64,000 nucleotides of DNA from Basidiobolus meristosporus CBS 931.73 (GCA_002104905.1 MCFE01000379.1:20254-84253); one strand, 5' to 3'; counted from the stretch's first letter, positions 1-64,000 are shown. Numbers and translations are program-made. The notes: generated by a model not told the origin, from the sequence alone.

Positions 1-169
1 CTTTGCACATATGTTCTTGGGACCTCCCTTAGCCTATTCTTTGTGTTTGTAATGCCAAGATCAGGTTAAAGTATAAATACTACTTTCACATTCAAAAATC
101 ATTGAGTGAAAACCACATAATCTACTTGTTCTCCCAATCACTTCCAATATCTCCAAGACTTTTACAACA

Positions 170-183
170 GGTTATGAGCCCCA
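170..183 (+). promoter_or_regulatory. Primer-binding site of the copia family (GGTTATGAGCCCCA); also at 11452-11464 (-) and 55888-55900 (+)
   Basis: Directly abuts the LTR-terminal CA in three copies and resembles the GGTTATGGGCCCAG PBS of Drosophila copia-type elements. The gag ATG lies inside it. Confidence 0.8.
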
Positions 184-1689
184 AGCTGTCACTCTCTGCA
201 ATGTCTACTACTGCTATTACTAGAATTTTTCCCTCTACTGAAAAGCTGGATGGATCTAACTACCAAGTGTGGAAGGTGAAGATGAAGATGCTGCTACAAG
301 AAAGAGGCCTTTGGGATATTTTCATGGTAGAAGAATGCCCTCCCAAAACCATGGGAGAGGAAGCCTTAAAGTACCAGAAAAAAGAACAAAGTGCCTTTAA
401 CTGCATTTGCCTTAATGTTAAGGACAAGTTGCTAATTCAATGCTCAAGAGCAAAAATGGCAAAGGATGCCTGAAGGGCATTAGAAGACACCAACCAGTCA
501 TGTTCAGCTGCTAAGAAAATGTATCTGAGACAAAACTTCCTTACTACAAAGATGCTGCCAGGAGAAGAAATGAAAATTTTAATTAACAGAATTACCTTGC
601 TGGTAGATGAAATGGAATCTGTGGGTGTACCAATTACTGATGAGGATTTCATAGTTACCATCCTGAATAGCCTGACAGACAAGTTTCAGGGTCTTGTATC
701 AGCCCTAGGGTTCAGAACTGAAGATTTGACCTTAAATTATGTATATGGAAGGCTCCTGGATGAAGAATTAAGAAAATCAAGCACCAATAAGAAGGAAGAA
801 GAAAATGCTTTAATAAGCAATGATAACCAACAAAGGTGGTACCCAAGACCCTACAAAGGCAACGGCAACCTGTTTTGCAACTACTTCAAAAGGAAAGGAC
901 ACACATCAGACCAGTGCTTCAAAAAGCAAGATAGTCAGCAGAAAAAGCCTGAATATGGAAATGCTGCAACAACTGAAGATAGACTATTCATATCTGCACT
1001 AAATATGACCACAAACAAGGATTTTCAGGCGTTGTATATTGACTCTGGAGCATCTTAACACTTTACACACCAAAAAGAAGTTTTCACCCAATATCAAGAT
1101 ATTCCAATTAAGAAGGTTTTCATGGGTGACAATATAACACTTAATGCAGTGGGAGAAGGAACTGTCCAAGTAAACCTAAGAAGCAGTGAAGGAAGCCATA
1201 CACTAACTTTCAAAGAATTACTCTTTGTGCCAGAAATAGCCAAGAACCTACTATCTGTAAGCAAGGCCACTGCAGAAGGACTCACTTTCAGCTTTGACAA
1301 TTCTGGATGCAAGATCACTGATCAAAATGGTGCCCATATTGCTTTGGGTATCAGAGATCAGAATCTGTACAAGTTGACTTATATTCCTTCATATCTGGAA
1401 GCCAATATAAGTAACTTAAATGAAGAAACACCAATGCTTTGGCACAGGAGATTTGGGCACATCAATTTTGATCATTTGCACAAAATGATCAAAGATTAGC
1501 TAATTTCTGGAGTAAAAATTGATCCCCCAGCTAATTTGGAGCTTTGTGGAGCCTGCATATATGGAAAACATGCCAGACAACTGTTCAAGATCTCTGGTTG
1601 ATCAAAACTAAGAAAAAATTATATCTAATTCACTCAGATTTGTGTGGACCTAGGCAAAATTTATCCTTAGGCAGGATGAAGTATTTAAT

Positions 1690-1900
1690 AGACTTGTTCC
1701 ATCATTCCAGCTGATCATAGTGCCCAATAGTGCCATAGCATGCCAGATGGTGCCTGATCATGCCACACAGTGCCAGATGGTGCCATACAGTGCCAATTTG
1801 GGATCAAAATTGACATGCATATGACCCTAAAATATTAAGTCAATAACAAAATATACAGCACTTTCTGGCACTATGATCAATGGCACAATGGAACCAGTCT
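1690..1900. mobile_element. 211-bp MITE-like insertion inside the copia integrase
   Basis: 13-bp TIRs AGACTTGTTCCAT / ATGGAACCAGTCT (1 mismatch) and AAT duplicated on both sides (1687-1689, 1901-1903). The empty site TATTTAATCAC is seen in the intact-site copy (revcomp near 9940-9950). Confidence 0.85.
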
Positions 1901-2766
1901 AATCACTTTTATTGATGATTATACAAGATACACATGGGTTGACTTCATGGAGAGAAAGGAAGAAGCTCTGTCTAAATTCAGGGAGTTTAAAGCCATGGTG
2001 GAGAGAGAAACTGGTGAAAAAATCAAGAAAATGTGCTCTGACAATGGTGGAGAATATGCCTCAAACTCTTTGTCTACTTCTGCAAAATTCATGGGATAAA
2101 GCAAAAGACTACTGTTCCATACTCCCCACAGCAAAATGGAGTAGTAGAACATGGTAACAGATCAATAATTCATATGGCAAGATCTATGATCCATGATCAA
2201 AAATTATCCTATGATTTTTGGGCGGAATCAGTTGCCACAGCTGTATACCTTAAAAATAGGAGTTAAAATAGATACTTTGTGATTCTACTCCATTTGAAGC
2301 ATGGTATGGATACAGACCAAGTGCAGAACATCTAAGAATATCTGGGTGCACAGCGTATGCCAAGAAACTGCCAGAAAATCAGTCAAAATTTAAGCCAAAA
2401 AGTGTAAAATGCATATTTTTGGGTTACTGCAATGAGAGTAACGCATACAGACTCTGCAATACCAAAGCAAAGAAGCTAATCAAGTCCAGGGATGTGTTGT
2501 TTGATGAAAATTCAAAATTTTCACCAAAAATGATATCAGATGATGACAAAAATCTCATCCCAAGTCCATCAATTGTCAGGATTGAATTAGAGAAAAACAA
2601 TGAAAATTTTTTCACTCCAGAGGACTCTGCAACTGTGGTTCAGCCAGAATCAGTGCCCAGGAATATCCCAGAAGTGATCATTCCAGTATCAAATGCCTGG
2701 AGATCCAATTGGACAAGCAATAGCCCAAATTACTTTATCAATGAGAGTACAAACTTAGCCTATGCC

Positions 2767-3293
2767 TGTTATGAATAGACACAAGGCAGGAGAGTAGAGC
2801 TAGGCAAGGCATGACCAGGAAAGGACTTAGGTGTGGATCAAAAAGGCAAGGCGGATTTCCAAGGCAAGGCTGTTTATTCAAGACCTGTGTTTATCAGACT
2901 GAGGAATACTTAAGGGGGGATAGGACTATATATACTTTTTGGTTACACTGATGCCGATAGATATTGGCTAATATTAATGGGGTTGTGGGGTGAGGCACAG
3001 CAATGTGCTGGGGATAATAATATAGAAGGCAAGGCACTGTGACAGGATGGGGAAATGGATTGGGTCACCTGATCATGTGACTAAGTCATGTGACCTGGTA
3101 TTTCCATATATGGAACTGGACTATGAAAAATATGATGGGAAGCTTCCATGGAATGTTCCATTGTGTAACAATGGTTTGGAATGGTCAGGAACTTTCTGGA
3201 AGGTGGTAGAAGGTTCCAGAAGGAATCTCTTAGAAATTGAACTAGGAAGCTCAAATTGGCATGGGTGTTCATGATTGTCATGTGATCATGACA
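2767..3293 (-). mobile_element. 527-bp solo LTR of an unrelated family inserted in copia pol
   Basis: Ends TGTTATGA...TCATGACA with 5-bp TSD ATGCC (2762-2766, 3294-3298). Removing it restores TATGCCTATTCAGTC, as in other copies. Orientation is inferred only from TATA/AATAAA-like motifs on the minus strand. Confidence 0.85.
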
Positions 3294-4896
3294 ATGCCTA
3301 TTCAGTCCATATTGATGAGCCCCAGTCTGTAAAAGAGGCCCTCAACAGCCCTCAGACAAAGTTTTGGAGATCTGCAATGACTGAGGAATATCAGGCCCTG
3401 ATGGAAAATCAAACTTGGGACTTATTCAAATTACCAATCAACAAAAAATCAATGGATGCAGATGGGTCTTCAAGACAAAATACAAGGCTGATAGTTCAAT
3501 TGAAAGATACAAAGCAAGACTTGTAGTCAGAGGATACTCTCAAACAAAAGGACTTGACTATACTGAGACCTTTGCACCATTAGCCAAGTTTAGTTCCAAC
3601 AGATTAATATTGGCTTTTGCAGCCAAATATAAGTTTTTTATTCGTCAAATGGATTTAAAAACTGCATTTTGAATGGAGAACTTGATGAGGACATGCATAT
3701 GGACCAGCCTGATGGGCTTGTTGACCAAGATAACACTCATTTGGTCTGCAAGCTTGAAAAGTCACTATATGGTCTCAAACAATCACCAAGAGCCTGGAAT
3801 TGCAAGATAGATTTTTATTTGGAATCTTTGAGTTTCAAAAGGAGTAATGCTGGCTATTGTATATACTATAAGCCAGATGGAGCAAATCCAGTTCTATTAG
3901 CTCTATATGTGGATGATCTTATTATAGCTGCTAATAACCCAGAAGCATTGGAAGTGACTAAATCCAGCCTATCTAAGGAGTTCAAGATGTCCAATCTAGG
4001 AGAACCTAATTACTACTTAGGGATTAAGTTCTCCATTGACAGAAGTACCCAGACTATCTCCCTAAGCCAATCCAAGTATATTCAAGATATACTAAAGAAG
4101 TACAAAATGGAAGACTGTAAACCAGCAGCTACCCCAAAGGAGACAACCCTTAACTTGGGCAAAACTCAACCAAATCAAAAGAGCTTGGTGCCATCTGAAA
4201 GCTCTGACTTTCCTTATCAATCTATGGTTGGCAGTCTGATGTATATCATGCTTGGATCACGTCCAGATAACTCATATTGAGTGGGAGTTGTCAGCCAACA
4301 TAATCAGAACTATGGATCTGATCATATTGCAGCAGTTAAGCAGATTTTTAGATACCTAAAAGGAACTGCTGATATCTGCTTAAGATACACTTAGAAGGAT
4401 TCAGAACAGGATCCTGTGGGATACTCTGATGCTAATTGGGACAAAATTTAGAAGACAGAAGATCCACCACAAGACAAACCTTTCTTTACTGTAAAGGAGC
4501 AATTTCATGGAATTCAAGAAAGCAACCAACCGTAGCACTTTCTACCACAGAGGCAGAGTATATAGCAGCCTGTGATGCTACATAAGAAGCAATGTGGTTA
4601 AGAAAGCTCTTTGCAGATTTAGGCCTATGTCAAAAAATGCCTATTACTTTATTTCAAGATAATCAAGGATGTATACAATTAGGTAGAAATCCTACTGTTC
4701 ATGCATGAACCAAGCACATAGATATTAGACATCATTTCATATGTGAAGCTATAGAGAATAACTTAGTTAGCTTAGCTTACTATCCTACAGATGCAATGAT
4801 TGCAGACATATTTGCCAAACCATTAGCTAGAGACAAGTTTGAATATCTTAGGTCAAAATTAGGACTAGTCACTATGAGCATTTAGCTGAGCAGGGG

Positions 4897-5245
4897 TGTT
4901 GTAAAAATTTGTATTTCCACCTAAATATTCACCTAACCTAGTCACTTAGATCATCACCTTCAAATCCCAGAGAATACTGACCAAATTCCTTGTTGGGATT
5001 TACTTAGAATATTTTCACCAAAATACCAGGTACCAAGAACATGAAAATTCTCAAAGTTGTCCAAACAACCCCAAACTCTGCACACAGGTACTTGGGACCT
5101 TTCTTAACCTATTCTACATGCTTGTAATGCCAAGACCAGGTAAAAGTATAAATACTACTTTTACATTCAATAAATCATTAAGTGAAAACCACATAATCTA
5201 CTTGTTCTCCCAATAACTTCCAATATCTCCAAGACTTTTACAACA
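4897..5245 (+). repeat. 349-bp copia LTR (3' LTR of copy A)
   Basis: TG...CA ends, preceded by the polypurine-like GCTGAGCAGGGG; similar to the other LTRs in the window. Confidence 0.95.
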
Positions 5246-7130
5246 TCAATGAGGGTACAAACTTAGCCTATGCCTATTCAGTCTATATAGATGAGCCCCA
5301 GACTGTAAAAGAGGCCCTCAATAGCCCTCAGACAAAGTTTTGGAGGTCTGCAATGACTGAGGAATATCAGGCTCTGATGGAAAATCAAAATTGGGACCTT
5401 GTCAAATTACCAATCAACCAGAAATCAATTGGATGCAGACAGGTCTTCAAGACAAAATACAAGGCTAATGGTACAATTGAATGATACAAAGCAAGACTTG
5501 TGGCCAAAGGATACTCTCAAACAAAAGGACTTGACTATACTGTGACCTTTGCACCAGTAGCCAAGTTGAGTTCCATTATATTAGTATTGGATATTGCAGC
5601 CAAATATAAGTTTTTTATTCATCAAATGGATTTAAAAACTACATTTTTGAATGGAGAACTTGATGAGGACATGCATATGGACCAGCCTGATGGGTTTGTT
5701 GACCAAGATAACCCCCATTTGGTCTGCAAGCTTAATAAATCTCTATATGGTCTGAAAAAATCACTGACAGCCTGGAATTGCAAAATAGATTTTGATTTGG
5801 AATCTTTGAGTTTTAAAAGGATTGATGCTGACTATAGTATATACTCTAAGCCAGATAGAGCAAATGCAGTCCTGTTAGCTCTATATGTGGATGATCTTAT
5901 TATAGCAGCCAATAACCTAGCAATATTGGAAGAGACTAGTTCCAGCCTATGTAAGGAGTTCAAGATGTCCAATCTAGGAGAACTCAATTACTACTTAGGG
6001 TGAGAGTCTGGATATTTCTATCTATGGAGAACTTTATCCCTGAGCCAATTCAAGTAAATTCAAGACATACTAAAGAAGTACAAAATGGAAGACTGTAAAC
6101 CAGCAGCTACCCCAATGGAGACAAACCTTAACTTGGTCAAAACTCAACTAAATCAAGAGCGCTTAGTGTCATCCAAAAGCCCTGACTTTCCTTATCAATC
6201 TATGATTGGCAGTCTGATGTATATCATGCTTTGAACATGTCCAGATATTTCATATTCAGTGGGAGTTCTCAGCCAGCATAATCTAAACTCTGGATGTGAT
6301 TGTATTGCAGCAGTTAAGCATACTTTAGATACCTAAAAGGTACTGCTGATATCTGCTTGAGATACACTTGTAAGGATTCAGAACAAGATCTTGTGGGATA
6401 CTCTGATGCTAATTATGGACAAGATTTGGAAGACAGAAGATCCACCACAGGATACACCTTTTCTTACTGTAAAGGAGCAATTTTATGCAATTCAAGAAAG
6501 CAGCCAACCGTAGCACTTTCCACCACAGTGGCAGAATATATGGCAGCCTGTGAAGCTACAAAAGAAGCAATGTGGTTAAGAAAGCTTTTTACAGATTTAG
6601 GCCTATATCAAAACATGGCTATTAATTAATTCAAGGTAATTAAGGATGTATACAATTAGGTAGAAATCCAACTTGTCATGCTAGAACTAAGCACATAAAT
6701 ATCAGACATCATTTCATGCAAGAAGCTATAGAGAACAGCTTAGTTAACTTAGTTTACTGTTCCCCATATGATAATGATTGCAGACATATTTACCAAACCA
6801 TTAGCTAAAGACAAGTTTGAGTATCTTAGGTCAAAATTAGGACTAGTCAGTATGAACATTTAGCTGAGTGGGAGTGTTGTAAAAATTTGTATTTCCACCT
6901 AAATATTCATCTTACTTAGTCACCTAGATCATTACCTTCAAATCCTATAGAATGCTGACCAAAATCCTTATTGGAACTTACTTAGAATATTTTCATCAAA
7001 ATACCAGGTACCAGAACATGAAAATTCTCAAAGTTGTCCAAACAGCCCCAAACTTTGCACACATGCTCTTGGGACCTTTCTTAGCTTATTCTATGTGCTT
7101 GTTATGCCAAGAGCATGTAGAAGTATAAAT

Positions 7131-10100
7131 TGTTGTAAGAGTCTTGGAGATATTGGAAGTGATTTGGAGGACAAGTAGATTATGTGGTTTTCACTTATTG
7201 ATTTATTGAATGTAAAAGTAGTATTTATACTTTTACCTGGTCTTGGCATTACAAACATGTAGAATTGGTTAAGGAAGGTCCCAAGAACATGTGTGCAAAG
7301 TTTGGGGCTGTTTGGACAACTTTGAGAATTTTCATGTTCTGGGTACCTGGTATTTTGGTGAAAATATTCTAAGTAAATCCCGACAAGGAATTTGGTCAGT
7401 ATTCTCTAGGATTTAAAGGTGATGATCTAAGTGACTAAGTTAGGTGAATATTTAGGTGGAAATACAAATTTTTACAACACTCCCACTCAGCTAAATGTTC
7501 ATACTGACTAGTCCTAATTTTGACCTAAGATATTCAAACTTGTCTCTAGCTAATGGTTTGGTAAATATGTCTGCAATCATTTCATCTGTAGAACAGTAAA
7601 CTAAGCTAACTAAGTTTCTCTCTATAGCTTCACGTATGAAATGATGTCTAATATCTATGTGCTTGGTTCTAGCATGAAAAGTTGGATTTCTACCTAGTTG
7701 TATACATCCTTGATTATCTTGAAATAAAGTAATAGGCGTTTTTTGACATAGGCCTAAATCTGCAAAGAGCTTTCTTAACCACATTGCTTCTTTTGTAGCT
7801 TCACAGGCTGCCATATACTCTGCCTCTGTAGTAGAAAGTGCTACAGTTGGTTGCTTTCTTGAATTCCATGAAATGGCTCCTTTACAGTAAAGAAAGGTGT
7901 ATCCTGTGGTGGATCTTCTGTCTTCTAAATTTTGTCCCCAATCAGCATCAGAGTATCCCACAAGATCCTGTTCTGAATCCTTATAAGTGTATTTTAAGCA
8001 GATATCAGCAGCTCCTTTTGGTATCTAAAAATCTGCTTAACGCTGCAATATGATCAGATCCATAATTCTGATTATGTTGGCTGACAACTCCCACTGAATA
8101 TGAGATATCTGGACGTGTTCCAAGCATGATATACATCAGACTGCCGATCATAGATTGATAAGGAAAGTCAGGGCTTTTGGATGACACTAAGCGCTCTTGA
8201 TTTAGTTGAGTTTTGACCAAGTTAAGGTTTGTCTCCATTGGGGTAGCTGCCGGTTTACAGTCTTCCATTTTGTACTTCTTTAGTATATCTTGAATATACT
8301 TGGATTGGCTTAGGGTTATAGTCTGGGTACTTCTGTCAATGGAGAACTTAATCCCTAAGTAGTAATTAGGTTCTCCTAGATTGGACATCATGAACTCCTT
8401 AGATAGGCTGGATTTAGTCACTTCCAATGCTTCTAGGTTATTGGCAGCTATAATAAGATCATCCACATATAGAGCTAATAGAACTGGATTTGCTCTATCT
8501 GGCTTATAGTATATACTATAGTCAGCATTACTCCTTTTGAAACTCAAAAATTCCAAATATGAATCTATCTTGCAATTCCAGGCTCTTGGTGATTGTTTGA
8601 GACCATATAGTGACTTTTTAAGCTTGCAGACCAAATGGGGGTTATCTTGGTCAACAAGCCCATCAGGCTGGTCCATATGCATGTCCTCATCAAGTTCTCC
8701 ATTCAAAAATGCAGTTTTTACATCCATTTGATGAATAAAAAACTTATATTTGGCTGCAATAGCCAATATTAATCTGATGGAATTAAACTTGGCTACCGGT
8801 GCAAAGGTCTCAGTATAGTCAAGTCCTTTTGTTTGAGAGTATCCTTTGGCTACAAGTCTTGCTTTGTATCTTTCAATTGTACCATCAGCCTTGTATTTTG
8901 TCTTGAAGACCCATCTGCATCCAATTGATTTTTGGTTGATTGGTAATTTGAATAAGTCCCAAGTTTGATTTTCCATCAGGGCCTGATATTCCTCAGTCAT
9001 TGCAGATCTCCAAAACTTCGTCTGAGGGCTATTTAGGGCCTCTTTTACAGTCTGGGGTTCATCCACATGGACTGAATAGGCATAGGCTAAGTTTGTACCC
9101 TCATTAATATAGTAATTTGGGCTATTTCTTGTCCGATTTGATCTCCAGGCATTTGATACTGGAATGATCACTTCTGGGATATTCCTGGGCACTGATTCTG
9201 GCTGAACCATGGTTGTAGAGTCCTCTGGAGTGAAAAAATTTTCATTGTTTTGCTCTGATTCAATCCTGACAAATGGTGGACTTGAGATCAAATTTTCGTC
9301 ATCATCTGATGTCATTTTTTGTGAAAATTTTGAATTTTCCTCAAACAACACATCCCTGGACTTGATAAGCTTCTTTTCTTTGGTATTGTAGAGTCTGTAT
9401 GCCTTACTCTCATTGCAGTAGCCCAAAAATATGCATTTTACACTTTTGGGCTCAAATTTTGACTGATTTCCGGCCAGTTTTTTTGGCATATGCTGTGCAC
9501 CCAAATATTCTTAGATGTTCTGCACTTGGTCTGTATCCATACCATGCTTCAAATGGAGTAGAATCATGAAGTATTCTGCTATAACTCCTATTTTTAAGGT
9601 ATACAGCAGTGGCAACTGATTCCGCCCAAAAATCATAGGATAATTTTTGATCATGGATCATAGATCTTCCATATCAATTATTGATCTGTTAGCTTGTTCT
9701 GCTACTCCATTTTGCTGTGGGGAGTATGGTACAGTAGTCTCTTGCTTTATCCCATGAATTTTGCAGAAGTGGATGAAGAGTTTTGAGGTATATTGTCCAC
9801 CATTGTCAGAGCGTATTTTCTTGATTTTTTCACCAGTTTCTCTCTCCACCATGGCTTTAAACTCCCTGAGCTTAGACAGAGCTTCTTCCTTTCTCTCCAT
9901 GAAGTAGACCCATGTGTATCTTGTATAATCATCAATAAAAGTGATTAAATACTTCATCCCGCCTAAGGATAAATTTTGCATAGGTCCACACAGATCTGAG
10001 TGAATTAAATCTAATTTTTTCTTAGTTTTGATTAACCCAGAGCTCTTGAACGGTTGTCTGGCTTGTTTCCCATTTATACAGGCTTCACAGTGCTCCAAAT

Positions 10101-11813
10101 TAGCTGGGGGATCAATTTTCACTCCAGAAATTAGCTGATCTTAGATCATTTTAAGCAAATAATCAAAATTGATGTGCCCAAATCTCCTGTGCCAAAGCAT
10201 TGGTGTTTCTTCATTTAAGTTACTTATATTGGCTTCCAGATATGATGGAATATAAGTCAACTTGTATAGATTCTGATCTCTGATGCCCGAAGCAATATGA
10301 GCACCATTTTGATCAGTGATCCTGCATCCAGAATTGTCAAAACTGAAACTAAGTCCTTCTGCTGTGGCCTTGCTTACAGAGAGTAGGTTCTTGGCTATTT
10401 CTGGTACATAGAGTACTTCTTTAAAGGTCAGTATATGGCTTCCTTCACTGCTTCTAAGGTTTACTTGGATAGTTCCTTCTCCCACTGCATCAAGTGTTCT
10501 ATTGTCACCCATGAAAACCTTCTTAATTGGAATTTCTTGATATTGGGTAAAAAGTTCTTTTTGGTGTGTAAAGTGTTGAGAAGCTCCAGAGTCAATATAC
10601 CATGTCTGAGAATCCTTATTTGTGGTCATATTTAGTGCAGATATGAATAGTCTATCTTCAGTTGTTGCAGCATTTCCATATTCAGGCTTCTTTTGCTGAT
10701 AATCTCTCTTTTTGAAACACCAGTCTGATGTGTGTCCTTTCCTTTTGCAGTAGTTGCAAAATAGGTTGTTGTTGCCTTTGTAGGGTCTTGGGTACCTCCT
10801 TTGTTGGTTATCATTGCTTATTAAAGCATTTTCTTCTTCCTTCTTATTGGCGCTTGATTTTCTTAATTCCTCATCCAGGAGCCTTCCATATACGTAATTT
10901 AAGGTTAAATCTTCAGTTCTGGACTCTAGGGCTGATACAAGGCCCTGAAACTCGTCTGTCAGGCTATTCAGGATGGTAACTATCACATCCTCATCAGTAG
11001 TTGGTACGCCCACAGATTCCATCTCATCTACCAGCAGGGTAATTCTGTTAATTAGATTTTTCATTTCTTCTCCTGGCAGCATCTTTGTAGTAAAGAATTT
11101 TCTTCTCAGATACATTTTCTTGGCAGCTGAACATGACTGGTAGGTGTCTTCTAATGCCTTCCAGGCATTCTTTGCCATTTTTGCTCTTGAGCATTGAATT
11201 AGCAATTTGTCCTTGACATTAAGGCAAATGCAGTTAAAGGCACTTTGTTCTTTCTTCTGGTACTTCAAGGCTTCCTCTCCCACGTTTTTAGGAGGGCATT
11301 CTTCTCCCATGACAATATCCCAAAGGCCTCTTTCTTGCAGCAGCATCTTCATCTTCACCTTCCACACTTGGTAGTTAGAGCCATCCAAGTTTTCAGCAGA
11401 GGGAAAAATTCCAGTAATAGCAGTAGTAGACATTGCAGAGAGTGACAGCTTGGGGCTCATAACCTGTTGTAAGAGTCTTGGAGATATTGGAAGTGATTTG
11501 GAGAACAAGTAGATTATGTGTTTTTCACTTAATGATTTATTGAATGTAAAAGTGGTATTTATACTTTTACCTGGTCTTGGCATTACAAACACGTAGAATA
11601 GATTAAGGAAGGTCCCAAGAACATGTGTGCAAAGTTTGGGGCTGTTTGGACAACTTTGAGAATTTTCATGTTCTGGGTACCTGGTATTTTGGTGAAAATA
11701 TTCTAAGTAAATCCCGACAAGGAATTTGGTCAGTATTCTCTAGGATTTGAAGGTGATGATCTAAGTGACTAAGTTAGGTGAATATTTAGGTGGAAATACG
11801 AATTTTTACAACA
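7131..11813 (-). mobile_element. Full-length 4,683-bp Ty1/copia copy C with both LTRs and TSD
   Basis: LTRs at 7131-7479 and 11465-11813 (349 bp each, about 9 mismatches by eye); TSD TAAAT at 7126-7130 and 11814-11818; PBS 11452-11464; PPT at 7480-7491. Confidence 0.97.
7491..11460 (-). pseudogene. gag-PR-IN-RT-RNaseH polyprotein of copy C, disrupted
   Basis: ORFs 10141-11592, 9658-10122, 9452-9661, 8005-9504 and 7491-7961 carry all copia domains in order. There is an in-frame TAA at 10141 and 1-bp indels near 9668, 9480 and 8020-8040 relative to sister copies. Confidence 0.9.
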
Positions 11814-11910
11814 TAAATACTACTTTTACATTCAATAAATGATTAAGTGAAAACCACATAGTCTACTTGTTCTCCCAATCACTTCCAATATCTCTCAGAC
11901 TCTTACAAAA

Positions 11911-12970
11911 TAAAGGGTCTTGAGTATCTCCTTTGTTATTCACTGTTGCTTTTTAAAGCATTCATTCTTCCTTCTTATTGGCATTTGATTTTCTTGATTC
12001 TTTGTTCAGGAGCCTTCCATATTTGTAAGTTAAGGTCAAGTTTTTAGTTCTGGACTCTATGGCAGATATAAGGTCCTAAGACTAGCCTGTTAGGCTACTC
12101 AAGATAGTAACTAGCACATCCTCATCAATGAATACAATGCCTACAGATTCCTAGAGGTAATGTGGCAAAGAAAGCATTTTAGTGACTAGGCTCATGTAAA
12201 AAGCCCCTACTACACAGTTTTGAGATCATCAGGGAGGTATTTAATTTGATAGGAGTCCAACTATTCATGTTGTAACTAAGCATATAGATATTAGACATTG
12301 TTTCATATGTGAGGATATACTGAATAACTTGGTTAATTTAGTTTACAGTCCTACAGATGAAATGACTGCTGACAAATTTACTAAACCATTAGCCAGAGAC
12401 ATATTTGAATATTCCAGATCACAACTAGGACTAGTTGATATGATATATAGTTGAGTGGGACTGTTATACAAATTTGCAATTGCACCTAAATACTCACCTG
12501 ACTTGGTCACTTAGACCAATATCTGCAGATCTTAGAGAATTCTGAGCAAATTCCTAGTCAGGATTTACTTGGAATAATCTCACCAAAGCATCAGGGACCC
12601 AGAAAATGAAATTTTGTTAAGTTGACCAAACAACCCCAAACTTTTTAAACATGTTCCAAGGAGCTTCCCAAGCATATTCCAAGTGTTTGGTTTGCCAAGA
12701 TTATGTAACAGTATAAGTACTACTTTCACATTCAATGAGTCATTAAGTAAAAGCCACATAATCTACATATTCTCCCAATCACTTTCAATATCTCCAAGAC
12801 TCTTACAACTTGGACAACTAATCAATATTTCATGTTCTGGGTACCTGACATCTTGGTAAAAATATTCCAAGCCCAACATGGAGTTTGGGCAGAACTATCC
12901 CAGATCTGTAGGCAATGCTCTAAGTGACCAAGCTAGGTGAACATCAGCTGTATTTACAAAATTTACAACA
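11911..12970. mobile_element. Degenerate copia fragments (gag piece on -, RNase H end plus diverged LTR 12462-12809 on +, partial LTR on - ending 12970)
   Basis: Recognisable similarity to gag (ttcttccttcttattggc), the RNase H end (actaaaccattagccagagac) and LTR motifs. Confidence 0.75.
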
Positions 12971-13709
12971 GTGCAATCCGTGACCTATGTTTAGAGTGTG
13001 TTATCATTGTTGTTGAGGAGGAAATAACTCAGTTCCATGACAAAAGCCTGATTGTGCTATTACCAACAATATCAATGGAGGAACATTGTACAATTCTTAT
13101 ATTTGTGGATATAGACTTCCAATGCAAGAAATTCAAGAATATCAAGTGTACACTGCGTATTTGACCCATCTTATATACAATGATACAGATAGGTAAATGA
13201 CATTGATTTCAAATGAAACAGTAACGCTACGTTTTGCCTATCCAAGCAAATGTGGTTAGAGGAAATGGTTTCTGAATCATGGACGGTGAGCTGTAACTGT
13301 GCCAGAGTAAAATCGCACAATGGGTTGTCAGACGATGATGGAATAATCAGTAGAATTATCGAGGGACATATTATAGAGGGATTATATACGTCCTACTATA
13401 ATGTGAATTAGTAGATTGCGCAAATGTAGTAACTGAGTCAATCGAAGGGCCATTACTTGCCTTTTCCGAGGACCTATGAATAGATGGGGGTTGTGATCAG
13501 GATGGCAATTGGTTGGCGTGATGAGCTCACAAACTAAAAACCAAATTTGTCACCGTTCACTTTGCTCAGGCAGTGTTTGGTGCGCAATATATTCCGAGTT
13601 TCCTATACTGCTCCCACCCGCTGCTCATACCCGCCCCTCGCGCCCAGTTCACTTTCGCCACTTTGCCATATATCCTTCCGGGTGACACGTCTGACATCTC
13701 TTACACGCC

Positions 13710-16342
13710 ATGTCGGACCCCGATTTTTCCGTTATCTCCTCCCCCTCACCGAGCATCTATGTTTCTTCGAATCGGATCCGGAAAAAACCCTCCTCCTGCT
13801 CCTCCCAGTCAGACACTGAGGAAGCACCCAGCATTTCGGAACAGGCAGAGACGAACCTACTAAAGCCCGCCACGACCCCTTCGTTCTCTCGAACCACCAC
13901 TCCGCTCAACTCCCCGACTGCTCGAAGCTACAGCTCTTTGTTTCCTTCGCAACCAAATTCGATGGCGCGCCATACCAACGTCAATATCCACTCGATCTTT
14001 AGCAAATTAAACACCCTCAACGAGAAAACCAGACATGATGATAAACGATCTTTTCTGCACTCCATCAAAGGGTTCGTACTTCACCTATACGACCACCTTT
14101 GGGTTGGATCCTCTCCTGACTAACTGGAATTACCCCGATTTGCAGTCATATGCGTAGGAATAGTAAGGAGAAGTTCCATTCGCTTTTTGATCCTGGGGAA
14201 GGAAGTCCGCTGAACGATACATGGTAGACTACTAAACATGCCTCTTGCCTTGTACCCACTGGTCACTCAGATTTTCAATAGGCGCGGCACACCACTTCCA
14301 GTGTTTACCGGGGAAGATTCATCATACTCGCCCACCCTCTCACCTCGTAGTCCTCTCGACAGCCCAACGGTAACTGCCTACCCCACCTTCGCCAAAAGCT
14401 CCAGCCATTCCAAGAAGAGGTATTCCCCAGCGTCCACCACACGCCCCCTCACACCCACTAACGAGACCTAGACTTGTCCAGGACAACACCATAGAGGAGA
14501 TCGCTCGGGAGATCGAGCAATACTACGTGCAGAACAATCAAAGAATCGAGCAATACATCGATCAGATCGCCACCCTCGAGGTACTCTTCTTACGCCCCAC
14601 CCAACTTTCATCGGCCGACCGAGCCAAGTAACGATGTACCATTCGTTTAGAAACAGAAGCGAGACGCGGTCCAGGAAAGCAACCAATGGAAGAAGAAGTT
14701 CATCCAAGCGGAGAACCAATCCCACCAACGGGAGCTGGAGTTGAAAGGTAGGTTTGGAATGAACAGCGGTTGGGCACATGGGACGCATTCAAACGGAGCC
14801 TTTCTATGTAGAGGAGCTTCAGAAATTCCGGGAGAAGTACCTGCGCGACCTCGACGGGATCAAACGGGCTCACCGCAAGAAGTGCCAGCAGTACGGAGAC
14901 ACGATCAAAAAGCTGATGACAACCAACGAGTCGTTCCGCTCCCAGTTACAAGAATCCGGGATCGCCCCAAGTAAGACGCCAACGAGTTGCGTGCGTCCCC
15001 GTTCTTGCTTCTAACCCCGGGCTTTCATCAACTTCAGTCACCTCTACCCCAATGGCTGGCCCCATGGTAGACCCGGAATACAACGAGAATCACGAATATA
15101 TTAAGGTACCGTTTAGCCTGGCAAGCAGCTCCCCTACCGAGTTATGTAACCTGTTGGCTGGTATGTAGTGCAAATTCGCCGCCGCCGAGAAGCGAAGAGC
15201 CTCCCTGAAGCTGGAGGATGACCTGGCAATCTGGAACGAGGTAACATACCGCGCGACCTTCCCACCTGTCCCCCGATACTTACCAGAGTTTGATCCGTAG
15301 TACATGATTCTCGCTCTGGGGGTGGAATTGCGACAAGCACAAGTCCAGAAGATCCAGGAAACGCCGGAACGCCCTCACCTCGCTCCCGATTCGAGGAAGC
15401 CCCCACGACGCCGCTCAGCCCTTCGAACCCCCCATAGCAAGCGCCCTCACTATTCCAGCAGCCTGCGGGTGGGGGATCAGGAAGACGACTCGTGCCAAGG
15501 GTCGAAGCTCTCGGATGGGGACACCCTGTCAGATGAGTCTTCTTCAGCAGAAGAGAGCAGCACCCCCCTTCGATATATTACTTTGACTCGGGGCTCATCA
15601 GCCCAACGAGCCAGACATGACGTATCCACCACGCCTTATCTATCTGCACAATCGTCTAGCACGTCCCTTTCCACTATCGAGGCGATCAATGCCAAGGACG
15701 AATCTCCCGATCTACATCCCATAGAAGTCAACTGTATCTCCGAAGCAGCAAGTCAGCCGCTCGGAAGGGAAGAGAGCGATGCCAGCAGTGACACCGATTC
15801 ACAGGTGGACATTGCTCTCTCCACACCCCTAACGTTCGACGAAGAGGCTGAGCCCACTCACCCTCCAACCAAACCGGTCACCGAACCCGAGGAGCCCTCC
15901 AGCCCCACCCTCGGCAGCTACAATTCTCCACCCTATGTCACCTCCAGCCTCTCGGTGTTTGCTCGAAAACGCAACTCCGTTCGTACCGAATTCCCCGCAC
16001 AGGACCGGCGGCGAAGTGTCGGTTCGATCAATTCGGCCGGGCGGGAGCAGCCCCACCCATTACAACACACTCCAGCCATGCGACGAAAGCCTCTACCCAA
16101 AACACCGGAGATTCAGTCGACCGCGACATCACAAGTTTCAGGTCCAGCCGACCTCTAACATCACTGTAAAATACCCATCACCCCCTCCACCACCTCCCTG
16201 TCACCCTTCTACCCATTCTTCCCTAACTCACCCAGTCGATTGTAAAAACTACATAGCCTCCGCGGAAGAATGGCTTACTCAACCTAGCGCAGATTTATTA
16301 TTGATCTCCACACCAAACCTAACATCCATATATAAAGCCTAA
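13710..16342 (+). CDS. Multi-exon hypothetical protein with coiled-coil middle and Ser/Pro-rich tail
   Basis: Exons splice in frame through canonical GT..ctaac..AG introns (e.g. RLVQDNTIEEIAREIEQYY, KQKRDAVQESNQWKKK, EELQKFREKYLRDL, CKFAAAEKRR). No domain recognised, and the terminal exon structure is uncertain. Confidence 0.65.
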
Positions 16343-16409
16343 TCATCAGCCACCTCCGAATCCATTCAATTCCCCGACCACGAGTCGAACTCGATCTCAC
16401 TCACTTGGG

Positions 16410-17746
16410 TCAATCGTTTCGGGTCAGGATCTCCACCCCGTCCTGAGTGATCAGCAATGTGTGTTCGAACTGGGCGGACCGCCCAGCATCCGCGGTCACA
16501 ATGGTCCAGCGATCGGGCCAGGTCATGCCGACGGCAGTGCCTTGACACAGGATCGGCTCGATGGTGAAGGTCATGCCGGGTTGCATCACGCCTTCCTCAT
16601 GGTTCCCTAGGAAGTACCGGGTTAGCATGGTCCTCACGAACGTCCGCACACAATCCCCCGAGAGCACTTACGATGATGTAGAATCAGGGGAAGCGAGTGG
16701 AACTCCCGGCCGATCCCATGGCCGGAGAGTTCGGTGGAGACAGAGAATCCTTTGCTCTCGGCGTAGTCGCTGTATTATCAAGGCGATCGAGTTACCAGTC
16801 AAGTCACGCTTACATGTCGTTATCTGGGGAAGGGGGGTTACCATATCACTCGGCCGATCTCCTGGAAGGGGGTGCCAGGTTTGCAAATGTCCACGGCCAA
16901 ATCCAAGGATCTCTTGGTCGCCTCCACCAGCTCGCGCCCCTTCTGATCCACGTTGCCGACGTAGAAGGTGGCGGAGTTGTCGCCATGAACGCCGTTCAAA
17001 AACACCTAAACCAGGTTAGTTGATTCGGAACCGCCAGCGATCTCTACGTGTACCCCATTACCGTGATATCGATGTTGATGATATCTCCATCCTGCAGAGG
17101 TCGGCTGCGACCATGGAAGTGGTCAGAAATGTGGGGACTTGGAAGATTCGCGTCGAGCTTACCTATCGGGGATGCCATGGGCAATCACGTTGTTGACCGA
17201 GGTGCAGACGGATTTTGGGAAACCCATGTAGTTTAGGGTGGATGGGTAGGCGTTGTGCTGGACGATCTCCTCGTGCAAAATCCGGTCTATCTCGTCGGTG
17301 GTGATGCCTACCTAAACCAAACCCCCCACCCCCGCCAAGGGAAAAGGTTAGCACCCACTTGGGGGAGGGACTTTTGCGAAGAACCTTACTTTGACCAACT
17401 GGCCACCTATGTCCAACATCTTTCGGGCCAGTCTTCCCGCCTCCCGCATCTTCTCGATCTCCTCCGGGGTCTTGATGTCTATGCTGGCGCTCCAAGCGGG
17501 CGGTTCCCCGGTTTTGGCGTAGTTGGGGTGTAGGATATGTGCGGGAACACTGCGTCGCTCCTGTTGCACCTTGTCACCTAAGGCCAAGCTGTTCGGGACT
17601 ATCATTGAGTAAGAACCAAATACTCTGGGCGGGGTAAATGGCAGGGTCACCTTCCTACACCTCGGGGCACACAAGGCTCTGCCCGTATGGAGGCTGGCTC
17701 TCAGCATTCTGAAAGGTAGTCTGGCGGGGAAATGGGTTGGGTTCAT
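16410..17746 (-). CDS. MAP1: Methionine aminopeptidase type I, probably organellar (MAP1D-like), multi-exon
   Basis: Motifs [41 protein letters not shown] and SAQFEHT; Arg-rich N-terminal presequence-like segment; introns splice in frame. Confidence 0.92.
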
Positions 17747-17918
17747 TCGAAACACTGCGTCACTATAGGGTAGGTCGAGTGCGGTGCGCTTGGGGGGGGG
17801 GGGGGAAGAGAAAATGGCGAAATCTATCTGGGAAATCAGAATTTTCATTCCGTCATATGGGATGCGGCGGGGCGATTTTATTGAAGCCAGAAATTTTACA
17901 ATGAATGATGGAAATGAT

Positions 17919-19440
17919 CTACAACCCGTCCACCAGCGTGGACGGTGCCTGGTTACGATAGACGATGTCGTGGATCTTGGTGAAGAGCGGGTACCTAAAG
18001 GGTGGAAGGTGAGAAACCCCGCCACGGGATGGGTTGACTTGGGGGATACCACGTACCGATCAGTCAATTGTCTTGCCGCTAGGAACGCATGAACCTCCTT
18101 GGCCGTCAATGTCCCCTGTAGCTTTTGGCCATGGAGCATCTCCTTCTCGAGCACATGGAATGGCTTGCCTGTAAGTACATGAGCCTCCGCCACTCTGCGA
18201 TTGCGACCTCCGGCGCAAGTGGTTATCAGGTCCGCCACTCCACAGCTCTCAAAGAACGTCTCCACCTTGACCCCCGAGTAAAATGTCTGCGCGAATTGGA
18301 TGATCTCCATCAAGCCGATTCTCATGATGGCGGCCTTCGTGTTATCTCCGAGCCTACTCGACAGGGTGAGTGAGGTTCGTCAATGCCGATGAGTGGGTTG
18401 TTTGATGAATACGTACTTGAGACCGTCAACGATACCCGCCCCGATGGCAACGATATTCTTCAGCGCGCCGCACAACTCCACCCCCGCGACATCATCCACC
18501 ACGGTAACTCTGAAGTACTCCGTGTTGAACAACTTGCGGTAGATTTCCCCGTGCTCCTTCACTCGCGACCCAATGGTGGTCTCACAGAAATGCTCCAACG
18601 CCACTTCCTGGGCGATATTCGCGCCCGACAACACACTCGTCTCGATCCCCAGCGTTCCGGAGATCTCCTCTGAAAACAGACGAACCCCCTCGGAGGATGC
18701 GTCGATTCCCTAGATGATGGCTTAACATTGATCCCGGTAATACATCTACTGATGAATGATGTACCTTGATCAGTGAGATGGCCTTGGCATCCGGGCGGAC
18801 TTGGTTAACTAGATCGGCGCAGACCCCCTTCAGAAACTTCGATGCGAGTCAGTGAGAGCCCAGCATTCTCGTACTACTGTGACAGGTCAACATACTTGAT
18901 GAGGCACAACAAATGCGATCACAGTGGCGTCTTTTACGCACGCGCGGAGGTCCGGGCAGGCGACCAGGTTGGTTGGAAGCTGGATATTCGGCAAGTACCT
19001 GAATGTTCGCAGATAGCGAGGTCAAGGCTTCCAGATCACATGATGTGGGGAGGATACCCTCCCATGAAAAAGCCGAGCGTGTAGCAAAGGATACTTCACG
19101 TTTTCGTGGCGTTGGTTAATCACCTCACTCAGCTTCTCGCCGCGGGAGATTTCTTCGTGAACCCACAGCCTCACCTCGGGGTCAAACTCCCCGTACCGCA
19201 ACACGTTGTTCGCGAGGATCTTACTGACAGCGGTGCCCCTAGGAAATGGTTAGGAATGGTAGGCCCCGCTCGTCCCCTCCCAACCCACACTAAACAAAAC
19301 GGTTACCAGTTACCCGACCCGACGACGCACACCTTTTCTTTGGAAAGACGGCTTGAGAGGCTGAATTCCCGAAACGAAGGCCGGAGACGGGCGAAACTTC
19401 GGGTCACCAGGCTGGTGTGACGTGGGAAGATGGAAAGCAT
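17919..19440 (-). CDS. GPD: NAD-dependent glycerol-3-phosphate dehydrogenase with N-terminal presequence, multi-exon
   Basis: [48 protein letters not shown] and KLQG; last exon [12 protein letters not shown]...L*; introns splice in frame. Confidence 0.95.
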
Positions 19441-20952
19441 GCCTGTCTTCTGGTGAGGTCAAACCCCTCTGAGGAAGAAACGTATTTTGGTGAATCCCAC
19501 CAAGGATGCACCAGCTCATCGGGAATTTGGCCGACTTGGATCTCCCATATTATTGTTGCGGTATATCATCGCAAAGTGGAGCAGCCAGAAAACATGGTGG
19601 TTTGAGCTTCAGTTGGAAATCCGATAAAAAAACATTCAATCAATCCAGTGGAACACCATCTTCATGTTGGAACAAGCTGGTAACAACCTGGTAACAACCG
19701 ACCTATTACCTGGGGTGGGGTACTTGGGTAATATCTGCATGTGGTAAAAATGGTCACTTTCCATCCCGCATTAATAAGGAATGAAAGGCTTACTTACTGG
19801 TGAAGGCTGAGCTGGCCAATCAGGACGAGTACGGTGAAAATAACCATCTGGGTCGATCCAAAGAGCAATTTAAATTGACAGATGATTACCAAAGCAAATG
19901 GCACTATATTGTGCTAGCCAGCTTAGGCCTAATATTCTAGCAATCTACGGATATGGGAATTCCATCATACACCACTCGCCTAACGGGTGCCTTCATCTTG
20001 CCTTGTACGGAACATGGCTTGGACCTTTTCCATAGATGCTTGAATGCCAGGGTATTCAAGCTTAGAAGGGTATATCAGATACGGCATTCCCAGAAGATGT
20101 ATTGCAAAAAGGATTATCCACGCCACGAAGAAAGAGACTGAGGCCTCCAGAAAGCGCTTCTCCCTTATTTTACAATTGGTTTAGCTTATCTGGAGACCCA
20201 GTGGATGTGGCAGTGGGTTAGCTTGCACAACAATGAACCGGGCAACGCAAGTCTTAGGTTTGAAGACAAAGCCCAGCTCTGCTCGGGGTGAAATGGGATG
20301 CTGCAAGGGGTGGCCGAATCCTCAGAAAAACCACTGCTTAAAATGGATAATGAGTACCGTATTTTCGGGGCATTTTCGACGTTTAGAGAGTTGAGCGGTC
20401 GCCTGGAAAAAACCCAATGCCCCATCCCCGAATGCTCGACATAAATCCCGATCAATCCAGGGCCAACGATACTCCATTAAGCAGATTCGAACGATCAATG
20501 GGGGTTTTGGGAATGTCTGGACATCGCCGGCAAGTAATCCAATATGGATCATGCAAACTCCCGATTTCGATTGGACCTTGCTAATTTGGGCGGTTTCTCT
20601 GTCGCTTTCATGAGTACCTGATTGGTCTTAGATTACGCTTATGATTTACTAGGGTTTGGGTTGCTTCAACGGAGTGACGCTGTTGCTGGCGCTTTGTGGG
20701 TGCTAGGTGGGCAGGGTGCGACGTGAAGTGTGAGATAGAGGGTAATTGGAGGATATCAAGAGCGAGGAGATGATGGGACGAGGCTGAGACCATATTTCGT
20801 TGATGTTTGTCCAAGTCTCGGATCGAAGGTGTGTGAAAATATGGGATGAAACGAAGCCAATGTTTCCAAGTCATGAGATATGAGCAGGAGGCGCTGATGA
20901 ATTTTCCGTCATGAATCATGAATATCAATATGGATATAGATAGAGTGCGGAA

Positions 20953-21058
20953 GTGGATATGAGTGGATATGAGCGTGGTTGTGGGTATGGTTATGGGTAT
21001 GGGTACAGTATGGTATGGGTATAGGTATAGGTACGAGTATGAGTATGAGTATGAGTGG
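20953..21058. repeat. Degenerate 6-bp microsatellite (GGTATG/GGTATA/AGTATG), preceded by a 10-bp direct repeat
   Basis: Seen directly: gggtatggttatgggtatgggtac...gagtatgagtatgagtatgag. Confidence 0.85.
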
Positions 21059-21598
21059 AGTGAAGCAGCGGACTGGTTTGCTAAATACAAGGGTAGGGTT
21101 CGGGAAGGATGAGGTCGGCGGTTCGATGATGTGTGATGTATTTTAAGAACGTGGGGTGGAACTGAGGGCCCGTTAGATAAATATTCTCCATGTGAAGATG
21201 AGTATGCGTGCGAGGGTGAAAATAGACTAAATTAGTGTGGATGAGGCTAAGAGCAGGTCGGGTTTGGCAAATAAACGAGAGAGCATAAGTGGGGTAGACT
21301 AACGATGAAGGTGTACGCCAACTTCACAGCTGAGGCAGCATTCTGATAAACTCGCTATGTACGTGAATGGACGGTATAGGTTAGGATGAACTTTCCAGAT
21401 CGGGTTGTGAATAGGGTAATGGGATTTCCTCAGCTATGTAAAGTTGGGAAAAGGCTAGGTTTACAAACAGGACAAATTTATTATATCATCTATAGAATAA
21501 GTAAATAAAAAACTACATGTGTCTAAGCGCAAAAACGTCAATAACGCAACATTCGAATATAGAATACAGCTGGTATAGGTATGTACTCCTTGGGTGAT

Positions 21599-22603
21599 TT
21601 AATCCTTCTTGCGCTTTTCGGCTTCGTGATGAGGAGGAGCGACCCAGTACATGCACCCGTGGACCATACAGGCGAGGAGAGGGGCAATCCAAGGGATCCA
21701 GTGCTCTTGGAAGTTTCCGGAGGCAACGGCGACACCGAAGAACTTTGCTGGGTTGGCACCGACACCACCGTATCCATCGGTAAGACCACCACTGACATAA
21801 ATGTTAAGACCAAGGGCCAGACCCACACAGATAGGACCGACAACTGGACCGAAGACCTTTTGCTGCTTGGGGTCGATGGCGGTACCCCAAGTAAGCCATA
21901 CGTAAGACCAACTGAAGAAGAACTCCAGGCAGAAAGCCTGACCAACACTCACGATCTCGGGCTTGAAACCCCAGGAACCAAGCTTGGTAGCTTCGGTGAC
22001 AGCCTCACCACAAGCGGCGCGAAGCATAGCACCTCCAAGCATGGCACCAATGCAATGCATGCCCAAATAGATAATGGCACGAGGAACCGAGCAAAGACGA
22101 GTGAATACGGCAGTCCAGGTAATACAGGGGTTGAAATGGGCACCGGAGACGGAGGCAGAACCCATAATGTAAAGAGTAAGGGTGACGAAGACACCCAAAC
22201 CGACATCAAGCGAAACAACGGGACCTCCAACTTGAACGGCCCAAACAGTAACACCGCATGAAACCAAGACGTAAAGGGCCATCAAGAAACATTCGTGGAC
22301 ACCCGAACGCCAGATGGCGGGGTTGCGGAACTCAGACCAGTCAAACATCTGCTCATAGGACAAATGATCTTCGTCAGCGATAACGTCAGGATGGAACTCG
22401 GGTGTAGGAACGCCTGAAAGAGACTTTCTGTGAGGAATAGCATTGAGGGAAGCTTGGCGACTACGAGTGATGTGTTGTTCTAGCGAAGCAAGGTGCTCAT
22501 TACTGAGAGGGACACCAACGTTGAGAGCAGTCTCGTGAGGTCTAAGTTCGGTGGCTCCTTGACTAACAAAGCCATCGGGAGGGCTGAGTCTTGACGATTC
22601 CAT
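21599..22603 (-). CDS. Major intrinsic protein (aquaporin), intronless, NPC/NPA motifs
   Basis: SGAHFNPCIT and GANPAKFFG signature loops with six hydrophobic helices; likely start MESSR at 22603. Confidence 0.92.
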   Translation of the reverse strand: MESSRLSPPDGFVSQGATELRPHETALNVGVPLSNEHLASLEQHITRSRQASLNAIPHRKSLSGVPTPEFHPDVIADEDHLSYEQMFDWSEFRNPAIWRSGVHECFLMALYVLVSCGVTVWAVQVGGPVVSLDVGLGVFVTLTLYIMGSASVSGAHFNPCITWTAVFTRLCSVPRAIIYLGMHCIGAMLGGAMLRAACGEAVTEATKLGSWGFKPEIVSVGQAFCLEFFFSWSYVWLTWGTAIDPKQQKVFGPVVGPICVGLALGLNIYVSGGLTDGYGGVGANPAKFFGVAVASGNFQEHWIPWIAPLLACMVHGCMYWVAPPHHEAEKRKKD

Positions 22604-24329
22604 AATGAGATATTGAATACGAAATGATAGTGTGGTACAAGGGGGCACCAAGGCCCACTTATATACCTTTTCCGTGGACCACATTTGAGGCTATCGATCA
22701 TTTTGTTCTTTTCAGCATTCTGTGACCCAGATACCAATCCCAATCAAATCGCTTAAACGATACCGTTAGATTGCTATATTTTGATGATGTTCAAGTCGAA
22801 TTTGTGCTATCCAAGTAATTTTGGATTTTTCCTAATTAACCTGATATGGCTGATATTCTAACTGCCAAAGTAAGAAGACTGAGATACTATAACTAGATAA
22901 TGAGTGATTATTTGCTCCATATAAGGGATTTTTTCGTTGCCTATTTGATGTATCTACAATTACCAAATCAGTCCATGAAACTTCTTATCCCAAAGACTGT
23001 GTCCAATTTCGTCTCAGCTGCCACCAAATCGAAATGTTTATAAGTTGGTATATAGCTGGCCTACGGAACATTCTAAAATGATCATCCATTGCCATCCATC
23101 ATATCCGAGATGTTGTGGTCAGATTCCAGAACCTGACATGATTTCTTGGTCAATGTTACATCGTCTGAGACTGACAAGGACGTGTATTATGGCTCAATAA
23201 CCCCCGGGTTTATCTAGCAGAGGTGGGATTACATCAGTAAGCTAGTGAATAAATATATAGGACAGAGCAATCTCATCCCATCATAGATTAGGTTAAATTA
23301 CACCAGTTGCCATGATTCGTATGTGGAGTAGTGTAACCAGGTAACCCGCCTAATCAGGTTTTTCAAATACGGATGCTGGTCATGAATTACAGCTAGTATG
23401 TAACGCGCTTCCTGATCGATATGGCTTTCCAATCATTGGTGTGTTCCGGCAAATCATCATTGTCAACATACCTCTCTCGACATCAATTGATCCAGGAAAG
23501 TTCTATTGGTTTGCTCACTAGTTTCCGGGTTCCTCCAAATGGTATTGAACCTGGTCAGCGGTAATTATCCAAAAGATTTGACCATAGTTTTAGCGGTGTT
23601 TCCCATTTGTTGCACACACGGTCACCATATTAGGAGAATCCCAGATTTGATTAATTGGACTCATTGGGAAACGTGAGGATTTATAATTGCGTCAATCACT
23701 CACATTTCCTGATTTCATTAATTGAATTCATAATGGTTTTTCAGAATCGGAAGCAACTGCCCAAAAGTCACTCAATAGTTTTCCCAAAACCCAAATAAAC
23801 CGCACCAAAAAGGAGGTTGTTACTCACTGTCCCCATACACTAATTTCACTTAAACGACCAACGTCCTCAAACATCCTGATTTGAAATGAATAACCAAGCT
23901 GAGTTTTTAAGAATGTTTCTCACGTTTACCCAGCGGGCAAATTTAACTCCCTTTACATGTGTTGCCATAATTTACTATGGTACGCTCCTACATGTTGCCT
24001 CCGTCCGGGATTCAAGTCCGGTTGTTAGTCACAAGTTTTAAATTGGTGCAAATAATTAGGAAGTGTTTTACTTATTCAGTCGTGTCGCTTTCATACTTTG
24101 GATTAATTTTATCATGATTTTTCTTGAACTTTTGATTAGTTAACAAAATAGTCAAGTATTTAGTCTCGTACCAATCATGCCTGGACTAATGAAGAGCTTG
24201 GTGCTTGGTTTTTAGTAACTTAATTTTGCACATGAACAGTCGGTGAAAATATAGCCTAAGTCATACCAAGGGGATATTTAATGTGGCAGTGGCGACCTGG
24301 AAGTGGTTGGGAGTATTTAGAAGAAAATG

Positions 24330-26640
24330 TTGCAAATTTCGTGATGACACCTAAATGTTCACCTAACTCATAGTCCACAAATCTTGGAGAATTCTGGCCA
24401 AACTCCTTGTCGGGATTTACTATGAATATTTTCGCCAAAACATCAGGTACCCAGAATGTGAGGTATTTCAGAGTTATCCAAATAGCCCCAAACTTTGCAT
24501 ACATGTTCTTGGACCTACCCGAACATATTTAACGTATTTTCTTTGCCATAACTACTTGAAAGTATATATACTACATTTACATTCAATAGATCATTAAGTG
24601 AATACCACAAAGTCTACTTACGCACCCAATCACTTCCAATATCTCCACAGCTCTTACAGTACTATCTAGACATATTCCACTTGCTTTGTTGCCAGGGCCA
24701 TGCAGAAGTACAAATACCACACAATCTACAGGTTCTCCCAATCACTTCCGGTATCTATAAAACTCTTACAATATGAGCAAGATGTGCAATATTTGAAGGC
24801 TGTTGGGTAAGTTTGAAAATTTTGGGAACTTCCGGGCCTTCACTAATCCTGAGAGTTGGCTGATGACTTACAAACTAAATCATAATCGATTATTCCGTAA
24901 TTGGCTAGCAGTCAAATATGTTGTAATAGTTTTGACAATATTGGAAGTGATTGGGAGAACCTGTAGATTATGTGGTTTCACTCAATGATTCATTGAATGT
25001 GAAAGTAGTGTTTATACTTTTACATGATCCTGGTAAAATAAGCATGTAGAATATGCCAAGGAAGTTCCCGAAAGCATGTGTGCAAAGTTTGGGGCTGTTT
25101 GGATAACTTTGAGAATATTCATGTTCTGGGTACTTGATGTTTTGATGAAAATATCCTCCAAGATTTGTAGGTAATGATCTAAGTGACTGAATTAGATCAA
25201 TATGTAGGTGAAATTCCAGACCTTTACAAGCAAAATAGAGCCCTAGGGTATATGTAGTACATGTTGTAAGAATCTTAGAGATATTGGAAGTGAGTGGGAG
25301 AACAATTAGATTATGTGGTTTTCACTTGATGATTTGTTAAATGTAAAAGTAGTATTTATACTTTTACCTGGTCCTGGCATTACAAACATGTCGAATAGAG
25401 TAAGGAAGGTCTCAAGAACTTGTGTGCAAAGTTTGGGGCTGCTTGGACAACTTTGAGAATTTTCATGTTCTGGGTACCTGGTATTATGGTGAAAATATAC
25501 TAAGTAAATCCAATTTTCATATTCTGGGTAAATATTCTAAGTAAATCTCAACAAGGAATTTGGTCAGTATTCTCTAGGATTTGAAGGTAATGATCTAAGT
25601 GACTAAGTTAGGTGAATATATAGGTGGAATTACAAGCTTTTACAACAATTACTTCTAAGAATTAATTAATATGCTACAAACTATATCTTAGGAGAATAGC
25701 TCATAGCCTAGCAATAGACAAAGTAGATTCCTTCATTATAGAATTGGTTTAGGTGTGAATTAAATACTCAAAGTAATATGAGTGTCCTGGGTGTACAGTA
25801 TACATGTTGCATTTTCTTCCACATTGTTAGTATCATATTGGTCCACTCCAGTAGATTCTGTACTTGTATAAACCAGAATTAATATGGACACTTAGGCTCC
25901 CGCTTAGTGTGTTTGGTATTGTAGTAAGATTCTAGAGAGTATTAAAAGAGATTTGAAGAACTAGAAGAGATGCATCACACTCAATTGTTGATATACTAGT
26001 TCAACAAACATCTTTTTATACTATTAGGGAAACTATGTGAAGCAAATGATGTGAGTTAGCTGAAAGAAGTCTCAGAAAGTAGTCCACAAGGCCTAGGGGC
26101 TCTTGAGTAATTACAATATCTAGGTCCTCACTAATTCTAAGAGTAACCTGATATCCAACAATTAGTATCTTTGGTGTATAGCTCATGGTTTAGCAATAAG
26201 TTGAATAGAATTTACAGGTATGCAAATAAATTAGGTTGAACTCACTGCCCAAAACTACAGTTTCCTGCTAAAACTCTTTGTCAGGGCCTGCTTCAGATGT
26301 CTTCATCAACATGTGTGCTGACAGGTGAATGGAAACCTGATAGTTGGAAAGATTTTCCAAGTAAATGTCAACAGGGAATTTAGGCATGATATTTCAAAAT
26401 TCATTGACTAGGATCCAAGTGACCAAATGGATAGAGTATTTAGTCACAACACAAAATTCACAACATTCTGAACCACTTATTAGATGCTTATGTTTAGAGT
26501 ACATGACATCTTGGAAATAATGTTCCAAGTATATCCAAACATAGGATTTAGACCACAAATACTATGGCTCATAAATTATGATTTAAGTGACCAAGTTAAT
26601 GGAGTATTTGGGTGTGACTACAAAGACTTGCAACATGACC
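24330..26640. mobile_element. Cluster of degenerate solo LTRs of the same copia family (24330-24660 +, 24720-24770 +, 24920-25232 -, 25262-25647 -, fragments 26345-26465 and 26575-26638)
   Basis: LTR motifs (cccaatcacttccaatatctcc; gcaaagtttggggctg; TGTTGTAA...TTTTACAACA). The 25262-25647 copy has an internal ~37-bp duplication. Confidence 0.85.
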
Positions 26641-28080
26641 TACCTATTCTTGTAATCATTATCAATAAATCCAAAAACCTCATTACAAGTACAATTATGG
26701 GAGATCTTTGATTTGTTGATAAACCAGGTTGAAGTAAAGCCTCACTAGTTTGAGGGGAACCGTTATAAAGTAAGAATAAGCATACTTTTGGGAAGGGCTT
26801 GGACCATTTGGATGTGTTTCAAGATTTGGGCACTTCTGGTATCTCCACAGTTTGAAGCAATTGGTGGGCAGATCAAACAGCTTTAATGTCATATAAAAGA
26901 AAGTATAGGATCAAAGTTGGCAAATATCTGTGCTGGACTAATTATTAGCAGCAGTTGATACTATAAGCAACACGCTCCTTTTGCTGAATTCCTCGCGGTG
27001 AGGGGGACACCAGCACCAGCAACGACCAATTTATGGCCGTATTCCAACCTTCAGGGATCACTGGTGGCTATTGTAAAGTAATCATCGAAATTCAATTCGT
27101 TTTGCAAACAATCAGCTTGGAAATTATACAGTAGGCGATAAACGGATCATTTGCAACCCAAGTCACCACCAATACTCCCCCCAAACTCTTGCGATCAACA
27201 GTGCCAACAAAACAGAGGGATTTTTGATATCCCTTGCTGCCACTGGATGTGACTTGATGTCGGAAATTCCAATTCAAGGTGCGCTGATCAAGTGATGGTA
27301 GATTTATTCATGGTTGGGTGGGACTTGGAGGGGATTGAGCTTGGTACATATACCACCATGGATTTTCACTGGGCATCCACCAGTCTGCTTATGATCCCTT
27401 TGAATGGTTCTCCACGGATCTTAACCATTCTCGCAAACTTGGGTCAAACAAGTAGCTTGGCGGATTCGGGGGCCACTGGTGAGCAACCTCTGTGCAGTAT
27501 CTTCCTAGCGCTACTCAAATATGTATGATTTATCTAGAAGGATGGCGCCATCGTCTTGGCTACGGGCATGACTTCCCTCCGGATCATTCTGCCAACACTG
27601 CGCATATCTTGGTGTGGGACCGATAGCCAGATAGAACAAACATCGGACTATCTGGTGCCACTGGTCCTCCTAACCTGGCAATCCCCGAACGAAAAAGGCT
27701 GCATTGGACAAAGCGACTGGGATCTGGTTGTTGGTTATCACTCGCCCTAGCCCTAACCCACTGGCTATCACTCCACATGATTGGAAAGGAATCATCGGGG
27801 TTGCTCAACGCTTTCCCGAATCGCCATCTCTATTGGTGGTTGAGGTCATGAATCCATATGATTCACCATGTATCATGATTCCAAGAGCCAAGTGCTCCAA
27901 ACCAATCACATGGGAAGGTGATAATCGAGCAGTATACTACGGGCCAATGAGAACCCCCAGCCGGAGCACTCTAGGGCGTAACCCCGAAACTTTTCGTTCG
28001 ATTCGAGAGTATACCACGATATAACATGCGTACTCGGTAGGTTGCGCTTCAGTAACCCCCCGCCTGACCCCGACAACACC

Positions 28081-29064
28081 ATGGAACTTATCCCCGAGCT
28101 GACCGACCGTTTGCTGTTCGCCATACCCAAAAAGGGTCGTCTTCACGAGAAATGCCTTCAGCTGCTGAAAGGGGCTGACATCCAATTCCACAAAAAAGCC
28201 CGCCTCGACGTGGCGATCGTACGCAACTTACCCATCGCCTTAGTGTTCCTGCCCGCCGCCGATATCGCCACTTTCGTCGGCCAGGGTAACGTCGACCTGG
28301 GCATCACAGGGGAGGACATTATCGCCGAATCGGACGTTCACGGCCAGGTGGAGAAGGTCATGGATCTTGGGTTCGGAAAGTGCCGTCTCTGCATCCAGGT
28401 CCCCGTCAAGGGGGAGATCAAGAAGGTGGAGGATCTGGTGGGCAAAAGAATCGTCACCAGTTTCGAGGGCGTCTCCCGCAGATATTTCGATGGGATCGAC
28501 GCGACCGTTCTCTCCGAGGAGGAGATCAAGGCCAATAAGGGGACCAAGATCACATGCATTAGCGGCAGTGTGGAAGCGGCTTGCACCCTTGGTTTGGCCG
28601 ACGGGATTGTGGATTTGGTTGGTAAGTGGGCTTGATTCGGTGACTTGCACTCGACGACCTCGGCGTGACTAACATAATTCCATTTTCCAGAATCGGGAGA
28701 AACCATGCATGCCGCTGGCCTCCATGATATCGCCACCATTCTCACCACCGAGGCGGTTCTGATCTCCAGAAAGTCCTCCAAGCATGTGGAGCTGATCTCC
28801 AAATTGAAGTCTCGTATCGAGGGAGTCATCGCCGCCACCAAGTACGTTTACATCAACTACAACGTTGATCGCAACAAGCTGAAGGAAGCCACCAAGATCA
28901 CCCCCGGTCGTAAGGCCCCTACAGTCAGCCCCTTGGAGAATGATGGCTGGGTCGCTGTAAGCTCCATGGTGTTGAAGGCGGATGTCGCCGATATCATGGA
29001 CGAGCTCAAGCACATTGGTGCCACTGACATCATGGTGTTTAACATCAATAACTGCCGTGTTTAA
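28081..29064 (+). CDS. HIS1: ATP phosphoribosyltransferase, 2 exons (intron 28622-28690)
   Basis: LLFAIPKKGRL, DLGITGED, GSVEAAC..GLADGIVDLV|ESGETM and C-terminal KAPTVSPL. Confidence 0.97.
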
Positions 29065-29623
29065 TGTAGTTCAGATCCAAACTAATGTTTATACCCCCAC
29101 CACCCTCACTGCCCTCACCACCCACTCATCTGCTGTGCCCATAGAATAAATCACCATCGCTATGACGTCGTTGGCTTGCTGATCATTACAAACTGTCCAT
29201 TAGTGCACCACAATAGAGATCCACCCGCAATCAAGGTCTGAGCGATTCTAGGCCTCAATGGGCAATATACCAGGAATCACTGCACCGAATGATCGATTCG
29301 GGAGCCAATCATCGCTGCAATCGCAGTGTTTAGCCTCTCGACGGAGTCAATGTTCTAGCCCTGAGAGGACCAATAACAAATATCGCCACCTTCCGTGGGC
29401 TCACATAGCGAAGTGGCATTTTGGACGATCGATTGAAGTGACAGCAGTGGGGCCAATCATCAAGATTTAATATAGGTTTCGTTCTCGAATTTCGATGCAA
29501 GCCCCGAAATCTATAGCGCAGATTAACTCAATTATACTAATACCCATTCCGGCTAATGCTTGGTATTTGCTCATATATATACCGGTGGACCATCCACTCT
29601 TCCCCTCTTCCGTCACAGTAATC

Positions 29624-30197
29624 ATGCAGTCGAACAACAAGCAACACAAAGTCGTGGTCCTCGGGGATGGTGCAGTTGGTAAGACTGCGCTCACGGTCCA
29701 ACTCTGCTCCAACCACTTCCTAGAGACATACAACCCCACCATTGAGGATTCATTTCGTACTCAGGCGGTGATCGACAAGAAACCATGCTCCTTGGAGATT
29801 TTGGATACAGCCGGCCAGCAGGAGTTTACAATGCTGCGAGATCAGTGGATTCGTGAGGGAGAGGGGTTCCTCCTTGTATACTGCATCGCAGCCAGGTCTA
29901 GCTTCGAGCACGTCGAGATGATCCGGAATGAGATAGCCAAGGTCCGGGATATCACCAAGACTCCGATCCTCCTGGTCGGTAACAAATGCGACAAGAAGAC
30001 CGAGCGAGAGGTGTCCCAGTTTGAAGGGCATCGCGCTCGCCAAGCGATTGGGATGCCAGTTCATTGAGAGCTCGGCCAAAACGGCCGTGAACGTGGAGAA
30101 GACGTTTCATCGGATCGTGCGTCTGATGCGATCCAAGCAAGAGGAGCCCCATGGTCGGAAAGTCAACATAATGAAGACCAAATGCCACTTGATGTAA
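29624..30197 (+). pseudogene. RAS: Ras-family GTPase copy 1, +1 frameshift at about 30031 (pseudogene or assembly error)
   Basis: GDGAVGKT, YNPTIEDSF, DTAGQQE, GNKCD and ESSAK. An extra T in GGGCATCGCG versus GGGCACGCG in copy 2; the corrected C-terminus ends in CAAX CHLM. Confidence 0.85.
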
Positions 30198-30563
30198 ATT
30201 CAATGTAGAGTACCTCACACGTAGACACACAATATGTACATACCAGCACCAACCATATATCATCGATAAATAAATTCCCCATAGAAACCGATAGAAAATG
30301 ATTTATAGTCTATCTTCTTCCATTTTTCGCTAGAAGCAGTCTGGTTCAATTCACCACTCCAGACGCCACGATATGATATAAATAGATTGCCACAAAGTGC
30401 GCAGCGGAATGTGAATTCAGTGATCGTTCGGGTGGCTTCATATGTGGTTGAACCAAAAAGTCTATATTGAATCGAAGTTAAATCCTTGATTTTATTTACA
30501 TGGACTGGAGGCGACGGATTGGATGGTATTTTACAAGTTGAGTGCTATGCTACACCAATATAC

Positions 30564-31133
30564 TTACATCAACAGGCACTTGGTCTTGGTTTTGTTGGTG
30601 CAGCCAAGTAGTTCCTCTTGCTTGGATCGCATCAGACGCACGATCCGATGAAACGTCTTCTCCACGTTCACGGCCGTTTTGGCCGAGCTCTCAATGAACT
30701 GGCATCCCAATCGCTTGGCGAGCGCGTGCCCTTCAAACTGGGACACCTCTCGCTCGGTCTCCTTGTCGCATTTGTTACCGACCAGGAGGATCGGAGTCTT
30801 GGTGATATCCCGGACCTTGGCTATCTCATTCCGGATCATCTCGACGTGCTCGAAGCTAGACCTGGCTGCAATGCAGTATACAAGGAGGAACCCCTCTCCC
30901 TCACGAATCCACTGATCCCGTAGTGTCACAAACTCCTGATGTCCGGCTGTGTCCAATATTTCGAGGGTGCATGGTTTCTTGTCGATGACCGCCCGAGTCT
31001 GGGAGCAATCCTCAATGGTGGGGTTGTATGTCTCTAGGAAGTGATTGGAACAGAGTTGGACCGTTAACGCTGTCTTGCCAACCCGTCCATCGCCGAGTAA
31101 AACAACTTTATGATGGTTGAGCTTCGCCTTCAT
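30564..31133 (-). CDS. RAS: Ras-family GTPase copy 2, intronless, with atypical P-loop and switch II residues
   Basis: GDGRVGKT, YNPTIEDCS, DTAGHQE, GNKCD, ESSAK and CAAX CLLM. Confidence 0.92.
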   Translation of the reverse strand: MKAKLNHHKVVLLGDGRVGKTALTVQLCSNHFLETYNPTIEDCSQTRAVIDKKPCTLEILDTAGHQEFVTLRDQWIREGEGFLLVYCIAARSSFEHVEMIRNEIAKVRDITKTPILLVGNKCDKETEREVSQFEGHALAKRLGCQFIESSAKTAVNVEKTFHRIVRLMRSKQEELLGCTNKTKTKCLLM

Positions 31134-31429
31134 AGGTAACCAGCAAGTTCGCACCGCCCTTCTTATACAGCAAAATGAAACGCCACCAAGATGATTGGCG
31201 AGGCGAACAAGGCAGCTTTAAAGGCTAATCGCCAACCGTTTTGTATGTAGAAGATTACTCAAGATTGATAAGCGAATATATTTGTACAATCTGATGGCCG
31301 GATATATCCATCCAGAAGGATCGTCAGCTTTGTAAGCAACTCAGTGGATTAGATACTATGGAAACGTGACAGAATATGCATTTCAATTGAATGTTTATTT
31401 TGATGGCAAATCGAGGTTGTCCGTTGGAT

Positions 31430-31986
31430 TTAGGCAGTAAGAACAACGGCACCACCAGTTTGCTTAATCTTCTCTTCGGCACGACGAGAAACATAACGAG
31501 CCTTAACGATGACGGGTTGCTCGGGGAGACGTCCCTTACCGAGAACCTTTCCGTAACCGGCACGAAGAGTGTCAATGACTGGAACAACTTCCTTGTTGGC
31601 GGCATACTTGACACGGGTTTGCTCAGAGACCAAGGTCCACAATTTGTCAAGGTTGACAACAGGGCGATAGTATTGGTTACGAGTCAAATGGAAGTGACGC
31701 ATACCAACCTTACCGAAGTAACCAGGATGGTACTTATCCATGTTGATACGGTGGTGATGTTGACCACCAGCCAAACCGCGACCTCCCGGATGTTTTCTGT
31801 GCTTACCAACACGACCGTGACCGGCGGAGACGTGTCCGCGCTTCTTTCTGTTATGATGGAGTCTGGTAGGCTAGTAGAAGGGAAAAGTAGGGTCAATAAA
31901 TAGTCCGCAACAGAGAAGATCGTCAACTGCATCCATCGCATGCATATCTCCATCCATTTCATTCACTGATAATGATCACGTACCAT
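31430..31986 (-). CDS. RPL28: 60S ribosomal protein uL15 (yeast L28 / mammalian L27a); ATG-only first exon, intron 31871-31983
   Basis: M|[41 protein letters not shown]...GYGKVLGKG. Confidence 0.97.
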
Positions 31987-32414
31987 GGTTTAAGGCCAAG
32001 CGGGAATATGAGAGAGGAAGAAACGCCTGGTTGGGCATTCGCTCCTATATGGTTGATTACTACGAAAAAAAACTTTCCATTCGAGGATTTTTTTCTGATC
32101 TTTTGACTGGATGGATGGTGGTTTAGTTCCCGTGATCCGCTAGTTATCAGAATTCCCGGCCAGTTTAATCAGAAATGTATGCTTGCTTGGCTTCTTGTTT
32201 AGCCAGTCGGAGGTTGTTTTTGTTTTGAATGTGGCTGATGGTCGTTGATTGGGCCATAGGTCATGGTGTTTACACATTGAGCCAAATCATAAATAAACAA
32301 CTCCCGGTCACTAATACTAGTTTAATCGTCTGTTTGGTTTGCACTTACACCACCTAGAGTGAACTTGTACCGGTTTCGTTTTCTTACTTTCGACCCATAC
32401 ACGAAGCACAGCCC

Positions 32415-35400
32415 ATGAGCAAATTCAACATCCAGGACGAGCTGGAGAAGCTTCAGGACAACAGCGTCAAAATCGACAATGAGGTGGATGTCGCCAACTT
32501 GAATCCCGCTGCCGTGGAGACGTTTTTGAACGGTAGGGTCCCCACTTTTACGCTTCCTTTTGAAATGTCCATCTAACCTTTGGGATGAGCAGATGCTGTA
32601 GATAAAATCGAAGATAACTGCGAGTCTATCACCGACATGGAGGTGTTCGACTGCTTTCGCAGTTTCATCAAGTAAGGATCCATGGAAGCCATCTGTATTC
32701 ATGCACCAGTACTGATCTTCCACCAAATCAAATAGGTATTTCGACTTGCTAAAGCCACAACAGAGCAACAAGCTCTTGGACATCATACTGTCTGGATTCC
32801 AGACCCAAATCGATCAAACAGAGGAGGCAGCCTCGAGCAATAGTCCACCATACGACCAGCAAATCCAAGCGTTGATGATGTATGGATTTCTTCTTCATTG
32901 GCTCACGAGAGTGGCCGAAAAGAGGGCTATGGCCAAGAGCACCGCTGACAAGAATGCCGCTAAAGCCAAGAAGCCTCGCAGTAAGCGTGACGAAGAGCAA
33001 GAATCGTGGGACTGGATGCAGCATAAGCAAAAATCATTGGAATTGATGTCCAGAATGCTCGACATCAAACTGAACAAAATCTGCAGCTCCTCCCATGAGC
33101 GCGACACATGCGTCAATCTACTCACTCGCTCCGCCTATCAAATTCTCGAGAATCCAGATAACACGAAGGCCACACCAATCAAGCTCCAGGCGTACCACAT
33201 CATCAACAAGAGCGTTGTCGACTATGAACACTCATTTGCTGCGCAAACCACGATCTTGCAGAACCTCCAATACTATGAGCACTTAAGTGAGCCGATGGCT
33301 GAACTTCTACATTCGCTGGCCGAACAGTTTGAGTATCCACAACTCGCCGAAACCATCCTCCGTGAGGTCAGCAACAAGAATTTCCACACGAATGACAAGA
33401 ACGGGCCCAAGTCGTTCGCACGCTTCCTGGTTAAGCTCTCCGAACTCTCGCCGAAACTGATACTCAAGCAGATGGGGCTGTTGGTTCGTCAGCTGGACAG
33501 CGAATCTTATGTGCTCCGCTGCGCGTTGATCGAGATTGTAGGCCATACCATTCTGCACTTGGCCACGCTGGAACAGAACGACATTCAACACAAGCAGATC
33601 GATCACTACTTTGACGTCTTGGAGGAAAGATTTAGAGACCTGAATTCCATCTGTCGATCCAAGGTCTTGCAGGTACTGTCTCTACTTTGCGACAGCAAGG
33701 CCAAGTTCCCCAAGAGAAGACCTCGCCTGGTCGCCCTGGTTATCAGCCGGCTAGAGGACAAAAGCAGCAACGTCCGGAAAAATGCCATCAGGACACTTTC
33801 CAGGTTTTTGGAGACGCATCCCTTCCTGATTGAAGGGGGTGAGCTGTTCCTGGACACTTTCCAGAACAGACTGAACCAAATCGATCAGGAATTGAAGGAG
33901 ATTGTTATCCCCTCCCTGGGCAAACCCAATTCCAAGAAGAAGTCTAGAAAGCTATCTCACAAATCCACCGACGAAAGCCGTGACGATGATTCTTCCGAGC
34001 AGAGCAATGACGAGGAGGAGGAAGAAGAGGATCAAGCCGAGGGCGAACAAGACGGCTCCGATGAGCCTGCCCCTAACCCACTCATGAACCCAGAAACCGC
34101 CACCAAGGTGATTCAACTTCAGTTCCACAAACGCTACTACACAGACGCTGTTCAATTCGTCGAGAGCATCCATGAGGCGATTCCTGTACTCTGCCAGCTA
34201 CTCGGATCCACCACCAAGGCTGAGGTGATCGAAGCCATGGATTTCTTTGTTACCGCCACTAGATACAAGATCCAAATGGCCCAAGAGGGAATTCGTAAGA
34301 TGCTTCACTTGGTCTGGGTCAAGGATAACGGCAATGACGAAACCAAGGGGGTTCGAAGCCGCCTAATCGATTCCTTCCGTGCGCTGTATCTGACCAGCGA
34401 CCCAAGCCTTACTCCCAAGGAGAACGTCAATCTTTTCTCCAAAAATCTAATCGGTTTGACCCTGGACTCTTCTCTGGCAGAGCTGACCTCCTTGGAGGAG
34501 ATTCTGAGCATCATCATGGCCGAGGGATATATTCCTGAAGAGCTGGTGTCTAAATTATGGGGCGTGTACGGCATCACGAAGAAGGAAATCCAAAGATCCA
34601 ACGTCGCGGCGCCATCATCATTTTGGGAATGCTAGCCAAGGCCAAGAAAGAGATCATCTCGGAGAGAATCGATCTTCTACTTAAGATTGGTATGGGCGAT
34701 TTGGGCAGGGATGACTTGGGCTTGGCAAAATACACCTGCCTGGCGCTGCAGAGACTAGGTGAGGTGAAGAGAGGCAAGGGTCTGGTCAACACTGGCAACA
34801 TTCGTCTTCCTTTGTCGCATCCGATCTTCAAGAAGATTGAGGAGTTCATTGAGCAAGACTCCGACTCCAGTGAGTGGTCTACCGTTGCGGAGCAAGCCGT
34901 CAACACCGTCTATCTACTCTGCGACCACCCCGATGTTTTGTGTGGAAACATCATCAAAGCTAAAGCACGCCAAGTGTTTGCTAAAAGCCCAGCAGCCGAA
35001 GCGGAGTCCGAATCAGAAACGAATGACGACTCCAAGCACAACGCCCAAACCACCTCATTGCTCTCGCAACTGCTCTTCATTGTAGGCCACGTTGCCATGA
35101 AGCAGATCGTTCATCTAGAGGTCATCGAGAGCGCCTGGAAAAAGAGAAAGGCCGAGGCCAAGCAGTCGGCCAGCAAGAAGCCAGATGATGATGAGTTGGA
35201 TCAGGTGGTTGGATCGACCGAAGATGATGTTGCCGACGTGATCAGCCATGTTCGTGAACGGGAATTGCTTTTCGGAGCCAAATCGTTGTTGGCAACATTC
35301 GGGCCCATGGTCGTACACATCTGCGCAAACAACACCACCTACCCCGACCGCTTGCTTCAAATCAATGCAGCATTGGCACTGGCGAAGTTCATGTGCGTCA

Positions 35401-36308
35401 GCAGTGACTTTTGTGAGAAACACCTTCAGCTGCTCTTCACCATGCTGGAGAAATCTGACGACCCAATTGTTCGAAGCAACATTGTGATCGCACTTGGCGA
35501 TGTGGCGGTCTGCTTCAATACCCTGGTTGGCGAGAACATCGCATTCCTTTACAAACGCCTCCGGGATCCAGACAGTTCTGTGAAGAAGAACACGTTAATG
35601 GTGCTTACGCATCTAATCCTCAACGGAATGATCAAGGTGAAAGGACAGCTGGGCGAGATGGCCAAATGCTTGGAAAACCCCGATCAGAGAATCAGCGATC
35701 TCGCTCGCTTGTTCTTCACTGAACTGGCTTCTAAGGATAACGCCGTCTACAATAACCTCCCCGACATGATCAGTAGCTTATCATCGGGCAACAACGCCGT
35801 CGATGAGGAATCGTTCAAGCGGATCATGAAGTTCTTGTTTGAGTTCATCAAGGACAAAGAAAGGCAAACCGAGAACATCGTGGAGAAACTGTGCCTCCGT
35901 TTCCGCAACACTGATGATCAGCGTCAGTGGAAGGATATCTCGTATTGCCTTTCGTTGGTCCAGTACCGATCGGACAGAACTTTCAAGAAACTGCTCGACG
36001 GTATGGTGTACTTCCATGATAAGCTCCACAACAACACCGTCCATCACCACATGATGGAGATTGTTACCAAGGCCAGGTCTCAAGTGTGGCAACGAGACAA
36101 ATCGATGGTGGATGAATTCGAGAGTAAGATCGCGGAAATCAGAAAGTTCGCCGAGAAGCCAAGCGATGAGCTGGACGACGAAGATATTGCCGCCATCATC
36201 GGCGAACCAACGGAGGAGGAGCAAGAGAGCGAGGCCGAGGAATCCGACGAAGAATCTGGCGAGACCAAACAGGAATTGGAGACCAGTGAGATCCTCGCCT
36301 CAGCCTAG
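32415..36308 (+). CDS. YCS4: Condensin I non-SMC HEAT subunit (Cnd1/YCS4/NCAPD2); apparent 1-bp deletion at about 34590
   Basis: HEAT-repeat motifs RLEDKSSNVRKNAI, RSNIVIALGD, LTHLILNGMIKVKGQL and LFFTELASKDNAVYN. Two short 5' exons; the ORFs 32746-34635 and 34557-36308 join if CC at 34590 is read CCC (EIPKIQRRGAIIIL). Confidence 0.92.
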
Positions 36309-36623
36309 ATTTGTTAATGAAACCATACTTTTTGTTTTCCTTTGTATGTTGCCCTCCAATCTGTATATATTCCGTTGGCTTGTTTACTAAACTAGATACA
36401 TTCATTGTTTACTTCCCTGCCTAAATTATTATCAAGCGAGATGAGTTTTGTTTACTTCCTGCCTACATAGCAAGTTGTTTGCTCGTTATAGAAAGCGAAG
36501 GATGTGGCGAGGTGAATATGTAGATACAGCGAAGGGTTTATTGAAAAATAGAATTGTTATGGAATGATTTCTTCTATGCTTAAATATTTGAAAAGTCCGT
36601 GTAAATCATTGTTTAAGTAGTGG

Positions 36624-38089
36624 TTAAATTAAAATTCGGTCTTGATGGCATTGATCGTCAAATCCAGGCATGGGGAAAGACATGGCGAACTCCTGGACCT
36701 CCTTCTTCAACTTCTCTAATTCCTCATTGCCCTCAAGAGTGGCTACGAAATCCTTGATGAGCTTGCTACCAGCCTTCTCTTGAGCAGCAAGAGCAATTTG
36801 GACCGCACGATGAAGGAATTCAGCAACCTTAACGAAATCTTCCTCCTTGAAACTTCTGGAAGTCAAAGCAGAGGCTCCGATACGAACACCACCTGGGGTA
36901 ACTGCGGATACGTCACCATGGACTGCGTTCTTGTTGAGGGTAATGTGGCACATGTCACACAACTTCTCCAACTTGGAGCCAGTCAATTTCTGAGGTCTAA
37001 GATCCCACAAAACCAAATGATTGTCGGTTCCATTGGTGACAATCTTGTAACCGTGGCTAGCAAGTGTTTCGGCCAAAGTACTAGCATTGGCACGAACTTG
37101 CTTAGCATATTGCTTGAACTCGGGGGAGCCAGCTTGCTTGAGGGCAACAGCTACGGCAGCAATGGTGTTGTTGTGTGGTCCGCCTTGGCAAGAGGGGAAA
37201 ACAGCCTGGTTGACTCGAGATTCGATGTCGTTCTTCTTGCGGAAGAAGATGATACCGGCACGAGGACCTCTGAGAGTCTTGTGGGTGGTGGTAGTGACAA
37301 TATCACAATATTCGAAGGGGTTTCTAGCTTCTTGGGCAGCGACCAAACCAGAAATATGGGCCATATCGCACATAAGGTATGCACCGTGTTGGTCAGCGAT
37401 CTTTCTGAATCTGGCGTAGTCCCAGTCTCTAGCATAAGCAGAGGCACCACAAATCACCAGTTTGGGTCTGAAGAGAGCAGCATTTTGCTCCAGTCTATCA
37501 TAGTCGATGATGCCAGTAGCGTTGTCAACTTGATAGGGCATGGATTCGAAGTAAATCGACGAGGAAGAAATCTTCTTCTTGGAGGTTTGGTAACCGTGAG
37601 TCAAATGACCACCAGAAGGTAAATCAAGACCCATAATACGGTCGTGGGGCTGGATCAAAGCAGTGAAGGCGGCGAAGTTGGCAGTACTGCCAGAATAGGG
37701 TTGAACGTTAACTCCCCATTCCTCAGGGTTCAAGTTGAAAGCTTTAAGGGCACGTTGGCGGCAGATATTTTCAACCTGGTCAATGAATTCGTTACCACCG
37801 TAGTAGCGAGCGCCTGGAAGACCTTCCGAGTACTTGTTGGTGAGGCAAGAACCGTTGGCCTCAATCACAGCTTGGGAGGTGAAATTCTCCGAGGCAATCA
37901 ATTCTAAGCCAGAGAACTGTCTGAATTTCTCTTTTTCAATGAGGTCGAAGATTTCTCTGTCTTCTTGCTCTAACGAAGTGTTGAGACAAGTATTCTGAAA
38001 GCAAGGGAATCGGTTAAAGAAGAAAACGAATGCAGAAACAGTATCCTATTGCATACCCAGTTATCAGCAGGCTTAGTATTGTAGACCAT
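36624..38089 (-). CDS. SHM2: Serine hydroxymethyltransferase, cytosolic type; exon 1 at 38057-38089
   Basis: [42 protein letters not shown] and GGPHN; no presequence ([11 protein letters not shown]|NTCLN). Confidence 0.96.
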
Positions 38090-38623
38090 TTTAGAATCAG
38101 GCGATGGAAGAAGGATAGGTAGCGGATGGATCAGGATGGACAGGGAAGTTTTATAGCTACGAGGTTTTGACTCAGAACAAGCGCAGAATTTAAACGTAGA
38201 TGATTTACCCCATTTCTCAAAACCATCTAAATATTCGTGTACAATGAATTGTTGAACTAATCAAAAAACCCGTGTTTTCATTTTCAACAAATTATTCCAC
38301 TGCTTAGTGGTGGAATCCTGAAAGTATTCGCTCTCATCTCATCTTGTTACAGCGAAGCATGGCCAATTTTGATTGGATGTCGAGTTCTCGCGTAATGAGT
38401 CAGGGTCATCAACAAGATTATCCGCGCGTTGGTCACCTTGAGTAAGACTCTCCATAAATGGGATTTGGTGCGAGCTTCGTCTGCTATCAAAGAGATAGGA
38501 TCTACTGAATGCTGTGGTTCTGGAATAGACTGATTGCTTGGATTATCCCTGATGTTTGTCCATTTTCTATTCTGGTTTTAAGCAAGTGGATACTTGTGTT
38601 CATTCTATGTAGTGGTTTAACAT

Positions 38624-39994
38624 ATGTCAGGGTTTGAGAATCTCTTGGAGCAGTTGCTCATTATCTGCCGTGTACTTAGCTTAGCCAATTCCCAGAATTT
38701 CTGTTGGACAATAGAGTTATTTCAACAGGGCGAGGCTTGGTGTACTCATATACAAACTGTACTTCAAGAATTGTCCAAATCAGACCAAGTGGAGGTGTAC
38801 GACCTTCTGTTGAGCCAGGTTGACTCATCTTTACGTATACCTAGCTTGAGAGTTTTATTGGAAGCCAAAGTTCATTTTTATAAGGCTCTTTTCCTAAACG
38901 AAGCCCTCTCAAAGTTGCTTGTTTCTAAAGTATGGTCGACTTGGAAAAGTACGAGTACCTCCAAAAATCTCTCAAGAGTAAGTCAGGTTGTGAATGCTTT
39001 AAAAGCTTGTTTCCCCGGATTGAACTTCCACTCGTATAACCTAGAGTATTCAAGCCGTTGCTGTTACCACAGCCTCGATCGATATTATGCTGGAAGCTAC
39101 AAAAAAAGCTGCTTGAGAGAATCCAAAGTCCGAAGTCCAACGAAGGTATTACTTGTGTAATGTTTGCTGATCATTAGCTTAGGTGGTAATGCTATATTGA
39201 TTTATTAGGGGAGGGATATGTAACTCGGTATAAGTATAAGCTCTCGCCTAGTTCTACCGTCAAGAATGTTATGGCGAAAATATGGCTTTTAAGGATAATC
39301 CAATTGGTTGTAAAAGAGTTGAATGGCTTTGATGCAGCGACGATTGAAAAGCACATTTCACTAGAATGCAAAAATTTGGTTGAAAACCAGTCAGGGGGAA
39401 TGGTATGGGCTAGCGGGCTTATTGTGGTTTACTGTTCATACATTCATGTGAAGCATAGTCTAACTTGAAATTTGTTGCTCCAGGAAATTCTAGTATTATG
39501 CTTATTTTTGAGGGATGAAGATCTCTCTCGAGCTGTAGAGATGAGGAATATCAAACTTGAGGAAGACTCCATACCGCCTGTTCAGCTGCTGTCTTAGCAA
39601 GTGGCTTTTGATGAAAGTTGTGTCGAAGGAGACACCGATCACGAGCAAGTTGTGGAGCCTTCCGTACTGGATTTTATGTCAGTTGGCTAAAACACATCCC
39701 ACCTTCTTGCCACATTATCTCAGTCATCTCAAGTCGATGACCAAACTTTGTCAACAGAGAATGGCTAACGTTGATGGTTGGGCTGGTATCTCAAAGTGCG
39801 GATTCACCGATTTGAAGTGTACGTGGAATCTACTCGTAACTACCACAGCAGCAGGTCTTGACCAGCAAGCTCGAATGGCACTTCAAGGGCTGCGGCATGA
39901 GAGCCGTAGCAGCTTTGAGGATTCACTAGTATTACATGGTGAACGTGAAATCATGTATCAGCAATATTGGAGTCGTTTTTTTGATTTGAAATAA
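38624..39994 (+). CDS. FANCF: Putative Fanconi anemia group F (FANCF)-like protein, multi-exon, possible frameshift near 39545-39590
   Basis: N-terminal W-x10-W (CWTIELFQQGEAWCTHI) followed by ALFLNEAL, and C-terminal LWSLPYWILCQLAKTHPTFLPHYLSHL...GWAG, match the FANCF pattern as I recall it (TWDPATVRRALQWARYL...LLENRAL; WALPAGLLTSVTSRHPALSPVYLGLL...GIWVG). Not database-confirmed. Confidence 0.6.
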
Positions 39995-40372
39995 TCCCTG
40001 TACTTATGCTAAGCTTAGCCAACAGTAGTATAGATTGTGACTGCGCCTTAAAAAATGTAAATATTTTCCACCTCCTCTTCAACCCGCATTCAATCACCAA
40101 ACCGCAATCACTTCATAAATTAATACGCTCATTCAAAGCTCATTAGTGTGTGATGAATCATCCTTGGAGTAGTAAACTTTATGTTACGTAATATTCGTCG
40201 TTTTTACAAAAAGTGCAAGTTTTTAATGCTCAGGAGTTCTCGTGTACAAAGTTAACAAGCGTTTATAACATCATTTATGAAATTTACCTTTGTCATACAT
40301 ACCATCACGTTCTCGACAATTGGATTCTGGCGAATTATATAAGTTACTGATACCTCCTTCTGATGAGTTAAA

Positions 40373-41631
40373 ATGAATATTTCTGAGAAAAGAAGGGTCA
40401 GCGGTTCTAATAATGAAGTAAAGGGGGATGAAATGAAATTTCGCGACGAGAAAAGACCTAAGGTATCCAGTAAGTACTTCAGCCAAAGCCATACTCAAGT
40501 CAGCCTTGAATCACCGGAGAGAGAAGCATCAACTAATGCTGACACGAATGTTGAATGCAATGGCAACCTATCAGATATTTCTACCAGAAGTATCCCGTTG
40601 TCATTCAAGCTTGTAAGGAAGATAAAAAGGCAAGGCGAACTGGACTTGCTGTATTTCCAGAGACTGATACCAGAAAAGTTGGCTACCAATCTATTTCAAT
40701 GGTGTTTGTCCGAGTTACCTTGGTATAGAGTACAGTATACTGTTGGCAACAGGCACGTATTGACACCGCGATGGACCACGTTATTTGGAAAAGATTTCAC
40801 GCCACACACGCCGACAGACAAGGTTTATCGTAGAAAGCCTCAGCCCATTCCCAAGAGATTAATCGATCTCGTTAAATTAATGGAGTCATATATCGACCAA
40901 GTCAATAATTCAAATGAGATAATAATCCAAAAAAATAGCACCCCGAGCTCATCACACGATATCAGAACCATGTTCAGCAGAGTAACATCTAAGAAAACCC
41001 CAAAGCCTGAAAGCACAGCTGATGATACATCAAGCATACTACAGCAACCATTAGCTGGCCCACCGAATTCGACGCCGCAGGGGAAAGCTCCAAACAAATC
41101 AATCGACTATGATCGAACCGCTTTTAATATTGTACTTTTGAATTATTATGAGACTGGTAGTGACTCTATCAGTTACCATTCAGACGACGAAAGCTTCTTG
41201 GGCGTCAATCCAACCATCGCCAGCTTTACACTTGGTGGCTCAAGGGATTTCCTTATGAAGCACAAAGTTAATTCTGACCTGAAGGAGAAGTTTACCTTTG
41301 CGAATGGCGATTGTTTGGTCATGCAGGTAAGTAAGCATACATACCAAGCAATGTAATGGGTCGATTCTTAACCCCTTTAATCTAGGGTGGCACTCAGAGT
41401 AATTGGTTACACGCAATCCCGAAGAGAAACACTGCAGTACAACCAAGAATTAATATCACGCTGAGAAAATCCATCAGTATAGAGGGAACAAACAATTACT
41501 ATAAAGTAAGTAACGCTGCAGATAACAGACAACACGCAATTAGTAACGCGTTCATTACCGTGTAGTTCAACGTTGGAGATGGGGCTGCTTACCGCTATCG
41601 TCAAGGTAAAATGGTTCCAGAGATGAGCTGA
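40373..41631 (+). CDS. AlkB-family 2OG-Fe(II) dioxygenase (ALKBH2/3-like), introns 41327-41385 and 41506-41565
   Basis: NIVLLNYYETGSDSISYHSDDE (HxD), ASFTLGGSRDF, GDCLVMQ|GGTQSNWLHAIPK and RINITLR. Confidence 0.92.
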
Positions 41632-42051
41632 CCCTACTTCATTTCTGAATAGATTTGGTGAATAGCGCAACCAAGATATCTGAGCAATAAAAAGTTACTG
41701 TGTATATTTAAGGTTTTTGGTTGTGAAACCAGGATATCTTCATATAGACTAGAGAGGAACTGCAGCGGCGATCAGCTACCAATCATTTCCCTGGAAGGAG
41801 CAATGCGCTTCGGATTCCAAATCGGATGTTGAACTCGGTAATACTACTTGGATAACATATACAAGTGAACACCAGTACAGCCACAACCAGAGTCATGTGA
41901 AGAGTTGGGGTGAATATCTGCTCAATATGAACCCTAAAAGTATTGGCTTAAGAGTGAATATAATCGTGTGAAGTTCTAAATTAATTCCTGGGCTCAGAAT
42001 TGGTATAAATATTGCGCTTCAACCGTCAACAGCAGGCACGTTATTTGAACT

Positions 42052-42930
42052 ATGGAGGCTAATTCAAACCAAGTGTCTTCCAATCATGCGTTCACTCGAA
42101 TGACTCCCTCGTCAATCATGAGTTTGACGAGCTCTCACTCTATACTTCCTTTTGCCTTGCCAAGTATTCAGTCGGCATCGCCAGATACCTCTCCGAGCCT
42201 TCACCCTCATATGTTGCCTTATACTTGTTATGATATGCATGATTCGCCCCTGGTTTCTCCAAGCTCAAGTACACAAAATTCACCAGCAAGCAAGCCTATC
42301 AAGCCTTTAATTAGCCCTAACCTTCGACAGCTTCTTCCAGAAGGTATTACATTTAAATCTCTATGGATACCGCAGCTCCTATGCTAACCTTGCAACAACC
42401 AGGTTCCCTTCGTGCTGAGCATGCAGCAATGAGACTAGCAACCAAAAGCAATTACCAGAATATTCTAGACGGTGATTCAGAGTAAGTGGCTGATGAACAT
42501 TATCTCTTGCGGGTTGACTAACGGTATGTCAGGGTTATAGGGCTGAAATACAAGGTAGACATACAATCAGGAATGGAAGTACGTAGAACAAACCACAAGA
42601 CTGCAGAGCAAAAAAGACGAGACCTTTTAAAGCAATGCTTTGAGGATCTCAAATCCGTAACGCCCGATTTAAACGAAAGGAATATCAGCAAGGAGTATAT
42701 TCTAAAGAAATGTAATAACCCCATTGAGGCGTACACTTGATTGACTTGCTAACTAAGCTAACTTCTGTTTCAAAGGCCACACACATATATTGTCATTGCG
42801 CAATCGAATACGCCATAAGGATGACTACATCAAAGTACTCAAGTCCCAACTTGCTCGCAGGGGAATCACACCAGTACAATCTCCCCAAGGGAAGACCTCA
42901 CTTGAGATGGAGAACCTCACAATGGCATGA
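42052..42930 (+). CDS. bHLH(-Zip) transcription factor, Myc/Max/MLX-type basic region, multi-exon
   Basis: Spliced RRTNHKTAEQKRRDLLKQCFEDLKSVTPDLNERNISKEYILKK|CHTHILSL (H-x3-E-x2-RR basic motif), encoded at 42571-42710. Not shown in the ORF track. Confidence 0.85.
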
Positions 42931-43672
42931 ATACAATGGTTGAATATATGTACATACTCTATTGTTTCTATCTCTATCCCGGTAATAAATCCCCCAATAT
43001 CATGTTATCTACGCCGTATGTTCATCAACTGGGTTTCCTTACTTGGCTGTTTCTTTCATGTGTTACAAATACTGGTTCAGCAATTTCTCGGATTCAACTC
43101 ATTTCCACGTGCCTTATGAATGGAAGATAATAGGCCTTCATGTAGACTCCAGGTAGCTCAGTGATGCGGGGATGACTATTGATTAAAGAGCATCGTGGAC
43201 TGTGAAAGCATATTCATTGGTTTGAGTGGCCTCACAATTTTGGTACCTATCCCCTAGTGCCAATAAAGTGGAGCTAATCCAAGCATCTGTTTCACCAAGG
43301 GCCCATTCTATTGGATACATCAGCAACGAAATCCACACCACACTTCTCACCCTTGATTGGTTGGAGGCACACAGGTTTTCTCTCAATTTCGGTTAGAGAT
43401 GCTGCTTTCCAGTGTACTTAGAGGTAGGGATATGATGGTCGGATGAAACCAATAATCCCATGAAGCGTGTAGAAAGACTGATGACTACAATATGTTGGGT
43501 ATCGGAAACCAAACGTTAAGAGAAGAGTTACTGTGTAATTAAATACGACTTGGTTGTTCCCAGTAAATAGCTATTGACCAAAGCAACCGGTGTATGGATG
43601 TAATGCTTCAAGACTACATCAGTACCACAGCGACATATTGTGATTCTTACATAACCGCCCCCTTCAGTGGAT

Positions 43673-43744
43673 GCCTGCTTAGCGCAGTGGTAGCGCGTCA
43701 GTCTCGTAAACTGAAGGTCGCCAGTTCAATCCTGGCAGTAGGCA
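43673..43744 (+). tRNA. tRNA with anticodon CGT (Thr by anticodon) on an elongator-Met-like body
   Basis: Cloverleaf: acceptor GCCTGCT/AGTAGGC, D arm GCGC/GCGC, anticodon arm TCAGT-CTCGTAA-ACTGA, T arm GCCAG-TTCAATC-CTGGC; T5 terminator at 43748. Confidence 0.93.
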
Positions 43745-43881
43745 ATATTTTTCCGAAATTCATCAAATTAGAGGATTAAAGAATTTTTGATTGGACATGT
43801 GGCTTAAATTTACTTTGAATCCCATAAGTTTTCAGCTCCATGTAATAGAAGACCTCTTATACAAATGTGAACATAGTCGAA

Positions 43882-43913
43882 TGTCAAGTCCTTCGGGACC
43901 TCTGACACTTGAA

Positions 43914-43944
<31 letters not shown>

Positions 43945-44006
43945 GGCCCCTGCACAAGGATGACACGTAAATCTTGAGTGGACACCTCTTCGGAGGACAT
44001 TTTTTT
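43882..44006 (+). ncRNA. U6: U6 spliceosomal snRNA
   Basis: 5' UUCG hairpin GTCC-TTCG-GGAC, core AATTGGAACGATACAGAGAAGATTAGCATGGCCCCTGCACAAGGATGACACG and a T7 terminator. The 5' end is approximate. Confidence 0.96.
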
Positions 44007-45080
44007 CGTGTCCGAATCCTTAATTAGTGTGATTAAGCGATGTGAAAAATGGAAGTATTTGTTCAAGAGTAATTTGGTGAGCTGTGCCTGGCTCGTCAAT
44101 AATCCATTTTATATGACGGTGAACGATCATGTTTTCTCGTTATGTGGTCTGGCAAGGTGTTAAGCACTTAATGGGAGCCAAACTTATTTTGCATTTGTGT
44201 AGTATATATTTACCTCAGGTACATATTTTCTCAAGTACTCGTTGATATGGTCCATACAAGAGTGGCGGAAAGTCGTTGGAAGACTCCCCCTATTCTTCTT
44301 TCAAAGGGGAAATCCCACAGTTATCTACCAGGTTCCTGGGATTTTCTCAGCCATTTTATTGATTTAGAATGAATCCAGACGATTCGTAGAAAGATGGAGT
44401 GAAATTTAGCCAATGGAGTCCCTAGAAGCCCTTGATACCAATTCTTCAATAAAGATAAAGAAACCACCAAACTTGGCGCATCTCTTCAAAGATATCGAAA
44501 TCTTACTTGCGTCAGTATGTGAAATTTCCCCCACTTTCACTGGATGAAATACGGTCGCAATCACCTGGATATTCTCTGCAATCGCCAAATCAATTTCAGA
44601 TAATGCAGCGAGGATATACTTGGTTAGATTCCATCTGGGCTCGTCGTGGAGCGAAGGAAGAGCAGAATACGGAGCAGTCACATTCACTGCAAAAGGGAAT
44701 GCTCCGCAGGCCTGTGCTACACGATCCAAGATAAAGCGACAGTAAAATAGGCAACAAAAATCCATGCCGCATTGATATTGTAGTAAGATGCATCAAACCT
44801 TGGCCATTATTGCTTGCTCCTTACAACTCATCCACCGGCATACACGTCCACACCAGCCTCAATAGTGTCTCGAGGGTCGATTTCATTCTCCCTCCTCAGA
44901 TTGGCTCGCCACTATACTGACAGTTTTTTTTTCACCATCCTCCAGCTGATAGGTGCCAAATCAGTAAATTTGGATTGGGCAGACTTGACGTAGTGTTCAC
45001 TCTATTGCTTTATCTATAATAGAGCACCTTGCTACCCTTTCAGCTTTGGTGACTTTGGATACCATTTGACCCATTTGGCC

Positions 45081-46737
45081 ATGGATGATAAGCAACTGGA
45101 CTCACTTTCATCCTCCACACGTTCAACCTCAACCAGACCCTTGACTCTCTTTCCAACATGCAGCAGCGCAAATTTAGATAGGAGTACGTTGTACCATGAT
45201 GCTGTTGCAGCCAGTGACTCTCAAATTGCTAGGGCAGAGCGAGAGCACGCTGCCCAACGAAAGCGTGACGAAGAAGCCAACGATGCGGTTATGAGAGACT
45301 CGACCAGGAGAAGATATAGAATATGTGCGTCTACGGACTCCGATGATCAATCCACTCACTCGGGATTCGGTCACAAAGTTAGACTTCATGCCAAACTGAT
45401 GCGCGTGCGAAGTGGAGACGGACAGAAAGTGACCGATATGGAGCTGTTTTTCGACTTGGTCTACGTGTATGCCAGTAAGTATCACGTTTCTGGTTACATG
45501 CAAGACGACAGGTACTAACATCTGTATAACAGTAAGTGTTATCTCCGACACAATGGTAGAGCATCTAGTCTGGCAAACAGTACTCGAGATGTTAGTCGTT
45601 ACCCTCGCAGTATGGTGGGCTTGGATCTACACCACCTGGACCACGAACTGGTAAGCTTTCGATAACGATACTTGGCAAATGAGATTTCTCACCACTTCCG
45701 TTAGGCTCAACCCCGATTCGTATCTAGTACGCCTATTGCTGATAGCAGTCATGCTTACCAGTCTGATCCTCTCCGCTGTCATTCCTGAAGCGTTTGGTGG
45801 ACAAAGTATGCTATTTGCCTGCATGTTTGTCTTCATCCAGGTTGGGCGGACATGCGTTGTTATTACCTGCCTACACGGCCATCGACTCCAAATCAATTTT
45901 ATTCGCATCCTGGCCTGGGAGGTTGTTGCTTCCATTTGCTGGATTGTTGGCGCAGCTGTTGGGGGCACCCCTCGGAATATTATCTGGGCTGTAGCCCTTC
46001 TTTTCGACTATATCTCTCCCTTGACTGGGTTTTACACTCCTGGGCTGGGCCGATCCATCACTTTGGACTGGACGATCCATGGAGGGCATATCGCTGGTAA
46101 GTGAATGGTTGTATGGTGGCCTATGACATGTAGCTTATCTCTCCGCCTTGCAGAACGCTGCTCGCTTTTCATCATTATTGCGTTGGGCGAGTCCATCGTG
46201 GTTACAGGTGAATCGTTTCGAAAGGCGCTTTACGAACCTGCCGGCGTGGGGGCTTTCTTTATTGCATTTCTTGGATCAGCATCTATGTGGTGGATCTATT
46301 TCCATTCCAGCTCCACCGAGGCGACCGAATATGTCGAAAACTCGGAAGACCCGGGAAGGATGGGCCGAATGGGCTATACGTACATCCACTGTGTGATGGT
46401 AATCGGTATAGTTTGGTGTGCTGTTGCGGATCGGCTCAGTATTGACGAGCCGCATCTGATCCCTGCGCATGAACACAGGATGACCGATGTAGCAATCATG
46501 ATCGGAGGGCCAGCCATATTTGTTCTGGGTCACGCGCTATTTCGTCTTACTTTTAGTCCCAAAATCCCGTACGCGCATATCTGTTCTGTTGTCGTCTTAA
46601 TTTGCCTCACTCCTATGGCAATTCATATCCCATTATGGGGGACAGCCTTGGTTACCACTGCGATTCTCCTGGCACTCAGCATCTATGAAACTTATTGGCG
46701 GTGCATGATCGTGCATGGGCCTATATTCCAATGCTAG
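45081..46737 (+). CDS. ltrA: Low temperature requirement A (LtrA)-family membrane protein, 3 introns (45475-45532, 45651-45704, about 46098-46153)
   Basis: ELFFDLVYVYA, WWAWIYTTWTTNW|LNPD and HIA|ERCSLFIIIALGESI family motifs; multiple transmembrane segments. Confidence 0.88.
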
Positions 46738-47340
46738 TGTTGGGGGAAAATAATTTGACCGTCTCAGTGTCATATTCAGCTTTTAGTCAATCTTTACCCA
46801 CATACTGGAATAGGCCAAACTTGACTCACGTACTGGACAGTGAAGTGCACTCCTTGAAGGTAATCCATTCGTCTCGCTCGAAGGGAAAAACCCATTTAAC
46901 AACGCACGATTATTGGTCAGACAAACATAGCTTGTGAGTGTGAACCATCTGGATGTGGAGGGTAACTAGAAAGAAAAATTGTTCATCACAATACGTCACT
47001 TCGAAAAGCCGCTTACGTAGTAAAAGATGTGTGTAACATTCAACAAATGACGCTTTGTAAATGTGTATGATCCAACATACATATACATATATGCATAGAC
47101 AATAAAAATATATTGCGAGTCTGTCTCACTGCTCCGTGCTCACATGGTATAAAAACCCACCAGATTTCCGACCCGCACTGTTTACAACCCACCATATTCC
47201 CGATCCACAGAGTATAAAAACCCACCAGGTTCCCTAAGTTCCCCCCCCCCAAATAAAATCATCAAATATGCACTCCCGTCTCCCGCTTAACCCAGGTAAG
47301 TCAGCTCCAAATAAGATACTGGCAGCCAAACTAAATCTGT

Positions 47341-48213
47341 ATGTCAGATGACCGACTAGGGGATATGCTCCGTAAAAACAAGGAATGGGCCAAAAAGGTC
47401 CAAGGTGAAGTCCCCCAATTCTTTGCCACTACTGCCAAGGGACAATCCCCCAAAATTCTATGGGTTGGCTGCTCCGACTCGAGAGTTCCCGCCGAACAAG
47501 TAGTACAGTGTGGTATGCTACATATGCAGTGAGATAAGCATCATTCATGCATTTATCCAAATGCTTGCATTGTGTAGCACCTGGGGACCTCTTTGTTCAT
47601 CGGAACATTGCCAATGTGTGTCTTCATACCGATTTAAACTTCTTGTCGGTGCTTCAGTATTCAGTTGATGTGCTCCAAGTGGAGCATATTATTGTGTGTG
47701 GTATGTAAGACAATGTGCGGATTCTCAGCCATTTTCATAACCAGTAACACGTCTCCACAGGGCATTATGGATGTGGTGGAGTTGCCGCATCCACAGAAAA
47801 CAGATTTCACGGGTTGATCGATTCTTGGCTGTGCAATATTAAAGATGTGTACCGAGGTGATTGAATTGTGGGTGTGCTCTACAACTTCGAATATCCACTA
47901 ACCTTATCCTTCTGTAGCCAACAGAGTGAATCTTGATGCAATTGAAGATTTGGAGGCTAGAAAGGAGCTGTTGGTTGAGCTAAATGTTAGCAATAGTGTT
48001 TACAATATTTGCCATAGCCCAATAGTTCAAGCAGCCTGGGACCGAAACCAGCCATTATCCGTTCATGGCTGGTGTTATGCATTGTCAGATGGCTTAATTC
48101 GAGAGCTGGGACTAGTTGTTTCAAACAAAGAGCAAATTGAACATGTGTACAAAATGGCAGTAATGGAGAGGAAGACGAGTATTAAGGCTAGCCAGAGCGC
48201 CTCCCAAGAGTAA
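47341..48213 (+). CDS. NCE103: Beta-class carbonic anhydrase, 3 introns
   Basis: [30 protein letters not shown]|GHYGCGGV and ELNV. Confidence 0.95.
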
Positions 48214-48364
48214 CCACGTGCAAAATAAATATCTGGTAGAATTGAACAGGCCTCATCCTTATATAATAAGTCATTGTTAATGTGGATCATGTTACAACTG
48301 ATGATATACTCCTAATTATTTCATCAATCCTTGGGCAGTATAAATAATGCAGTTTCTACTTAGG

Positions 48365-48860
48365 TTTGTTGAATGTAAAAGTGGTATTTATATGTTTACA
48401 AGATCTGGACAAAATAAACACGTAGAATATGCTAAAGAAGGTCCCAAAGTATGTGTTCAAAGTCTGGAGGCTTTTACACAACTTTGATAGTTTTCATGTT
48501 CTAGATACTTGACATTTTGGTAAATGCTGAAAACAATTTGGACCAGAAGTATTAAAGTTTATAAACTATGATCTGAATGCCTAAGCCAATGTAAATATTT
48601 AGGTGTAAATACAAAATTTGCTACACTCCTACTCAACTACATATTCCTATTAACCCAACCTAATTGTGATCGAGGATATTCGAATTGTCTCTAGCTAATG
48701 GTTTTGTAAATGTCTCCAATCATTGCATCAGTTGGGCAGTGAACTCAGCTAAGTTATTTTCTATAGTTTCCTCGATGTCTAATATACATATGCTTAGCTC
48801 TTGCATTAAAAGTTGGATTCCTACTGGATTATAAACAACCTTGATTATCCATTACTGTTC
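48365..48860 (-). mobile_element. Degenerate copia remnant (partial LTR plus RNase H end)
   Basis: Similar to the LTR (gaatgtaaaagtggtattta) and to the RNase H end (gtctctagctaatggtttt). Confidence 0.75.
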
Positions 48861-49399
48861 CAAAGAATTAGCAAATACCTCACAATATTGATTCGAAGTA
48901 AATTATCGTTTATCTAAAATTAAACAAGTATCCAATATATAAAAATAACTACCTAGAACACCACAGCTACTTGATCATTATTGCTGCAATTCCTTTTTTC
49001 GAAGCCTGCTGGCTCAATTGTAATCCATGAAACGTGGCACTTGACCGTACCTTGGTTAGACACTAGCAATGCTATATGATGGTGCTGCTAGTATTGTTGA
49101 AGGATTTCTGAGAGTAGAGCAAAAATTCCGGAGCAGAATATAAGTTGCATGATATCCACTTGTTAGTACATTGGGGCCAACAGAGAAGTGTATAGAGCCA
49201 ATGAGAAGAATACTCTATTCAAAGGCCTAGCGTTACATCTCGATACAGCGGAGCAAATTCCATTTAAATACCGCATTAGTTGCTTTCCACTAAAAGGCTC
49301 TGAGCTAGTAAGATTCAATTGGGAGATACACGCTTAATAGGCTGATTATTATATTATTTACTCTAGATACATGTAAGATTTAAAGGGTCGCGTATTACT

Positions 49400-52300
49400 T
49401 CACAACGATGAGTCCTGCAATATCAACATCAAGATATCGTGAACTATCCAAGGGAAAGATAAGTAGGCTGGTTTGCTCTCTTGGCCAGGGTTATTACATG
49501 GCAATGCACTGCAAGGCTGCTGGTTCTTTTGAAGCAATGTTTCAGTTGGATGACACGTCACGTAGTACCAAGCGCTGGCCTTTCTTTTCCGCTCCAAGAT
49601 TGCTCCATCCGCATCATTTACTGCTCCATTAAACCGATCACGAAATATTCTCCAAACTGTTCTGATGACGTTGCTGAGGGTTTCTTTAAGTAAATGTCTG
49701 TCTTTCCTACGGATAGCCAAGGAAGGGAAGCACTGAACGCACCCCGAGACTAGTTCAGCCTCAGTTTTGATTTCATGCTGGTTCATGATATCGGAGATGG
49801 TCAGGTCATACTCATGCTTCAGCTGCCTGGCCTCTGCCAAGTATTCTGCGTATCCCGGCACGATCATTCTTTCATCAAAGTGAACATCCTCTGGACAATT
49901 GGCCAAGGAGCACTCGGATATCTGGCGTTTCAAGGACTCACTCCTGTACATCTCACCCAGGGCATTCGGGGAAGGGTAGGATTTTCTTGGTAATTTGTTC
50001 ATATAATCAGGCCAGTGTTTCGGAATCAGGTCGGGCCGCAGATCAACCGGGATCCCTGTCTTCATGAAATTTACTGCTTTGGTATGAAGCTTAGCCAGCT
50101 TGATACACATGGGGCTCACTGTGATATCTGCGGACTGGTCGGCCCAGGCCAAATGAGCGTTGGCAATCTGGGCCAAATTATTGGTTCTCATAAAATTGAT
50201 GAAGAAGTCCACGGTGTCGTTGATGGTGATGGGCTGGCCAGATTTGCCCTTTTGCTTGCTGTAGTTCAACGAGGGTTGCTTGTGTAATGGAAACAACCGC
50301 TTATCCCAGATAACCGTAAATGTTTCGCCGTCCAGATCGCTGTTACTTTGACTTGGTAGACCGTAGGCAGCAGAAGTAGAGAATGCTACACAATTCACGA
50401 GAGCATGAAGCTTTGGGCAATCAACAGCTTCAACCATTTGCATATCCCCTGGATGTAGATATGGATTTCTAACAACCAACGCTGGGCCTACATAGTTTTT
50501 CACAGTAGCGGGGTTTTGAGGATCCGTGTATCGAACAAAGATTTGGTTTTTCTTCAACGTATTCGTGTCATCTATGACGCCGATCAAGTGGGCCCCCTGT
50601 TTGATGGGAACTCTGGCTCGTTCCTGGATATCCCGGAGAGCCTGGTTTCGGAGTAAACCCAGAAGTCGCTTGGTGAAAGTGTCTCCTGACCGCAGGAAAC
50701 CTGCGGTAATCATATCTCCCAATGCATCACCTATCCAACTGATGCGGTAGTGAAGGGCAAGAAACTCCGAAGCCTGTGCTTGATCGCCAAGAATTTTATC
50801 CGTCAATTGCAGGTGTTCTTCTTGCATATGCATAAATATACCATCCGAGACCCCCACGGTAGAAAGCAGTGCGACGAGCTGTCGGTTCAGGTAAGCTGGC
50901 AGGAACTTGGCAGCTCGGACGATCTCCAAGTCGGAATGTTCCGAACTGAACTTCCTTTGGCTTGGGCGTAAGTGCACAAGCTTTCCACTCATCTGATCAT
51001 CAGGTACGACCATAAGAACCCCCTTGTATCCACCAAAGCGGATCTGAAATGCACCAGGGATTACTTTCGGAGAATATTGACCGGAGATTTCTGCAGCCAA
51101 CGACATTGCAATTCGGCCGATCCCATTCGTGTATACATGGCCATTACGAGTGATATCGGGGATTTTTTTTACCTGTTCCGCAGTCAGGGTTTTTACTGCT
51201 CGAGTGCTGGAAAGGGAAAGGCCCATACATGCTGCATGCTTGGCAACATTACCGATATTACTGAAGTCGCCCATCCACTTGCGAATGAAATCTGCATCTA
51301 TACCCTCGGGCGTATCCGCAAAGAACCAGCACCTGTGTTCACGAAGTTGTGTGGATGAGAAAGCCAGAAATCGGTAATGCCGCTTGCCAATATGGAATCC
51401 TTCGGTCAATGTCTCCTCAAAACTGTCGAAGATGGCTTGATTCAGATGGTTATTAGGGCCTACTTTCTCGAAGTGTTCCTCTGAAAAGGTGACTTGGATG
51501 AAGTATTGTTGGTATTGATGAAAATGCCGTAGCACTCGGTTCGATGGCTCCAAAGATGGTGGCAGAAGGAGCATCTTGCCGGGAGTAATGTATGCTCGAT
51601 ACATCCACACGTTTTGCTCGGGGGTTCCCTCACGATTGATCAGATCAATTCCGAGCTTTGGTAATATTTCTTGAGTGTAGGCTAAGGGGTCCTGGATCAG
51701 GCTTTTAGCCGCCATCATATTCGTCAGCACATTCTTGGCAATCCCGACATCAAGATCATTCAAGAACGTAACCCACTCTTGCGTTACGTTCCCCATGGCC
51801 AGTTTCTGCGCACATACTAAGCATTCCACCAGGTAAGCTACCTCGAACCGGAGTGACGAGTGAATGTCAACAATCAAGTGATTCGACCAATTCGTTTCGA
51901 TAGAAAGTGTGGAATCGAAATCGGTAGAAATTAGCCCGCAACCCGTCATACTGTCAAGAGTATCTTGGAATGATTCTCCCCATTGGTTATGACTTGGAAT
52001 GTTGACGCAGTAGGTGGAGAAGTCACCAAGTTTAACTCTGTTGGCATTCTCCCCCTGTTTATCAACAATATATGGGACACGCATCCATGAATCTTCTTCA
52101 CTCCAACTGTCCGAAGATGGAGATTCCATTTCCTGTCTCCGCCACAAGAAAGGGCAGTGAGCAAGGTTGAAATACAGGAAATACGTATTTTCTTCTCCTC
52201 TATTCATGATTGTACGGTTCCGGGCGTCATCGAATCTTACTCCAATCCTATAGTCGTCGTTCATGTGGTGAAATTTGAAAAAGAGAAGCTGTCTCTCCAC

Positions 52301-52826
52301 ATTCACCTCAATAGTACAGCTGCCTGACGGTCTCCAAACCCTCAGAAATTTGCTGCTGTTTACCAAAACACCCATGTCAAGGCAAGTTACTTCAGAACGG
52401 AAAAACAATTTCGTATATTCTCCCCTTTCTTGACTTTCCAGACACATGGCGGTTTTGGTGGTGAAATCCATATCAAGAAATCCATTTTTCTTCCCCGGAG
52501 CACCAGGTTGAAGGCCCTGATTCATAAAATCAAGAGTAGGTGGCGGTGGGCTAAATACAACTATGGCGGTTTTCTTTCTTCTTTGTGCGTTTATCACCCT
52601 GCAGCTGCTAACATTACCCCACTTGGAGAAATACTCTCGGATATCTGCAGCTTCCATCGCAATTGGTAGACCTTTGACATAGATACTCAATTCGTTGAAC
52701 AAACGAGGGTTAGTGCATGTTTTCTTCAAACTTCGCACCTGCTTTCCACTTTTCTTCAACAGGATTAGTGCTATGTAACCTCTCATACTGAACAATAGCC
52801 CTTACCTTCTCATTTGGTTTGTACAT
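49400..52826 (-). CDS. Eukaryotic RNA-dependent RNA polymerase (RNAi type) with N-terminal RRM; catalytic motif reads DLDGE
   Basis: RRM (IYVKGLP), FLAFSSTQLR, AFQIRFGGYKG, LNRQL, RNPYLHPGD and DLDGE. A probable 21-nt first exon lies at 52806-52826. Confidence 0.93.
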
Positions 52827-55574
52827 TATACGGTAGGTAAGATAATTGCAAAGTGATTATTATATATAATGGATAGCAGTCACGATTGATTGAATAGAAT
52901 CATGGAATATGGCGGGTATATATGCCATTATCGGTGTGGTGAGCTGGCCAGAGAAATCTGTGCAGATAGCCCGGATTCGATAGGTCTAGATTACCACCAA
53001 AACATCTAATCCACATAGATCAACACATGAAGATGGAAATTAACGGCCCAAGCAGCCTTGATAGAACCCGGCACTGTGGAAATGACCGTCTACTCCGATA
53101 TACTGGATTCAGTATATCGCGATTCCCAGCAAATTCCCAAATTGGTTGAAATCGACATATCAATCACCAAGGTAGGAATAACTGGTTTGTGCGGGCCTTG
53201 GGCTTATAATGAAGACAAGATTTGATATAAAAAATCCAAATTCTCTAATTAAATCAATGTCATTTTAAAATTGGTTTATAGCCCGAAGGTGTCTGAATTC
53301 CTTTGTTATTAATATTGATCTCACACATCGGTGCTATGAAGCTGGGGATATTTGATATCAAGTAAATATGCCCCAATGCTGTACAATGTATGCCGAGTGT
53401 TACTCCATCTTTGGTAATGATTGATCCTCCTCCCACACCAGGTATCATATGGCTCATATTGGAAATTCTGAGGGTGTGGTTGACAGCTATCCTGTGTTGT
53501 TGTAGAGTCGGCCGCTTGACTCCAAGATTCCGTTTCCGTTTTCACCAGCTGACCTTGTTTGAATCAGTAGTTATGTCATCTTGATTCCTAATTGTATCAC
53601 ATTGAATCGGGTAGAATGCACCATGGTTTACAATTTAGTGTAAGGTTTCCATTTGAGGCGTACTGTCTAGCACAAGATTATACCAATAACAGTACACCTA
53701 GGCAATGGCCAATTCAGGCGCTAGTTTAGATCTGCATTGAGCATGACTAAGATCGTTACTATCGATGCCGTCAAAAGATGAGACCTCTTCAAACCACTCA
53801 GCTACCAATAACTGAATGAATATCTACAGATTGGTCAATGAAGCTAATGCTGTGGGAGCATCCATCATCTCCAATATATGGATGCGGTATGTGAAGGCTA
53901 CCACCGAAATCCCTAATTTGTAGAATTAACACGTTGAGTACTGAGATAGGAAAGATTGATATGTACTTCCCATTCAATTGTTGACGGGCCTGGAGATTGT
54001 CCTCCAAAAGCAAAGATTTGATCATTGCTGATATTGGCTATACATCAAAGGCCAATGTTCTTGAAGCTTGGCATGGAATTTCCATTCCTCTCAATCGAGG
54101 TATCAGAATCCCTAATTGTATTGATGGCAGCTTATGTGGCTTTACCGTCATACATGACTGCCCTAAAAGCTGCGGATTCATTTGCTAGCTCACTTCACTA
54201 GCACCCATCTATGCATGATTCGTTAACATTGATACCGAGAATCAGAAAATTTTGGTCATTCAGTAAATGTTGACGTGAAAACATCCCGTATTCTCAGGTA
54301 TTGATTTCTACCCAGATCTTCTATCTGAACTTCGCTAAGGAGTTGCCAGTATTCTCGCTCAACATATCATATGGTCATCACTGGTAAGCGTTTTATTCCA
54401 TCATCAACTTTCTGAGTAGTGGAGACTCTGTATGCGGAATATTCGGCTTAACGGTGAGGCTTTTGGATAGTGAAAGGTCGTACAATGTTTGCCAATCCTC
54501 ATTTTATAATGCAACTTGGTAATGATTCATCCGCCCCTTGCGCGCAGTACTTTTGTTCTATGAAATGTGCTACTGTAGGGTCAGTCACTGTACTCCAAAT
54601 ATTTTGTTCCATTCTCATTTTCACCATCTTCCCTTTTTTAGCTAATAGCTATGTTGTGTTGATTCCTGATCATGTCGCATTGACTTGGGACGAACATTCT
54701 TTGACCAAATGTCGCTGTTGGTATTCCGCCCAATGCGTGCTATCTAGTACAAGGTTAAACCGAAACCCCAATGATGGCAAAGCAGCGACCCTGACTAATG
54801 ACCACATCAGGTCCCAGCGTTAAGGGCCAACCAAATTAATATATGCATACTTATCAAACGAGAATTTTGCTCTATGGTCAGTATCTGTAGATTAGTGAAA
54901 GAAATCAATGTTATGAGAATGTTCAAATTCTCCAAGTTATCTGATTTGGCATATCAAGATTTTAATGGAAATACCTAATCGGCACAGATTACCTAGACAG
55001 GGACTAACTGCATGTTCTCACCCTCCGACTTCGTCCTCCAAAAAGTTGATTTGGTCGTGGCTGATATAGTCAAAAAGAAGAGTCCGATTTTATAAAACCT
55101 GCCATGCAAATTCCGTTATTCTGAACCAAGGCATCAGTGTCCCTAATTAAATCGAAAATGGCGGAATATTATGTCACCTATCAGACTTCATTGTGTAGAT
55201 TTGTCCTGCTGCCACCAAAATTTTTCTATTGTTTGGTTCCAGCTAGATTTATCAACCCACTGATTAGACATAACAATATTGCGAAACCAAGTATTTTAGG
55301 TGCCCAGAAGTGTTCTTTCAATGATGTAAGAGATGTGATTTCTAATAATCATTTATCTATTTGCTCCATTAGTCATAAGTCCCTATAAACACCTTATAGG
55401 ATTTGTAACAAAAGTCGGACATTGCTTTAAAAATAGCTCTTTATTAGTAAATGCTCTAGTGGTAGAGTTAACTACTCCCTAGCACCTGATTATCCTCTAA
55501 GAGTGTTTGCTACTCCTTACCAGCCTTAAAAAGTAACAAATACTTGAGGTCATGACATTGTTTAAGGCCAAAGG

Positions 55575-57358
55575 TGCTATAAAATTTCGTAATTCCACCT
55601 AAATATTCACCTAACAAAGTCACTTAGATCATTACCTTCAAATCCTAGAGAATACTGACCAAATTCCTTGTGGGGATTTACTTGGAATATTTTCCCAGAA
55701 CATGAAAATTAGATAAGTTATCCAAACAGCCCCAAACTTTACTCACATGTTTTTGGGACCTTCCTTAACCTATTCTACATGTTTGTTTTGTCAGGACCAT
55801 GTAAAAGTATAAATACTTATCAAGTGAGAACCACAAAATCTACATGTCCTCCCAATCACTTCCAATATCTCCAAGACACTTGCAACAGGTTATGAGCCCC
55901 AAGCTGTCACTCTCTGCAATGTCTACTACTGCTATTACTGGAATTCTTCCCTCTGCTGAAAAGTTGGATGGCTCTAACTACCAAGTGAGGAAGGAGAAGA
56001 TGAAGATGCTGCTACAAGAAAGAGGCCTTTAGGATATTGCCATGGGAGAAGAATGCCCTCCTAAAAATATGGGAGAGGGAGCCTTAAAGTACCAGAAGAA
56101 AGAACAAAGTGCCTTTAACTGCATTTGCCTCAATGCTAAGGACAAATTGCTAATTCAATGCTCAAGAGAAAAAATGGCAAAGAATGCCCAGAAGCCATAA
56201 GAAGACACCTATCAGTCATGTTCAGCTGCCAAGAAAATATATTTGAGACATAAATTCTTTACTACAAAGATGCAGCCAGGATAAGAAATGAAAAATCTAA
56301 TTAACAGAATTACCTTGCTGGTAGATGCAATGGAATCTGTAGGCATATCAACTACTGATGAGGATGTAATAGTTACTATCCTGAATAGCCTGACAGACAA
56401 TTTTCAGGGCCTTATATCAGCCCTAGAGTCCAGAGCTGAAAATTTGACCTTAAATTACATAAATGGAAGGCTCCTGGATGAAGAATTAAGAAAATCAAGA
56501 GCAAATAAGAAGGAAGAAGAAAATGCTTTAATAAGCAATGATAACCAACAAAGGAGGTACCCAAGACCCTACAAAGGCAACAGCAACCTGTTTTGCAACT
56601 ACTGCAAAAGGAATGGACACACATCAGACCAGTGTCTCAACAAGTGAGATAATCAGTAAAAGAAGCCTGAATATGGAAATGCGGCAACAACTGAAGATAG
56701 ACTATTCATATCTGCACTAAATATGACCGCAAACAAGGATTATCAGATGTGGTATATTGACTCTGGAGCATCTCAACACTTTACACACCAAAAAGAACTT
56801 TTTACCTAATATCAAGAAATTCCAATTAAAAAGGTTTTCATGGGTGACAATAGAACACTTGATGCAGTGGGAGAAGGAACCATCCAAGTAAACACTAGAA
56901 GCAATGAAGGAAGCCATACAATGACCTTCAAAAAATTCTCTATGTACCAGGAATAACCAAGAACCTACTGTCTGCAAGCAAGGCCACAGCAGAAATACTC
57001 AGTTTCAGCTTTGACAATTCTGGATGCAGGATCACTGATCAAAATGGTGCCCATATTGCTTTGGGTATCCGTGATCAGAATCTATGCAAATTGACTTATA
57101 TTCCATCATATCTGGAAGCCACTATAAGTAACTGAAATGAGGAAACACCAATGCTTTGGCACAGGAGATTTGGGCACATCAATTTTGATTATTTGTGCAA
57201 AATGATTGAAGATCAGCTCATTTCTGGAGTAGAAATTGATCCCCCAACTAATTTGGAGCACTGTGAAGCCTGCATATATGGGAAACAAGCCAGACAACCA
57301 TTCAAGAGCTCTGGGTTAATCAAAACTAAGAAAAAATTAGATCTAATCCACTTAGATC
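55575..57358 (+). mobile_element. Copia copy D (LTR 55575-55887, PBS, degenerate gag-PR-IN), interrupted by copy E
   Basis: Same family as copies A-C; many stops; sequence stops at the IN motif LIHSD where an opposite-strand LTR begins. Confidence 0.9.
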
Positions 57359-57782
57359 TGCTGTGAGAGTCTTGGAGATGTTGGAAGTGATTGGGAGGAC
57401 AAGTAGATTATGCAGTTTGCATTTAATGATTTGTTGAATGTAAAGTAGCATTTATACTTTTACATGGCCTTGGCATTGCAAACATATAGAATAGGCTAAG
57501 GAAGGTCTCAAGAGCATGTGTGCAAAGTCTGGGGCTGTTTGGACAACTTTGAGAATTTTCATGTCCTAGGTACCTAGTATTTTGGTGAAAATATTTTAAG
57601 TAAATCCCAACAAGGAATTTGGTCAGTATTCTCTAGGATTTGAAGGTAATGATCAAAGTGACTAAGTTAGTTGAATATTTAGGTGGAATTACAAGTTTTT
57701 ACAACACGCCCACTCAGCTAAGTGCTCATACTGACTAGTCCTAATTTTGACCTAAGATATTCAAACTTGTCTCTAGCTAATA
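57359..57782 (-). mobile_element. Copia copy E: 3' LTR (57359-57706), PPT and RNase H end, broken at about 57782
   Basis: 348-bp LTR, then CGCCCACTCAGC and the RNase H end matching 7480-7556, replaced abruptly by TTAGGG-like sequence. Confidence 0.9.
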
Positions 57783-60700
57783 GTTAGGGTTAAGGGGGAG
57801 ACAGTCACCAACAGGTGAAATCTTTATTTCAGTTGAAACAAAGAAGCCAGTGCTACTGTTGCAGCTTTGATACAAGAGTGTGTAGCTGAGGGGAATTTGT
57901 TGGTGAGTCAATAAGAAGTGATAATAGCTCTTCAGTGCTCAAGACACTGTTCAGTGGGAAGGGGGTAGCAAGAGAGGTAAAAATGACTTGTGAACAACAT
58001 TAATGAGGGGAATGTGATAAGGATTGATATTCATCATAAAGGGAGTGTGCTGCTGCAGATATTGCTGCCAAAGGTCTGTCAAGTACTTCAGGTAGGCCAG
58101 CTTGGGTTTTTCTGACTGCAGAATATGGTGAGCAAACTTTTGACTTCAGGATCTCCAAGTATAGTTCTCCAGCAGGAGCCAGGTGTAGTGTGGTATGTTC
58201 TCTTCCAGGCCTTAATCAGTGGGTTGTTGCAGTTGTGAAGTCTGAGATATATTCAGGTTCTGAGGTAGAGAAGTCTGATCCTACAGGGCATAAACCCAAA
58301 AGCACCAAGAATAGCATGTCTCTAGGGGCATTCAGGCAAATGAGGCACCAAGGAGGTAATGCACCATACTGCAAGCTTGTCAAGCATAGTGTAGTCTCTA
58401 GAAGTAAGAGAGAGAAGTAGTAAGCCAAATTCCAGGACAGGGAAGACAAACTGCTTGAGTAGAAGGAGGCAGCTGGGAGCTGAAGTTGTAGGAGGAGTAA
58501 CAGCCGGTAGCTTGTGGAGTGCCTATCTTGCCAGGATAATTCTCTTCTTCAGGTGTGCTCCAGAGTCTAGTCCAGTAGGAAGGAAAGGAAAGCCAAGATA
58601 TGTAGCAGAAACCTGAGCAGGTAGAGTGGAGTTCTCCAAGTTGATGGGAGAGCCCAAAGGTACTGTCTTTGCCATGGAAAGCTGGAGATTATTCTTCTGC
58701 AGATACTGGTGGATGGTCTGGGAGTCTTGTTGCAAATTGGAGGAGGATATTCTGATGTCATCAGCAAAGAGAGTAACCAGGCAGTCAGCTGAGAGTCTTG
58801 GGAAATCATTCAGGAAGATGGCAAACAGTATAGGACCAAGCACAGAGCCTTGAACCACTCCATTAGGAACTGAGAACACAGCTAATTGCTCACTTGGGTG
58901 CAGAATTCTTGCTTGTGGATCCAGAAACAGAGACCTGACAAGGAGGGTGAGAGAGGTACTGGAGAAGCATTGCAACTTGGACCAAAGCAGATTTCTGTCA
59001 ACTGAATCAAAGGCCTTAGTAATATCAAACAGAACAGAGGGATACTTGCACTGGAGAGAGTGATCATGGCTAAGTATGACTGCATATTACAAGGAGAGGC
59101 CAGGAACAAAGCCAAATTGTGCAGGGTGAAACTTGAGGGAGTCAGAGTAGAGCTCCTGAGCAAGCAGAAGCTCAAACACCTTTCTGCAGGTGGGCAGCAG
59201 AGATATTGGCCTATAGGAGCTAGGATCCAGGTGCTTTCCTTTACCCTTGTACAGTGGCAGAACATTGGCAAAGGACCATTCCTCAGGAGTAGAAAGCTGG
59301 GCTGAGCATTGCTGAAGCAGTGGAAGCAGAAGTGCAGACATGGCCTTGGTACTAGTCTTCAGAAGCTCATAGGAGATTGTGTCCACACCTGGGGCAGTAG
59401 AGTTGGGAAGCCTCTTGAGCACATTATGGATTATCTCTTGATCAGGTGCAAGTGGGGTTGGCACAGTCTTGAAGTCATGATGAAAGCCAGGAGTTGAGCA
59501 CTGCTTTATAGAGAAGAAGATGTTGGCCAGCTGTTCTGTTGAAGGTAACTTCCTGGAAGAGGGCCTCATTGCCCTGTAGAGTCTTGACACTGTTCTTGTT
59601 ATAGAGTTGGAAGATTGCAGAGGCAAAGAACTCATAATATGGTCCCAGAGCTGAGTATGCAGAGTGTGGTGAATTGCCTTGGAGTGTTGTATTGCTGTCA
59701 GGAGGAGTTTCTCTGTTTTTGGGCTAGGGAAACTCAGATAGCTTTTTTGCAGGGCTGAAACAATGGATTCCCATTTTCTTGAAGTAACAGCAGTAGTCTT
59801 GCATGGCAGTGAGAGAGAGGCAGAGACCAGAATCAAATACTTCACAAAGAGCCAGGCATAGTTGAGATTTTCTGGCAGAGAAAGTAGCAAACTGGCAAGC
59901 TTCAAGTAGTTCACAAAGTCTTTGTTATGATTCTTGGTAGCTCTGTGGGTGAGCACAGTAAGTTTTGGCAGCTTCTTCTTCACAACTGGTTGCATAGAAA
60001 GGGACCAGGCTGGGTGGTCAGAGGCTCTCAAGGTTCCTAGCTCAGCTCCAGAGAATTGCTTGACTTCATTCACAAAGTAGAGGGCAGCAGCAGAAGGGCA
60101 GATCCAGTCAACACATCTTATCTCAGATTGAGCATCTAGTGCTAGCAGATGGCTTTCTCTCAGGAAGTTCAGTAGGAATGTAGACCTTGGTTCATTCTTG
60201 CAGTCAGAGTAGTCTTGTTCACAGGATGGGGAATGCTGAGATCTCCAAGCAAGATAACATGTGCTGATATAGATTGCTGGTATTGCTGAACTTTCTGGCA
60301 TACAACTTGCACTTCCTGAAGGGGGAGACTTGGAGGCAGATAGCAGAGCACCAGACTGATAGTTGGCAACTGGAGAGCAGCACAGTAAGGGGAGTAAAGA
60401 GGAACACAGAGCTGAGGAGTATTGATGGTTGTTGTGCATCAACATTTAAAACTTAGCCAATTTTACTCCGTTTGAAAATCTGGTACCCTAACTGATTTTC
60501 CCTAACCCAAACATAACAAATCCCAGTTACAGTTTATTTTATCCCACCTCAGAATCTATTTTTAGCTATCACACCTGATCTATTTTCAAATGGTCATTAC
60601 GTTATCAACCTATCTGCCAAGCCTTCCCAGGTGATTAGTCATCTGAGATCTATCCAACCATGGTGCAGTTGCCAATACATCAGTTGATTGATGATGTAAT

Positions 60701-61308
60701 TTTCATTTATCTTATGCACCTATGAGCACCCAAATTGATTTCAATCAATCCAGTCCCTTGGCGCTTAATAATTCAACTTGATCAGAAAAGTATAAATAAA
60801 GTTTACTGAACCTTTTGGTTTAGTGTGTGTCTCAACAAAATTAAGATTCTGTCTCAGCAAAAATAAGAATCCAACAATTCCGTTCCAGTTTCTATCCAAG
60901 CCTAGTATATCTAGCATTCCAAAGAACACCAAGCCTAGCCTGCCTAGCAAACAAATATCATTGCCTTTATAGCCAACCCAGCTATATCCAAGACCAATAT
61001 TAGATCAGAATCTTCCTGCTAATATTTCCGCCACTCTCTGACAATTCTAAGATTCTGCACTTAATTGTCCCTTTGGTTCAGTTAAACCATTCAAGATCTT
61101 TGTTACACTTTCTCTTGGATACAACAATGGTAGAAGAGATGAATGTGATAGAGGAGGTATTCTTTGTTCCAGGAGTAGAAAAGCAATATATATTAGTCAA
61201 AAGTGTAGAGGGTAGCTGGACCTCAATCAAACACAGGAGGGAAAATCTTGAAAGTAGTCTCTCTAGAGTTGGTCTTGATGGCTGTATGCTTTTGCAGCTA
61301 AGCAACTC
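57783..61308 (-). mobile_element. Non-LTR (LINE) APE-RT element, degenerate, with 3' hairpin and telomeric tail
   Basis: RT motifs TAPGVD, YRPISLL..RKVFE, QFGF, QGSVLGP, LFADD and YLG; APE-like motifs YLPPS, ILLGDL, VDWI and SDHP. A probable APE N-terminus (LLCLIEV) lies at 61150-61305. Confidence 0.85.
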
Positions 61309-61350
61309 TTAGGGTTAGGGGAGGGAAAGTCATCAAGGTAGGTGAAATCT
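61309..61350 (-). repeat. Tail-only mini unit (telomeric repeats plus 3' hairpin, loop type TACCTT)
   Basis: ttagggttaggggagggaaagtcatcaaggtaggtgaaatct. Confidence 0.85.
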
Positions 61351-61889
61351 TAGGGTTAGGGTTAGGGTAGGGGGAGGAAAGTCACCAAGTGGTGAAATCT
61401 TTATTTACTTATGACAAGTATCTAAAGAAGCCAAGTTAATCTGAAGTTTTTCCTAGAAAGCTAGGTCTGAGAGATATCTTCCTGGTAAGCCAGGTCTGAG
61501 AGTTGAGAAGCTGAGTGGTACTATATTTCCTAGTTAGCTAGGTCTGAGAGTGGTTTCCTGGAAAGCCAGGCCTGAGAAGTGAGAATCTGAATATATCTGA
61601 GCTAAGTTATACTGGTTTGCGGTAGCTGAATTGTGGCCGGAATGGCCAGTAGACTGGGGGAACTGAGAGGAATTTCTGGGCAATCACTGGCCAAATTTAC
61701 TAGGCAAATCTGGCCAATTAGCATTTCAAGGATTTCGGCCAATCAGAGCCTTTACTTTGCCCTATGGTTGATCAAGCCATCTCCCAATGAGCACACATCA
61801 ATTTATTAATCAAATTTTGCTGGATCCAGGATTTGAACCCACAACCATGGGTATGGAAGGGTTAGGGATAACCACAAGGCTAAGTGTTC
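61351..61889 (-). mobile_element. tRNA-headed SINE-like unit, copy 1
   Basis: A-box-like TAGCCTTGTGG (61872-61882) and B-box GGTTCAAATCC (61829-61839), non-coding body, shared 3' hairpin and TAACCC tail; about 97.5% identical to copy 2. Confidence 0.8.
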
Positions 61890-61940
61890 TTGGTTGGGTT
61901 AGGGTTAGGGGGGGAGGAAAGTCACCAAGTGGTGAAATCT
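61890..61940 (-). repeat. Tail-only mini unit (telomeric repeats plus 3' hairpin, loop type ACTT)
   Basis: ggttgggttagggttagggggggaggaaagtcaccaagtggtgaaatct. Confidence 0.85.
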
Positions 61941-62552
61941 TAGGGGAGGGAAAGTCACCAAGGTAGGTGAAATCTTTATTTGATTTCAGACAAGTCTAAC
62001 TACAAATAAAGAAGCCAGCTGGGAATAGAAGATTCCCAAAGTAAACACTAAGTTGAATATGAATAAATCTAAGCTAAAGTTAAGGCAGTATCCCAGAGTA
62101 CACTGGAGTTCAGGTTCATGGGGGAGTGAAGTAGATAAGCTTGAGAAATATAATAATCTTTAAGGAAGTGGATAACAGCAGGTGAAGGGGAGTTTTTGAT
62201 AAGTGAAGTGAATCTTGAGAGCAGAGATTCCTCTAATGAGAAGGTCTTGTAAACTGGAGAATCAGGAAACTCTTTGAAGGCATGGTCAGTAGGTTCCCAG
62301 TAAAACTGGTCAGAGACATTTTGAGAGAATTGTGTTGCAATACTTTTGTCAAGTACTACCTCCAGAGTGTGATGGTTGATAAATCTCATGTTAACAATTT
62401 TGGATAAATTGTAACCTTGTTGCTTGAGATACATCCTATGCTCAGATATGGGAATAAACTCCACATTGGCAAAGTAGCAGACAGTCCAGTCAGTAGCAGG
62501 AGGTAAATCAGAATTGGCAGGAAACTTTCTTTTAGTCTTGGGAGGAGCAGCA
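61941..62552 (-). mobile_element. Unit carrying a 5'-open ORF (about 160 codons, ORF1/gag-like by inference) plus the shared 3' tail
   Basis: Open frame from about 62550 to the stop at 62069 (AAPPKTKRK...WTVCYFANVEFIPISEHRMYLKQQGYNLSKIVNMRFINHHTLEVVL...), followed by the same hairpin and tail as the LINE. Confidence 0.6.
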
Positions 62553-63089
62553 CTTAGGGTTAGGGTAGGGGGGGAGGAAAGTCACCAAGTGGTGAAATCT
62601 TTATTTACTTATGACAAGCATCTAAAGAAGCCAAGTTAATCTGAAGTAATTCCTAGAAAGCTAGGTCTGAGAGATATCTTCCTGGTAAGCCAGGTCTGAG
62701 AGTTGAGAAGCTGAGTGGTACTATATTTCCTAGTTAGCTAGGTCTGAGAGAGGTTTCCTGGAAAGCCAGGCCTGAGAAGTGAGAATCTGAATATATCTGA
62801 GCTAAGTTATCATGGTTTGCGGTAGCTGAATTGTGGCCGGAATGGCCAGTAGACTGGGGGAACTGAGATGTATTTCTGGGCGATCACTGGCCAAATTTAC
62901 TAGGCAAATCTGGCCAATTAGCATTTCAAGGATTTCAGCCAATCAGAGCCTTTACTTTGCCCGATGGTTGATCAAGCCATCTCCCAATGAGCACACATCA
63001 ATTTATTGATCAAATTTTGCTGGATCCAGGATTTGAACCCACAACCATGGGTATGGAAGGGTTAGGGATAACCACAAGGCTAAGTGTTC
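62553..63089 (-). mobile_element. tRNA-headed SINE-like unit, copy 2
   Basis: Offset exactly 1200 bp from copy 1; about 12 mismatches over 490 bp by eye. Confidence 0.8.
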
Positions 63090-64000
63090 TTGGTTAGGGG
63101 GGGAGACAGTCACCAACAGGTGAAATCTTTATTTCAGTTGAAACAAAGAAGCCAGCGCTACTGTTGTAGCTTTGATACAAGAGTGTATAGCTGAGGGGAA
63201 TTTGTAGGTAAGTTAATAAGAAGTGATGATAGTTCTTCAGTGCTCAAGACACTGTTCAGTGGGAAGGGGGGTAGCAAGAGAGGTAAGAATGACTTGTGAA
63301 CAACATTAATGAGGGGAATGTGATAAGGATTGATATTCATCATAAAGGGAGTGTGCTGCTGCAGATATTGCTGCCAAAGGTCTGTCAAGTACTTCAGGTA
63401 GGCCAGCTTGGGTTTTTCTGACTGCAGAATATAGTGAGCAAACTTCTTGACTTCAGGATCTCCAAGTATAGTTCTCCAGCAGGAGTCAGGTGTTGTGTGG
63501 TGTGTTCTCTTCCAGGCCTTAATCAGTGGGTTGTTGCAGTTGTGAAGTCTGAGGTATAATCTGGTTCTAAGGTAGAGAAGTCTGATCTTATAGGGCATAA
63601 ACCCAAAAGCACCAAGAATAGCATGTCTGTAGGGGCATTCAGGCAAATGAGGCACCAAGGAGGTAATGCACCATACTGCAAACTTGTCAAGCTTAGTGCA
63701 GTCTCTAGAAGTAAGAGAGAGAAGTGGTAAGCCAAATTCCAGGACAGGGAAGACAAACTGCTTGAGTAGAAGGAGGCAGCTGGGAGCTGAAGTTGTAGGA
63801 GGAGTAACAGCCAGTAGCTTGTGGAGTGCCTGTCTTGCCAGGATAATTCTCTTCTTCAGGTGTGCTCCAGAGTCTAGTCCAGTAGGAAGGAAAGGAAAGC
63901 CAAGATATGTAGCAGAAACCTGAGCAGGTAGAGTGGAGTTCTCCAAGTTGATGGGAGAGCCCAAAGGTACTGTCTTTGCAATGGAAAGCTGGAGATTATT
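63090..64000 (-). mobile_element. Second copy of the APE-RT LINE (3' part; continues beyond the window)
   Basis: Highly similar to 57783-58690; open ORF 63158-63964 (RT C-terminus); same UGUU-loop hairpin and tail. Confidence 0.9.

Follow-up and report, generated by a model that had tools for sequence, protein, structure and literature searches.

Polarised arrays of an APE-type LINE and partner elements with a common telomere-complementary tail at chromosome ends of Basidiobolus meristosporus

Retrotransposons specialised for telomeres have been described in a small number of lineages: Drosophila, Bombyx and Tribolium, Giardia, Chlorella, Magnaporthe, rotifers, and an anole (PMC10088271). The Drosophila elements HeT-A, TART, and TAHRE resemble the locus described here in several respects: their terminal arrays are polarised and head-to-tail, the 5' end of each element lying distally; a gag-only (ORF1-only) partner accompanies the autonomous elements; broken ends are healed; and 5' truncation is variable, without TSDs. 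However, they belong to the Jockey clade, carry poly(A) tails, and replace telomerase. Bombyx TRAS1 and SART1 (R1 clade) are likewise APE-type LINEs that specialise in telomeric repeats. They reside within long TTAGG tracts and have poly(A) tails and a Myb-like domain; no SINE or ORF1-only partners are known for them.

Another parallel is provided by MoTeR1 and MoTeR2 of Magnaporthe, fungal telomeric non-LTR elements, autonomous and non-autonomous, with common ends, whose arrays run head to tail with the 5' ends towards the chromosome end and half a telomere repeat or more between units (PMC7367193). In contrast to the present case, MoTeR1 encodes a restriction-enzyme-like endonuclease of the CRE/SLACS type and has telomere-like repeats at its 5' terminus, and the system has two components and no SINE. 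The Penelope-like elements (PLEs) Athena and Coprina are described as lying at chromosome termini and having, as in our case, RNA 3' ends with reverse-complement telomeric repeats able to pair with the G-overhang (bioRxiv 10.1101/2021.04.23.441226). Their PLE reverse transcriptases lack an endonuclease, whereas the LINE described below has a conserved APE and an ORF1. Finally, stringent LINE-SINE pairs, such as UnaL2 and UnaSINE1 of eel, also have a 3' stem-loop and a short terminal repeat common to the LINE and a short non-coding partner, and the tail is therefore taken to be recognised by the reverse transcriptase. Pairs of the eel type are scattered through the genome, with a tail repeat that has no relation to telomeres.

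We analysed a 64,000-nt stretch of Basidiobolus meristosporus CBS 931.73 (MCFE01000379.1:20254-84253), hereafter the window. Its terminal part, 57784-64000, consists of seven head-to-tail units, all on the minus strand and in the order given by a preliminary description (LINE, tail-only, SINE, tail-only, ORF1-like unit, SINE, LINE). On the plus strand every unit starts with 5-25 nt of TTAGGG-like sequence followed by a G-run and a conserved 3' module, and the (GG)TTAGGG and G-run reported earlier are present in all seven. The junction tracts in the window are 7-25 nt long; neither poly(A) tails nor TSDs are visible at its unit junctions, again as reported. A hairpin motif has six matches in the window and TTAGGGTTAGGG has five, with zero expected in both cases, so that a chance origin of these repeats is excluded. 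The features are as follows.

57359-57785, plus strand: proximal array edge, formed by a copia LTR-like repeat that is cut mid-sequence
57784-61308, minus strand: U1, LINE-A, ORF2-only, 5'-truncated; aligns to L014:1501-4149 and 4145-4324
57784-57850, minus strand: shared 3' module, example in U1
60430-61126, no strand assigned: foreign 697-bp insert within U1, solo-LTR-like
61309-61349, minus strand: U2, tail-only, 3' end of the family B type
61350-61894, minus strand: U3, SINE-like, full-length, ~540 nt; 94-97% identity to copies in L015-L018
61895-61939, minus strand: U4, tail-only, 3' end of the SINE type
61940-62553, minus strand: U5, family B (ORF1-only), 5'-truncated
62554-63093, minus strand: U6, SINE-like, full-length; 96-98% identity to copies in L015, L016, and L018
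63094-64000, minus strand: U7, LINE-A, 3' 0.9 kb, cut by the contig end

The tail-only unit U2 ends immediately past the hairpin (...GAAATC, then directly TTAGGG), and U4 stops at the identical position. One correction to the preliminary description concerns U1: its foreign 697-bp insert has TG...CA termini and a 5-bp TSD (ATGGT), and it interrupts the LINE-A alignment with a 5-bp overlap. Other copies of this insert exist, with many differing flanks in read contigs, and it looks like a solo LTR.

A ~70-nt 3' module is common to the LINEs, the SINE-like unit, and family B, which bears out the earlier proposal of non-autonomous partners. As RNA, it is predicted to comprise SL1 (A/U-rich, with AAUAAAGA), SL2 (UCACC-loop-GGUGA), a pyrimidine spacer, a C-run, and UAACCC; the example at 57784-57850 folds with -15.8 kcal/mol (z = -3.6). 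The module core is invariant in 12 tail lineages. Variants of the hairpin, one compensatory (ACACC/GGTGT) and two non-compensatory (ACACC/GGTGG), are too few to count as covariation support. The predicted RNA ends are C5-9(UAACCC)1-3, complementary to the telomeric G-strand. No RNA sequencing run contains this stretch, and the read contigs used below are of DNA. Kin elements with the same tail and ORF2 identity of 47-80% are present in nine other samples, one contig showing stacking; the tail pattern had zero matches in JGI metagenomes.

With 764 candidate copies, the LINE-A family is 4.4-4.7 kb long, and the identity of copies to the family majority is 99-100%. A single frame holds ORF1, a UGA-CUA stop, and ORF2; both the A and the C lineages conserve the UGA-CUN stop context, and ORF2 may be made through stop-codon readthrough. 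U1 is truncated at the ORF1/ORF2 border, 14 nt short of the ORF1 stop, and retains an RVT_1 match in the ORF at 58523-58975. With 97.2% identity to the family majority and with frameshifts, it is older than its relatives; U7 has 99.8% identity. The C-terminal domain of ORF1 was modelled (pLDDT 75) as a beta-alpha-beta-beta-alpha-beta unit with helices. Because the PDB yields weak matches for it to RRM/ferredoxin-like folds (E of at least 0.05), we offer the label "RRM-like" only as a suggestion.

The preliminary description had called this element an APE-type LINE, and the domain analysis agrees. The APE domain of ORF2 is divergent (weak Exo_endo_phos_2 match in Pfam, E 3.5e-4), with conserved N, D(E), GDLN-H, VDW, and SDH motifs, and is followed by RVT_1 (E 2e-25); the best PDB sequence match is human L1 ORF2p (E 4e-13). 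An AlphaFold model of the endonuclease (pLDDT 81) has an APE fold. Given also the variable 5' truncation, the fixed 3' end, and the absence of LTRs, LINE-A is an APE-type non-LTR retrotransposon. The endonuclease is N-terminal, unlike the REL-ENDO domain C-terminal to the reverse transcriptase in elements of the MoTeR type, and Pfam gave no match to the REL-ENDO family in ORF2. The LINE-like reverse transcriptase and the conserved APE also set LINE-A apart from endonuclease-deficient PLEs primed at telomeres, although the tail is of their kind. Features of the R1 clade (TRAS/SART) are likewise missing: Pfam finds no Myb-like domain in ORF2, there is no poly(A), and no junction tract exceeds 25 nt. 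Beyond close kin, which number only a handful, large-database and exhaustive searches yielded generic APE-RT LINEs at 30-36% identity in the reverse transcriptase core; Pfam analysis of nine of these gave a Myb domain in one protein and otherwise nothing diagnostic.

The partner elements can be characterised in less detail. U5 retains an ORF remnant of 131 aa (62069-62464) with the stop ~100 nt before the tail. Longer copies (L014:123-1500 and L018:1-960), themselves incomplete, give the family B ORF as 242 aa from the ATG in L018. Family B ORFs are homologous to the C-terminal part of the LINE-A ORF1 protein, with 35% identity across 134-157 aa and E values from 1e-12 to 1e-19, the 242-aa ORF reaching 1e-19. 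On this homology, the "ORF1-like unit" of the preliminary description represents a genuine ORF1-only family comparable to HeT-A: as read from its incomplete copies, it encodes an ORF1/Gag homologue only, with no reverse transcriptase, and its 3' end is common with that of the autonomous elements.

The SINE-like unit is ~530-540 nt long, and nine of ten copies among the loci examined are full length; SINE-type tails account for ~30 of the first 100 tail matches. U3 carries box A/B-like strings in its head, sub-repeats of 77 nt internally, and the 3' module of the LINE type. In the head, TAGCCTTGTGG matches box A at 10 of 11 positions and GGTTCAAATCC resembles box B, with spacing as in tRNA genes; these box-like strings alone hint at possible polymerase III transcription. 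A tRNA-derived head was considered and dropped: neither ARAGORN (default and relaxed) nor the Rfam tRNA model (E<=10) finds a tRNA in it. The earlier designation as a SINE is thus retained for a short, non-coding, multicopy unit with a 3' end common to the LINE, and qualified for its head, which no tRNA model matches.

The link to chromosome ends is observed in several ways. The array in the window reaches the end of its contig, and in three sister contigs (C482, C212, and C952) similar arrays lead straight into terminal (TTAGGG)35+ tracts of 210-220 nt. The outermost unit under the telomere is a full-length LINE-A 5' end on one contig and a SINE cut at nt 346 on another. Genome-wide, the tail motif has 1522 matches on the plus strand and 138 on the minus strand (control, 1 and 0), clustered at contig ends, plus-strand matches at right ends and minus-strand matches at left ends, with the G-strand outwards; the uniform polarity and enrichment at ends that the preliminary description named as support for its model are thereby borne out by the tail motif. 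Sequences of LINE-A, LINE-C (a second LINE family), SINE, or B were not found in 74 kb of adjacent non-terminal DNA. As far as clustering at contig ends, the telomere-capped contigs, and this stretch of arm reach, they place the elements in the class of telomere-specific retrotransposons, defined by copies at ends only and with uniform polarity. An ordered array could in principle be mimicked by repeats collapsed or chained at contig ends during assembly, given that the array in the window stops within a repeat at the contig end and the contigs are oddly co-oriented (1522:138). Such an artefact is highly improbable, as three contigs pass through such arrays to terminal telomere tracts, the element-to-tail joints are present in short-read contigs of the same sample, and independent assemblies of the nine other samples contain the same tail, one of them with stacking. 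Most probably, a community of non-LTR retroelements specialised for telomeres, primed through their RNA tails at G-strand 3' ends, has built a chromosome-end array of which the units in the window form the inner part. Compared with the Drosophila elements, this set has tails of a C-run and UAACCC, a true (TTAGGG)n cap, and a SINE-like partner; compared with MoTeR, it has an APE-type endonuclease, the telomeric repeat at the 3' end of the RNA, and no fewer than four coexisting families.

Short-read contigs of the same sample contain >300 joints. All listed forward joints, and most go-back joints, lead from an arbitrary internal position to the start of another unit's tail; thus, 5' ends are variable and 3' ends fixed. 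Identical junction contexts were observed on two contigs (L016:5409 and L018:6191), and therefore recombination between ends, or the presence of haplotigs, also spreads arrays. One may ask whether the subtelomeric blocks are mainly amplified and exchanged by recombination or break-induced replication with little ongoing retrotransposition, which the common junction contexts would fit and which has a precedent in Magnaporthe, where MoTeR arrays grow and shrink by such routes (PMC7367193). We consider this very unlikely, because the order of units varies from array to array, the >300 different joints have individual 5' truncation points, 99-100% identical copies occur on many contigs with differing neighbours, and tail-only units, like junctions with microhomology, are hallmarks of reverse transcription.

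The proximal edges of the arrays bear on the nature of the primer. The preliminary description placed the start of the array at a cut copia copy; the cut-off is indeed seen at ~57785, but the cut piece is the LTR-like repeat of that copy, broken off mid-sequence, and the tail of the first element adjoins it directly. Other copies of the repeat (window 7131-7554, 4822-5245, and 12388-12807; L003) run on with ...AATGGTTTGGTAAATATG, whereas the edge copy switches to TTAGGGTTAAGGGGG; the edge repeat and the first tail have GGTT microhomology in common. Two different LTR-like repeats are capped directly by element tails at four different internal cut points, in line with the previously suggested addition to breaks.

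A different origin of the same picture is strict site-specific insertion, in which the APE would nick the G-strand within double-stranded TTAGGG repeats, whether of the telomere or of resident tails, and ordinary TPRT would follow as in TRAS and SART, with no free end. The 1-3 telomeric repeats of each unit are possible targets, and insertion into a resident tail predicts the same head-to-tail arrangement and precise SINE 5' ends. The catalytic motifs of the APE are invariant in six lineages (the A and C lineages and kin) that are mutually 40-54% identical, so the enzyme is under selection and probably used, and the top PDB match of its model is the TRAS1 endonuclease (1wdu). However, the model matches TRAS1 EN and APE1 at E ~1e-9, with TRAS1 barely ahead of APE1 and ExoIII, and Pfam found no Myb-like domain between the endonuclease and the reverse transcriptase. 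Moreover, the internal junction tracts (n=36) are 5-25 nt long (median 13), so that telomere-like sequence at these junctions never exceeds 25 nt, although terminal tracts reach 210 nt or more; arrays have their first units on non-telomeric repeats cut at differing points, with <2.5 telomeric repeats between. We regard strict site-specific insertion as a serious possibility, though we doubt it. A model of pure end priming, for its part, does not need a conserved endonuclease, which counts against that model.

In the explanation that we consider probable, autonomous LINE-A and LINE-C would encode ORF1 and, via UGA-CUA readthrough, the APE-RT ORF2, whose enzyme would presumably copy SINE-like RNA and B RNA in trans. 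The 3'-OH of the G-strand would pair with the UAACCC tail and prime reverse transcription; here we lean towards a natural, short, or broken end as the usual primer rather than an endonuclease nick deep in duplex telomere. The cDNA would lengthen the chromosome end outwards, leaving the element 5' end distal, the geometry of Drosophila HeT-A/TART and MoTeR, and the outermost unit would be capped by (TTAGGG)n of the telomerase type. Template jumps from RNA to RNA may then be the source of tail-only units and one-repeat junctions. In three of four arrays, age declines from the proximal to the distal copies; the fourth, with a younger copy proximal, counts against this explanation. A bolder reading, somewhat less likely than not, is that the LINE lineage has converged on the mechanism of telomerase and Athena-type elements, so that its RNA and those of its SINE-like and gag-only partners are copied directly onto free or broken ends, with template jumps chaining several RNAs in one event. 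In a fungus with several hundred array-bearing contig ends, the community would then be a second system of end healing and extension beside telomerase and would include the first telomere-specialised SINE.

Our literature search found no paper on such a telomeric retroelement set in fungi, in agreement with the preliminary description, and no telomeric example of a non-coding SINE-like partner. Features otherwise seen separately are combined here: the LINE is of the APE type, like TRAS/SART, its RNA tail is complementary to the telomere, like that of Athena/Coprina, and it is joined by a gag-only partner resembling HeT-A and by a SINE-like partner. The conserved UGA-CUA junction further provides a LINE whose ORF2 may arise by stop-codon readthrough. 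The host is an early-diverging, culturable fungus whose chromosome ends keep canonical TTAGGG caps; the family, with copies 99-100% identical, is very young, and the questions raised are therefore directly testable. The system bears on the need for an endonuclease in end addition, on how retroelements and telomerase share chromosome ends, and on how a SINE may gain target specificity through a borrowed tail.

The window was located on contig C678, which is 84,253 bases long, so window base 64000 is the right end of the contig and the array reaches it (the genome assembly comprises 1366 contigs and 89.5 Mb). The preliminary description of seven minus-strand units arranged head to tail was confirmed by reading positions 57000-64000 and by alignment to copies on other contigs. 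Its "ORF1-like unit" is U5, a member of a family, B, that codes for an ORF1 homologue alone.

Units of the array (window positions)
57784-61308, minus: U1, LINE-A, 5'-truncated
61309-61349, minus: U2, tail-only, B-type
61350-61894, minus: U3, SINE-like
61895-61939, minus: U4, tail-only, SINE-type
61940-62553, minus: U5, family B, 5'-truncated
62554-63093, minus: U6, SINE-like
63094-64000, minus: U7, LINE-A 3' part, ended by the contig end

On the plus strand, units start with 7-25 nt of TTAGGG-like sequence and a G-run, followed by a purine-rich spacer of 5-7 nt and the motif GTCACC-loop-GGTGAAATC (6 matches vs 0 expected). The string TTAGGGTTAGGG has 5 matches, again with 0 expected. U1 is split at 60430-61126 by a solo-LTR-like insert of 697 bp whose termini are TG..CA and whose TSD is ATGGT. 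This repeat recurs in or beside arrays (window 60430-61126 and the fetched stretches L006:1-572, L015:1-446, and L014:2-124); in L014 it is broken off at about position 330, with a family-B tail as a cap. A copia copy had been described as cut off at the array start. The cut is real, but it falls in a copia copy's LTR-like repeat (57359-57785), which breaks off mid-sequence: other copies go on with ...AATGGTTTGGTAAATATG, and here TTAGGGTTAAGGGGG follows the common GGTT.

All families share one RNA 3' end, GGCUUCUUU...AAAUAAAGAUU(U/A)CACC-loop-GGUG-Y-rich-C5-9-(UAACCC)1-3. It is predicted to fold into an A/U-rich stem-loop of 10-12 bp, a CACC/GGUG stem-loop of 4-5 bp, and an unpaired tail (z = -3.3 to -4.1 for A, B, and two kin elements). 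The core of this module is invariant across 12 tail lineages, and the loops are family-specific. Classified by loop sequence, the first 100 tail matches in the genome include 48 of type A, 30 SINE, 13 B, and 7 C. A canonical AAUAAA lies in the first stem-loop, 35-45 nt upstream of the element end, in every family and all kin (for example, window 57823-57835, minus strand); it may have a role in 3'-end formation or may merely be part of the conserved stem.

The proposed link of these elements to chromosome ends is supported. A genome search for the tail core gave 1522 matches on the plus strand and 138 on the minus strand (the reversed control gave 1 and 0), tightly clustered at high contig coordinates on plus and at low ones on minus. 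In contigs of known length, LINE-A copies are without exception no more than about 10 kb away from a contig end. Three contigs (C482, C212, and C952) terminate in 210-220 nt of perfect TTAGGG repeats, into which the array leads directly; in C212 the last unit before these repeats is a full-length LINE-A 5' end, and in C952 it is a SINE cut at nt 346. In 74 kb of adjoining non-terminal DNA, no copy of the four families was found. As written, about 11/12 of array-bearing contigs carry the array at the right end (tails 1522 vs 138; LINE-A matches 37 vs 3), probably a by-product of the assembler emitting dead-end paths.

Full-length LINE-A copies are 4.4-4.7 kb long (L014:1501-5917; L016:727-5400). 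In the 5' UTR, an internal AACCCTAACCCTAA follows one or two CpG-rich monomers, each about 105 bp long. Tandem monomers of about 105 bp with CCATCCATCC runs open both LINE-A (L016:5150-5400, minus strand) and family B (L014:912-1500, minus strand), differ in number among copies of either family, and recall the monomeric promoters of LINEs. [quoted passage not shown] It ends in ...SA-UGA-CUA, and the frame runs on unchanged past this single UGA into ORF2 (922 aa) (L014:4339-4341, minus strand). The GCC/GCA-UGA-CUN junction is present in all kin of both LINE lineages (L020:2112-2114, L021:2669-2671, L027:1666-1668, L028:1449-1451, and L026 near 905), with the context ...(S)A-UGA-CU(A/C/U) retained. 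Because this in-frame context is conserved and ORF2 has no ATG near its start, programmed stop-codon readthrough yielding an ORF1-ORF2 fusion is suggested. The second autonomous family, LINE-C (L017:6270-9116, 949 aa), is 47% identical to LINE-A.

[quoted passage not shown] About 100 nt separate the stop codon from the downstream tail, and tandem 107-bp monomers, which include a CCTAACCC string, are present in the 5' region. Since the B ORF1 is more distant from the A and C types (35% and 26% identity) than these are from each other (43%), B is ruled out as a recent deletion derivative. The SINE-like unit is non-coding and about 530-540 nt long. Its head carries TAGCCTTGTGG and GGTTCAAATCC, box A-like and box B-like strings spaced as in tRNA; CCCTAACCC, equal to one and a half telomere repeats, lies between them (window 63040-63075 and 61840-61875, minus strand). 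The head gave no match to tRNA models, and Pol III transcription of the unit is putative.

The units were probably joined by priming at 3' ends of the G-strand, somewhat more likely those of chromosome ends than of nicks. Such a 3' end would pair with the CCCUAA tail of the RNA and prime reverse transcription. The geometry fits: along the G-strand come TTAGGG, the G-run, and the element in reverse complement, its 5' end being distal. A strong rival is site-specific insertion, in which the APE endonuclease nicks duplex repeats. The APE domain of ORF2 is divergent, but LLLNCNS, LIDV, GDLNxxHPEN, RCVDW, and SDH are conserved and mostly invariant between lineages sharing only 40-54% identity. Its structure model (pLDDT 81) has the TRAS1 endonuclease 1wdu as the top Foldseek match (E 8e-10), with APE1 and ExoIII little behind; an RVT_1 domain lies downstream, and the best PDB sequence match is human L1 ORF2p. 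Such strict conservation of the active site counts against purely endonuclease-independent addition, and the same picture would arise if elements inserted into the short repeats that resident tails carry; site-specific insertion is therefore retained. Three findings favor a primer at an end that is natural, short, or broken. Internal junction tracts stay at 5-25 nt (36/36) despite terminal tracts of at least 210 nt. In four independent cases, an LTR-like repeat is cut, each time at a different internal point, and has as its cap a tail of fewer than 2.5 telomeric repeats; the window, L012, and L019 have one and the same LTR-like repeat, L014 a different one. The full-length SINE 5' end (...CTTGG) passes directly into the TTAGGGG of the next tail in 6/8 joints, and tail-only units all stop at GAAATC|TTAGGG, as would be expected from microhomology priming or end-to-end template jumps.

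LINE-A copies are 99-100% identical to the majority sequence, and within arrays copy age tends to rise from the distal to the proximal side.

Identity of LINE-A copies to the majority sequence, proximal to distal
Window: 97.2% (copy also struck by the LTR element), 99.8%
C482: 89%, 99.5%, 100%
C217: 98.9%, 100%
C1012: 100%, 99.1% (order reversed)

Short-read contigs of the source sample contain more than 300 joints; those listed lead from an arbitrary internal position in LINE-A, SINE, or B to exactly where the tail of another unit begins, 0-26 nt of filler lying between. Only relatives at 85-95% identity are present in a second sample that bears the same species label. Nine unrelated ENA/Logan samples yielded kin elements at 47-80% ORF2 identity, which share the ORF1-UGA-ORF2 layout and the tail; in L021 three tails are stacked. 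Apart from these kin, the lineage was isolated in an exhaustive search.

The subtelomeric arm in the window contains copia elements and ordinary eukaryotic genes with few introns; housekeeping-type genes (Cnd1 and RRM-RdRP) lie within 25 kb of the array.

Host genes of the arm (window positions)
32746-36308, plus: condensin subunit Cnd1, two overlapping ORFs
43673-44004, both plus: tRNA-Thr(CGT), 139 bp upstream of U6 snRNA (78.8 bits)
49400-52795, minus: RRM-RdRP, 1131 aa

The CpG observed/expected ratio is 0.05 in the array (57784-64000), 0.15 in a copia, and 0.76-0.87 in host genes (49400-52795 and 32746-36308), and it reaches 1.27 over the initial 300 nt of full-length LINE-A (L016:5100-5400); GpC is normal in all four. 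Low CpG with normal GpC points to long-term CpG loss from the repeats, with the CpG-rich putative promoter of LINE-A spared.

A literature search found no comparable system, and a 2023 survey of telomeric retroelements includes neither such a system nor a SINE (PMC10088271). We thus found no described precedent for the combination of an APE LINE, telomere-complement tails, and gag-only and SINE-like partners. A fungal parallel, MoTeR1/2, also forms head-to-tail arrays with distal 5' ends and short telomere tracts between units (PMC7367193), but has a REL endonuclease instead of APE. The SINE-like partner is a further distinguishing feature, as are 3' tails made of the telomere complement rather than poly(A), known elsewhere from endonuclease-deficient Penelope-like elements. 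With HeT-A, TART, and TAHRE the system shares polarised terminal arrays, a gag-only partner, and end healing.
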